Part shown: piece by piece, positions 1 through 64,000 of the stretch | Position numbering within the stretch: the stretch's first letter is position 1 | Layout: the number at the start of each line of letters is the position of its first letter | Source of the DNA: Trypethelium eluteriae | Lineage: Eukaryota | Direction: 5' to 3' | DNA: 64,000 nucleotides | NCBI GenBank assembly: GCA_051942245.1 | Contig: JAVECL010000019.1 | Coordinates: 1-64,000 of the forward strand | Translations under genes and position numbers: made by a program | Notes under the pieces: model-generated | The model's database searches: none | The model's input: only the letters and a program-made list of their open reading frames with translations | What the model was told of the DNA's origin: nothing

Positions 1-139
1 ACAAGACGTTAGAAGTGTAATCTAATACTTTTTGAATCTATATAATCTAGTTGTGGATAATTAATGGGTACAAAAGCATTGAGGGGTGGTGGGGTTGATC
101 AGCTCGCCCGGGTGATCAGCTCACTTGTGAAACACGTTA
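1..139. mobile_element. End (terminal inverted repeat) of a pogo/Fot1-type Tc1-mariner DNA transposon that extends beyond the window start
   Basis: Reverse complement of 93-139 reads TA|ACGTGTTTCACAAGTGAGCTGATCACCCGGGCGAGCTGATCAAC: TA target site, ACGT terminus and an internal direct repeat (GAGCTGATCA x2), the architecture of fungal Pot/Tan1/Aft1-like TIRs. Bases 1-80 are AT/TpA-rich. Confidence 0.55.
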
Positions 140-655
140 AGTAAGGATCCTTCGGAGACTTTTCTCTACTCTACCTCCAGTACTTGAGGCTCACACTAGG
201 TCCACCTCCTGCTTTGACCACGGGGTTACCTACGTACTCATGTTCCTCGCCTTCTGTCTGAACCAAGAAAGACACCTAGTGTATTGCAAAATATCTGGGC
301 ATTGTGGGATTCCAGTTGGCTTGGGCTTCTGGGCAATCTTGTGCGGCACGAATTACCAGCACCGACGCTACTCCATGGCAACATATCTTGCAAGAAGCCC
401 GAAAGATGACATGTTGTCCCATGCGCCCCCTGTATTCCGCACCTTGAGCCCAGATAATGAGAAATTACGCGTGAAGTGACGCCGAAGCCAGATACTGATG
501 CAGCTGCACTTAGATGACATCTTGCCTGTCAAGGGCCGTGGACATGATATGAGGAAACACCCGCCCACAATAGCTTAGGGTTAATCTCAAAGTAAGATTC
601 GATTATATCTCTTTCCAATTCCTGATCTCTATGCGTCATAGCTTTGACATTTGCG

Positions 656-3045
656 ATGCGCGATGAGCTGCGAGGATTATTTCTGGCAGGCACTGGCCTC
701 GCGCAAGCTTTCGGAGTTGTGCCTTTAAGCGATTCTATTAGCGCAAGAGCTTTAAACAGTTCCAATGGAATTTTGAGCAGCTTACCGATTAAAGCCATCG
801 TACCTACACGTTCGGGACAGATTGGCGTGAACCCGCTCACTGCATATATCGGTCCGATCTCCCAATTGTAAGTCAGTAATGGAGATATCGTTTGGATGTG
901 TAAGAATGTTCACTGACTTCATCCAGTATACAGGATCCAGTCGGCCAAGAGACAATACTGGTCGCTCCCAATCCCAGCGCTACAAGTGTAAGGCCTCGCC
1001 CGCTGAATGCAGCAACCTACTACAAGAACTAAGCAATGTAGTGGATCGGTTCAAACACTATGAATCTGACGGATTTTACTTCTACAAGTGGCACGTTGAC
1101 CACGACAGAGAGCGTGCCCGCCTCAGTAACTACAGTAGCGTCAGCGACTGGGGCTCTCAGCGAGGGCGATGTGTCCTTGGTACTGGCTCCCTTTCTTCGG
1201 GATCAACTGGAAGTTGCTGCAAAGGCGGCAGTTTCAGCATGCGAAGCTGTCAACAAGGCAAAACGAAGTGATCTAAGTTCTGAGGATGGAGGTTCGCGGA
1301 TCTCCCCTTACCCCGATTCTGTTCCCTTGGTCTGCCGTTACAAACTGGAACAGACGAGTGCTAATATTTTACGCTAGGATTCGAGTCTTGCCTTATATCT
1401 GAAGCACTAGCAACTGCACAACCTGGTGGTATCATGGATGCAGCTGCCGGCTACATTGAATCCCTTAATCTGGACGTGTCCTCGTCTTTTAAAAGTCCTT
1501 TGGACGCCGCCATTGCAGTGGCAAAGTCTCAAGCAAGACGAAAGACGTTCTACGTCGCATTTACCTTTTTCAGCATCTATGCGACGAAAAAAGCGGTAAT
1601 GTGGCAGCTTCGATTTCCCAAGGCTCCAAAAATCCCCACCAAAGGCTGGACAGCACCATCATCCACGTCATCTCCGACGACGTGCCCTCCAGGGGCTCCA
1701 ACCGGCAGTAATATGGTATGTCTTTCATCATTCCCTCCGTGTATCTGTATTTGAAGAATGCTAATGCTTCTTCAGCCAGTGTGCGAAGACGAGGACTGCA
1801 ATGGACTGGATCAGAAGTGCAGCAGCGTAAGTTAAGGTCCAACGTAGAATCGAGTTTGTCTGATGTGACATTCAACAGGGCCCTTGGAAAAATTGCGACT
1901 GTGCAGGTTTAATACACTATGGAGAAGGAGACGGATACGAAGGCATACTTGACTGGTAGCGAGGTCTCATCTTATAGCGATCTATATTGGTCGCACCGTG
2001 AAGCTGGTGTGCTGACCAAGTTTAGGTTCGATCAACAACAAGCCATTCTAACATCCATTGATGACTTACCCGTTCCTAAATCAACGCCATCTTGTTTCGC
2101 TAACTCTGACGGTCCTGACTTTAGTGGCAAAGCCAAAGCTACGCCAGCAACATGGTGTGTCTGCGGTGCCTCGAAAAAAATCTACCCAACATTGTCATCT
2201 ACAACCCGATCCCCGTGCGGCTACACTTCGCTCCCTAGTACAACCATTTCAATAACAAGGGATCCCCTACCCTCAGCTGCCCCAACGAGCTGTAGGTTGA
2301 CAACTGTGAGCTACCCCGCTGATCTATCCGCAGCATTGACAGGTACCTATACTGGATGTACATGTAATGACAATCGGCACTGGGGCATAACAACCTATTC
2401 AAGTGGCAGTTCGACAAGCGTTGGTTGCGTAACGCCAACTTCTTCTTCCTCTTCGGCTTCTTCTCTACCTCCGGTGACTACCGGCGGCGCGGGAACCGTC
2501 CAATGTTTAGCAAAGCACCAGAAAGACGACCAGAACTGGTATATGAACGCTGGGTTGGGTTACTCAGCCGTCAGTAATTTTTGCACGGGCATAGCTCCTT
2601 ACGAGACTATTGGACCTGGCGGTCAGTCTTCAGATGGGTAAGAGATTCACAAAGCCGTGCCACATTCTTTCTTCCTGAGCATTGCACAAGAGAGAGCTAC
2701 TCTGACACACGGGCTTTAGGTATTGGACGAACCCGAGCACCACATATCCCCCTCCAAATCCGATTATCGCTGCGGTTACGTACGAGGGTGGAGATTGTCC
2801 GCCTATTGACTTTCACGATCACTCAAATGTTGACCTTTGCCTTACCAATCTCAAAATTCCGCTAGATAATTGTAAGTCGGGCTTGCTCGAGGTCCACGAG
2901 TCAACTAATGAATCTCCCAGGTGATCATAACACTGGAAGTTGGTTCAATACACAGGGAGGAAACCTGACTCAGGGTTGCTATGTCTGGTCTATCTTCATG
3001 TGTAACGATCAACATCGCATCGGGCAATGTCCCAACTTCGGGTAA
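656..3045 (+). CDS. Multi-exon secreted hypothetical protein with Ser/Thr-rich linkers and Cys-rich C-terminal domain(s)
   Basis: ATG 656 with signal-peptide-like start (MRDELRGLFLAGTGLAQA). GT-AG introns join ORF pieces 644-871, 1060-1377, 1434-1754 and 1919-2641. Last exons read ...CLTNLKIPLDNC/DHNTGSWFNTQGGNLTQGCYVWSIFMCNDQHRIGQCPNFG* (stop 3043-3045). Confidence 0.6.
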
Positions 3046-3974
3046 CGGTAGCGAAGCTAATAACGCGGCAGTGACGCGTGTCAATATTAATGCAATTTGT
3101 CATGTATAATGTATGTGTACGTCAAAGTACTGCGATCTTGGAGAGGATGCTTGTTAGCAAGTCAAGCTGCTGAATAATAATATTCCTCTCTCTGATCATG
3201 TTCATCACTGATAATGTCGTCCTGGAGCTGACTCGGATTACTTCCTAGCTGAAAGCAGTGCTGTTCTTGTGGTGATACTTCAGAATGCCATCAAAGAAGC
3301 CGCAGCCCAAGCTTGACATTACGATCGGAGATATGTATTGCGCTGACACCCTTCACCAGATGTCTCAATAATCACTCATCTATCCGCGCCCCTAACCTCT
3401 CCCCAACTTAATTTCTTGCGAATATGGCCCTCGCTCGTTACATGCTGCTCCATTGCTTAGTGTCCAACCACGTTTATATGCATTCGTTACGCTATCGACT
3501 TCCATTGGCCTGGGACAACTTGCCAGACATCAAAGGTTCGGAGGGCAGTGGAACGGGCAAATGGGGGGGCGCGTGGCTCTTGAAGATTGTCGCAACAGGG
3601 ACTCAACTACCAGTATGTACACACCGCGCTTTGCGGCGACTGGGACTTCAGGCGACGAACAGGCCCGCATTGAACTCGTTACTCCTTTATTCGCGGCAGA
3701 TGTACACCATGCCTATCTTTGAGAGCAGAAAAGGCTGCCTCGACCCTAAAGATGTCGATCAGCTGGGATGCTCCATTATTGCGACAGCGGGCTCGGATCC
3801 GAAGGCACGCGGAGAGCACTTCGTCTGATAACTTGGTACGGATCGTGCATCACTTCAGTTGGGTCAAGATGCCGGTCGGTAAAATTTGCAAGAAGATGGA
3901 GAATACATAGAGCGGGATGTTTGAGCAGCCGCCTGGCAGTGAACGGATTGACCGTTTCAAGACCCTGGGAGTCG

Positions 3975-4590
3975 AGGTCCTCACCTCAAGCTACCTTGAG
4001 GCAAGGGCTCGGCGGCGTCTTCACCAGCCTCTCCATCTCCCCCTCAAACTCACCTCCATCATCGTCAAGGCCTATACCACCGTGTCGGCCCAGGGCTCTT
4101 TCCGACCAAGCAGCTGTATAAACCGTCGTCCGCCGTCGATACTACGCTACAATCCGTAGGGCATAGGAAAGGAGTCACATCCGGCGGCAAATGGCGCTGC
4201 GGCTGGCTCGACCTCGTTCTCGTGAAATATAGCTGCGCCATCAACCACTACGCCTTACTCAGCCTCACCAAGCTCGACGCTCTCGACGTCTTTTACGAGG
4301 TCAAAGTCGCCGTCGTGTACAAGTACAGGCGCACTGGCAGGCCATACGTCGAGGGCTAGAGCTTCGCCGCCCCACCTGCAGGCACGAAGGAATTAGAAAA
4401 CGCTGAGATCGTGTATTAAACACTGTAGGGCTGGGGAGGCAGTAAGGGCGGTAAGACCGAAGATGTTAAGAGGGGGGAGAATGTGCTGCTACCGGCAAAG
4501 AAGGACGTCAAGCGGATTGAGGAGAACGTGGGTGTGAAGATTAGGTGGATTGCCACTGGACCTAGAAGGGAAGATCTACTTATGAGATGG
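3975..4590 (+). pseudogene. ADE12: Adenylosuccinate synthetase pseudogene (C-terminal half recognisable; frameshifts and stops)
   Basis: Across shifting frames: [57 protein letters not shown] (TAA 4417, TAG 4426), IEENVGVKIRWIATGPRREDL. These are all AdSS/PurA signature segments. Confidence 0.9.
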
Positions 4591-5104
4591 AATTTGAGCA
4601 TTGGAGTTGCGGAATGTACTACATGGGGTAGTGTGCAGCAATTTGATGAGCTCTCTTCCTTCCGCGTTTCCGACCATTTTGTTCGATGTGGCGGCGATCT
4701 CTCTGCCTGCATCTTTCTGTTCGTGTCCGCAGGCTATTTTCCATAGCGAAGTTGTTGACTAGGTGGGGGTTCGAGAGGGCATGATTTCGCAGTTAATGGC
4801 GATTCAGCAGTGGCATCGGCGTGTAGGCTAGGCAGTGAAGCAAATCGATTTGAGGTAGGCCGTGAATTAAGTCTCCCTGCACCAATCCTTACGCAAGTTC
4901 GCCTTGGTGTACTATGATTTTGCAATCGGATTTGTTGGACGAGAAATGGATTAACTCTTGGCGCTCGGAAGCGATTGACTTTTCCCTAATTACCGAACTG
5001 ATTTGCCCCAATCCATCGATTTCACCAAATATTTTCCAATAAGTGGGCCCGGCCTGCGCCACGTATCCAGAAGATTTATCGACTGATCAATGCGGAATAC
5101 TAAA

Positions 5105-6661
5105 ATGGCTTCCAATCACAGCCTGCGAGTACTTTTGGTGGGGGAGCGGGGCGCGTGAGCATGCACTGGCTTGGAAGTTAGAGTATGTAAATCTCTAAAA
5201 GTCGAACACGTCTATGTTGTTCCTGGAAATGCAGGCACTGCAGCGCTTTATAAGGCATCGAATCGCGCTGACACAGCAAGCGATGACTACCCAGGACTAG
5301 TTGTTCTAGCAAAGAACTTACAGATAGGCCTCGTGGTTGTTGGCCCTGACAGGGCGGTCGTGGATGGCATTGAAGGATACTTCCGACAGAGTGAGTTAGC
5401 ACTCTCCCATGTTATAATGGAAATCACTCTTACACTTCGAGGCGGAATACCTTGCTTCGCGCCGACTAAGGAAGCCGCTGAGTTGGAAGGATCCAAAAGC
5501 TTCGCCAAGGACTTCATGAGAAGGCACAACATTCCCACCGCCCGCTATGAGAACTTCAACGATCTGGAGGCTGCAAAGCGCCACGTTCTCCAGATCGGTT
5601 ACCGAGTCGTGATCAAGGCATCTGGTTTGGCTGCCGGCAAAGGCGTCATTCTTCCATCATCAACCTATGAAGCAGTCAAGGCTCTCGAGGACATCCTTGG
5701 CAACCGCGTTTTTGGCGCCGCAGGTTCTTCGGTTGTTGTCGAAGAATGCCTCGAAGGGCAAGAAATTAGCATTCACACTCTTAGTGACGGAACCCATACT
5801 TGGTCCTTTCCGCCTGGACAAGACCACAAACGTGTCCATGATGGAGACCGCGGACTGAACACAGGAGGTATGGGGGTGTACACACCAACACCGTTCGTCA
5901 CGCCGCCTATGATGCAAGATATCGAAACATTAATCTTAGAACCAACCTTTGAAGGCCTCCGCCTCGAAGGTAAGCATTATATTCTCGCATTATCGTGATT
6001 TAAACGCCCGATTAACCATGGACTAGGTCGTACATTCGTTGGTTGTTTATTTTCCGGCGTCATGCTCACCTCTTCGGGACCGAAAGTGTTAGAGTACAAT
6101 ACTCGCTTCGGCGACCCAGAGACGCAGTCCATGATACCACTCCTCGACGAAACAACCGGTCTGGCGGAAGTCTTTCTCGCTTGCACGCAGGGCAAGCTCG
6201 ATCAGGTCTCTATCAAGACAGTGCCTGCCTTTGCGTGCAATGTCGTTGTAGCCGCCAGAGGATATCCTCAGTCCTACAGCTCCGGAGAAACCATCGAGAT
6301 TGGCAAAAGTGACACTGGTAATGACCTTATTACTCTTGAGAGCTCTTGACAATCTGGATAACTAATGCTTTAAGATTTTATCATATTCCACGCTGGCACA
6401 AGGATAGTAGATGGAAAGGTTACAACTGCAGGTGGTCGAGTGCTTGCAGTTGCTGCTGTTCGGGACACTCTTCAGGACGCGGTCCACACTGCATACGAAG
6501 GGATCAATTCGGTAAAATTTCATGGTATGCATTACCGGAAGGATATTGCACGACGGTACGTCAGTCCTCTACGATACCGACGATCTTGCGCAAAACCAGT
6601 TGCTACGTACTCCCTCTTACTGAGTCCTAGAGCTTTACCTGATCATCCGTCACCTCCGTAA
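5105..6661 (+). pseudogene. Stand-alone phosphoribosylamine-glycine ligase (GAR synthetase, PurD/Ade5 domain only), 5' end disrupted
   Basis: Motifs (R)EHALAWKL, VVPGNAG, VVGP, AAELEGSKSFAKDFM, VIKASGLAAGKGV, QDHKR..DGD.GLNTGGMG, EYNTRFGDPETQ, FHAGT, TAGGRVLAV, YRKDIA. Four GT-AG introns; no AIR-synthetase domain follows. From ATG 5105 the frame hits TGA at 5156-5158 because of an extra G (5140-5144), with a 5-nt insertion near 5181-5185. Confidence 0.8.
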
Positions 6662-6855
6662 CGAGTTCTTCAGAGCATGACATCAGCCACATTAAATTGG
6701 AGAATTGAAGGAGATGCCAACTACAAAGTCGATCCTGTATATCCGCATAGCGACCAGCAATCATTGCGCCGGAGTTTCTGTTGTAGGGTTTGGAGGCAAA
6801 TCGATCTTGTGGATAGAAGGATATACTTGGTAACCTTTTGTGTGCGACACTAATA

Positions 6856-9800
6856 CTACCGGTACGTATTCGGAGTCTTGTCATCACGCACCCGTTGTAT
6901 GAAAGCTCGCGCGGATTCTGTACGCTGTCAGTGATAATGATAGAGAAGTGATTTGGATCACAAACCATCCGCTCCCTGGTGAGTTGATGTAATGTAGCTC
7001 TTGAAAGCTCGCGACATTTTAACAACTTGTTCCAGATGTTTCGACGTGATAGTAGGAGTCTCGTTCTCTTTGCTTTGGTAAAGGGCAAGGGCAACTGCTG
7101 TTTGAAAGGCTGCTCTTTATTAGCCTCAAGGCTGCCGCGTACAAGTGCAGATCGACGTTACCGTTGCGGATTTCTCGTCCGTTCCATTCCAGTTTTCGCA
7201 GCATCTCCGACTCCTCGACGTATTCTTTGGCGCTCTGGGCAACCTTGATCGCCTTGCCACGAGTCGAGGCATTATCGGCTAGCATATCGAAATTATTCGT
7301 CCAGATTACCTGCCGTGCTGGCTCTTCAAGCTTGTCATATCCGATTTGCACATGGATACGGGACATGAATGCATCGTCAAACAAGCCAACTCGATTAGTA
7401 GTCAAGAAGAGAATGCCTTTGAAATAATCCAAAGCTCGAAGGAAGACTATTGGTGCTCTATCAGCCCCTTGAGACCAGTTGGGGACTCACTCTGCTGCAC
7501 TTACTAGATACAACGGAATTTCTCATCAGGTCATCGATACTTCTGCGCTCCATGTATACATCGGCCTCATCAAGTAACACGATCGCTCCCCAGTCGTTGG
7601 CATCTCTAAAGAAAGTGAGTAAATTGCGCTCCAGCTGAATGGGATCATCCCCCAAATCAGCAGTGGTAATGCTTAATAGAGGTCGTTTCGTAAATTCTGC
7701 AACCGATTCTGATCGACCTTTAGTAAATTTCTGGCAATTCAGCGCAGCACCCACCGGCAGTAAGCGTCTTTCCAGTACCCGGTGGCCCGTGGAGCAAAAA
7801 AACCTGGCCCTCGCCTTTTCCCTGGATGTAATCGGTGAAGTATGGCTTGCCGCCATGCTCTTGCGATGTATACGCGGCGCAGATTGCCTTGATCAGATCC
7901 TTGTTGCTCTCCGTCTTCATCACAAGCTTATCGATGGCATGAGCATCAATCTCAGCTTCCTCGATTCTGTTGACGTCGAGAAGATCTAACGTGCGCAAAT
8001 CAGCATAGTCATCCTCGAAAATTTGGTCTCGAAGGTGCAAGGTCACGAACCCCATATTCTGTCCTTGAGCATGAATGCATGCAAGCGCGAATCGCAGAGA
8101 AAGTACTTATGATCATCAAATGCGTGATCATCCCTCGGATTGAGGTCATCATATGAGCCAAATGTTAAGGGAGCATAGATCTGACGCTCAGAATTGTGTC
8201 TCTGACAGTTTTCACATTTACACTCAGGCATTCTTGCTCTGGACCCAATCTTAGGATCATCCCCGGGTATTCTATCCCTTCCGGGGAAAGGAAAAGCGAA
8301 GGGGTCATTGATCTCGTAGGGATCGAACTCCAATATTCCTTTGGAACTGTGGGATGTGGCGATCTTATTTCTCTTGTAATCGACTACTGCTCGTGCCCGA
8401 TCGTACTGATAGAACGGTCAGACTGGGGATCCCGAGCCATGTTGGTTAAAGACTTACATCCTTGGTCCCAGATTGCAGACCCTGACCGGAGTATGCCATA
8501 TACGATGGACCACGTGCTAACGACACGTATTTTTTGCCTCGCTCGACTAGTTCCTGCCGCAGCGATTGCTGATCTTCAGATCTTTTAGGGTGAAATCTCT
8601 CCGGATACAATGGTAAACTTGTTATTTCGCGCTCTCCGTCGAATACTGGTATGAGGATGGTTTTGGTCTGTCGCGAAATCGCTCTACCATTAAATACGAG
8701 GTTCCAAACCTCGATTGCATAGCATCTGGTCTGATGCTTCTTAGAAAACTGTTCTCTGGTCAATTCTATGACGTATGCGTTGTGAAGACCGTACTCCTTC
8801 ACATAGACATCAGTTCCGGGTTTCATCAGAAGCCAAAGCGAGCCAAATGTCGTCGTCGGAACTGTCTTTTCCCATCTTTCCTCCGCCTGTTTGAGCCGTA
8901 TCTCATCCTGAAGATAGAGATAGTCAACAAGCGCATTGATGTGGCGATCGCATGCGTTATTGTATTCTTCACTGTGCCTTTCACGCGAGGGGTGCTGCTT
9001 TTGATATCTTCTCAGATCGTCCTTGTGGAGATATAGATCTCTATAGGGATACTGAAATTCCCCCTTCTCGAAGATGTCACTATTGCTTTCGTCGACGTCG
9101 TTGGTCTCGTCTGCCTCATGAGAGGTGTAGCAAACCACAGCTCTCAGTGCATTGAGTAATAGAGGAGAATTGATGATCAGATGACGCGTCAAAACTCTAT
9201 CTTGCGGACCCAGAGCCGTTGGATCAACTTTTCCGTCTTCGTCAGATTCGTCTTTGGCCTTTCCGTTCAATGTTTCGCTGGTGCTATCGTCTGAGTTCCG
9301 TCTTCGCAATCTCCGGCGGGGGGCATTCTCGGGATGAACGATTTTGATGATCTCTTGGATCACTGGCAGCCTTTTGGGTCTCGTGTCCTTCTTCTGAAGC
9401 AAGGGCTTAGTCTCGAACTCTTGTTCGTAGTCGAAATGATATTGGAATGGTCCAAACAAATCACTGATCACAAACCTCAGCATGTACGAAACTTTGTCTT
9501 CATAGATAGTCTCCTTCAACTCTTTGTCTGCGTTTTTGACGGAGTCGTCTTTCTCATTGTCTGTTACCCCCTTAAGTTTCTCTGCTTCAAAAGGCTGCGT
9601 TTCGCTGCAAAATTGGAAGGTGATTTCCCATCCAGGTTCGACGAGCTCGTTCCATGCGCTCGAATGTATAAGACTGCCATCAGGAGCTCGAATCTCGAAG
9701 TTGTAGGTCTCAATTTCCCAGAGACTAGTGGCACTCTGACCATATATTGCTTTCAAGAAGCCATGAAAGTCCTAGAGGTTCAATTAATGGAAGAGCGGAC

Positions 9801-10103
9801 TCTGGAAGAACACAGTATACACACTTTCCATGTTTTGACTTGACTATATGCAAAGATCCATGGGTCATATAGATTTCCTTTGCGATCGCGCCTTCTCAGC
9901 TTTATTGATGATTTGCTGGAGACGTGATTAAGGGACTGCTCGGTTACCATAACAACATTGTCAGACTCTGCTGAGTGAGTCGGTCCATCGGTCTTCGAGT
10001 CTCCTTCTCCGAGATCTTCAGGTCCATGCTCTGTCGTATGCAATACTTGCTCGGACTCGATGGGATTTGCGGCCAGGACCGCTGCGCCCTCGCCGTCCTC
10101 CAT
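6856..10103 (-). CDS. Fungal AAA+ ATPase with N-terminal ubiquitin-like domain (multi-exon)
   Basis: Walker A HGPPGTGKTLTA, Walker B LLDEADVY, SRH region LTTNRVGLFDDAFMSRIH, lid WNGREIRN/AFQTAVAL. N-terminal segment W.F.YSQVKTW...EIRAPDG..I....WNELVEPGWEI resembles the fungal ubiquitin-like domain. Exons splice in frame to a stop at 6856-6858. Confidence 0.88.
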
Positions 10104-10923
10104 TGCCTTTGACACTCGTGTGATGTTTTAGGCAAAGAGCTGCTGATTACCACTAATAGCCTACACACCGCACATTAATGAGTACGACAGGACTGACACA
10201 AAGGTGAGTTTGACTGATTGCTCGCTCATTGAACAATCTGGGCACATCAGGACGTTGCCGTCCACAAATGGAGTTCTGCTTGCTGCTTGCTTCGGGAAGA
10301 TTGCTGCGTTGCAGATTCAGGGTTCCGGGTGATAGATAGCAGGTTTGCGGCATCTAAGATACAAGCTGGGACTCTTCACGCAAGCTCATTGTTGAGATTG
10401 ATGAAGGTCAAAAATGAGTGACGCACATGAGAAGCACGTAGAGAGGCACCGTTCTTCTCAGCCCAAGGGGCGAGCCAGGTTAGTGAAACGAAAAGAAAGA
10501 TCCTCCATGCAATGCAGGGGGGGCAGCTTCAGCCGCATGACGGAAATTATACCAAGTATGGAATAGACCATCCATCAATCATCTGATCGAGATGGATCAC
10601 CACTCACTTTATTACTTGTGGCCTAGTATCAATAATGGCGGACTTAGTTCTTGTCCACTGTACTAATAAGCGTTGAGGTAGAGTACTGTCGGCATGTTGG
10701 GGGCTGAAACGACTTGGCGTGGGACGGAAGGAGGGCGAGGGGCGAGGCGGGCTCCAAGGATCCGCTCAGGCGCCTAGTATTTCTAATAATACGGTACTTG
10801 ATGGCTGCTGTGTCTCTCCGCACAGAATGCCCAAAGTGCCATAAGGACCCAGTGAGTGATCGCACATAGAATCTGTTATGCAGGGCCCTTGTGCTCGATC
10901 TTTCGCTTTGTAGAAAGAGGCAA

Positions 10924-13105
10924 ATGTCAGAGACTCGAGCTGAACGCGAAGGCTATGCTGTCGCTCGGCGATTTGCAGATGAACTGGACGAAACCTCCGA
11001 TCTATCGCGCGAAACCAGGTTAGCAAGTATACGAGAAATCATAGAGAAGAATGAAAAAGATACAGCCGACTTAGAGCAGGATTATGGTACACTCCGTGGA
11101 AATCCAAGGTGATAATTCAAGTCTTGTCTTAAAGCAACGTCCGTGTTGACCCTCCGTTTCCTGCGGAACAGAAATTTTGATGCTGCTCAAGTTGCACGGG
11201 ACGAATTGCGCAAATGCTGTGAACATTTTGTGGCTTCTCAGAAAGAGTCGAAATGGATCTTGAAACGCAAATCAGCTAAGATCCGCGCAAATGAGCGACT
11301 CCAAGAGTACATTGATCAAGATATTGATGAGGTGAAGCTCATGGTGTATGGATTGGACACAAATTGGAAAGAGAATCATCAAGGGGTACGTTTTACTGGA
11401 CTCGATTGGACAACAAATTTGCCGCTTGTTTTATACTACGGGAATATAACGTCAATTATCACTCCCAAAGTTTCCTTGCTAAGATTTCTCCGTAATAGCA
11501 GCTGACCTCGATAGGCATATAAAAATTTCTCCCAGATTTGCGACGTGCTAGCGTCTCATAAGGATGTATTCGCAATTTTTCCAAGTCAAAACATATACAC
11601 TTCAGTCCTTTGTGGTAGCATCTCTATGCTCGTGCAGGTGAATACCAAGAACGCAATTATTTGAGCCCTCTCAAAACTCATTCGAAACATTAGGCTGCCG
11701 TCAATCACGAGCAAATCGCGGATACGATCTCTACGACATTAGCTGAGATCTCCGATCGCGCCATCCAATGCAAGAAGTACTTGCATAGTGCTCGGACTTC
11801 AGAGATGGAGCGACGTCTCAGCTCGATCTATAGTAAAGTGTTTGCTTACTATCGCGAGATCATGTCGTGGTATCTTGCTCCAAAGGTCGAAAGGTTCTTC
11901 AAGAGCTTCAATGATAAAGTCAACGACCAATTTGGAAAGATGTCTCAGGCAATTAAAACCGATATCGAATTGTTGAAGAATGAAGCCGACGCCGCCCACA
12001 TGGCCATGACAAGATCGAGCCTGATGGCTCACAAGTATACCATGGAAGGTCTCCAAGTCGTAGATGATAAAATTGATCGAATAGGGGAAACGCTCCGTCA
12101 GCAACGACGAGACTCTTATCGAGATTTCCAGAAAGGATACGAGACAGGCCAAGCAATGTTCCAGACTTTTCTAGCGACTTTCGAGAAGGTAACTCTTACT
12201 GGCCCAAATGGCGAGGTAACCTTAAGTAAGCTCTTGTTATGTACACGAGAACGACTGTATCACTGATTGATAAAGGCAAACCCGGGGAGCAGCTTTTACG
12301 GGCGGCCACACCAGAAATGCTTGCTCCGGCCAGTCAAAGTAGCACGGAAATATCTCGTGATCAAGCTCTGCTGGCTGCGCGACATCTCAAAGAGTTCATT
12401 GTTGGAGATAGTGGCGTATCATATTTAGCCCACAGTCAGACAAGACTCATCGACGGTGCAATCACTTTTCAGCTCAAGCAATGGCTTGAACTTCCAAACA
12501 AATCCCAGTCGCTGTGGATGTATGGGCGTATAGAGTCTCAATTCGATTCCACTATGCGAGATGCGAGCCTGGCTATGATTAGCACTGCTTTCCAAGCAAA
12601 GGCACCTTTTATCTCACACGTCTGCGAGCGACCTCATCAAACGGACCTTGGAACCGGGCAAACAGCAGATAAAGCCGGCTTGTTAGGACTAGTGTACAGC
12701 CTGATTCACCAATTGCTAGAGTTCGATATCCAGAATCAAAAACTCCCGTTGAGCGCCGACCGTCTTGAGAAACTCGATGGTTCCAGTTCTTGTTGGAACG
12801 AAAGCCTTAATCTGCTTCAAACTTTATTGGATGCAACGCCTCATCTAAGATATTGCATTATACATGGTCTCAATATATTCGAATGGTCAGACGGGGCAGA
12901 TTGGTGCGTTCAGCTAGTCGATGTTTTACTTCGACATCAGGAACAGCAGGACGTGACTTTCAGCATTCTTTTCACGACCGCGGGACAGAGCAGAATTCTA
13001 ACGATGATTCCCTTTGAGAACCGGTACGAATCGACACGCAGCGTGAAGGATACTTCGATCAGGGGTGAGCGTTTAGAAGCATCACCAGCACATCGCAGAG
13101 CGTGA
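10924..13105 (+). CDS. Hypothetical protein with helical N-terminus and degenerate NACHT/STAND-like P-loop domain
   Basis: ORF pieces 10924-11110, 11171-11385, ~11515-11637, ~11694-12216 and ~12274-13105 are joined by GT-AG introns. The C-terminal part has NACHT-like layout (LKQWL...SLWMYG...; GLLGLVYSLIHQLL; YCIIHGLNIFE; ILFTTAG) but no GxGKT and no acidic Walker B. Confidence 0.65.
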
Positions 13106-14079
13106 CCAAGAAAATAGAAAGGCTTTGAGTGCTGAATGAAACCAATATCGCACCGGGATCCATCATTTGCTACACTCATAAAGTGTAGAAACACAAAATC
13201 GACCACACAGCCGGGGATCAAAAGCTCAGAAAGAATTAATTCATCAATTCTCGCCTTCATTGCATCTTGTGTAAAATGCAATAGTGCTGCCCTAAAGCTT
13301 CATACGATGTCGAAGGATGGTCGAACCAACTTTGGAAGATAGTGGACTTTGATGGGAGTTTCCACTGGTGGCAAAAGCTTTTGCCATTGCAGATTACCTG
13401 GTTCACCGTCTAGGCACACTTTTGAGCGCTCACAAACTCCCCTTTAGGAATCTGCACACCTCAGAGGCTGCATGAATGCTGAAATAGAAATGCTACAAGC
13501 ATATGCTACTGCACAGCAATACCCAGCAAGCCGAGCCAGAAGCTGCTGAGCGCCGAAGCGCTCGACATCAGTTCATTTGGGCCGCTTCAGAAATAGCTCT
13601 ATAGCCCGAGTCGATATTGCAGGATAACAATTTACTTTCAGCGAATTCCGGTTCGGTGGAAATAGACGGACAATCTATTTCTTTGCTTCGACGAATCGCT
13701 GAAGAAGCACTCACAAAAAGTAAGGCCACCCAGCCCCGCCTTCCGTCTTTCCAAGTCCAATACTCCGTACTGTTGGTGCCATACGAACATGACGCTTGCC
13801 GGTCTGTTGTTCGCTCTATGCGCAGGGAATTCATTGCAGGCGTAGACGCATCCTGATCACGCTCTGGCAATTGCGCAAGCAAAGAGGGGATGGTGTTGGT
13901 GATAAGCATTCACGTGGCATCGCCAAAGTGAAGCTTACTCAGCAAAGCTGCACTGTCCCTCGCTGTAGTCCCTGCTACAGATTTGTCAGCGAAATACACC
14001 GGCTGAGGCATGCTTGTTTATTTGCCCCTCCCCGGCTCGCTTAACAATAATTTGGTCACTAAAAAGCGATTTTGCCAGA

Positions 14080-14778
14080 ATGGCCGACAAAAATGCCAGT
14101 CAAAAGGATCATGTCGTCATAAATGCGGACTTCTTTGACTCGATGGGGGCCGATTATGAGAAGGCCTTCGGACATGACGTCGGCCTACACAATTTCATCA
14201 AAAGAGCTGTCACCTTTTTCCCTCCGGCCGCTACAGTCTTGGATATTGGGTGTGGTACTGGTACTCCTGTCGCCAGTACTGTAGCAGCACATGGACACCG
14301 AATCATCGGCATCGATTCTTCTCAATCCATGGTAGATCTAAGTCGGAAAGCAGTGCCAAGCGGCACGTTCGAAGTCGTGGATATGAAAGAGTATAGCCCT
14401 AAAGAGAAAATCGATGTGGTTTTGAGCATACTTTCTCTCTTCCAGCTTTCAAGAGAGCAAATAGAATTTATGAGCGGGAGATGGGCGGACTGGTTGGCGC
14501 CAGGTGGAATCCTCTGCATTGGAACAATGGATCCGGCTGAGTTGGACCTGAAAGATGCAATATATGATGAGGATAAGATGTGTGTGAGAGGAATCTCTCA
14601 CTTATTCATGGGAGAGCCAGGTCATTTGATCTTGATGACGCGAGAAGGTTGGGGGAATATGCTGAGAACAGCAGGATTTGAGGTGATTGAAACCGAGAAG
14701 GATACATTTGAGCCCCCGCCAGAGGCAAAGTGCGATCCAGAACCGCACTATTTCGTCATTGCCAGAAAAATCTCATGA
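14080..14778 (+). CDS. Class I SAM-dependent methyltransferase
   Basis: Single exon; motif I VLDIGCGTG, motif II IGIDSSQSMV, WLAPGGILCI. Confidence 0.9.
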   Translation: MADKNASQKDHVVINADFFDSMGADYEKAFGHDVGLHNFIKRAVTFFPPAATVLDIGCGTGTPVASTVAAHGHRIIGIDSSQSMVDLSRKAVPSGTFEVVDMKEYSPKEKIDVVLSILSLFQLSREQIEFMSGRWADWLAPGGILCIGTMDPAELDLKDAIYDEDKMCVRGISHLFMGEPGHLILMTREGWGNMLRTAGFEVIETEKDTFEPPPEAKCDPEPHYFVIARKIS

Positions 14779-15567
14779 ATTTAATGAGAAGGGCTGAGGT
14801 CCTAAGAAAGCCAGAAACTGGTTGATCAAAACGGAAGATAAACATGGGATCTTAGCCTGAACATGGGATCTACAATCCAGTTCGATTATTAATCAAATCA
14901 ACAAAAGAATTCCTTTCTCATAACTCTCAGGGATACACTAATTTCAATGAAGATTATATATGCAGCATACCATGACATCTCTCGATGATTTTGGAACCAC
15001 GATGAGCGCCCGGTTACTAGCATTGCCACTTCTTGAACAGCTGATATCCTCCAATACTGGACTAGCTTAAGAACGGTAACGTCTAGAAATTAATAGCACG
15101 AATCCGGTCCTGATTCAAATGTCAAAGGTCTAAGATATAAGACTCCATAATCCTGAGTAGCTTCGTAGGGTCTTTCCAGACAACTCATTGGAAAAACTGC
15201 GGAGGAGTAAATACATCTAGCCAAATTCTTGAAGCTATTGGATAATGTAACGTGTGTCTATACTCCTCTACGTATAATTCAAGAGCGTTAAGGACCTGTA
15301 TGGATGGGGCGGCGTAAGTGCTCTGTAAATACTGGTCTATATGGGGTAGGGTGCTCTTCTCGTCCTGAAACCATTAAGGGATACGGATGGAACCTATTTG
15401 TAGCTTCTTGAGTGGATAGATCAAAAAGCCACGGTGAACCAAATAGCATTTCTTAAAATCTAGTCCTGGTGCTGAGGCCGGAAGATCTTTTTAGAAAATA
15501 TTAGCCTAGGTATTGCTACGGACATAATGGATGGGCTGTTTACCGCAAAACTCCCAGAATAGAGGCA

Positions 15568-16742
15568 TTAGGAGACTTCTGGATTCTGTTTTACTGACGA
15601 GAGGTCAAATTTTTGACCTACAAGCTGTTCACTCAACTCCCAAAGCTTTGTAGCAACCTGAAGACTACGGGCGTGAGGTGCTGGGTCAGCGATCTTGCAT
15701 TCGTCGAAATATATGTCTGAAGGATTGCCTATGTTCGAATCAATAATGCTTGTCCTGGGAGCGCTCTTCGCCGGTAAAAATCCACTGGAGACGTACTATT
15801 GTTCAAGCTGGGGTCGAAAGCTGCAACGACCATGGGTGCTGCGCCTTGGTCTTGGTTTTTCGAGAAATCTCCCGTTCGCGCGATAAAGTCCCTTTGCTCG
15901 TCATCGAGTGACCGAGACAAGTTCGTCCAAATAGCTTCATCATATCAGTAGTCATTCTTCAGTGGAACAGATTCAAGATATTGTGGATGCATACACCCTG
16001 GATGTACAGCAAAAGATAAGATACCACTACCATGTAGATGCTCACGTAGAAATATTGAAAATAGAATGTTCCCCGTCTTAGACTGTCCATATGCAAGGAA
16101 CGGATTGTAAGCTCCTTCAGAGGTCCTTGTGAGTGATTCGGGCAAGTTTACAGGCGGCCTCTCGTCCAGAGGTACCTCCTTCCCTTCAAAATTGTAATCG
16201 TGGAATCGAATTGGGGACAGCCTGTGCCCAGTGCTCGAGACGTTCACTATGCGCGTACTTCCATGGCTTGTGACCTTGGCAGCATTGCGTAACTCAGGGA
16301 GCAGTAGGTTGGTGAGGAGGAATGGCCCGATATGGTTTGATCCAAACTGCATTTCGATTCTCTCTGGCGTAAATTCGTGCGTTCCGGGGTTCGTCGCCGC
16401 ATTGTTGATGAGAATGTTAATTTTTTGCGTTACTTCCCTGATTTGATCTGCTGCCTGTCGGATTGAGACCTGTGAGGAAAGATTGAGAAGGATCAATTTC
16501 ACGTTGGTTGATGGACTTCCAGTTGCAATCTGTTTAGCTACTTCTCTGAGCTTTGCATCGGTCCGCGAGGCCAATATGAGCAATCCAGGATTTTGTGATG
16601 CTATGGCAAGAGCGAGAGTTTCACCGAGACTGTTGGGACTAACGCCTACAATCACAACTGTTTTCCCTGATATGGTCGATGCGAATGCACTTGCTGCTTC
16701 TCTCGCTGTCGTTTGTGGATTAAATTCGGGATGAGTTAGCAT
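15568..16742 (-). CDS. Short-chain dehydrogenase/reductase (retinol dehydrogenase/WWOX-like)
   Basis: VIVGVSPNSLG cofactor loop, LINNAA, FGSNHIGPFLLT, NVSSTGH, catalytic YGQSK, VHPG. Two 3' introns; ends ...KLWELSEQLVGQKF...* at 15568. Confidence 0.9.
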
Positions 16743-17294
16743 CTTCGGCCTTCGCAATCCTGAGTGAGGGAGTCTTAATTCGGGATTCTTTATTTTATTA
16801 TCTTTTTTTTCCTTCTCTATTTCTCTATATTCCAAAAAGAGAGAATGAAGATTACGGTGCGCTTTGAGATTAGTGAATATGAAATTTCTTTGATCCTTCG
16901 CAACGAGATTTGGCAGTACAGTAGAGTATCAACCTTCGCGTTTGGAAAATGGCTACGGTTTATCAACTACCAACAAGCCAAAATCCCTTTACAAAGGAAT
17001 AGCACGGTACCAAAAAAGCGGACCCCGTGCATACGTACTAAAGTTTGTCGGCAGTTTCTACCTCACGGAACTGCCTTGTTACCCCGCATGGATGGATAAG
17101 TTGTGCTGCGACTTGAAGTCAAAAGGGCTCAAGTCCGGAAGCTACTGCTAGCTTCGGCAATCGAGAGGCATTAAGTAGCCGATCCAGTTGCACCTATGGA
17201 TGTATATCTACACGAAAGGTGGCATCTCAGAAAGTGTATCAGACTCTGCGCTTGAAGAATCAAATGCGTGTTGATACAGACACGGGTAATCTAA

Positions 17295-19044
17295 ATGGAG
17301 GGACGTTCATCACACGAGGCTCCTGCGTCGAGGTCCGGTATTAAGGTCATAATCGTGGGCGCTGGTAACTCAAAATGCCACAACTATCTCTGGATTGCCC
17401 CTGCAAGTGCTAATAACGCTTCTAGGCTTCGGTGGTCTTACTGCAGCCATTGAGTGCCACCGCCAGGGCCATGACGTCGAAGTTTACGAGGCGTTTCCTG
17501 AGCTCAAAATCTTAGGCGATATCATCTCGTTTGGACCCAATGTGCGCTTGGCTCCTACCTTTTGAAGTTACATCTATCGTAACCTTGATGCTTACACCCC
17601 GAATAGGCCGGACGGATCTTCCGACGCTGGTCCGATGGCAAAATTGCCGATCGGATGCGAGCGCTCAGTATAGACCTCACCAATCATGGTTTTCATATCC
17701 ACAAGTGGACCGGCGAATTGATTACAGTCCAAAAAACTCCACCGCGAGATCCCGAGGCCCCGGTCTTCAATGGCCATCGTGGCGAACTGCATGAGGTGGT
17801 GTTTCGTTATGCAAGGGACGAGCTTGGGATTCCAATTCACCTTGGAAGGAGAGTGAAGGCGTATTTTGAGGAGGAGGAAGCAGGTGAGGCAGGCGTGTTG
17901 TTTGAGGATGGAGGAAGGGCGGTGGGAGATGTGGTAGTGGGATCAGATGGAGTAAGATCAAGAGCGAGGGAGTTGGTACTCGGTAGGGAGACCTGAACAC
18001 CCCTTCTGTCCACAGTTGTTGGAAACCGGAGCTAACGATGCGATGGCCAGGATATGACGACAAACCAAAGAGTTCGGGATATGCCGTTTTCCGTGCTTGG
18101 TGTAGGTTTCCGTTATGTAATATTCTTCAGATCATGAGCAGCGATTTGCTGACTTCAAGGAGTTCCGAATACGGATATGTTGAAAGATCCGAGGACGAAG
18201 CATTTCTGTGATCATGGTGTAAGTTACGGACTGCTACCGAAGAGACAACGACTTGCTGCTCAAGCAAGATATTAGGATACTTTCCAAGGATGGATTGGCC
18301 CAGACGTCCACTTCCTCTTCAGCACCATCAAAAATGGTACCGATTGCTGTTGGGTTCTTACCCACAAAGATGAAGCAGATATTGAAGAGTCGTGGTCTTT
18401 TCCCGGGAAACTCGAAGAAGTCTTCAAAGTGATCGACGGGTACGATCCAATCTGCAGAGCGATCGTAGAGAAAACGCCGCCCGAGAGATTGGTTGATTGG
18501 AAATTAGTATATCGAGATCCCTTACCTCGGTGGGTAAGTGAGAAAGGAAGGATTGTGTTGTTAGGCGATAGCGCGCATCCATTTTTACCGACGAGCGCGC
18601 AAGGAGCTACACAATCTATGGAAGATGGTGTGGTTCTGGCAGTTTGCTTGAGGCGAGGTGGAAAGAATAATGTCGCAACTGCAACACGAAGTTATGAAGA
18701 AATGCGGTATGCTACCACAGAGACGCTCCTTGCCCTCATTCTGACCAGAATCCAGGTACGATCGTGTAAAAGCAGTCCAAAAGACTGGCGAGACAACAAG
18801 GTCATGTGTCTACTCGGGGGTAAGTTCAGACTAATTTGCTAACATTTTACAGAGATATGTGGCACAAAGCCGATTGGGATAAAGTCAAGGAGGATCCAGA
18901 GAGTATGCATATGCCACGAGAAGGTAATAACCTGTCAATACCGGGTCCTTTCGTGGCTGACTTAAAGCAGACTGGATATTCAAGTTTGATGCGGAGCGAA
19001 ATGCGGAGGAAATGTATGGCCAGACGGTGAGGTCTCATATCTAG
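17295..19044 (+). CDS. FAD-dependent monooxygenase (salicylate hydroxylase/MAK1-like aromatic hydroxylase)
   Basis: VIIVGAG/FGGL Rossmann motif (intron-split), VVGSDGVRS (DG motif), LLGDSAHPFLPTSAQGATQSMEDG (GD motif). Multiple GT-AG introns; stop 19042-19044. Confidence 0.92.
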
Positions 19045-19279
19045 GGACACTCCGAAAGTAATACTCGACAACCTTGGGCGCTCTCGGCGCCTTGTCTCCG
19101 ATTAAAGTCAGTAATGTAAAGCCCGGTGCTCAAGTATCTACTTATACATCGCCCGCAATAGAAAGATCTTCAGAAATTCGTAGCCGCAAAATAAGCAAGA
19201 GTACTGGGATACAATCTGAACATGAAGTTGGATCGAAGAAGCTTTCCACGCAGGAGATGGAGTTTCGTCTAGTGGGTGT

Positions 19280-21301
19280 TCAGGCAATAGAAACAGTCGT
19301 TTCGGCGACAACCTTTGGATCCGAGAAGACAATGTTTGTCGCGTCGATTTCAGTCACAGTACTTCTGCCTACGCATTTGTAGGTGCGGAATTTCCTAGCT
19401 GGTAGGCGTTTCTCGAACTATCATCATACATTAGCATATCTCCTAGAGAGTCCAACAAAGCAATTTTACCATCTCATCGATTTCCTCAAGGGTTCTGTCC
19501 TTGACCTCAGGCATGAACAGTATTACAAAGATCTGATCGTGATTAGCAGTATAGTTGAAGAGCTCGTTGAGACCTTACCATAGCGACCATGCATGATGGG
19601 AACCAGATGAATCCGTACTTTGGACCTAAGCATCATTAGTACCTAAACTCGGCCAAATCAGAATGATCATAATTTACCCCAATTTAAGGCGTCAGGGTTG
19701 ATAAAATACGGAGCTGTGAAGGTAGCAAGCCAGGCGCCCAGGAAGCCGACTGCTGCAGCAAGACCGAAAGTATAGGAGCGAAGTCGTTGTGAAGGCAGTT
19801 CACCTCCCAACACCCATGCGTAGGTCGAAATCAAGCCGTTGTAACCACCAATGTATACGACGGATATGCCTACAATCGCCTTCGAAGTGGACTCTGCTGC
19901 AGGCCGAGCCTGGTAGAGGAGGGCAATGATCAGCTGCGTAACTCCGCACAAGGCCAATCCACTGATAAGCATTGGACGGCGACGACCAATGCGTGTGATG
20001 ACGGAGCTGTTGATAATGATGGCGACGACGCCAACGGCAACGAGAATGCATGAGTTGGCGAATGGGGAGCCAACATGAGCCTTGTCAAGTCAGAACAAAG
20101 TTGAGCATCGTGCCAAATCAACTTACCATCTCGAAGAAATATGTGCCGTAAGCGATCATGAACATGGCTCCGGATGCTGCTTGCAGGCTGACTGCTGCGA
20201 CCGACAACAAAGTTCGCCGGCGGTCCACCGGGTTCCGAAAAAGGTCAAGCCATGACACGCCCTTGATAAGATTCTTCTCCGAATTAAGTGCTGTTTCAAT
20301 GCCGTCAAGCTCGTCTTGAACTGTATCTGGGTAAGGTCTGAGCCACAACAAAGCTGATCGCGCTTTATCGGCATGGCCATGAGTAAGCAGCCATCTTGGA
20401 CTCTCAGGTATCTAAAGCAAGAGTGAGAGGAGCAACAGTTATCGCAGTGTCGCTTGAACTCACGAAGAGGATGCCGACGCCAACGATTGTAGGAACAATG
20501 AATACCAGACCCAAGGGAACCAAGTATGAGTTCTTGCCCATAATTGGGGCTGTAAAGTTGTCAACGATGGTACCAATTAGGGTACCGGTGGATGTCCAGA
20601 ACTGAAAGCATGCAATCAACAGACCGCGATACTTGGCAGGTGAGCATTCTTGCAAATAAAGCTGGCTGAATGTCATACTGCAGAGAGGTAAACATGTGAA
20701 CAGCGAATGGATAACCAAGCAACAACTCACAAACAACCATTGCCTAGCCCAAGGATCAATCGGCCAGCGTAGAGGCCTCCAAGGCTGGTTGTAGCCATCA
20801 TGAGTATTGTTCCCAGCGTTATCAAAACACCTCCGAGCCAGATGCCGGATTTGCGGCCGAACACCGTTGCGATGGGTCCTGCCAGCTTCAGCATTGTTTA
20901 ATGTTCCAAATGAAGACAGACACACCAACGGCGCAAGAGGCAAGGAAAGCTCCGAGAGTCATGAGACTGCTGATGAGCTGTTGACGGCCGGGGGAGATAT
21001 TGTATCCCTGCGAGTGTCAGATATTTCGGCATAGCCTCAGATTCCTCAAATTAAAAAAGAAAAGCCACTTACAATCGGACTTGCTGGATCAGGGTTCCCA
21101 AAGACCTAGAGAGAAATCCACAATTTGTACTTGTCTTGTGCTTGACATTGATCTTCATACCTTAAGGAAACCAACCATGGCCTGCAGGCCGCCGATGAGT
21201 CCGAAGTCAATGCCATATTGAAAGGGGCACATTGAAACAAGTGTGCAAGCCAGAAGGCACTTCCAGTTTGCCTTCAGGCCATCTGGTCGATTGTCTGCCA
21301 T
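19280..21301 (-). CDS. MFS sugar-porter family transporter (maltose/alpha-glucoside permease-like)
   Basis: MADNRPDGLKANWKC...FQYGIDFGLIGGLQAM, QLYLQECSPAKYRG, PESPRWL-type loop, DRRRTLL, GRRRP, ELPSQRLRS, PEVKDRTLEEIDEM.FEKRLPARKF. Many short introns. Confidence 0.9.
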
Positions 21302-21683
21302 CCTGATTTACGAATTGATGATTGTTCTTAGCTCGAGTTCTCCGACAATGTCCACAAGACCTTGGGCGAGCGAATTGAAGATTAACCATCGCCAGCAATG
21401 CCGAGACTAAGTATTATACAGACATATAGAGAGTTACCTCCGCATTAGCTCATCCTGACCGATCCTCAAATCATCCTGGGCACGAGCTACGCGTTCTGGA
21501 ACAGTTTCCACAGACCTTGATCTCTGCCTAGCGCGTGGCAGCCCCATGGGGTTCTTTGCCGACGCTCCTTCGGCTCGGCAACGCTTTGCCTCATGAAGAC
21601 GATCTGCTTTTGTAGGTCTCGGGAAAGGCTTTCTTCGGCAAACACTAGGAACAGTGGGAAAGTTGGCGAAGCATAGTGATCGC

Positions 21684-21935
21684 CTCTCCAGGGAAGGAAA
21701 AACCGTCCGATGTTGACACAGACCACCTGCCCTTATCTTCTGCCCTATCTCCTCTCACCTCTCATTATTTTCATGTTTTTGCTGCCTGAAATGCCCAGGG
21801 AGATTATTTTCCGATATTAATAGAGCAGAAAGTCAAACATTTACTGTCAAATTCCAAAACATATGACTTGAGAGGTGTTTGTTGTTGTGTGGGTGGTTGG
21901 TGGCAATTTCGGTCGGTTTTCCCATCCCTGGAGAG
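21684..21935. repeat. 27-bp imperfect inverted repeat pair (24/27 identical) in the MFS/P450 bidirectional intergenic region, flanked by a 5-bp direct repeat ATCGC
   Basis: 21684-21710 CTCTCCAGGGAAGGAAAAACCGTCCGA versus reverse complement of 21909-21935 CTCTCCAGGGATGGGAAAACCGACCGA; ATCGC at 21679-21683 and 21936-21940. Confidence 0.8.
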
Positions 21936-22234
21936 ATCGCGTCTGGGGTCTTTTAACCGGCGAGACTAAAGCTTCCGGGGAGAAGATACCGAAGTTCTGC
22001 CGGCCGCCAGATGCATGTTTACCCCGCGCTCATCTGGCGACGCGAACCACTGGGGTCAGGTACCTGCACGCGACGTTGGTGAGCCTGTGGAACGGCAGAT
22101 ACTCTTCCGGAATTCTGACGGAACTGGTGACCCTCTGATCCATGTTGAAATGGGTGTTATTTCGAGAGCGAACGTGAGCAGTTCAAAGCAGACGAGGTAT
22201 TGTTTGTTCTCCCGCTCATTCTGCACTCGATACC

Positions 22235-24146
22235 ATGTTTACACAGCGCTCGACAGAGATAGACTTCGGAAACTTGCTGGCACGATTGCAGCTGCTCGTC
22301 AAGCGATTTGAGTTCACGACCCTCGTAGTATGGATCGCTCTTCTGATGAGCGGGTGGCTGGTGGTGGATTATGTACGAATGCTATGGCTTAGAGCAAGAA
22401 TGGTAACCAGTGATGCCACTTGATTCATCAGCCATCTTCTCGACCGCGCTGATTTCGAGGAAGCCACCAGGCCCCTTCCCTCTTCCTGTCGTCGGTAATA
22501 CCCATCTGCTCCCCGACAAGAAGCCGTGAGTCTCACAAATCTTCAGACTCTAGCCCCTCAATACTCAGTGCAAATAGATGGATCTACTTCGAGACCCTTT
22601 CTAAAACCTACAATTCGCCCCTCATCACCTTCTGGGTTGGTCGCCGCCCGACTATCTGGCTTAACGATGCCTGGACCGCGTCCGCCCTCCTCGATAAACG
22701 TGCTGCTATCTACTCCTCTCGACCGCGCATGGTCGTCTTCGCCGAGTTGGGCGCCGGCCAATCCAATCTCGTCAACATGTACTACGGTGACCGATGGAGG
22801 CTACATCGCAAACTCACCCACCTCGGTGTTGGGCTACAGCAGGTACGGAAGTATCGCGGTTTTCAGAACGACGAGTCGAAGATTGTGGCTTGGAAGATTT
22901 TGGAGCAGCCTGAGAAGTATGCAGAGCATTTTGAGCGATATGCTACCTCGGTCGTGAGCATTATTGGGTTTGGGAGACGAGTCGCATCAGAGGACGATCC
23001 AATCGTGACAGAGGTTATCAAGGTCATGCAACGGGCGGCGGAGCTGAACGTTCCAGGCAAAAGATTCCCCATGCTGATGGAGACGCTTCCCTTCTTGGCT
23101 CGCTTTCCAACGGCAATCGCCCCATGGAAGCATGGACTGGGCCGTAAACGTGGCATCAACTTTTTCTATGCCCTTGCTGAGGAAGCGAACGAGACTGAAG
23201 GACATGAAGACTCCTACATCAAAGCGATTTTCCGGGAAGGGCCCAAGTATGACCTTTCCATCGATGAAATCGCCTCCTTGTCAGGCAACTTGTTCGGTGC
23301 AGGAAGCGACACATCCAGCTCGACATTGATTACCTTTGTGCTTGCTTGTTGTGCGTTTCCTGAGACGCTACTGCATGCATGGGAGGAGCTCGACAAGGCC
23401 GTCGGCCCTTCGCACAGTCCGAATTGGGACGACCTCGAGCAACTGCCCTATGTCAAAGCATTCGTAAAGGAAGTCTTGAGGTGGAGGAGTGTTGCCATCA
23501 TTGGCGGGCAACCACACGCACCCATCAATGACGACACTTACAACGGCTATCACATTCCGAAAGGTCAGCGAGAGCTCTCCTGTCCTAGCGATTTGATTGA
23601 TCGCATACACTGACTTTATTCCAGGTACATGGGTCCAAGGCAACGTGTGGGCAATCCATCACCATGAACGCGAATTTCCCGATCCCGATCGCTTCAAACC
23701 TGAGCGGTTTCTGGGAGACGATTCGTGGACGAGGCCATTTCCGAATGAAAAGGGATACATGACTTTCGGCTGGGGGCGTCGCGCATGTTCTGGTCAAGGT
23801 CTCGCTGAACAAGGAACTCTGATTACTGTTGCACGATTGCTCTGGGCGTTCCGCATCGAAAAAGCGCTAGATAAGACAGGTCAAGAGATTCCGGTTGATA
23901 TCTTTGCGTACACGTGCGTATATCACGTCAGCGCTTGATCCATGCGGTAGCTAACACTTCCGTAGTGATGGACTCAACATGCGCCCACAGCCCTTTAAGG
24001 CACGATTCACGCCAAGAAGCGAGGAGATTCGAGCGACCATTGAGAGAGAAGGTAGACAAGCGCTGCAAGATTTGGCGGAATACGAAGGGGAGACTAATTA
24101 TCGGATGAGTACATTTTACCAGAATCCTACCCGGTCGAAGAAATGA
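22235..24146 (+). CDS. Cytochrome P450 monooxygenase
   Basis: N-terminal TM anchor, then PPGPFPLPVVGN, I-helix AGSDTS, EVLR, PERF and heme motif FGWGRRACSG. Four introns; stop 24144-24146. Confidence 0.95.
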
Positions 24147-24461
24147 CCCTACCAGATTGGCTTTCAGTATGTTAGACAGTCCAGAGGCAGTCTGTATGAC
24201 GAAACTGTCTGGAAAAGTTCCCAGATAACCTTCATATTTGCACAAGCCTCATGGGAGATCGTGCCAGGGCCATAGATGTCAGGGGGGCCTCCCTCCATTG
24301 ATCAGCTATATAACGGGCCAGAGCCTGTCGCTTCGACGCTTAGTGCTTAAGGCTTGAGTCGTCCGTATCCGGCGGTTCTTTGAGAAGACATGGGCTTCTA
24401 GGTACATAAGAATTTTGACAGAACGAGTTCCCACCTTGGACAATGCCCTGCATGAACCTTT

Positions 24462-25564
24462 TCAAGCATATGTTCCCTGAATCCTCATGTGCTGAAACTC
24501 GCCTGCAGTTACAAACTCCGAGGACACCTTTGCTCCGAGACCCGAGCCGTCCAGCAGAGGGCGCAGAACGGCTGTCCGATCAGGCTTTGCAAAATAAGCT
24601 ATTGAAAAGCGCTCTTCAACGACATCCCCCTTTCTTGCTTGTTCGTTACCTTGTGGTAATTCAGGTAGATGAACACGATGTCGTGCGCTACAGAGACCAG
24701 TCCATTTCTGCAGGCAATCTCCCGCATTCAGGATGCACTCGTACGGGCCTCCGCTCGCGATGCCGACGAAGCTCCCACTCCCGGGCGGTGATTCGACCTC
24801 AAGACCTCCTACGCGGTCTTGGAACAGGAGCGTGATGCTCCCAAAGTCGGTGTGCGCTGCAATCCGCGTCGAGGTAGAGAATGCCTCTTGCGGTACGGCT
24901 GGGTAGTGGGTTAAGCGTAGCTCATTGTGCTGAGCTGCGTGGAGCTGGCTTAGTGTCTGTGTTGGAAGGCCCAGCCCTATGGAAATAGCCTCGAGAATGA
25001 GCAGTTGTGTGCGGTAACATACTTCGAAGAATTCGACGAAGGTGGGCTCAAAAGTGTCACAGACCCCAGTAGGTGGCCAGATGTTGCTGTAGAGCTCGTC
25101 TCGTTCAGACCCAATGTCATATGACTCCTATCCGAAGAGTTTGGTAGCTGTGTCAGAGACCAGAAGTGGGGTTTGTAGCAGACCTTCATGTCTTTCAGAA
25201 GAGGAAGTTGGGATGACTTGTCCTCACGCCCATAGTTCGAGATGGTGGAGACATTCTCTAAACCTACCGCGCTGAAGCCTCGGTGTGGGTTTGCTGTAGG
25301 AGGATGAGGAGACTTTAATTTCTGGTTTAATGGTAGTTGGAAGAAATGCCGACTCTGGTCGATTCATTAGCGAATAGCACCTTTCGTCGGTTCACTTCGA
25401 CTTACCGTTGCAAATGCCTTGTCAATTGTCGAAGGCTCGATGCCGTGATTTACGAGTCTCACGAAGCCGCGTTGTCTGAGGCCTGACACGAGTTTGCGGC
25501 AAAATTGATCACGCTTTGCTACATTGCCGCTTTGATAATTCGCAAAGTCAAGTCGCTCAAACAT
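24462..25564 (-). CDS. 2-oxoglutarate/Fe(II)-dependent dioxygenase, IPNS/DIOX_N family (HtyE/GloF proline-hydroxylase-like)
   Basis: Three exons translated by hand without disruption: GFVRLVNHGI, HPPTANPHRGFS, KESYDIG...NIWP, ELRLTHYP, RIAAHTDFGSITLLFQD..GGLEV, HRV, RFSIAYF. HxD...H triad and RxS intact. The largest exon is absent from the ORF track. Confidence 0.92.
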
Positions 25565-26181
25565 CCCTTGAAAAATCGTCAAAATGCCGCGAAGCGCTCC
25601 CAAAGTCCAGGAAGTCAGACTCTCCACACCGAGATGCCATCATAAGTTCGGCGTGACTGCTCGTCTTATAGTCTCCTTCCTTCGTATCGGGATCCTCACC
25701 AATCTTGTCTCACTAAGGCAGGGGCCGTCTCGGTGATCCTTCAAAAAATTTTGGACTCTATCGCACGGTGCACTTTGCCAAGGGTCTTCGTTCCGTGGCT
25801 CTAAGTCCTACTCAGCGAGGCGGTGAAGCTCGGATGTCAGCCGGTGAGGCCAGTGCCTAAGCGTTCTCTTTGATATAATAAAAGTAGTTCTTGCGAGTCG
25901 GAGGCACGATCGGAATAGTAATCCATATCGTACTTGACCAGACTCGCGGTGGAATGACTGCCACTCAATGGCCCTCCAAGCGACTCACATTTTATTCTGA
26001 ATACAAATCATCTCGCGAGTTCGCCATGAGCTTTGCGATGCTCGGCTCACGAAATTACGTTACAAAAGTGCCAGGCTGGGTACAAAGAAATTTGTCCTCA
26101 GAATTTCTCTTTTTAGTGCGGACAAGTGCCAGGTCAGATCATGGCAGCACTAGACTACCCCCAGCAAGCTTCTACGTATTA

Positions 26182-29100
26182 CTAGTGCTCACACAAAATT
26201 GTTCGCAGTCGAAGTAAAAACTCTCGCACTGTCCCCTCGTCAATAAGTTTCCTGTTGCCTTCAAATTCTAGCTCCAGCTTCCCACTTCGCGGTGTAGCGT
26301 AAATCTCTGGGCGATTGCGCGGAAGTAGGTCTCTTTCATAGACGGATACATTGCTCTGCCATCCCGCAAACGTGAACTCTGTATCCTCTTCTTGCTGATA
26401 AGCAGTACGCCACCCAAAGTCTTGCACTTCCTTCGGCCACTCAGTGCAACTTTTGATGATTTCAACCATTCCCATGGCTTCATGAACCGAGTCTTGTATA
26501 AACTGGGGCTGTAACTGCATTGCGATGTCACTCATCGAATCACCCGCTTCTATGCGCAGTCTGACAGGGACTTCCGTTAGACAAGGGCCGACGACTTTTT
26601 GAAGCCGGGTTGGAAGCATTGAACGGCCCGTAACCAAGCGACCAAATACTACCTCATCTCGTTGAAATTGTTGCGACAGGGCCAGAGCACAAGCAGCATG
26701 GAAAACTGTCGCAGGAGAGACTCCATCGAACCATCGTACACTGGGCATTTCAATGGTTTCCTTCATTGTCAAGCGATCTCCTGTGTTATAAGCTTGACCT
26801 GTCGGGTCGCCGGTACTCGACTCCGGAAATGGGCAGCCGTTCAGCCTTGAAGCCCAATACTGCATGCTGTCATTTTTCTTGGTCTCATTGAAAGCGATCA
26901 CCTCACCAAAAGCAGGTGGTATTGGTAGACTCTCTTCACTGTAAATAGACGACAAACTTTTTAGGACGAGTCCAAAGCTGAACCCATCAAATTGAGCGTG
27001 AGATAGCCTGAAAATGAGCCTGTGCTTTCCGGAGTGATGCTTGATAGCCATGAAACGAATGAATGAATGGCCCAATTTTCGATCCCTTTTGAGATCTTCC
27101 TCGCAGATAGTATTCGTGAAGGAGGACGCGGTTCCGTCATCGACTTCGAAAAGGTCAAAGGTCGGCTTAAAATCCGCTATCAGTACTTGCAAAAAGCCGT
27201 AATCTGCTGGTATGAAGACTGTATGAAGGATGTCGAAGTATTTCACTAGTTCTTCACATGCCCGCTTAAGCCTCGCGAAGTCTATATCGCTAGACAGGTC
27301 AAGGATCCAGTGCGGAAATCTGTTAGGCGGATCTTGTAGCGCATCTAGGATCGCGCGTTCCTGGAAATCCGTCGTCGGAAAAACATTCTTGATACTTCCC
27401 ACGTCTTGATCAAGAAAAGGTTGCACAGATTCCTGCAGAAATATTTCTACATCACTCACTTTGAGTAACGAGAAAGGCGGCAATGCCTGTGAAGACTCCT
27501 TCTCTCCAGTGACTTCCGTCACTAGCTGTGCCAACTGAGAGAGACGAGGCGCTTTGAAGATATCAGCGACGGTTAGCAATAGCTGTTGGTCCCGTGCGGC
27601 TGCCACCAAACGCATAGCTGCAATAGACTCTCCTCCAATCCTCAGAAAGCTACTATCAGCACTAATGCTCGAAGCCTCGATCCCGAGGACCGCGGACCAC
27701 AAGATTTGTAACCGCTTCTCCATCATCGTGGATGGTGCGCGGCGCTCTTTACTTCGTGGTTGCAGTTCAGCAAGACGCTCCAGTGTCTTTGAACCTCCCA
27801 ACTCTCGCAAGGCTCGTCTGTCTGTTTTGTTGGTCGTCGTCATAGGAATTTTATCAATAGGAATGTATGCGCCTGGGACCATATACTGCGGTAAATGCTC
27901 CGAAAGGCTCTCCTCAAGGTCCTCCACAAGTCGCCCAAGCCTGGACCGGATATCTGAATTTGACCGATTTCCATTTCTCGCGAGACTTAAGAACACGGCA
28001 AGGATAGGGTGCTCGCTATTTTGTGGCATGATAATCTCTGCAGCCACGCCATCGCAATAGCTGGACTCCCTCAGACTTGCTCGGACATGGTGTTCAACTT
28101 CTTCCAATTCTATTCGCTGCCCTCGTAGCTTGATCAATGTGTCTTTGCGGCCGATGAATTGCAAGGACCCGTCTGTGTTGTATTTCAGGAGATCCCCTGT
28201 CTTGTAAAGCCTGCCATGTCGGCCTGGATGTCCTTCCAAGCCACGGGTGAGCCATGGCGGGTCATGAATGAATGCTGCTGCTGTTTTGGCCTCGTCGTCA
28301 AAATAACCCTGACTAACAGTTGGTCCTTCAATTAAGAGCTCTCCAATGGCGCCAATGGCAGCCAGATGATTTGGACGATCAGGCTGGACAAGCCATGTCA
28401 GAGCACCAAATGAATGGCCAACATGGTTGTTGGGTGTCCTGGGGCCAAGAGGGACTATTGAAAGAGCTTGCGCGCATTCTGCTGGGCCATAGATCCCAAT
28501 GATTGTCTCTGCTTGTGCCCAGCGTGCGACCTCGGCACTTTGGATCGGCTCGCCTCCCATCGCCAATGTTCTAATACCCGGCATGGCAGATGGGTCCAAT
28601 GACCGAGCAACTGAGGGTGTGAAGTACACGTAATCGGCGTTCATACGGTTGAGGGAACTAGGAATGTCATTTTTGCGCTCCCATTCCGATGGTATGCAAA
28701 GGCATCCGCCGCATATCAAAGTATTTAAGGTGTTGGACCAGGAAACGTCAAAATTGTATGAGACGAAGTCGAAAACGCGAGTTCCCCGTTTGACATGTAG
28801 GGCTTTTGCCTGATGCATTGCTGCGGATGAGAAGTTTTCATGCGTCGTTACAACACCCTTAGGAGTGCCCGTCGATCCAGAGGTGAAGACGATATACAAG
28901 ATATCTAATGGCGAAACTTTGGGTAACTGAATCTTGATCGGGCTTTGGCAAGGTTGCAACGGGAGAGTTGTCTTATCGGCCACGACGACATAGGAATTGG
29001 ATATCCGTGTTGCTAGTGTTTCGTTGGCGACAGAAGAGATAATTAGCCTTGGATTGACTTGTTTGACTATAGAACGTAGGCGTGCTTCTGGCTGGGTTGA

Positions 29101-32100
29101 GTCCATTGCTAGACAAGCCGCACCCGATTTCATTGTTGCTAATGCAGCTACTGGCATCCACAGTGACTTTTCGAAGCACAAGGGGATAACAGTCCCGGGG
29201 CCGGCACCAAGAGTAGCCAGTTGAGAAGCTAAGCGGTCAGAAAGATCATCCAGTTCTGCATATGATAGATTTCCGTCCCACGAGCATATGGCCGGCGCCT
29301 GAGGTTGTTGCAATACGGTGTCCCTGATCGAATCGTGCACGCATGCTTGGGTAGGTCTCGGAACAGAAGAATTCCAGCCCCAAAGTTCTGTAATGTCCTG
29401 CGTGCTAACCGTCTCAATGTCTTCAACCAAGTGAGTCGAAGACATACATACTTGACGGAGAACTTGTTCAAACTGGGAGGCAATGCGTTCCATTTGCACT
29501 ACATCAACAACCTTCGAATCAAAGCTTATCTCTATTGATAGATCACTTGTATGTCTGAGCTGGCACATTATCATTACCGCGTGGGGATTGAAGGTATCGA
29601 GTCCATCGGTGGAAACTTTTAGTTCGGAATGGGTCCGGAATGGTCCACCGCTGTGATTCACGTGCGCACCATCTCCGGCTGGCTGAACGACAAGAAGAGT
29701 ATTGAAATGACCGCTTGTTTTGGTATTCGTATCGGTGCGGCAAGCATCAAGCAATACCGTGTGCTCATAAGGGATCATGTCAATGGACTGTTTCTGTAAG
29801 TTCTCCAGAAGGTCGTTGACGGTCATTTTTGGGTTGAACTTTACTCGCACGGGAAGTGCACTTATGAGAGGCGCGATCATGCGCTCAATGCCCGCTATTG
29901 GCGCCTGCCGTCCCGTTACCAGCGCCCCGAAGACTACATCTTTGGAATCGGTATAGCATGCGGACAAGATCGACCAAGCTGTTCTTATTACGGTTGACGC
30001 TGTGACGTCTCGATCGGGCCATCGCATATCATTTATATTGCGCTTCACCGTACTGTCGGCCTTTGGTTGATAATCCTGATAAGGTAGCATCGGAAAAGGA
30101 ACAGCCTCAGAGTCTGAGAATTGATGGCGCCAGAACTCTCTGGCATTTTCCTTATCAGTTCTTACGATATGCTTCAAAAAGGCCTGGAAAGGTGCCACGG
30201 GGTATTTATTGATCTCGCCCATGTAGGAATTCGAGACTTCTTCAAGAAGCAAATCTAAAGAATGCCCATCATATATTGCGTGATGTTGAGTAAGAACACA
30301 GTAGCGTCGTCCAGTTTCTGATTGTTCAACAATCGCTAGTCGAGTAAGACGGGAGGAGAGACCCATTGGTCTTCTTTGATCGTATTCGAGATACGCCTGC
30401 AGGCTTGGGCTGGTTTGCCATTCTAATTGTTCGCCCAGCTGTACCTGTATCAACCCTTCGATGGGAATATCAACTATCCTAGAGCGAAGAATCGGCGCAG
30501 TCGATCGGCTGATGTCTTCCCATGCTTGCTTCAGGCGATCAATGTCGAGCTCGTCTCGTAGCTCCAAGAGAAGTCTTGCAATATAATCCCCAGGCCGTTT
30601 CACTGTCACTGAAAGAAGTGATTTTTGGACATCAGTACAAGGGAATGCGTCTTCAATGTCTGATGCCTGTGTACCGCATAGCCTAGATATATGTGCAATA
30701 CTCTTGTCCTTGATATTTGCCATCCGTAATAACGAGAACGGCTCCACCGTTTCTTCCTCCACCAAAGTGTCGGAGGGTCGAGATCGGGATGTGATTGCTT
30801 TTGCCATTTCGGAAAGTCGCGGCGAACGCAGAATATGTTGAACTGTTAGGTCAATACTTTGACTACGAGCTAGAGCAGCTAACCGCATGGCAGCGATGGA
30901 ATCACCACCCAAGCGTAGAAAACCGCTGTTGGCGCCGATGGTTTCGATAGGAAGACCTAGCACTACTGCCCATAACTGTCGCAGGCAGTGTTCTGCATCT
31001 GTGGACACTGGCACCTCTGCCGCAGCTTCAGTTGCACCAGCCAGTTGTTCAATTGTCAGATCTGCGCCTATTTGCCGTAGGTGTCTTCTGTCGATTTTTC
31101 CACTCGCGGTTAATGGGACAGCTTCAATCGGTATATAAGCACTCGGCACCATGGATAAAGGAAGTCTTTCTGGCAAGGCAATTTGAAGATGGTTCACAAG
31201 CTCGTCCAACTGAGTAGTCGACTGTGACTCATGCTGTATAAAGACAACAAGGGTATCCTTCTCCGTCGCTTTTGGGACAACAATGTCGGCGATCATAGTT
31301 GGCACTGAGTGCGTACGTCCTAGGCATTGTTGAACATGGTGCTCTACTTCGGAAAGTTCGACCCTCTGCCCTCGAAGCTTGGTCTGTCTGTCTTTTCTTC
31401 CGAGGAAGAGCAATGTGCCATCGGCCGGATTGTATTTTACGAGGTCGCCCGTCCTGTACACACGGCCGCCCCTTCCAGGAAGTGCACCATCAGGAGAGCC
31501 TTCCATCAGCCAGGTTGGGTTCTCTAGGAAAGCTGACTCTGTCTTTTCTTCGTCATGTAGATACCCTGCACCCACAAGCGGTCCCTCTAAACAAAGCTCT
31601 CCGATGGTACCTATAGGGCATAATCGCGTATTTGACAGTGGGTCTATTACCCAAGCTAAGACTCCTACTCCAGTGCCTATGGACAGCTGACGGGGTAATG
31701 TGCTTGGAACGCTCCAATACGTCGCCATTGCGGAGCACTCCGTTGGCCCGTATACTACAGCGACATTGGCAGATGAGACCCAGGGAGCAAGGTCATCTGT
31801 TTTCACTTCTTCACCACCAAGGTAGACACTCCGAAGCGTTGGTATTTTGGTAGGGTCAATGAGTCGCGCAGTAGCGGGCGTCAGAAAAATGCTGGTGGTC
31901 CGAAATCTTCGAATGCTGTCAGTTAAGTTATTTTTCCGCTCTTCTTCACTGGGAATGCACAAGGTCCCGCCGGCACAAAGAACATGTAAAGCACTCCAGT
32001 GGGCTGCATCAAACGCGTAAGATGAGAAGTCGTACATGCGCGAACTTCTATCCAATTGGAGAACGTCGCGCTGATGTGATACGGCACTGCTGAAGTTCCG

Positions 32101-35100
32101 ATGTTGTAACAAGCAGCCCTTAGGAGACCCTGTGCTTCCAGAAGTGAAAATAGCGAACAAGAGATCGGCAGATCCGACATTGGGTAGGGGGTCTTCACGC
32201 TTGTCAGTAACTGCAGCGTTGCAGCTACGCAAGAGGTCCGTCTCTGCACCTAACAGCAAGACATTTGCGACCAGTCTTGAGGACAATCGTTTATTGGAGG
32301 GAGAAGATAGGATAATTCGGGGCTCGACTTGGTCCAATGTGGCCCCAAGACGGGATATCGGAAGAGTCGGATCCAGAAAGAGCCCGGCGCCACCAGCTTT
32401 CATTACGCTCAGAAAAGCGACAGGCATCCAGAGTGATTTTTCAAAACATAGCGGAACGATCATGTTCCGATCAACACCATATCCGATCAACCGATGAGCA
32501 ATGGCACTTGAAAATTCATCTAGTTGGCTGTAAGTGAGTTCACCATCCCAGGCAGAGATCGCCACTGCATCGGGATGAGCTTGAGCAATATTGGTGATCA
32601 TGTCATGCGCACAAACTTCAATACTTTTAGGCAATCTGGCATTCCACTTCCACACTTGATCGAGGTCCTGGTGTGTCATCATGTTGACGTCGCGAAGGCA
32701 TACTGTGTCAAGGTCCCGAGAACAGAGGTTCCTCAACAGCTGCTCGAAATGCTGCACCAAATTCTGTATGGTAGCTTGGCCGATCACCTTAGAGTCGAAG
32801 CTAAGCTCTAACTTCAATTGTCCCGCTTGAACTGTGCACACAGCCAGCAGCGCATATGTGTTAAAGGCATGAAAGCGGTGTTCTTCCTTGTGGCGCTTAC
32901 TTGGGCCAACCTCAGAAACAAATAATCCACTGTCCATCATGTCTGGTTGCTCCGGCTGCACGACCAACATTGTCTGGAACTGGCACGCAGTTTTCGCTTC
33001 CTCACTGCATCGACTTATCTTCGACAGCCCTGTTTGCTCGTATGGAATCATCTTGGTCGCCTGGTCCTGTAGAGCTTGTAGAAACTGAACGATGTTTCTT
33101 CCATTGTCAATTTTGACTCGGATTGGCAGAGCAGATATAGTCGGACCAGCGATTCGTTCGATCCCTACAGTGGGAGCCTTACGGCCCGAGACAATTGTTC
33201 CAAATACTGTATCCGAGAGATTTGTGTACCGTGAACATAGTATGGCCCAGGCCCCCCGAACTACTGTTGAGGGTGTAGAGTCGTCCGTTCGCCACGTTAT
33301 CCCGTCTACCATATGAGTATAGGACGAGTCTGCTTTCGGTTTGAACGAGCTAGAGGGCAAAGCTGGGAATTGAGTTGTTTCCAAGCCATCGAACTGAGCT
33401 TTCCAAAATTCGCCTTCTGCATCCCAATGTTGACTGCTGACATATTCAATGAATGATCGGAAAGGGAAGAGGCGGAGAGGTGTTTCACCGTTGTAATAAC
33501 GTTCCAGCACCTCAAATATAATGGGTGTAGTAAGTCCATCGTAAATCGAATGATGCAGCGTCAATGCAAAAACATGGGAGCGTTCGCCTCCAGGTCCACT
33601 TTCGGGGTCTCGGAAAAGGCCGCACCTCATGAGAGGAGACCCAAGTACCATCGGAAGCTCCTCTTGTTTGCTCAGATAATCTTCAATACTTTCAGCTTCC
33701 ATCCAACATGAGGTGTGTCGAATGACTGCTTGGACTAGGCCTTGAGCAGGTAGGTCAATGATGCGGGTTCGCAGGATTGGGATGACCGAAACAACTTTTT
33801 CCCAAGCCTCTTTCAGTCGTCTAACGTCCACGGTGGAAGCCAGTTTTAGCATGTTGTAACCGACATAATCGTCCTTCCGCGTCCCAGTCAAGGCTAATAG
33901 GCCCTCTTGTAGCGGTGTACAAGGATATAGGTCTTCGATAGTATCCTTCTCGACGTTGCAAAGGGATGCTGCATGCTGACGTGCTTGATCGACGTTGACT
34001 TTCGGATTGAGGAGTAAGAAAGATTTAGACGACTCCTCATCTACCTCATCTTGATTCCTTAGTAATTTCGCCATATTCTTGAGTTTTGGGAATTGAAAAA
34101 TATCGGCCACCTTCAGCGACAGGCCTTGCTGCCGAGCTGCGCCCACCAAACGCATGGCCTGAATTGAGTCACCCAGTCGGAGAAAGCTATCACTCGTTGA
34201 GATTTTCTCGGCGTCCACTCGAAGGATACAAGACCACAGTTCCCGTAATGTTCTCTCAGCCGTAGTCGCAGGCTCTCGTTTCCCATCGGTCCCCTGTTGC
34301 TGCGGTTGAAATGAAGCTCCAATCTCTCGGAGGCGGATTCGGTCCTTCTTGCCTGTCGAGGTCATCGGAATGCTGGCAACTGGTATGTAGTAGGAAGGAA
34401 TAGCAAATGCAGGTAAAGACGCCTTGAGTCCCTCATTCATCCGAGCTGTCAGACTTTCGAACTCATCTTGTGACGCCGTTTCCGCCTCGGCAAAACTAAT
34501 GAAAGCCACGAGACATGCGTTGTTGCCATCCTTGGGGACTATGAGTTCAGCCACCACATCAATGTTCGCTCTTCTCAAGAGGCGCCGTACATGAAACTCC
34601 ACTTCCTCAGGCGCAACAAGCTGGCCTCGAACCTTGAATAATGCGTCTTTCCTCCCCAAGAAGATGAGTCTGCCACTTGAATCGTATCTGGCTAGGTCGC
34701 CGGTGCGATAAATCTGGCCGTGCCTGCCGGGAGATCCTTCGCGTCGTCCGCACAAGAGAAAATCCGGATCTTTGCAGAAAGAGCGATTGCTTAATTCTGG
34801 ATTGCCTTAATATTTTTCAGCGCATGCCGGCCCTTCGAGTGCGATTTCGCCTATCGCACCAAATGGAACAAGCTTGTTATGGTTTTTAGGATTGACAAGC
34901 CAGCAAAAAGTTGACGGACTGGAGTTAGATCGTCCAATCATACCGTTATGCCACCCTTCTTCGTCAGCAGCGCAGAATGCCGCTGCAGAACATTCACATG
35001 GGCCATACCAGTTGAGGATGCGACTTCTGCCTCTCCACCGGTCGACTTCCTCTTGCACGAGGTTCTCCCCACCCAAAAAAAGCGTGGACAGGCTAGGAAC

Positions 35101-38100
35101 TTCCTGAGGGCTGAGAAGTTTTGCAGTTGACGGGGTAAGACATGCAAGATTGCAGTCAAAACGGTTGATGGCGGCCGTCACCCCGTCCAATCTCTCAGAC
35201 TCGGACGGAATACACAGACAAGCGCTGTTTGCAAGCGTAGACATCGTCTCAATAGTACAGGCATCGAAGTCGTGTGATGTAAACTGAAAGGTCCTTGATG
35301 ATGTACTCAGCGCAGCAACTTCTTTGTGTGCGTTCATATTAGCTGCAAGAGTTCCATGAGTCCATAAAATCCTTTTCGGTTCGCCTGTGCTACCAGATGA
35401 GACCAATATCGCGGCTGGTTCATTTATAGACATTTCTGGCAGGCTCGTGCGAATGCTATCCTCAATCGGCATTTCCATGAGCTGACTTATCGTGAAGCAA
35501 CGAATGTATTTGGTCACAATCTTCGAACGCATCTCTGAGGCTACTGCGAGGTGAGGACCAACGCTGCTGAAGATGCTACTCATTCGGCGCTCTGGCATAT
35601 GCACTGACTGTAATAAGCATACGCCTCCTGCTTTGAGCACCGCCAGCTGTGCAATGGGGGTCCATTTTGACTTTTCCAGGCACAAAGCGATGATCGAACC
35701 TCGCGTCACACCCAGGCTAATCAAATTCTGACAGAAGATATCAGAAAGCTCGTCAACCTCTCGATACGAGAATTTCCCATCCCAGGCATCTACTGCTATC
35801 GATCCCGGAGTTTTCCTGGCTGCGGAGTTAACTTGGTCTTGCGCACACATCTGAGGAGCCTGACAAGGCTTTGCATTCTCGCTCCAGAAAAAGTCGAGGT
35901 CAATGTCGCTGGCAGTGTAAATATCGCCAAGCTTCCTGCTCTCAGCATCTGCTATGCACATCTGATGAAGAACAGTCTCGAATTGGTGCGCTATTCGTTG
36001 AATCTGCCTACTTTGGATAAGCCTGTTGTCAAAACTGATGTGCAGCTGCAGGCCTGAAGTCTTTAGCTCACATATCAGCATCAAAGCATATGTGTTGAAA
36101 GGATCAGTGCCTCGCGTATCAATATTCGAGGAGAAACTTCGGGCCTTAAATAGTAAGCTATCCTCTTGTAAGCTTTTGCCTTGAGCCACCGGTTGTACGA
36201 CGAGTAACGTCTGGAAAAGGCCACTTCCCGGGTCACCGATAGCACGTTGAATTTTCGACAAACCGTAGTGTTCATATGGTATCATGCTCACCGATTGATG
36301 CTGAATACGTTCCTGAAAATTTCTGATTGTCTCGTCCCAATCGATTGAGATGGCCACGGGCACCGTAGATATGGTAGGACCGACGCAGTCCTCGATACCT
36401 TTCATGTCTGCTTGTCGCCCGCTGACAGTGGCACCGAATATAACATCGTCAGAATCTGTGTATTGAGCAGAAAGAACGGCCCAAGTGGAGCGTATGATTG
36501 TCGACGGTGTCATCCCAGAATGCGGCCAATCTAATGATATACCGTGCGACAGATCTTCATTCGCTTGTGGATCATAAGTTGGAGAGGGAACGGCTGGAAA
36601 CTGCCTAAATTCCAAGTTTGGAATTTGTTGCTTCCAGAACTTTGATGCCGCTTCGGGGTCAACATTCGTTGAATACTGAATAAAATTCTGGAAAGGCGTG
36701 ACATCCATGCCTCCTTGTTCGAGGTACTTCGACTCCAACTCATCCAACATCATCCTCAACGAGCTTCCGTCGTAAATGCAGTGATGAATTGTCAGGATGA
36801 ACCTATTGTCGATAATAGCAGCACGGCAAAGATCCGTACCTAGTCCCATCTCCTCGCGCTCATCCTCTTTCAAATACGCGTCTACGTTGTCGCCAGTCCG
36901 CCATGAAACATTGACGAGAATGACCTGGAACAATCCCAGACCAGAGTAGTCAATGATTCGAGTTCTCAGGATGGCCAGTTTCTCGGTCGTAGCTCGCCAT
37001 GCCTTTTCTAGCCGTTCAGGATCCACACCAGTCTGAAGCTCGAGGACACTTCGTGATACATATTGGCCCGGCCTCCTCACAGTCATTGCGAGGAGACCTT
37101 CTTGAAGAGCCGTGCAAGGATACATGTCGATAACGTGAGAATGTGGAACCTGGCAAACTTCGGCTGCATACAATCGAGCTTCAGTATGAGCAATGTCCAG
37201 GTCGAGAAGTATGAAAGGAGGCACTCCTTGCTGGGGAGAGTTGACGTCTTGCTTAACTACTTCAGCCAATTTATCTAGTTGTGGGGTCTGGAATACTTGC
37301 GCCACGGTCAGCGAAAGCCCTTGGGCATAGGCTGACGCAACAAGACGCATCGCGCTGATTGAGTCGCCTCCTAGGCGCAGGAAGTTGTCGCCAGCATGTA
37401 TAGTATCTCTCTCGATCCCGATTATTTCTGCCCAAAGGTTTTGTAATACTTTCTCCATGTAAGTGGAGGGTTTTCTCAGCTCACGACGAGATGGTTGTAT
37501 CTTTGCCAGCTGGTCAAGCGTCAGCGAGCTTCCAATCTGCCGTAGGCGCTGCCTGTCAACTTTTCCGGTGTAACCTGTTGGGATTTTTAGAATCGGAATA
37601 TAGAGCTTGGGAATCATGTACGGTGGTAAGACATCGGAAAGGCTTCTTTCAAGATCGTCCACCGGGAATATTCGTTTCATAAAGTGATCAAGTTCCTTTG
37701 CAGAGCCAGCTAAAACAGCAGGGGGGCTGACGAAGAGAGTTAAAACTTCATTTTCGCTTTTCTGCGGCCGGAAGATCTCTGCTACTATTGTTGTGTCGGT
37801 TGTCTTCGATAAGAAGCAGTGAACTTGGTGCTCAATTTCGCTCAGTTCGACTCTCTGCCCACGTAATTTTCTTTGGAAGTCATCACTACGTCCAATGAAA
37901 ATTATACTACCTTTAGAATCGTACTTCACAAGATCCCCAGTTTTATATATTGGCCTATTTCGTCCTGATATCACATCGCGACCGTGATGAAGCCAGCGTG
38001 GGAAGATAAAAGGGTTTTCCGGTGATGTCTGGCTGTCGCCACCAATATAACCATTTGCAAGAATTGGACCCTCAATGCAGAGTTCTGCAATCGTACCAAT

Positions 38101-41100
38101 AGGGGCCAGAAAGTTGTGATCTTTCGGATCAACGAGCCAACTCGAGCCGTATATGCTGCGACCAATCATCCCTGGCTTCCAAGTCTCGTCTTCGACTGTG
38201 CACACGGTCGCACAAGATGCTTCTGCTGGTCCGTACCAATTGTACAAATGGTGGAGAGTGCTTGTCCATCTGGTTGCAGGATCTTGTAGTAGCTTTTCGC
38301 CTGTGAATACCAGAGTTTTCAATGAGGGGACATCTTTGGGAAGGATCGTGTTGGCAACTGACGGTGTAAGACAAATCCAATTGGCCTGCATCTCATGAAT
38401 GGCTTCAGCTAGGTGGTCAGACCTGTGATCCTCTGATGGAACGCACAAGCAGCCACCAGCGACTAGCGTCGCAAGGGCCTCCAAGCTGCTCACATCAAAA
38501 TCATATGCTGAGAACTGGAACACTCTACTACCAGTAGTGATCTTGAAAGCCGATACAGCTGCATGGACATTGCTTGATAAACTTGCGTGACTCCAGGAAA
38601 TGCTTTTCGGAGTACCTGTCGACCCAGAAGTGAAAATAATTATAGCAGGGTCGGCCGAAACTGGCTGGGCTAACCGGGTCTTCTCGGTGCCATCTACTCT
38701 ATCTGGTTCGACAAGTTCAGAGATGTGGAAGACTGGTACGAACCCATAAAATGCGGACGACTCGGGTATGCTTGATGTTATGACTAGCTTAGGTCCTAGG
38801 GCATGGAGAACCTTATGAGCACGATGAATAGAAGCGGATACAGACATCGGCAGTGCTGTGGCCCCGGCTTTGAGGATCGCTAGTATTGAGACTGTCATCC
38901 AGGCTGACTTTTCAAAGACCAATGGAATGATGCTCCCAGTGCCAACACCTTTGTCTCGCATCTTAGCCGCGAGAGATGTTGATAAGCGTCCCAATTGGTA
39001 ATAGGTAATTTTCATATCCCAAGCCGAGACGGCAAGAACGTCTGGTTGAGCGAGCGATTTGGTGTCGATCCAGTCGATGACAGGATTCAAGGTCGGTCGA
39101 GGAATATGTCTATTCCACTCCGAAATCTCTACAAGGTCTTGCTCACTGAGAGCTGAAACATGACACAATTTCATATTTCTGCCTTCTTCAGTACAAAACT
39201 GCCTCAGTAAAAGCTCCAGCTGGTGAGCAATACGTCGAACCTGTATGTCTTGAATTGCTCCGGAATCGAAATTTATTCTAAGCTTGAGACCTGATTCTTC
39301 CAATTCGCAGATAATCATCATTGCATAGGAATTGAACATGCCCAAACTTTTTGTCTGCTCGAGTATAAGGTCATCTCCCGAATCTGTACAACGCCGAGAG
39401 AAAAGGCCTCCTTGCTGTTGGCTGGATCCCTGTACAGCAGGCTGAACAACGAGTAAGAGCTGAAACTGACTGGCTTCCTGGGTATCTTGAGTGATGTGCT
39501 GGATTCTTTGTAGGCCAAATTGCTCGAAGTCTGTCATTTCTAATGCTTGGCTTTGTATTTGTTCGTGTAAATCTTCTACGGTCTGGTCCCATCCGAATTT
39601 AATTCGTACTGGTACTGTCGCGATGGTGGGCCCCGCCATTCGCTCTATACCAGTGACAGACGCTTGTCTACCGCTTATAGTTGTCCCAAATTTGACATCG
39701 TCCGAATTGGTGTACAATGCTAATAGCATTGCAGTTGCTGATCTTATAATTGATGAGGCAGTAATGTTCGTGGATGGCCATTGTAGTCCGGAAATTGGGT
39801 GATAGAAATCCATGTTAATTCCACCATTGGAACTTGGAGATGGGAAGACTGTTGCCCGTGACCCTGACAATTGCCTTTCCCAGAATTCTGTAGCTTTGGG
39901 CACATCTATGGCCATTGAATATCTAATGAACGATTGTAAGGATACAAGAGGCCAAAACGTTGTCTGTTCAGCACGATAAGCTTGCGCAATAGTATCCAGG
40001 ATGAGCATCGTACACCAGCCGTCATGGATAGCATGATGCATTTCCAAATAGAATAGACGTCGATCACCATTGAGAAGACCTGCTCGACATAGCGGTGTTC
40101 CGAGGCCCATTCCTCCTCTTTGACTCAGTGAAGCGCCATCAGGAAAGTGTGCATGTAATGTTACTGGAGAGCTCAGAACCACGTTCACAAGACCATTTCG
40201 CGAGAGTTCAATGATGCGAGTACGAAGGATGGATATCTGCTTGACCGTGGCTTCCCAAGCCTTTTGGAACTTTCCAACATCAAGTTCATGAGGCAACCGG
40301 AAGACTACCTTTGATATGTAGTCTCCTGCCCTTCTGGAAGTCATTGCAAGCATTCCTTGCTGAAGCGGAGTGCAGGGATATACGTCCTCGATCTCAGTGA
40401 TTTCAACGCCGCAAAGCCTTGCAGCTTCTTGGCATACTGCGAGCTTCTCTTTCTTTCCATTCAACAGGGAAAATGGCGCAGGAGCTTCGTCATGCTGTGA
40501 TTTAGCCTGAGCTCTAGTGATATTGGCCAGGTCGCTCAGCTGTGGTGTTCTGAAGATATCTGCCGCCGTAAGCATTAGGCTCTTCTCGCGCGCTGCTGCA
40601 ACCAAACATACAGCAGCTACTGAGTCGCCTCCTAACCGGAAGAAACTATCTGTTGTGCTGATACGAGCGGGACTCAAATCCAATACTCGTGCCCAGAGCT
40701 GCCGAAGATGATGTTCGATCTCGTTGGAGGGTTTGCGATACTCGGCACTGGTCATGATCGACGACTGTAAGCTGTTCAGATCTTCCCGAGAAAGACCATT
40801 CCCAATCTCTCGAAGTCGCCGTCGATCTACCTTACCAGTGGCAGCAAGCGGGATCTCTTCGACAGGAAGGTAAAAACTAGGGACCATGAAGCTCGGTAAC
40901 ACTTTAGAAAGCTTCTGCGAAAGACCGTCTATTAGCGGCTTGGCTCGTTCCCTCTCGTGTTCTTTTACGTTTACGAACAGCACGAGCGAGGGGCTTCCAT
41001 TGCCGGCAGGATGGACGACATCTGCGATAATCGGGAGCTCATCATCCAAGCAGGCGCGCGCATGATATTCGACATCACCGATCTCGACTCGTTGACCCCT

Positions 41101-42444
41101 GATCTTGAGTTGCGACGCATCTTTCCGGCCAATGAAAAGGAGCTTCCCATCTGTTTTATACTTTACAAGGTCCCCAGTCTTGTAAAGTCTGCCTCGCCTA
41201 CCAGCGAACTTACTGCTGCCGGTCAATAGCCAAGGAGGATCGTGGATAAATGCTGTGGATGTCTGTTCTGGATTGGATAAGTAACCTTGGCCAACAAGTG
41301 GCCCTTCTAGATACAGCTCCCCTACAGCTCCCCTCGAAACGAGTTTGTCGGTATCGTGTGGATGAACGATCCAGGTACCAAAGCCAACTCCTACACCGAT
41401 ATCCGGGCGCTCGTCTTTTGTAGAAGGAAGTAGTGAGAAAGCACATTTAAAAGTGCATTCAGTCGGTCCATAAGTATTCAGAAGCCTCACATGCCTAGCC
41501 CAGATCAAGTTTTCGCGGTAAGGCATTTCACCGCTCAGAAGCACTGTGCGAAGAGTGGACGGGATCGGACTGATAGTCCGTAGAACTGTTGGGGTGACGT
41601 TGATCAAGGACGCGTTGAATACCTGTATTGTTGAAGAAAGATCGTTCATCATGTCTTGTTCTGATGCGATACAGATACAGCCACCGGCGCATATGGTGTG
41701 CAAGAAGTTACTCCACGCTACGTCAAAGGAGTATGGTGCAAAGTCCAAGACGCGCGACTCGCAGCAAAAGCCGAGCTTCTTACCTTGGTATTCAACAGCG
41801 CTCCTTACATTGGCATGGCTGATGCAGGCTCCTTTGGGCAGGCCCGTGGTGCCAGATGTGAAGGAAATATAAGCCGTGTCTAAAGGCGAGACCACAGGGA
41901 GTCGGGATGAGTGCTCTGGGAGATGAAGCAATGTTTCGTCAAGTTTGAATACTGGCACGTCCGCCAGAAGCGAAGCCCTCTCGTAATTAGCGGTGGATGA
42001 GATGATTACTCCCGGCTGCGCCTGCTGAACAACGGATCGTAGCCTAGCATCTGGTTGAGCAGGATCGAGGGCAATGGCAGCACATCCTGACTTTATGACG
42101 CCTAGCATTGCAACAGGAGTCCATCTCGTCTTCTCAAAACAGATGGGGACGTTCGACTTCGGAGTAATGCCCAGATCAATAAGTTGCTGAGCGACCCGAT
42201 TCGCTAGAGCATCTAGCTCAAGATAGGTCAATTGGCCATCCCAGGCATCTACTGCCAGCGCTGAAGGCTGACTTCCAGCTATCTCTGCGATCAAGCTGTG
42301 GACACAACCATGGACTGGGTCCGGTACAGAAGAATTCCAGTTCCATATTAGGTCGAGATCCTCCTGACTAGCACTGACAGAGACCGTGGGCTCCTCTGAA
42401 GAGAATTCGGCTGTATTAGCTAGGAGGTCATTGAGTACGTGCAT
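26182..42444 (-). CDS. Five-module non-ribosomal peptide synthetase (A-T-C-A-T-C-A-T-C-A-T-C-A-T-CT), interrupted by one in-frame TAA at 34807-34809
   Basis: ORFs 34807-42444 and 26182-34755 are in the same frame (..GPACAEKY*GNPELSNRSFCKDPDFL..). Five A domains (TSG/SSGxTGxPK, YGPxE, YK/RTGD), five carrier motifs (GGDS, GGDS, LGDS, GGDS, GGES), four HHxxxDG C domains and a terminal SHAQFDG CT-type domain. No E or MT domain seen. 5421 codons including both stops. Confidence 0.95.
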
Positions 42445-42698
42445 CTTACTCTGAGAGGCGGGGCGTTACTCACGGCGAACGTCTGGCTAGAAATGGACTG
42501 CGAAACATGCGGAAGATTTTTCAAGGCGGACAGGGGTATTGCAGCTGCACCCGTATTTCTTCGCTTACACCGGAGGGTGGGAGAGCGTTCCTGACATGAA
42601 CCAGCGGATCCATCGCGTGTTCATAGAGACCGCTAGGATGTAGGGCGGCGTGGGCGGCTTGGCGGTGGCTGGTGCTGGAGAACGAAGCAGACGGAGAC

Positions 42699-42720
42699 AC
42701 GGTGAGACGGTGAGACGGTG
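42699..42720. repeat. Short tandem repeat (ACGGTGAG, about 2.75 copies) upstream of the NRPS
   Basis: ACGGTGAG ACGGTGAG ACGGTG, about 255-275 bp upstream of the NRPS ATG. Confidence 0.6.
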
Positions 42721-43226
42721 CTGGTGCTCATCTCCTGCTTAGTCATTGAAGTCGGAAGATTGGGCGCGGGATCGTTGCGTCAGCGCCCCGATACTCTACT
42801 GTACTGTCTCACCAGCCAATTGCTGCGTCCTCTGCATCAACCTTAGCAAAACGAACATATTTCTCTTACATCCATACACCATGCAACTCAGGTAGCATTC
42901 ATCTCGCCCGCGTTATCCGCACTATCCAAGGTTTCACTATCTATGGCTTTACCTGCGGTATCAGTGGTTTATTGATCATCGAAAGGCAATTCTCTGAATG
43001 GATGAAGGAACTCAAGGTTGGGTGAATTACCTTGAGCACTGACCTGCAAGTTATCCTGGTCTAGGTCTGTGTCAATGATCCATCTCCGTCGCAAGTCTTG
43101 CAAACCACATCGTTCTTTAGTCGTCGAACTCTATCTAGCTCATGTGAAGGATTGATAGAACCTCATTTTCTGATCAGACCTTGTCGACTGCAAAGATATA
43201 GTTCGAACACATTGGTCCGATATCCC

Positions 43227-45758
43227 ATGGATCCGGTGACTGCGATCGGCTTGGCAACCAACGTTGCTCAACTAGTGGAAATCTCGTGGAAAATCGTGTC
43301 AAAGAGCCATGAAATCTATAGACACGGCGCTCTGCCAGAGCATCGGGAAACTAAAGCGGTGACCACAGACCTGCAAAATGTGAATAATAAGCTACTCGAA
43401 TTTTGGTACAGAGCTGAAAAGGATAAAACCACGACTGACGACGATGAGTCTCTCCGTCGGCTATGCGAGTCTTCAAATCAGATCGCGAACGTGCTGATCA
43501 AACGACTCAGAACTCTTGAGCCTGGTGATGAGTACCGTAGCTGGAAGAGCCTACGGCAGGCACTCAAGTCAGTGTGGCTTAAAAGCGAGATTGACGAAAC
43601 CGCCGCCCGATTGCAGGCTTATCGTACACAGTTGAACACGCGCATCTTAATGTCATTGAATGACAAGATCGACCGCCTTGATGGAAATTCCAAGGGCATC
43701 ATGACCAACCTCGCCGAGAATCGAGCTCTTCTAAACGTCAATCAAGAGATTCACACCCAATACCTCACAAAGTTAATCACCGCTCAACGTGATAAGACAC
43801 GGGGCATACTTGCTGATCTGGCCAAGGTCAACCGAGCTCCCAGGTCTTTAGTACCTCACCCAATGGAGGCGATTTCGCAGCCTAAGGACTATGACCCGCG
43901 CCTTGTAGTACTTGAGGCGGCGAGTGAGCGGAATATTGCGACGCTACGGCGCGCTTTGCGGGAAGATCCCTCAGCTATCTTTGCTTCCACTGATTCTGGT
44001 CAGACCGCACTTCACTTTGCAGCCAGTGTCGGCGATGCGGACTTGGTAGCGTATCTGATCCGCAACGGTGCAAGAATCAATCCTGATGATGACGAGGGCA
44101 GGATCCCTCTCCATTGCGATGTGGAATCCGGATCAGATACCGTTGTACGGGCGTTAATTGCAAAAGGGGCCGACGTGTCGGCCAAAGACGCTCAAGGGCA
44201 CACTCCTCGGGATCTATGCAGTCCTTCGACTCTTCTGGAGTGGACCGTCACTCATGGTGCTCATATCGAAACAAAGGATAATGAAGGATGCTCGGCGCTC
44301 TTTCACTTCACCGAGCAAGGCGATGTCGAAGCTGTCTGCACGCTGCTAGACCAGGATGCTGATAAGGAAACCATTGGCAGATTGAATCGAACCCCGCTAT
44401 TAGAAGCAGCCAGACAAGGTCACGTAGAGATCGCCCAGCTCCTCCTCGCACGAGGCGCAGATGTGCATCAAGTTGACCACATCAACGAAACCGCGCTAGT
44501 GATCGCTGGCTGGCAGGGTCACACGCGAGTGGGCGAGCTACTCCTCGACCATGGTGCTGACATCGAGGCAACTACCATACACGGCGATACAGCTCTAGCT
44601 GGATGCTGCAACAATGGCCACGTCGGGATGGGGCTAATGCTCCTACGACGCGGGGCTCAGATAGAGCGACACAACTTGGCCGGTTATGCTCCACTCCATC
44701 AGGCCGCCAAGCATGGTCACCCGTCCCTAGTCGAAGACATTCTTGATCGGGGTGGCAATGTAAACGTCCTCAATAGCCGCATCCATTGGACACCACTGGC
44801 TGAAGCATGCGAGCACGGATATGTCAGCGTTGTTGAGTTGCTGCTTGCCCGTGGCGCTGCGACTGGGACACGAACTGGAGAAGACGGCAAAACCGCTCTC
44901 ATGCGGGCGGCTGAGAGGGGCTATATACGGGTCATACAATGCTTAATGGATCATGACGACGCATTCAACATTGAGGACTCAGACCAGGAAGGGAGAACAG
45001 CTCTTTTCTGGGCAGTTATTGCCAATCGCATCGACACCGTCCAGGAATTACTCCATTTGGGTGCAAATATCGAGGTTCAGGATCTTTGGCGTGCGACATC
45101 GCTCTGTCGGGCCTGCCAATATGCTCATTATGAGATTGCTGAGCTCCTCGTCCATGCAGGTGCTAACGTGAATGCCTTCAATTCGCATGCGTGGCATCCG
45201 CTACATGAAGTCAGCGCGCGTGGCAATGCCACAATGGCTAAGCTCTTATTGGATTGTGGTGCAGATCCCAATTGCCGCAATGATCGACTTTATACACCTC
45301 TGAACCTCGCGGCACAAGGACGCCACCCAGCTGTTGTGCGTGTTCTCCTAGAAAGTGATCGTACTGAAGTCAATGCCGCAAACAAGGATGGTTGGACTGC
45401 ATTAGCAGAGGCTGGCCATCATCGGCAAACTGAAATAACGCGCCATCTGCTTGAACACGGTGCTGACGCTAATTCTCGTGACTCCCACGACTACACGCCC
45501 CTCTTGCGGGCCGCTCAAAGCGGCCACCTCCCAGCTGTCATACTTCTTCTGGATCAAGGGAAGGCCACCGTTGATGTTGTGAATACAGATGGATGGACAG
45601 CGCTCGCAGAAGCCAGCTGGCATGGCCATTCCGATATGGTGAAAGCGTTGCTTGCCAGGGGAGCAAGCCAGGACATACGCAACAACAAGCGCCAGTCACC
45701 TCGAGACCTTGCTCAAATAAAACGCCACTCACAAGTCATTACTCTACTGGATGGTTAG
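43227..45758 (+). CDS. Fungal NLR-type N-terminal helical domain (SesA/HeLo-like) fused to a long ankyrin-repeat array
   Basis: MDPVTAIGLATNVAQLVEISWKIV...WKSLRQALKSVWLKSEIDE...L is the typical start of fungal NACHT proteins. It is followed by roughly 17-18 G.T(A/P)L..A....G repeats. Single exon; no P-loop. Confidence 0.9.
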   Translation: MDPVTAIGLATNVAQLVEISWKIVSKSHEIYRHGALPEHRETKAVTTDLQNVNNKLLEFWYRAEKDKTTTDDDESLRRLCESSNQIANVLIKRLRTLEPGDEYRSWKSLRQALKSVWLKSEIDETAARLQAYRTQLNTRILMSLNDKIDRLDGNSKGIMTNLAENRALLNVNQEIHTQYLTKLITAQRDKTRGILADLAKVNRAPRSLVPHPMEAISQPKDYDPRLVVLEAASERNIATLRRALREDPSAIFASTDSGQTALHFAASVGDADLVAYLIRNGARINPDDDEGRIPLHCDVESGSDTVVRALIAKGADVSAKDAQGHTPRDLCSPSTLLEWTVTHGAHIETKDNEGCSALFHFTEQGDVEAVCTLLDQDADKETIGRLNRTPLLEAARQGHVEIAQLLLARGADVHQVDHINETALVIAGWQGHTRVGELLLDHGADIEATTIHGDTALAGCCNNGHVGMGLMLLRRGAQIERHNLAGYAPLHQAAKHGHPSLVEDILDRGGNVNVLNSRIHWTPLAEACEHGYVSVVELLLARGAATGTRTGEDGKTALMRAAERGYIRVIQCLMDHDDAFNIEDSDQEGRTALFWAVIANRIDTVQELLHLGANIEVQDLWRATSLCRACQYAHYEIAELLVHAGANVNAFNSHAWHPLHEVSARGNATMAKLLLDCGADPNCRNDRLYTPLNLAAQGRHPAVVRVLLESDRTEVNAANKDGWTALAEAGHHRQTEITRHLLEHGADANSRDSHDYTPLLRAAQSGHLPAVILLLDQGKATVDVVNTDGWTALAEASWHGHSDMVKALLARGASQDIRNNKRQSPRDLAQIKRHSQVITLLDG

Positions 45759-46393
45759 AAAGATATTTCTCGTGCGTATAGGAATCAGTCTCCGTTAGTC
45801 TCGCCATGGAAGAAAAGATTTCATGGGTTCTTGAGGTGCATTCGCCTGAGAACTGCAGTCACTCGAGTTACTACTATACCATCATCAGCATAACGCGGGT
45901 TCCCGTACGCAAGGTACAGTACAGCGAGATCTTGTAACTAAGATCTCGATTAGCGGGACGTCTTGTAAGAATTACCTTTGTCCTCATGCCTTGACCCTTC
46001 ATAGATGCAGCCGACCTTTCAGAGAAGCCCCCGCCCCAAGACGAACCGGCTACACTTGCAAATGAAAGACCGCTCCCGAGCCTATTGAACGATCTAGTCT
46101 TTCCTACAAGTCACGGGGTTTTCCTCTGAAGCACTAAATGAAGACTCAAGGACAAAACGTCTTGTCTTTTTCGGGGGGGAAGACGTGCTTTTGCATTTTC
46201 ACAACGAAAATATCGAAGATATATGAATTTGAAGATCAACATATGACGTTGCAGATCAACCACCTCCTCAAGATTGAGACACGCGCTGGATTCTTCAACA
46301 TGATATGCCAAGAATGTCAAATTCAAGAACCAGAAGAATGAGCATTGTGCAGTGGAATCGAGGCAACGGTTGGTTTCAAAAGCAGAGAGTCTT

Positions 46394-48046
46394 CTATTTC
46401 GTGACAGGAATAGGACATCCAAGATTGGTAAAAGCCTCGCCACCGATAGCCGTAAGCGCAGCTTGGAGCGCTTGCACGCTGGGCTCGACAAAGCCGTTCA
46501 GGCTAGACGGGATTGGTCCTGCAACGAACTGGTAGAGCAAACAAGCAAGGTCAGATGGCTTTGCTGCCGTCAGATTACCACCTTGAACGTAAGGCGGGAA
46601 ATCAATACCGACGAAAGTGCCATTGACACTTCCGCCAATTCCGACTGGGTACATGCTATACATCTCGAATATTTGTGTGGCAACATCCAAGAGAGTGTAT
46701 GGTGTGGCGCGCGATGTCCAATTATCAGGAATGCGCTCAGGAACGTGTACCCAAGTTCCATCAGGGCTCTGCTCGGCTCCAAAACTACAAGCCGTGTAAG
46801 AAGCAGAGTGCTTTGCGGGAAACTTCAGGATGCAACAACTTACAAAGTGGCTGTGTTGTTGAGGTTGGGCGCATAACCTTCCGTGCCAGAAGGGAAGAGC
46901 TCGTAGACGAAAGATGCAGCGCCATGCGTGAAGAGTCCAAGGGGACCGAAAAACCTGTTCGCCGGTGAGACCCTCAATTTCTGATGGATACTACTTAATG
47001 ATGCTTACAACTGTGGATTATCACGTCTGCTCTGTTGGTAGCGTTGAAATCGGAACAACGCAAGACCGTCTAGGTCAAAAACACCGTTTGTCGTATTCGC
47101 CATCATACCAAACAATGTACCGTTGAAATCGAAATTATCTCCATCGCCGAGGAAGTAATCGTCTCGCGTTAAGGAGGTATCAGCTTCAAACTTATTATGA
47201 CCATCAAGGCCAGGTTCGCTACCAGTCAAGGTAGGGCTGACTGATGTGCGAGTTGTTGCGTCACATCCGATGGAAAGCTTCGTCGTGGTCCAATCGCCGT
47301 CAGCGATATAAATCGAAAAGACTGCCAAAAAGTTTGCCAGGTCGTATCCCATATTGTAGACATTCTGCACCGCATCAACTACCTCCGTATAGTTGGTGAT
47401 GCCATCGCGAGAAAGAAACCCATCTGTCCATGGCCGTTAGCTTTGACAGTCACTACAGCCCGGCTCAGTGAGTTCTTACGATTAGCGGCAGCATTCAAAC
47501 CTGGACAAGGACCTCTAATATCCTCATCGGTGGGCGCAATGAATTGGTGCGCGTCGTCGCCGGGAGCTGGAACTTGATAGCCTCCGATTCCCTTTCCTGG
47601 GACGCCTCCCTTTGCTCCATTGTAAGGGCTATATTCCCAGAAAGTCAAAAAATAAGTCAAAGCCCGTGAATCCCGGTTCGCTGACAGAAATCGTCTTTTG
47701 AAGGGAAAACATCAAAACTGCGAGGAGATTTCGCAGAAAAATTTTACTACAGTAGCGAAACACAGAAAAGCAAGATTGGAGTACTCACAAGGTGTCAGTT
47801 ATGGGCGCTGCGCCCTCGTGGTTTGTATTGAAGGGGCAAGTTTCGGGTCCTCCAGGCTGGCCACCTCCGCTCTAATAATAAAGTCAGGCAAAAGGATCTT
47901 ATCAGTTTCATTCAATGAAATAAAGAGCTAGAACCAACCTGCTGACGAGCAAGGAGATGATGGTTTTTGAGTCCAGGCTGATTGGCAACCCACGGAAACG
48001 GGGTTACGAGGCTTGCAAAGGAAACAAGAGTCAGAACAACCTTCAT
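46394..48046 (-). CDS. Secreted heme-thiolate peroxidase / unspecific peroxygenase (chloroperoxidase family, long type)
   Basis: Signal peptide MKVVLTLVSFASLVTPFPW, proximal-Cys motif DIRGPCPGLNAAAN(H), HNKFEADTSLTRDD, GHVPERIPDNW. Several introns. Confidence 0.9.
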
Positions 48047-48865
48047 TTTTTTATTCTTTGTAGATTACTTTGACAAGAAGGGTATTGGTTGACAAAAATC
48101 AGAGTGTCAGGCAGTGGAGACTTACCGTATCTTACATCCATGATTTTGCTACTGGATAAGAATAATAACAACAAGCTTCAAGTACCATCTGCCGAACAAG
48201 GAAATTTCTGCTACCGAGGCAAGCCTTCACATGTTAAGTTCTCGGCAGGTGCCGGTGTCAGGGTTAACCGGAAATGTTACCCCAGAACAACTAGGGTTTT
48301 CCCAAAAAGTAAATTCCTTGTCAAACAGGGAGATGATCGTCCGTGCAAGAAACAAGTCACCAAAATTCGATGCGGACGCTTAACTTTCCCATCTGCCCAA
48401 GCCCAACGGCAACGGCATCTCTGCGATGCCCAAGTCCACATGCTTTTTTCCATCCGACCGATATGGGATCTAAAGAACGCCATGTGACTTCTTTCCGATG
48501 TATCCAGTTGGTTGAGTACCTGAAGTACAAGCGCGGCAAAGATCGTTGACTGCCGGTACGTACAGCACTATAGGCTATTATGGAGGTAGATCCCCCTATC
48601 TCACCCTAATCAAACTTTGAACCAACTTATTCCTTCCACATGTGAACCTCTGGCCAAGCGACCAAGCCTGTCAAGGTAAGCACGGCAAACGAGTCTAACG
48701 GTCTCATGCTATTACTTAATGCGGACACAGAACAACCTCTCCCTCGCAAGAGGGCAGCACCGTCTGTTGAATACGACGGTGAGGGGATATTCCGAGCCCC
48801 TGGATAATAATTACAATGAAGTTACCGCAGGTCGGTCGCCTTTCAATTCTTGCTTACGCAAAGTC

Positions 48866-50797
48866 ATGCTGATGTTGCGCCAGCTTTTCGTAGCATTCGC
48901 CCTAGCGGCGTTGGGGCAGCTTGCAATTGCAGCTCCGACTGCCACGACGAACGAAACAGACTTGCAATATGAGTACATTATCGTTGGTAGCGGTGCTGGA
49001 GGTGGCCCGCTGGCATGTAGGTTGGCCATGGCCAATCATAGTGTTCTCCTAATCGAAGCTGGCAATGATCAAAACGGAAACATCAACATATCCGTGCCCG
49101 GATATCAAGCTGTCGTTACTCAAGATCCCAAGCTTCGGTGGGATATGTTCGTCAATCACTACCAGGATCAGGAACGGGCCATGAGAGACCCAAAGTACAC
49201 CTATGAGATCGGTCCATATGAGTATCATGTGGGACCAGATCCTCCGGCCGACGCAACTCCCCTAGGGATTCTATATCCTCGAGCCCAGGCTCTAGGAGGA
49301 TGCATTTCGCACAATGCTCTCATCTGGATCACTCCCCATGCAAGCGATTGGAACAACATCGCTCAAATCACTGGCGACAACTCTTGGGTAGCGACAAATA
49401 TGGATCAGTATCTTGATAAGGTTTACGAATGGCTGCCGACTGAACCCACAGACCCTACAATCTTGCTCAATGATACAATGTTGACACAACACTTGGCTGG
49501 CGGTGCTGCCGTCATGGGTGTCGGACCAGATCCCCTCAACGCCGTCACTGGCCTGGCTAACACACTCTTGAACGATCCAAATAACCGCGCAAACCCAGCA
49601 CGCGACTCTACTCAAGGCTTTTACCAAATCCCGTTGATCATGAACGCCGGAACACGGACCGCAGTCCGCGAACACATTCAGTCTACGGTCGCACAAGGTT
49701 ATCCTCTTACGGTTCGCCAGAATTCCTTTGTCACAAAGATTAACTTTGACACGTCTGGATCCACTCCAGCGGCAACGGGAGTCGAGTTTCTCGATGGAGA
49801 GTATCTGTATCGCGCAAGTCCTCTCAGCGGTGGGACCGGGACGCCAGGGTCGGCCACAGCCTCCAAAGAAGTTATCATCTCTGGCGGTACTTACAATACA
49901 GTTCAACTTCTCAAGCTAAGCGGTATCGGGCCCGCCGATGAACTGCAAAGCTTCAACATCTCGACCGTCAGCAATCTTCCCGGAGTGGGCACGAATATGC
50001 AAGATCGCTATGAGATCCCGGTGAATGTGCAACACGGCAATGACTTCAACATACTCAACGGATGCACATTTGATGGGAAAGCGCATGACGGCTGTCTACC
50101 CAAATGGGAGAACAATCCATATGTGCTAGCCCAGAGAGGAGCGTATGCAACGAACGGGCTCGCCGCGACAATGGGAGTCAACTCGAAATTCGCCGCGGAT
50201 TCGGACATCGATCTCTACATTTTCGGGGGCCCGGTCGACTTCACCGGCTATTTCCCGCAGTGGGGAGATGCAGCTGTGGCGGATCACAGTCACTTCTCTT
50301 GGTACACGCTCAAAGCGCATACACGCAACAAGGCCGGGACGGTCCAGCTCCGATCGGCTGACCCTCTGGATACGCCGTTGATCAACTTCAACTATTTCGA
50401 TACCGGGACCACGGAAGGCGGAGCTGACAATCTGGACTTGCAAGCCATGGTGCAAGCCATCAATATGTCGCGGGAAGCTCTTTCGCAGTACTACGATTAT
50501 TCGATTCTGTTGGGTGATAGCTTTACTGAGCAGGAACCGGGTCCGGCCGTGCAGTCTGATGACGACATCGGACAATACATCAAGGATCGTGCCTGGGGGC
50601 ACCATGCGTCTTGTTCCTGTCCGATAGGGGCTGACGACGATCCGAACGCTGTGCTTGATTCGCAATTCCGGGTACGCGGAGTTCAAAATCTGCGCGTGGT
50701 AGACGCCAGCGTTTTCCCAGCTATTCCGGGTATCTTCATTCAGGCGCCTATCCTCATGGTCAGCGAGAAGGCCGCTGACGTGATATTGAATGGCTAA
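48866..50797 (+). CDS. Secreted GMC oxidoreductase
   Basis: Signal peptide, YEYIIVGSGAGGGPLA, YPRAQALGGCISHNALI, KEVIISGG..NT.QLLKLSGIG, WGHHASCSC, LRVVDASVFP. Single exon. Confidence 0.95.
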   Translation: MLMLRQLFVAFALAALGQLAIAAPTATTNETDLQYEYIIVGSGAGGGPLACRLAMANHSVLLIEAGNDQNGNINISVPGYQAVVTQDPKLRWDMFVNHYQDQERAMRDPKYTYEIGPYEYHVGPDPPADATPLGILYPRAQALGGCISHNALIWITPHASDWNNIAQITGDNSWVATNMDQYLDKVYEWLPTEPTDPTILLNDTMLTQHLAGGAAVMGVGPDPLNAVTGLANTLLNDPNNRANPARDSTQGFYQIPLIMNAGTRTAVREHIQSTVAQGYPLTVRQNSFVTKINFDTSGSTPAATGVEFLDGEYLYRASPLSGGTGTPGSATASKEVIISGGTYNTVQLLKLSGIGPADELQSFNISTVSNLPGVGTNMQDRYEIPVNVQHGNDFNILNGCTFDGKAHDGCLPKWENNPYVLAQRGAYATNGLAATMGVNSKFAADSDIDLYIFGGPVDFTGYFPQWGDAAVADHSHFSWYTLKAHTRNKAGTVQLRSADPLDTPLINFNYFDTGTTEGGADNLDLQAMVQAINMSREALSQYYDYSILLGDSFTEQEPGPAVQSDDDIGQYIKDRAWGHHASCSCPIGADDDPNAVLDSQFRVRGVQNLRVVDASVFPAIPGIFIQAPILMVSEKAADVILNG

Positions 50798-51417
50798 ATA
50801 TCAGCGTTCACTTGCTATGAGATGTCTTGATTTATCATCTGGATAAGTTGTTCAGATGGAGATTTTTTTTCATGTCTTCCTGACTTGTCAATAGTGTACA
50901 GATTACTCCGTAGATAGAGTTCCAATTTGTAAATCGATGGTCCACATTGAAGCTGATACCTTCTACGGCGTTCAAAGACGAGCTCTCTACAAGGCGGGCT
51001 AGAGTTTCTGAAGATATTGCAGTTCTTACGAGAGACAACCCTTGCAACTGCGCCAGGGAGTTTCTAATAACGGGGCCTTTTGTTGGGGGAAGCACCACTG
51101 TCATCATGCACGTGATCGCACTGCCTCATCTGAGGTAGGTACTCCGTAGATAAGGTAAGATAGAACCCGTCACCTCCTCTCTTTAGGATACAGACATTCA
51201 TGCACCATTATCCTGTTCATTTGGTGACGCGAACACTTTCGACATCTGGTTTATGACAAAGTCTCGGAGCAAAAATGATCCCAATTGAGCTTAGACTAGT
51301 GCTCCATGTATGAGCGTCCCATAATTATTTAGCACATTCAAAGGCTGAGGCATTTACTCTGAAAGGATTTTCCGTTGTTTCCAACCTGATACAGCGCGCT
51401 GCAGATTCTTTGAGTCA

Positions 51418-53492
51418 TCACTGACCGTTCTTGATATCATCAGCAATCTTCTCCGCCAGCATGTATATGGTACTCTGCGGATGCCCAGGCGGCAATAATG
51501 CAAAGGCACTTGCATCGACTACCCTCACTCCTTGAACGCCGATCACCCTTGCTTTACTATCTACAACTGCATTCGGATCATCAACGGATCCCATGCGACA
51601 GGTAACACTGGCATGCCAAACTGTCTGCACGGTATTTGCGATGGTGTTGAGGATATCTGCGTCCGACTGAACTGCTTTACCTGGGAAATACTCGTCTCCG
51701 ATCACAATTTGCTGCATGAATTTAGACGCAAAGGCGGCGCGGACCCTCTTGTAGGCAGCTATAGCGACAGCCTGATCAGTGGGGTCCGTGAGCCAGTTCG
51801 GATCGATGAGAGGCAAATCAGCGGCTGACGTTGATGATAGAGTGACTGTTCCGCGCGATAGGGGAGCTACGAGAGTGCCCAGGATTGTGGCATATTGTCG
51901 CCCGTCTTTGGGTTGATCCATGAAAAGGTCGCCGAAGTCTCCAACATATCCCGAAGCCGAGATATACTCAATTTCTGGCCAATCTGCGGGAAATTGGGCA
52001 AGAGCTGCCTGAGTCTGGGCGCTGAAATTCGATCGCATCGACTGAGGAACCTTTTCCCAACCGAGGAAATCAGCAACCGGATTAGTGAAAGGACCTTCCT
52101 GGAAAGTTGTGAAATTTGTCAACTGGGCAGCAGTATATACGTCATCCTGTGGTAAGTTAGAAGGAAGCTATTCACGCGTTGGGAAAAATCCCCTACATTG
52201 GCAAGTTTGGTCAAAGTATCAACCTGAACTGGGTAGCTCGGTCCGAAAAAGACGTGATCTGTCAAATTCTCCCCAACTCCCGGACGATCAGCAACCACGG
52301 GAATTCCAAGACTTTGAAGCTGAGCAGCAGGTCCGACACCTGACAGCATAAGTACTTGCGGGCTTTGAAATGCACCGGCGGAGACGATGACTTCTTTGTT
52401 GGCCGACAGAATAAAGGGGACACCCGCGCTTGACGCCCGGACTCCAGTAGCAGTTTTGTTTCCATCGAAAAGAATTTTCTCGCCTACACTAGCTGTGTAC
52501 ACTTTGAGATTACTATACGCGGATGCTGCGTCAAGGAAGGAAGTTTGTGAGGAATCTCGATTCTCATTGGACGGATTAATAGTCGAGGAGCAATACTGGG
52601 CACCCAAAAGACTTCCACTGTTGAAATCCTCCACAGTGGGGATCCCGATTTCACTGAAAGAACCTTGGATGTAAGAGCTGAATGGCTGAGCGTAGTTGGC
52701 GTATGAAACAGACAAGGGCCCGGCCGTTGGACTAAAAGCCGACGGATTGTATTGTGCGGACGCATTTGAGGCTCGCTTTGCGGTATTTGGTGGTGTAAAG
52801 GCGACAGATTTCTTGAAATACTGCTGAAGATTGTCCCAGGTATAGCTCTGGTCTCCCACTTGGTCGGCCCACTTCTGGTAGGAATCAACGGTCCCTCGCT
52901 GGTAGATCATAAAATTCCTGGCCGAGCTGGCTCACGCCGTTAGTATCAGCTGCTGAATCATCTGAGGCTGTCTACCTTCCACCGAGACACTTTCCTCGGG
53001 CATAATGTGTCGTCCTACCATTGCCGCCTTTTTGCGGCTGCGTAAAAAAGCTCCAATCAATAAGAGGATTGTTGTCCTGAGCGTCGCTCCCGCAAAATAG
53101 GACGTCTCCTCCTGGAGTGGAAGCGATCAAAGGACTGGTGACCTCATACAATGATCCTGCCTCATGGTTGGTATCTGACTGAAAGATATTCGAAGCAGTT
53201 TCAGTGACCGGTACGTACCCGCTTCAATGACGGCAACTGTTGTCTGAGGGTCTTCGGCAAGACGTTTCGCTATAGCTAGACCTCCCGTCCCTCCACCGAC
53301 CACAACATAGTCTAGAAGAAAGTAAGTCTTAAGGAAAAGTGAAAGAGCGTCATTTTTACCGAAGCTAGCATTTTGGCCAACAGCACCTTGCAAGCCTGCC
53401 AAAATTCCGCTCAACTGCCTTTTGCTGTATGGGTGCGGGGCACTAAATGCCACCGCAGCAAAGACAACACTCAGAAGGGTCCAAGTGAGCAT
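51418..53492 (-). CDS. Secreted GMC oxidoreductase (His/His type, versicolorin B synthase/aryl-alcohol oxidase-like)
   Basis: Signal peptide, [81 protein letters not shown]. Four introns. Confidence 0.95.
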
Positions 53493-55682
53493 GTTGAGAA
53501 GTTCCTGAAGGCAAATGCTCTAAATGTTGGTGGATAAAGGCATTTACATGATCTAAAATTAAAAGATCTGGCCACGTTCAGATACGTCAACTGTCCATGT
53601 GCTCTCCGAGGACGCATGTATCGCTTTAATGCAAGATGTAGGAAAGACGCACATGAGAATCATGCCAATGATCCCCTATTCCGATGAATTTTGTTTGGAA
53701 TGACGCCAAACCTCATGGGGCTCAAATGCTGTCCACGCTAGACCAGGACTCCCAGTCATGCACTGCTCAGGTATCGTATGTACGGAGTACATACAAGTAC
53801 TCTGCCGAAGATAATGGTGTTCTGGAGCGTCCGGCACACATTCCGAGCGCGTTTTCTGATCCCGAGCAGCCTAAAAACTGAAGGATGGTTTGATCGTTCG
53901 ATGAGTTTCATGATGTCCGAGGCGTATTGAGGCGTTGTGGGGTTTACGAGCATGTCACAACACAATAAGGTTTTTTAGCTCGCATGCAGAACTTGTATTA
54001 TTGCAAAGCTCTGCCTCGATTTGCCCTGCCCAGGGGATGGGTTAGGCCTGAATGGGATGATCGGCAGGGTCCGCCGAGGAATGAGGTCGGTATCAACAGA
54101 AAACATGAAAACAGCATGTGAGTTCGAAGCGCAAAACCTTGAAAGCCATATTTGCCGTATCTCTACTGCGGGGTGTGGTGTGCACCGTTCCGCACTTTTT
54201 TTTGCCTCTGGACGAGAGTTGTACAGGAGGTCTTGTGCATGCAGAATTTAGGGGAGGCATTTTCGTGCGGCTGCGTTTCCCCTGGTCACGCGTTTCCAGA
54301 CTTAGAACAGCCTACCGACGACCGGGGCTCACATTGCTCGCGAAAAGGATCCACTCCACTCTGCAAAAGGTGTCTGGATATTGTACGCGTTTCGGAACAG
54401 TGTACGCATAATAGCAGTCACGAAAAGGGTGGTAGGCGTTCCGAAAGTGGATACACGCGTGGACGACGCGGAAGCAAAGGATCAGCTCCTTCTCGCCAAC
54501 ACGCGGCCAAGAAGTGCAGCCTCTGTGGAGCACCTTTGGAAAGGGTCAGGCCTTCTTCTAATATTGCCATTCGAGATAAGGGATTCTTCGTGTCGGATAC
54601 CAGATCTTAACAGTAAGCTCCCTTGGAACATATCAGCCCGAAAACACCATCGTAGGTTGAAGAGCTACAGCATGCAGTATCCTTGGGACTGCCGTGCGAC
54701 CAGGAGATTCAAAGCTACTTGAAGCGGCAGTAAGTGCCACCTACAGATCATGAAGACACTGTATTCAATGCGCTCAAACGCTAGCCATCATGTTGATTGA
54801 TCAGCTCCGCTTGCGGACCATGAGTTTTCAGTCCTGAACATCTAATTACACCATTTCTGCCACTTCTCGACCCCCACAAGTGACGATTCAATTATGCGAA
54901 GATCTTCCATATTTCGTACTTCAAAGTAGCCCAGCTCTAAGCAAACTCGCCATATCCAGAGCCAATCCGTGACCAGAAACCCCTAATCGAGCCCGATCTG
55001 TTTGGGGGCCTCCTTGGACTAGAAGGGCTGCTCTGAAAGGATCTGAAGAAGCGTGTCCCAGACTGGATACCTCGCAATCGGGGTTGCACTTGGGGATGAA
55101 AATATAGAATTTAGTCCGACTCCGTCTTAGCTATCTCGAAAGAGTTTTACTGAGTCCGAACTCTAGGTTCTTAAAGCTTTAGAATGGATTGAGAAGCCTC
55201 CAGCAATGTCTCTTTCCCATCAAAGTCACATCTTGTAGCATTCTTAGCCAACGTGATTGGATCATCTTTCCGGGCCAGATATCATCCACTTCATGGATGA
55301 TAGCGATCCATCGTGAAGAACAATTAGTCGGCATTCTTGCTCGATATGGTCCATAAGTACCAAAATCGTCCCCTGCTTGAACTCGTGCGGAGGATGCTCG
55401 AGCCGCAACAAGGTTTCAGGATTTTGAACCTGCAGGACAGCACCAAGGACTCTAGGAAAGGAACCTCAAATCCAGACTCAGGGAGCATTGCCGACTACAG
55501 TGCATGCCAATTTTTCTGCAAAGCTGGTGGGTGGGAATGCCTAGTGAAATAGACCTTATCATTCAAAGCCTCCTCAGTAGTCAAGTGTCGGTAATCTGCG
55601 ATTTTATGAATCGGCGTTCCAGTTATCAAGTTCATGGGCACTGGGAAACTGCCATCGTCAACAATGTGGCCCTCGAGACTAT

Positions 55683-56342
55683 TTATGCACCACCACTAGC
55701 ATCCTGGTTATTCGCGTGGGCAACAACACTGGAGTTCTTAACAGCCAACACAGTACCCCGCTCATCCATGTTATAGACGTCTTCAGCTCGGATATTGAGG
55801 CGTATTCGTGTCGCCTCAAAGAGATTAAGAAACGCCTGCACCTGCTCAAGTGAAGCATATTCTGATTTCTTCTCATCAATTCTTCGCCCAATCTTGGTGG
55901 CAATGTCAGGGTTCCTTCGTATAAAGTTATTTACCCAAAGCTTGCCAAGGGGTGCTTGATCGCCAGAGATATAGAGGACGCGTGCAGGCATTTCGCGAAG
56001 CCGGGTGTGGCTAGGAGGAAATCCGCGTCCATCTTCTTCGAGTATCCAATTCTTCAAAAACACCTCTTGTTCAGGGCTCAACCTCTGTTGATGTTCATGA
56101 GCGGAACGCGCAGATTGACTACCGCGTAGTCGTGCAGCGAAGGTGCTCCTAGGGATACCGTACGCATCAGTGCATTTGGCCATGGACGAGAGAACACCTA
56201 CGCGATAATCTGCGATAGCTTTTTCGATAGTAAGCTCACGTTCATCCATTCTGCGGCAATGGTGGAGGAATCAGACGAAAGTTAAGGTTTTGGGAAGTAA
56301 ACGCGGTGAGTGGACGAACACCCTGAATGGGCGAACTCTCTA
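55683..56342 (-). mobile_element. Truncated pogo/Fot1 (Tc1-mariner) DNA transposon: TIR, HTH_psq, CENP-B HTH and start of the DDE domain
   Basis: ORF with YGIPRSTF..RL.G, LSPEQE..L.NWI, LGKLWVNNFIRRNP and VYNMDERG, after which similarity ends near 55735. Upstream TIR-like sequence (56305-56340) has internal direct repeats GTTCGCCCATTCA/GTTCGTCCACTCA next to TA. Confidence 0.88.
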
Positions 56343-56602
56343 CTATTGGCTAATTTACGGCAGTGGTCCAAGCTCATGGTATACAGCACCGTACGTACGG
56401 GCCTTTATAGAAATTTGCTCGACACTTCTTACGCCGCCTGGTGGACCGCGGTGAATGCAGGCTATCCATATATCCAAGAGAATTGTTCCTAGCTTATTTC
56501 TTAGATGGCCACCCTCGCACGCAGCCAGACCTTAGCTTACACAGCCATCACTAGCACATGAGTCCAGGTACTCTAGGCAGCGACTTCTCTCATACCATGT
56601 AG

Positions 56603-57400
56603 ATGAATGTACTCCATGCATTCAAAGGTCTCATCTCAGTGCCGTTCATGATGTCTACTTCTTCAGATCAATCATCAGTCATCCCACATATACACTTACT
56701 ATGCATGAAGGAGGAATACACAGAAGCTTTCAGGACCGTCGTCTCGAAGCTTGAGCTACCCTCAAGCGTGCATATTACGCATCACAACGATCGTCTCGGG
56801 GGCCTCGAGTCAAGCATCAAATTCGACTGCGTAGTCTCGCCTGCAAACTCGTACGGTCTCCTCGACGGCGGTTTCGACGACGCCATTTCACGCGCCTTTT
56901 CTCCGATTGACAACTACTACGCGCTAACTCGCCATGTTCAAACGGAGCTCTACAAGCAACATCGAGGCTTCGCGCCGCCTGGCACATGCACACTCGTTTC
57001 AATTCCAAAAGAGTACGCTGACCAGTCAAGGACTGGCGACCGCTGGGGCTGCCGATGGCTTGCGCTATGCCCGACAATGAGAGTTCCGGAGAATGCGGGC
57101 TGGAATCGTGAGGTTGTGTATGAGTGTGTTTGGAGCCTACTCTGCGCCATTGACCGACACAACAGGAGTGCGAAGGCCTCCGGTAACGCGGGACCAGGCG
57201 AGTCGGGGATTAGTTCTGTATTGATGACACCTCTCGCTACGGGCGTAGGCCGTATCAGCGCGAAGAAGTGGGCTAATCAGGCTGTGCTCGCGATCAAACA
57301 TTTTATCTACGCGGTTGACAATGCTGCAGAATGCAGTGCACTTGACTGGGCTCAGGTTACAAAATTTAGCGAAGAGGTGGCCAAAACTCATAAAATGTGA
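56603..57400 (+). CDS. Macro-domain protein (ADP-ribose-1''-phosphate processing family)
   Basis: FDCVVSPANSYGLLDGGFDDAIS, LCPTMRVP and TPLATGVG macro-domain motifs. The true start may be the MM at 56648. Confidence 0.88.
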   Translation: MNVLHAFKGLISVPFMMSTSSDQSSVIPHIHLLCMKEEYTEAFRTVVSKLELPSSVHITHHNDRLGGLESSIKFDCVVSPANSYGLLDGGFDDAISRAFSPIDNYYALTRHVQTELYKQHRGFAPPGTCTLVSIPKEYADQSRTGDRWGCRWLALCPTMRVPENAGWNREVVYECVWSLLCAIDRHNRSAKASGNAGPGESGISSVLMTPLATGVGRISAKKWANQAVLAIKHFIYAVDNAAECSALDWAQVTKFSEEVAKTHKM

Positions 57401-57938
57401 CGAGTGGCTCTGGATCCACAAGACTCAAGCTTTAAAAACAAAGGTGTATTGTTGCGATCGGTTCAACGATAGAAAAGAATACTTTTAACATAGAGCGACA
57501 TTTGCCTGTTGAGTCTGGACTTGTTCCTCGGCGTGTATCGCAATAACCCTGCAGCCATTACTTTATGCGATAGAATTGCTGGATAGAGAACGTGGCAAAA
57601 CACTAGCGAGTACGACCAAAGAGAAGCCGTACAGTCGGCCTTAGGAAAGACTTTCCAATAATTTAGAAGGTTTCTCGAAAAGGTCCTTGGGCTAATCGAG
57701 GGGTAGCCACCGTTGGAAATCCAAAATCCTGTTTCCTACTAATTGCCCCACCCTGCGAAACTCGGATGTGACGCAAGCCAATCGCATGGCCTCGTGATAG
57801 AATGGAATCACCAAGGTCTAAAGGGCAATTGAGAACGCCAACAATTGCTCGACTCTATGACTTTTCAATTCTGCGATACTATTGAGGCTGTTCACCTGCT
57901 TCATTGATAGCTCATAGTGAATTGCCCTTCGACTCGGC

Positions 57939-58953
57939 ATGGCATCACAACAATCATCCAAAGCCTCTGCTTGGGCAAAAACCAAGGCAAGCAGCAAGTC
58001 CTGGTTCGACAAGATTGGTGTTCCGGTCAACAAAATCTCAAACAAACTCGGCGCTGAGGCTTTCTGGCCGACCTCTCTTGACAAGGAATCCGACAAAGCA
58101 GCACGTATTCTCCGTAGCTTTTGCATCGATGGCTTCATGGCTGAGCAGGGCGGTGGAAAACATGGCAACGACAAGAAGCACAAGTCGCTCGATCGTATTC
58201 CTCCAGAAGTAAGTTGTTGGTACCTGAAGATATACCAGCGCCCGCAAATGTATGATATTACGGCCTGCGAGGCTAATCTAGAGCTAGGTCATTCGGAACT
58301 GCAAGGGTCTCGCCATCTTCACGGTCATGCGAGCAGGCCTGCACTGGTCCGGCGCTGGCGGCAGCGGTATCATCGTCGCGAAGACAGCAAATGGTCAATG
58401 GTCGCCACCATCAGGAATCTTGATACATACAGTGGGTTGGGGTTTGATGGCAGGCGCAGACATCTACGATTGTGTATGCGTCATCAATAATGACAACGGA
58501 ATGGAAGGCTTTACTCGGGTCCGCGGTACAATAGGTGGAGAGATTTCAGCAGCGGTTGGTCCACTTGGTGGTGGCAGCACCGTGGACTCCGAGGTCTTCA
58601 AGCGACAGGCGCCCGTGTGGACATATACGAAGAGCAAGGGACTATATGTCGGCGTACAGGTTGATGGGACTGTCATCGTGGAGCGGACAAGCGAGAACGA
58701 GAGATTCTATGGAGTGGAGAAGATCAGAAATAAACAAATCCTGGCCGGCGAGGTGCAGCCGCCAATGGGAAGCGTGGTGCAGCTATGGGAGATGCTACAG
58801 GCTGCGGAAGGTAGGGACCATGATCAGAATAAGATACCCCCTCCAAATGAGAAGAGTCCTGGGGATCATGAGCTGGAGAAGCCAAGGGAGACAAGCAACC
58901 ATGAGTACGATGAGTTTGCGGATACGAGTGAGCGAATGGATGTGAAATCTTAG
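57939..58953 (+). CDS. Ysc84/SYLF (DUF500) domain protein without SH3
   Basis: FWPTSLDKESDKAARILRSF, IPPE/VIRNCKGLAIFTVMRAGLHWSGAGGSG, WSPPSGI, YTKSKGLYVGVQVDGTVIVER..NERFYG. One intron (~58209-58288). Confidence 0.9.
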
Positions 58954-60069
58954 ATCGCTACTACCGGAGCAGCCAAAAGAAATACCGCTCGCGCATGCAG
59001 ACTAACACCTTAGAATCAAGTCGGTAGGTCACTCAGCAAAATTGTAGCTATCGAGCTCGCGATTGGGAAGCAATTCGACCAGGCTATGCTCTTGTTTTAC
59101 AGCCACATGGACCAACATATTTCTTCCGACATACATAGCGCTACCTTTCTTTCATACGATATCATACTACAGAGCAATGTCTGAACTGAAGAGAACGGCT
59201 TCGAGGCTTTCAAAGAGTATGTGCTACCGAAATCTTCAGTGAAGAATCGCAAGACCTGTACGACGAGTAATCCTGCATGATTCAGGGACTTCGATAGAAC
59301 GGAGAAACACTATAACTGCATGTAAAGGCCAGCATACTATATAAAGCTACAGGAATCAGGCACTGAAGTGCTCAGACTTTATGCAGCGTGCTATAGGGAA
59401 CTTCTACATTGTGAGATGAGGTCGGTTCTTGAGCATACTCCTTGTTACATATCCAACAGACCTTTATCGATCAGGAAATACTGTATACTTCCTTCGTATT
59501 GACATGACGCATTTCGATAGCATTCATAGATTACCCTCGTACTTTTGCAATTGTTTCCGAGAAAAGAATAGGATAGCGAGTGGCAGTGATGTCGGAGATT
59601 TCGCCCTTCTCCATTGTCGGTGGCAATTGGAACCGAGCGGCGCTTCAGTTAAAATCTTTCGCTCCACGACTGTTTGGTTGACCCAGGATCGTATCGAGAT
59701 TTAGGGCGTGTCGCTAATCTGATCTCTTCAATTTGTTAAATCTGCAGTACATGTTTGGGGCCTTCCCAAAAGAGAGCGGAAAGTCTATTGCATCTCACGA
59801 CCGCCGTGCGGAGAAGACGGGACAGCGACAGAATCCTACATCTACACCTTTCCCATAGTTTTTAGCCAACGGCTAAAACGGAATGGCCCACAGGAGACAG
59901 CATCCACAAAATCACGGCCTTCATCAAGGTAAAGAAAGGTCCATTCCCCGCCAGACGGAAATGTCGTCATACGACATAACCGACAAACTGGTCAAACATA
60001 AAACGCTCAATTGTAGGTGTACGTAGGTAAGGCACGTTCGTCTGCTACTGTTTGTCTCTACATTCCAAT

Positions 60070-62674
60070 ATGATCTTCTTCGTTGTCTCCGTTTTCCTTC
60101 TGATCGCGGTTGCGAATGCCCAGAATGGTACCGGAGAGACGTATAACAACCCAATCAGTTCGGGCTTTGGCAACTGGTCACAAGCTTACGAGAAGGCGAG
60201 AGCATTTGTCTGCCAATTGACCTTGACAGAGAAGGTCAATCTTACTACACAGACAGGAACTGGAGCAACCTATGGTTACGAGCTCGGCATCATCCCGCGG
60301 CTGGGCTTTCGTGGTCTTGCGCTCGACGACTCTCCAACTGGAGTACGGGGCACTGACTATTCTTCCGCTTATGCAGCTGGATTGAACTTGGCTATGTCCT
60401 GGGATCGGGACCTCATGTTTCTTCAATCCTATGGCAATGGAGCTGAGCATAAAGCCAAGGGGAATAATGCGGCGTACGCACCTGTCGTGGGACCGCTTGG
60501 CCGAGCACCAGAGGGTGGCCGAATCTGGGAAAGTTATTCTCCTGATCCGTATCTGTCCGGCGTTGCTTTTGGCCAATCAATCGCTGGCATGCAGGCTGGA
60601 GGTACGATCGCCATTGGCAAGCATTTTGTATTGTACGAACAGGAACACTTCCGACAAGTCAGGGAATGGAACGATTACGGAATACTATCGTTCAATATCA
60701 CGCAGCCATATTCTGCCAATTGCGATGATAGAACGCTGCACGAACTGTACTTGTGGCCCTGGTACGATGGCGTATACAACGGAATGGGAGGAGTAATGTG
60801 CTCCTATAACCAGGTCAACAACACGCAGTCTTGCCAGAATACTCGCCTGCTAAATGACATCCTCAAAGGCGAAATGGGGTTCCAGGGTTTTATAGTAAGC
60901 GACGACGGAAGTCAGCACAGTGGCGTCTTATCTGCAATCGCAGGTATGGACATGACCATCCTGGGCGAAACGTCGCCAAACGGGATCGTAAGTTGAATGG
61001 GTCCAAGCAAAATCTCGATGTGCTAATAGTGTGCAGGACGGGCTAGGAATCTCCTTTTGGGGCCCGAACCTGACAACTTCCGTCCTGAATGGTAGCGTTC
61101 CTGAGTGGCGGCTGGACGATATGGCAACTCGCATCATGGCCTCATTTTTCTACCTCGGGCAAGACGAAAACTTTCCAGAGCTAAATTTTGCCCAAGGCTA
61201 TCTTCCCACTTTCGGGTACGAATACCCTACAGCCAAGGTAGACTACACTCAGGTCAACGAACACGTAGATGTCCGAGATGCGCATGCTCAAACAATTCGA
61301 GCTGTCGGGTCAAACTCCATCGTACTATTGAAGAATGTCAACGAAACGTTGCCCCTATCGGCACCAAGACAAATGGCAGTCATTGGCGAGGATGCAGGTC
61401 CAAGTATGTACGGACCCAATGGCTGCTCAGACCGGGGCTGCGACAATGGAACTCTCGCCATGGGATGGGGCAGCGGCTCTACCAACTTCCCATATCTTGT
61501 CGACCCCTTGTCTGCAATACAAGCCCGTGCTTTACAGGATAGAACGGTTGTGCAATATGTGCTCAACAACTACGCGAGTGCCACCATCGCTTCCGTAGTC
61601 CAGCAAGCCAGCGTCTGTCTTGTCTTCGCCAACGCAGACAGCGGAGAGGGATATATCGAAGTGGGCGGAAACTATGGAGATAGAAACAATCTGACCCTTT
61701 GGCTTGGTGGAGACACTCTCATCCAGGAAGTCGCGGCCAACTGCAGCAACACCGTCGTTGTCATTCATGCCCCCGGTCCCATTCTTATGGAAGACTGGAT
61801 TGACAATCCCAATGTCACTGCCGTGTTGTTTGCTGGTCTACCAGGTCAAGAAAGTGGCAACTCCCTTGTGGACGTGCTATACGGAGCTGTCAGTCCTTCA
61901 GGCAAGCTTCCTTGGACCATTGCAAAGAACCGCAGTGACTACGGAACGGATGTGCTCTACCAGCCGAACGCACCTGTTCCGCAGCTGAACTTCACAGAAG
62001 GCCTCTTCATCGATTATCGGCACTTCGACGATGCGGGGATCGAGCCTCGCTTCGAATTCGGATTCGGGCTCAGCTATACAAGCTTTCAGTATCAAAACTT
62101 GCAGATTTTGGCCTTATCTAACAATAAAACGACACTTGCCATGCCAACAACAACTGTCAATCCATCCATATGCCCAAGTCAGAGTCTCAATCCGTCAGAC
62201 TACACCTTTCCAGCCACTATTAGCTCGATAACAGACTATATTTATCCTTACATTGAAGCCAATACCAGTATTTATACACCGCAAGCCACACCTACGCCGA
62301 CGATCAACGCTGTCGCGGCTGGTGCACAGGGAGGTGATCCAGCCCTCTGGGATGTTCTTTATCGGGTACAGTTGCAATTAAATAACACTGGGTCAAAAGC
62401 CGGACAAGAAGTTTCCCAGTTGTATCTCGAACTCGGGAACGATACGCCACCTCGTCAACTCCGCGGCTTCAATAAGACGATGGTACAGCCAGGGGAAGCG
62501 CAAACGGTCACCTTTGATTTGCGCAGAAGGGACGTGAGCATCTGGGACATAGTCTCGCAGAGCTGGGTTGAGGTGACGAGTCTGGGAACAGACATTGGCG
62601 TTTTAGTAGGCGCAAGCTCTAGGAACCTACCGCTGAGAGGCGTCATACCGGCTCAAGGGGCACCGTACGTGTAG
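60070..62674 (+). CDS. Secreted glycoside hydrolase family 3 (beta-glucosidase-like)
   Basis: Signal peptide, LTLTEKVNL, GPLGRAPEGGR.WE, KHF..EQEHFR, DRTLHELYLWP, VMCSYNQVN, GFQGFIVSD, SGEGYI, GLPGQESGN, EGLFIDYRHF, FGFGLSYT and an Fn3-like end. One intron (~60988-61036). Confidence 0.95.
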
Positions 62675-63092
62675 AGGCAAGTAATGGTACGACCTATTCG
62701 TCAGACATCTAGTCCACGCCTACCTTGTCCGGGAGAGGGAGGCTAGTCGAGCGCGTTGAGTGGATTCGGCACTATCGCAGGGTTTGCTATGTGGTGAATT
62801 TCTAATGGACAGTTAGAAACGGACCGGAATAGTAGAGATCGATCTCCTTTCGATCTGTGAGGCTAGCCATTGTAGCGCAGGTCTTATAGGCCCAAGTAAA
62901 GATCGTGGAAAGACTTCTCGACACATTGCGGCCTGCTGTAGGGCTGGCCTCTCGTAGTGAGAACAGTAATTTTTGTATTCGTTAGCCTCGATATCTACGA
63001 GCTATACAACAAATTATCAGTGTCATATTCCTGCAGCACATTAAGCTCTTTGAATCTGTCCAGATCCGTGAATTTTCACGATACACTATCCA

Positions 63093-63766
63093 TCATGGCA
63101 GTGCACACGTCCAATCTTGGGTGGCCGGCAGATTTTCCGAGAATGGAATATTTGAGCTTTCCCTGAACTCTGCAATCTGCCGTTCCCCACCGAGATCCTC
63201 TACAACCACAAACACAGCATCGGTAAACCAAAGGTCAGTCCCAAGCAGTGTCGTACCCCCTTCCCATCCAGTCGCGTACACAAATCCTCCTTTATCTCCA
63301 CAAGAATTCGGTACGCCGACAGTAGTAAGGAAGCCGTGATCGAATTCTTTGAAGCTGGCGCCAATACTAGCATTGAAGCTCTTGTAAAGGGTCTTGAATC
63401 CGTCGAAGTCGAAGCGTGACTGGTTGAATGAGGCGAGGAGGGTTTTAGAGAACACGGCATCGTAGGCAACATCCCAGGCTCCGTTTGCTGGATAGGGAAA
63501 GAACTCTGATTACAGTTCATTAGTAATGTTTCATATTTGTGAGTATGGTACACCAACTATTGACCTGGCATTCGAGCCAGTTGCCGAGCTCTACAGATGC
63601 ATTCGCAGCAGTGGCCGTGCATGGGTCTTGTTGACGAGGAAGGATCGGCGAGGACGCGCTGGCGAAGGAACAGAGAGTGGCTATGACTGCTGCAATGATG
63701 AACGTCAACAATGAGGGCTCGTAATGCTTCAGGGACGGGCTTACCGGTTAAATAGAGGACACGCAT
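63093..63766 (-). CDS. Small secreted hypothetical protein (possible SnoaL/NTF2-like fold)
   Basis: MRVLYLT/AVIATLCSFASASSPILPRQQDPC... (signal peptide plus PR propeptide-like site). Two GT-AG introns join it to ORF 63093-63455 in frame. Confidence 0.7.
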
Positions 63767-64000
63767 TTTGAATTGGAACGAAGGTTGGGCCTCGTGCTGG
63801 TGATGGAGGCAGTGAAGAGAGGTAAGGCGTAACTGATGACTCGCACAGAATATTGTCTAGGGGAATCCAAGAAGATTCACTCAAGAGAGAGAACACTCAA
63901 ACGAATCGTATGCACACTGGTAGTGTGTATATATTGACATGACGTGCATGGGCCATTCAGTCATGGCAATCCGGGTCGGTGTGGCACTTCGCGGCGGTCG

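Follow-up and report, generated by a model that had tools for sequence, protein, structure and literature searches.

The first 64,000 nucleotides of contig JAVECL010000019.1 of Trypethelium eluteriae, a lichen-forming fungus, constitute the window analysed here. They contain a large nonribosomal peptide synthetase (NRPS) gene followed by a dioxygenase gene in the same orientation, and the locus raises the question of which product this pair serves. The initial annotation regarded the NRPS as an orphan. This view is not borne out, as MbjA, the NRPS linked to MBJ-0110, is a characterised match at orthologue level. With a probability of about 0.8, the locus is the T. eluteriae orthologue of the mbj core of Penicillium expansum, with an interrupted NRPS allele; such an interrupted member of the MbjA/MBJ-0110 family in T. 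eluteriae is what is new here. The locus is thereby tied to a product known since 2016 and linked to its gene in 2026, and the "orphan" label is removed.

In P. expansum, deletion of PEXP_055140 (mbjA) abolishes MBJ-0110, Val-MBJ-0110 and 3-hydroxy-MBJ-0110 (Amir Rawa et al. 2026, PMC13036780; this and what follows according to excerpts of that paper). MBJ-0110 is a lactone-closed pentadepsipeptide of Ile, Pip, Pro, Asp and 4-hydroxy-Pip; it and its analogues contain plain L-Pro, and 4-hydroxy-Pip is the ring-closing residue in all three. A linear hydrolysis product of MBJ-0110 is also reported. The neighbouring gene PEXP_055150 encodes a 2OG-Fe(II) dioxygenase, proposed by the authors as a putative Pip hydroxylase, and its role in Ile hydroxylation is left open. 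The A-domain specificities were predicted with PARAS, and 30 mbjA homologues were found in 19 species, with one copy per genome in that set. In the excerpt of a review (PMC6017592), MBJ-0110 stands in a table without an activity entry. Other publications on mbjA or the MBJ-0110 cluster were not found among the matches listed. Two candidate locus names were discarded: Aspergillus oryzae AO090001000009 is listed as the WYK-1 cluster, and no link of A. flavus AFLA_066720 to the MbjA-clade proteins emerged. KGO44059.1 (P0405, 5403 aa) was identified by eye as PEXP_055140 from the printed first 400 residues and the length of 5403. It lies on a 193-kb contig compatible with the listed mbjA region, whereas P0204, which has the same length, lies on a 34-kb contig that does not fit.

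The T. eluteriae NRPS gene is an intron-free frame of 5420 codons on the minus strand, running from an ATG at 42444 to a stop at 26182. It is divided as follows, with the A-domain pocket codes compared to those of MbjA:

26182..42444, minus strand: five-module NRPS gene orthologous to mbjA, without introns, 5420 codons, a single in-frame stop
39136..42309, minus strand: module 1 (A1-T1-C1, approximate limits), code DVSNLSTFKK, 9/10 as in MbjA, putatively Asp
35884..39081, minus strand: module 2 (A2-T2-C2, approximate), code DVLCVTWCAK, 7/10 as in MbjA, putatively Pro
32653..35850, minus strand: module 3 (A3-T3-C3, approximate), code DAICFGWAAK, 5/10 as in MbjA, putatively Pip or a variant residue; the stop lies inside
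34807..34809, minus strand: premature TAA, codon 2546, within A3, the sole internal stop of the NRPS frame
29383..32595, minus strand: module 4 (A4-T4-C4, approximate), code DAWFYGVAMK, 8/10 as in MbjA, putatively Ile/Val; C4 putatively ester-forming
27526..29334, minus strand: module 5, A5-T5 (approximate), code DVSYAGIQAK, 10/10 as in MbjA, putatively 4-hydroxypipecolate
26185..27378, minus strand: terminal CT domain (approximate), SHAQFDG

Pfam detects AMP-binding, AMP-binding_C, PP-binding and Condensation domains only, arranged as four A-T-C modules followed by A-T-CT (five domains each of the A, T and C types). It finds no methyltransferase domain, and neither a starter C nor an E domain is present, since all five C-type domains are already accounted for. 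Pfam and motifs thus agree with the architecture given in the initial annotation, including its CT domain of the SHxxxDG type. The motif SHAQFDG is present in 45 of the 57 aligned rows of the MbjA-clade alignment. All five T serines, all five A10 lysines and the C motifs are intact.

Orthology with MbjA is evident at the level of the whole protein and of its single domains. Both NRPSs are 53.7% identical in a single BLAST alignment of 5444 columns, compared with 38.2% for an unrelated NRPS of similar length (P0243, 5404 aa) that served as a control. Each of the 15 domains matches its positional MbjA counterpart best, and the A domains are 47-65% identical to their own counterparts versus 34-43% to the second-best module. 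In a tree of 73 A-domain windows, every module falls into a module-specific clade with MbjA (7/7 rows, support 0.93-1.0; Bogoriella was left out of this count, as its first module was missed by the pattern), and A2 and A3 form sister clades (support 1.0). The A5 code is identical in 35 of the 57 aligned rows. The A2 and A3 codes differ from those of MbjA at 3 and 5 of 10 positions, and the A3 code varies widely across the family. None of six pocket-code strings sought in the literature was found there.

The locus thus has in common with MbjA/PEXP_055150 five A domains in the same architecture, modules that are orthologous and collinear one by one, no epimerase, a terminal C domain, an overall identity of 54%, the A5 code and an adjacent 2OG/Fe(II) dioxygenase of the same clade, to which PEXP_055150 probably belongs, judged from the mbjA neighbours in other Penicillium species. 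It differs from the P. expansum locus in the premature stop, in its host, which is a Dothideomycete, and in its flanking genes, which show no sign of cluster membership.

The dioxygenase gene was modelled with three exons:

25406..25564, minus strand: dioxygenase exon 1 (three-exon model)
25184..25354, minus strand: dioxygenase exon 2 (three-exon model)
24462..25127, minus strand: dioxygenase exon 3 (three-exon model), encoding the iron ligands HxD...H and the RxS motif

Its ATG at 25564 lies 617 bp past the NRPS stop and its reading frame is intact, as the initial annotation had stated for a co-oriented 2OG/Fe(II) dioxygenase at this distance. The product of 331 aa is identical to NCBI Q9157_000799 (T. 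eluteriae) and shares 330 of 331 residues with the enzyme of Viridothelium virens. It contains all that is expected of an IPNS-like Fe/2OG dioxygenase: the DIOX_N and 2OG-FeII_Oxy domains, the HxD...H triad (H202-T-D204, H260) and RxS (R283-F-S). The pattern HPPxxNPHRG/KES.D.G...Y.NIW noted earlier is found as HPPTANPHRG, KESYDIG and YSNIW.

HtyE/GloF, PpzD and BuaE are proline hydroxylases, and UcsF is an amino-acid oxygenase. The T. eluteriae enzyme shares the domain architecture expected of these proteins, but its clade is distinct and none of the named rows of the tree is HtyE, GloF or PpzD. In this quick tree of 102 rows, the clade comprises 34 rows (SH-aLRT 100, long stem), and 25 of the 33 other rows adjoin an mbjA homologue or share a contig with one. 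The enzyme is 61-64% identical to four Penicillium neighbours of mbjA orthologues (consecutive accessions), compared with about 43-44% for the nearest rows tested outside the clade. One clade member is automatically annotated as buaE. In the PDB, the top match is to thymine dioxygenase (E 7e-44), followed by UcsF (5e-40); since thymine dioxygenase ranks just above UcsF, similarity alone does not name the substrate. A search of the ESM Atlas returned generic Fe2OG clusters only.

Whether the two genes are conserved together, a check proposed in the initial annotation, was assessed with module 5 plus the CT domain as the query. Among the best 120 of 989 scored candidates, the MbjA clade consists mostly of NRPSs of 5,300-5,500 residues with 51-68% identity, compared with 32-46% for other NRPSs. 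The 52 named NCBI records among these 120 were compared with the dioxygenase matches. In 30 of them, a dioxygenase of the same clade is adjacent or on the same contig. In 13 records, the locus tags or accessions of NRPS and dioxygenase follow each other directly or nearly so (Xylogone, Trichoderma viride, T. virens, Penicillium freii, P. paradoxum, P. robsamsonii, P. longicatenatum, Aspergillus minisclerotigenes, A. hancockii, Cladobotryum, Pyricularia oryzae, Anthostomella and Gnomoniopsis); 17 more have both on an equal-sized contig, which was counted as the same contig. Both genes occur in the species, in different strains, in another four records, and the pair of P. expansum (1/52) is taken from the excerpts of PMC13036780. 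For 17 of the 52, no dioxygenase was found among the matches listed; this is weak evidence, because the search covers only 90% cluster representatives of 121-387 aa. A metagenome scan for synteny yielded 204 pattern matches that led to two loci, neither with an NRPS. The range extends over Eurotio-, Sordario-, Leotio-, Dothideo- and Lecanoromycetes, in the last of these with the NRPS only so far. The NRPS and the dioxygenase form the conserved core of the pathway, and the MbjA family is much wider than reported. The association of the dioxygenase with mbjA in distantly related fungi supports the published proposal of ring-closing hydroxypipecolate synthesis. Compared with the excerpts of PMC13036780, the conserved pair outside Penicillium, the wider range and the prediction of a module order are additions.

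The uninterrupted full-length frame expected of the MbjA family is not found in the T. eluteriae assembly. The TAA falls into the part of A3 that separates motifs A6 and A7, and on its account the NRPS as assembled cannot yield a full-length protein. The initial annotation merely hinted at it by the word "repaired". In all 56 aligned orthologues (56/56), the column in question is occupied by L, V, I or M, and an intron or frameshift was rejected because these orthologues align gap-free across the site. A long-dead pseudogene is not supported either. The NRPS deviates at 5 of 568 otherwise invariant columns; among the 56 orthologues, 15 have a higher count, 4 an equal one and 37 a lower one. 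In a second individual (public DNA run X1), a single contig spans the entire stretch; it shows 125 differences and zero coding indels. The pN/pS of the NRPS in this comparison is 0.38 (21 non-synonymous and 17 synonymous differences, p = 0.003), based on the 38 NRPS differences among the 40 of 125 that are listed (up to 33713), all downstream of the stop. The invariant-column count and this pN/pS imply that selection acted on the gene until recent times.

The stop is accordingly a young or strain-specific mutation, a polymorphism or an assembly error. It is rather probably a real lesion, and the NRPS allele is probably inactive through recent loss. The less likely reading holds that the loss is simulated by an error of assembly or base calling, or by a single allele of a mixed thallus, and that the pathway is active in the organism. 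It gains from the TAA being the sole lesion across 16.3 kb of a gene with intact T serines, A10 lysines and C motifs, without surplus decay and with purifying selection on the listed differences, and from the label MAG carried by the assembly record. It is weakened by the 120 matches listed, in which neither T. eluteriae nor V. virens is represented by a near-identical full-length NRPS, although top rank would be expected for one; this absence is itself weak evidence, as gene models may be split or missing. The T. eluteriae assembly also has only one copy of the region: no second mbjA copy was found in the genome, the next best match being 36% identical. An exact sequence look-up of both NRPS halves gave no match in the collection, and no RNA run carrying the stretch was among the matches listed. 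On account of the TAA, the locus is filed as a broken allele of the MbjA family rather than a working member, and being interrupted it is a poor expression target.

Another large NRPS with a 6574-residue frame is located elsewhere in the same genome (C52:41957-63322); it is at most 36% identical to module 5.

The cyclic pentapeptide with hydroxylated residues suggested initially can be retained in part. The kinship with MBJ-0110 supports a cyclic five-residue product with a hydroxylated residue, but not hydroxyproline: since MBJ-0110 carries 4-hydroxypipecolate in a lactone, a depsipeptide is expected and hydroxyproline supply is not the best reading of the dioxygenase. The depsipeptide made by an intact allele would resemble MBJ-0110, though module 3 might contribute another residue. 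For this purpose, the dioxygenase would hydroxylate L-pipecolate at C4 to 4-hydroxy-L-pipecolate, and the NRPS would load five residues and close the ring with one ester through the pipecolate hydroxyl. Pipecolate would be supplied by genes elsewhere in the genome; no pipecolate-forming P5C reductase was found near the locus, and the two matches in the genome are on contigs C293 and C173.

Hydroxypipecolate rather than hydroxyproline is the likely product of the dioxygenase. FoPip4H-type L-pipecolate trans-4-hydroxylases, which are fungal Fe/2OG enzymes, make 4-hydroxypipecolate (PMC9951290, in excerpt) and thus catalyse what the MBJ-0110 structure requires; they are likened to the T. eluteriae enzyme by reaction alone. 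It is quite improbable that the dioxygenase acts elsewhere, by hydroxylating Pro or by oxidising Ile/Leu, in the manner of UcsF or as required for 3-hydroxy-MBJ-0110. Proline closely resembles pipecolate, UcsF is among the three best PDB matches, and the excerpts of PMC13036780 leave room for Ile hydroxylation. However, the unmodified L-Pro and the ring-closing 4-hydroxy-Pip of all three MBJ-0110 forms described there speak against such a role, and the P450 right behind the dioxygenase in P. vulpinum is an alternative candidate for Ile hydroxylation.

Regarding the module order, the A1 pocket contains a conserved Lys and the A5 pocket is polar (Ser, Tyr, Gln). DAWF-type codes belong to aliphatic Leu/Val/Ile A domains, and the A4 code is of this type. 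From the NMR atom numbering in the excerpts of PMC13036780, the ring order is read as hydroxy-Pip, beta-Asp, Pro, Pip, Ile, with the Ile ester to the hydroxyl. Two module orders are compatible with this ring, and Asp-Pro-Pip-Ile-hydroxy-Pip is moderately favoured, as judged from the A domains: the sister relationship of A2 and A3 is what a Pro and a Pip module would show, and the pockets of A1, A4 and A5 point the same way. It is rather doubtful that modules 1 to 5 instead load hydroxy-Pip, Asp, Pro, Pip and Ile, with CT closing a macrolactone and C4 forming an ordinary amide. Such an order needs no unusual internal C domain, and the linear hydrolysis product in the excerpts of PMC13036780, taken at face value, suggests it. 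Yet Pro and Pip are a better match than Asp and Pro for the sister clades A2 and A3, the Lys of A1 suits Asp, the A4 code resembles the aliphatic type, and the polar A5 pocket does not suit Ile.

With the favoured Asp-first order, the ester would be made by C4 and the ring closed by CT as a lactam. As C4 would then acylate the ring hydroxyl of hydroxypipecolyl-T5 and not its amine, chain growth would require the hydroxylase. The hydroxyl is needed for the ring in either order, which explains the tight linkage of NRPS and dioxygenase. No literature on hydroxypipecolic acid in combination with ester-forming condensation domains was found among the matches listed. The complete scheme, a minimal two-gene pathway of mbjA and dioxygenase that extends far beyond 19 species and makes Asp(beta-linked)-Pro-Pip-Ile-(O)-4-hydroxy-Pip with a C4 ester, a CT lactam and an essential hydroxylase, has roughly even odds. 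The pocket codes yield an order of modules that can be tested and that includes an unusual ester formation within the chain. If it is true, the variable A3 and A4 codes and the changed A5 code of some lichen homologues would indicate a family of undescribed analogues.

The changed A5 code, mostly DISHVGIQAK, is that of a Teloschistales/Physcia lichen sub-lineage of mbjA homologues (P0226, P0238, P0244, P0248, P0263, P0284, P0203-P0225). No named dioxygenase of this sub-lineage was found among the matches listed, and its A5 code suggests that it may make a different product.

Several genes flank the pair in T. eluteriae. A convergent P450 gene at 22.4-24 kb (Q9157_000798) is unsupported as a cluster member: its family is very common (663 matches), and its homologues in A. 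caelatus, A. filifer and A. karnatakaensis are on other contigs than the NRPS. The Xylogone homologue shares a 9-Mb contig with the NRPS, which says little. Beside the dioxygenase, the region 13969-24000 of the window contains methyltransferase, SDR, FAD monooxygenase, sugar-transporter-family and P450 genes, which may form a catabolic group of their own. A frame of 897 residues with many ankyrin repeats at 43065-45758 (plus strand) is oriented divergently to the NRPS start. At 46400-53500, a gene for a family-2 (heme-thiolate) peroxidase lies close to two GMC oxidoreductase genes, the second of which was recognised by eye. What we take, by eye, to be a pogo/Fot1-type transposase remnant is located at 55683-56270 (minus strand).

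Three relatives show further peculiarities. P. freii has two mbjA homologues, ACN42_g4754 and ACN42_g9776 (P0187, P0415), the former of which groups with Aspergillus section Flavi and A. wentii. The NRPS model of A. filifer (P0241) runs into a pyrroline-5-carboxylate reductase domain, which implies that a gene of this type immediately follows the NRPS in that species; it is a possible local source of pipecolate. The dioxygenase model of P. vulpinum (P0455) is fused to a P450 fragment, which implies that Penicillium has a P450 gene next to the dioxygenase; this P450 is a candidate for forming the 3-hydroxy-Ile of 3-hydroxy-MBJ-0110.

Follow-up and report, generated by a model that had tools for sequence, protein, structure and literature searches.

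A premature TAA codon in a five-module NRPS gene of the lichen-forming fungus Trypethelium eluteriae is probably a recent loss-of-function allele

The window, a stretch of 64,000 nucleotides from contig JAVECL010000019.1 of Trypethelium eluteriae, contains a five-module NRPS gene whose reading frame is interrupted by one TAA codon. The stop is present in this assembly and is known from the assembly alone; a recent, natural loss of function of the NRPS is its probable explanation. According to this scheme, a C>T transition would have converted a Gln codon to TAA in a single-exon gene. Translation would then end at residue 2545, leaving the third A domain (A3) without motifs A7-A10 and dropping everything from T3 through the terminal C domain. 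With A3 incomplete and T3 to the terminal C domain lost, no pentapeptide would be expected to be made. The 8.6-kb faux 3′ UTR that results probably triggers nonsense-mediated decay. The absence of a second lesion may reflect too little time since the loss. The lesion itself carries little biological weight, and its practical point is a false intron in a public protein record. The more valuable lead is the pair formed by this NRPS and a neighbouring 2OG oxygenase, which is conserved in many ascomycete classes and for which no product was found.

The positions of the relevant features are collected in Table 1. At the site of interruption the minus strand reads GAA AAA TAT TAA GGC AAT CCA GAA (E K Y * G N P E), G being the base at position +4 after TAA. 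The stop is located right behind motif A6 (GEIALEGPACAEKY) of A3 and 33 residues ahead of motif A7 (YRTGD, 2579). Two minus-strand ORFs abut here in one frame, 42465-34807 (2,552 codons stop to stop, 2,545 when counted from the ATG at 42444) and 34806-26182 (2,874 codons), and the earliest in-frame Met of the 3′ part is residue 2669. With X placed at the stop, the gene spans 5,420 codons from the same ATG with no further stops or frameshifts. Pfam and motif scans of this reading revealed an (A-T-C)x5 architecture with five domains of each type, the last C domain being of the terminal type (SHAQFDG), and none of the A, T, C and A10 motifs is missing. The gene is present in a single copy in the genome assembly (29 Mb, 1,369 contigs). 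The first-pass annotation of this DNA was thus right that a single nonsense codon splits the gene inside A3, and right that the frame is otherwise kept with no other lesion.

Table 1. Features of the NRPS locus and candidate introns spanning the stop
Feature	Position	Strand	Basis
Cytochrome P450 exons adjoining the 2OG oxygenase	22453..23938	plus	domain scan
2OG-Fe(II) dioxygenase (331-aa model P0312), apparently intact, conserved NRPS neighbour	24462..25564	minus	model, orthologs
NRPS 3′ part, 2,874 codons: A3 motifs A7-A10, T3-C3-A4-T4-C4-A5-T5, terminal C (SHAQFDG)	26182..34806	minus	domain/motif scans
Premature TAA, codon 2546, A domain 3	34809-34807	minus	ORFs and translation
NRPS 5′ part, 2,545 aa: A1-T1-C1-A2-T2-C2 and A3 through motif A6	34810..42444	minus	domain/motif scans
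138-nt GTATGA..AAG 'intron' implied by P0124, most likely an annotation artefact, removing residues 2501-2546	34806..34943	minus	splice score, ortholog conservation
Best-scoring cryptic intron candidate, 63 nt, GTGCGA / GCTGAA / CAG, removing residues 2529-2549 including motif A6	34797..34859	minus	splice score

A homologue search with NRPS residues 2150-2750 as a query produced 811 matches. The best of the 120 listed was P0004, a 4,002-aa protein marked 'partial' whose source label is Viridothelium virens. Its gap-free alignment covers window-protein residues 113-4114 and shows 57 differences; the residue facing the stop is Gln. A single sequencing run was listed, X1, which carries a different allele from that of the window. 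Over 32800-36800 it is represented by one contig (depth 414) with 72 substitutions, 55 of them transitions, and no indel; at position 34809 A is replaced by G (coding strand C, not T), giving a sense codon at the stop site. Forty of the 72 differences were shown, 25 synonymous and 15 residue-changing, and all 15 match those of P0004 in the shown stretch; the run and the protein therefore represent one allele rather than two independent ones. Since this sister allele has Gln, the stop arose by a C>T transition. An ancestral Leu codon (TTA>TAA), guessed earlier from the other modules of the enzyme, gives way to Gln, which lies one C>T transition from the stop.

For wider comparison, 38 near-full-length colinear proteins were hand-picked across genera from the best 120 of the 811 matches. 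Their identity to the window protein is 52-59%, and the stop is missing from all of them as well as from the sister allele. The residue at the site is Ile in 14, Leu in 12, Val in 9, Met in 2 and Ala in 1, with Trp in none of the 38. The sister protein has a peculiarity of its own: Arg replaces Gly of the A1 YKTGD motif (G424R), a position occupied by Gly in 38/38 orthologs. Its model ends at residue 4114 (window numbering), in C4, and the next accession is the 2OG oxygenase. A near-identical C-terminal piece from the sister species was not found among the best 120 of 637 matches. The sister copy may be independently broken, or its model may be merely partial.

Comparison of the two alleles over codons 2214-3134 gave a pN/pS of (14/1993)/(25/652) = 0.18, a value that takes the 40 shown differences as complete for these codons, as the protein comparison supports. 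The ratio and the intact motifs show that purifying selection acted on the NRPS until recently. The window protein mismatches 52 of 1,452 conserved columns (3.6%), the range for the 38 orthologs being 1.0-7.3%, and long-term relaxed selection is not seen in either measure. Polarised changes are equally distributed between the two lineages (20 versus 19 of 56, with 17 unassigned). Neutral evolution of the gene over the entire branch would be expected to leave ~12.6 stops, with a probability of 5e-5 for at most 1. One stop and no frameshift, set against this expectation, place the loss within the latest quarter or so of the branch, or less.

RIP was considered as a cause of the lesion and rejected: the gene is single copy, it has no sizeable internal repeat (the longest is 78 nt at 74%) and RIP indices are normal. 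T/A alleles among the 31 shown transitions are divided between the window (15) and X1 (16), and 5/15 and 2/16 of them, respectively, are in a CpA context, where the change that created the stop also sits. No RIP-like block was found among 600 1-kb blocks on other contigs. Overall, tests of context, conservation and repeats provided no support for RIP, editing or readthrough.

A public protein record, P0124 (5,374 aa, labelled MAG Trypethelium eluteriae), matches the window protein at each of its 5,374 positions and lacks residues 2501-2546. It is most likely the gene model of this very assembly and not independent evidence. To evaluate the intron that it implies, a simple splice score was trained on DNA of this genome. 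On this scale, sites of the same sample that resemble introns reach ~9-18, and we set the cut-off for an intron-like score at 9. As decoys, 440 stops placed in long ORFs were used. The 138-nt candidate scored 5.1, compared to a decoy median of 5.4 (n=440). Frame-preserving GT-AG pairs span 437 of the 440 decoy stops and many span the real stop too, the one used by P0124 among them, contrary to the initial view that no GT-AG intron spans the site. The 63-nt candidate scored 9.5, at the low edge of the range of real introns, and was equalled by 59 of the 440 decoys.

The stretches that the candidate introns would remove are exonic in the orthologs, being absent from 0/38. Twelve near-invariant columns (identical in at least 36 of the 38 orthologs) fall inside the 138-nt candidate and six inside the 63-nt one, and G2529, E2533, G2538 and Y2545, kept in 38/38 orthologs, are lost under both. 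Because both candidates delete conserved residues, the spliced product would be devoid of motif A6; judging from what is known of NRPS motifs, splicing over the stop would not yield a working A3. The intron in P0124 is most likely invented and hides the lesion, which is what gene callers had been forecast to do at this site. As a result, the record presents an 'intact' 5,374-aa NRPS with a broken A3, and counts of biosynthetic potential obtained by lichen genome mining inherit such errors.

The background frequency of lone stops was estimated from a census of ~810 kb comprising the window, targeted loci and 600 kb from six large contigs, with coding-likeness judged by whole-ORF scores. The census contained 90 same-frame ORF pairs (at least 100 codons each), of which 42 were coding-like; 24 of the 42 were intron-like and 18 lacked a good intron. 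By the cut-off of 9, the 63-nt candidate puts the NRPS stop among the 24 intron-like pairs. The random 600 kb contributed 13 pairs without a good intron, ten of which have no Pfam match and look non-coding. A clear lone TAA falls in the nucleophile motif (GxDIGG) of an alpha/beta hydrolase that is complete apart from it (C1:79975, minus), a possible lone TGA occurs in a NACHT-like relic of the 600-kb sample, and one census pair is probably an intron in NKP2. The resulting rate of 1-2 events per 42,863 detectable codons corresponds to 0.13-0.25 lone stops per 5,420-codon gene (95% upper limit 0.38-0.80), real alleles and errors being counted together. One stop in a gene of this length is therefore unsurprising and at background level, and the notion that the lesion stands above chance is not borne out.

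Nonsense decay in this genome is real in a non-reducing PKS gene (C74:36000-45999, minus), which has three in-frame stops (locus positions 5919, 5571 and 4848), all explicable, as read from the context, by a single transition in a Trp or Gln codon, and later loses its frame. The GC content of this locus is 55-59%, while that of the genome is 49%. In a further four NRPS or PKS-NRPS loci (C52, C298, C71 and C265), every same-frame stop or frame break that was inspected falls in a canonical-looking intron. The idea that lone stops are usual in NRPS genes throughout this genome was accordingly dismissed, since the TAG in the 7,475-codon frame of C52 and three same-frame stops in C265 lie in canonical introns. 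The C52 NRPS (C52:41633-64060) consists of a 6,574-codon exon, a 57-nt in-frame intron and a 900-codon exon.

The TAA could stem from an error in the assembly or its consensus, or the thallus could be mixed and the called allele a minority one; the gene of the organism would then be intact. The matching public record is labelled MAG, the TAA is known from one record and the gene has no second lesion, all of which fit such an origin. The change is, however, a transition, like 55 of the 72 allelic differences, and T/A alleles are not in excess on the window side. Stops and frame breaks in the four other NRPS or PKS-NRPS loci are exclusively intronic, and lone stops in 600 random kb hit dispensable gene types (the alpha/beta hydrolase and perhaps the NACHT relic), none clearly housekeeping. 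We consider an error or a miscalled allele unlikely. The earlier suggestion of a very recent strain-specific knockout is the best supported, with the sense codon of the sister allele and the recent date of the loss now added to it; sequencing error, offered at the same time, keeps the small probability just given, and readthrough is unsupported.

The stop may also be real without the allele being null. The 2,545-aa product (A1-T1-C1-A2-T2-C2) has two complete modules that keep their motifs and might release a dipeptide or a diketopiperazine; for fungal NRPSs, truncated variants lacking a release domain are reported to set cyclic dipeptides free (PMC6926027), and split or short models of the family exist in Aspergillus oryzae, Trichoderma virens FT-333 and Pyricularia strains. 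Those models break elsewhere, however, and may be annotation artefacts, while the site here is private, transcript decay is expected and there is no sign of selection for a truncated product. Release of a dipeptide is thus very improbable, and equally so is its extension, a five-module enzyme turned into a two-module one making a cyclic dipeptide, for which the intact 2OG oxygenase might supply a hydroxy- or methyl-proline, and with an independent loss of the long product possibly under way in the sister lineage. If true, a single base would re-route an orphan, widespread fungal pathway rather than kill it. Hardly credible is a bypass of the stop by splicing, readthrough or A-to-I editing, with full-length enzyme made. 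The 63-nt GT..CAG candidate is of typical length, has a near-consensus branch point and passes the cut-off, but 59 of the 440 decoys do no worse, and both candidate introns would cost A3 its motif A6 and the four residues kept in every ortholog. A G after TAA favours efficient termination and little readthrough, and the stop is conserved neither in the sister allele nor in the orthologs. Restorative A-to-I editing, as described in passages of PMC10776026, targets TAG, with TAA serving as an uneditable control, and concerns Sordariomycetes and Pezizomycetes; here a TAA in a Dothideomycete, a class to which the sister species belongs as well, is found at a site where no ortholog has Trp. The Fusarium graminearum PSC pseudogenes of the same passages resemble our case in having an in-frame stop in an otherwise intact fungal gene and differ in the stop (TAG, against TAA here), in the ancestral residue (Trp, against Gln) and in fungal class; the stop in the NRPS is, moreover, not shared with relatives.

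The preferred reading, a recent null allele, has close parallels. Nonsense alleles are common in fungal NRPS and PKS genes according to excerpts of PMC5711037, where 23 of 33 A. fumigatus clusters have nonsense or frameshift variants, Gln-to-stop alleles included, and where 16 variants of these kinds occur in pes3 among 55 strains. In Claviceps purpurea LM72 a single SNP created a stop in lpsA2 (PMC8704706, in part). The present stop is like the alleles of pes3, the cluster 1/4 PKS genes and lpsA2 in these excerpts in being a strain-private single-base change in a large NRPS or PKS gene, with the rest of the cluster intact and Gln as the source codon. Unlike them, it belongs to a lichen fungus and is known here from one record and one sister allele. 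Most likely, it adds another private null allele to those of secondary-metabolite genes and is of an ordinary kind.

The NRPS and its oxygenase belong to the family of Trichoderma virens TRIVIDRAFT_52861 (P0016), with which the NRPS is colinear over ~5,300 residues at 52-59% identity in the same (A-T-C)x5 arrangement. Orthologs of this type are found in Penicillium, Aspergillus, Pyricularia, Talaromyces, Apiospora and several lichens. The near-invariant A1 pocket residues, the same shortened T3 motif and an adjacent 2OG oxygenase are common to the family, whereas the stop is confined to this copy and its approximate A3 pocket residues differ from most. Pocket residues, assigned approximately for A1-A4 (A5 was not captured), are nearly invariant in A1 and variable and hydrophobic in A2-A4. 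A. flavus AFLA_066720 and A. oryzae AO090001000262 are, we assume, members too. Their size and architecture fit the family, as given in excerpts of PMC4073137. For the five-module NRPS of A. hancockii, a 2017 listing in part of PMC5381763 gives T. virens TRIVIDRAFT_52861 as the sole closest match.

The oxygenase is identical to the sister protein P0432 at 330 of 331 residues. Its closest solved structures are thymine dioxygenase and UcsF, and one ortholog is labelled buaE. Locus tags or accessions that follow one another place the oxygenase gene beside the NRPS ortholog in the sister species and in, among others, Xylogone, Trichoderma viride, T. virens, Aspergillus hancockii, A. flavus and Penicillium freii. 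The pair (window 24462-42444; P0006-P0088, P0312-P0354) extends across Sordario-, Eurotio-, Leotio-, Lecanoro- and Dothideomycetes. UcsF and BuaE act in making modified proline-type residues, and by analogy the product of the pathway may be a cyclic pentapeptide with a modified proline-type residue. No product of the family was found in print in a search of the openly accessible literature, so its 'orphan' status is provisional. No compound is named for the family in the excerpts used of PMC4073137, PMC3689640 and PMC5381763.

The cyclochlorotine synthetase CctN is a pentapeptide NRPS encoded together with UstYa/DUF3328 genes, and the NRPS studied here would, when intact, likewise be a fungal pentapeptide assembly line. 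Unlike the CctN and astin clusters, its contig carries none of the 39 UstYa (PF11807) matches of the genome, and no match named CctN or cyclochlorotine is among the best 120 listed homologues. The 39 matches, on ~25 contigs, make the set of fungal RiPP oxidases a large one for a lichen-forming species. Elsewhere in the window, a Tc5/pogo-type transposase DNA-binding fragment without a RIP signature is located at 55683-56270 (minus). An ankyrin-repeat gene of 897 codons in a single frame (43065-45758, plus) is divergent from the NRPS gene, and two GMC oxidoreductase genes at 48680-50797 (plus) and 51418-52931 (minus) are convergent.
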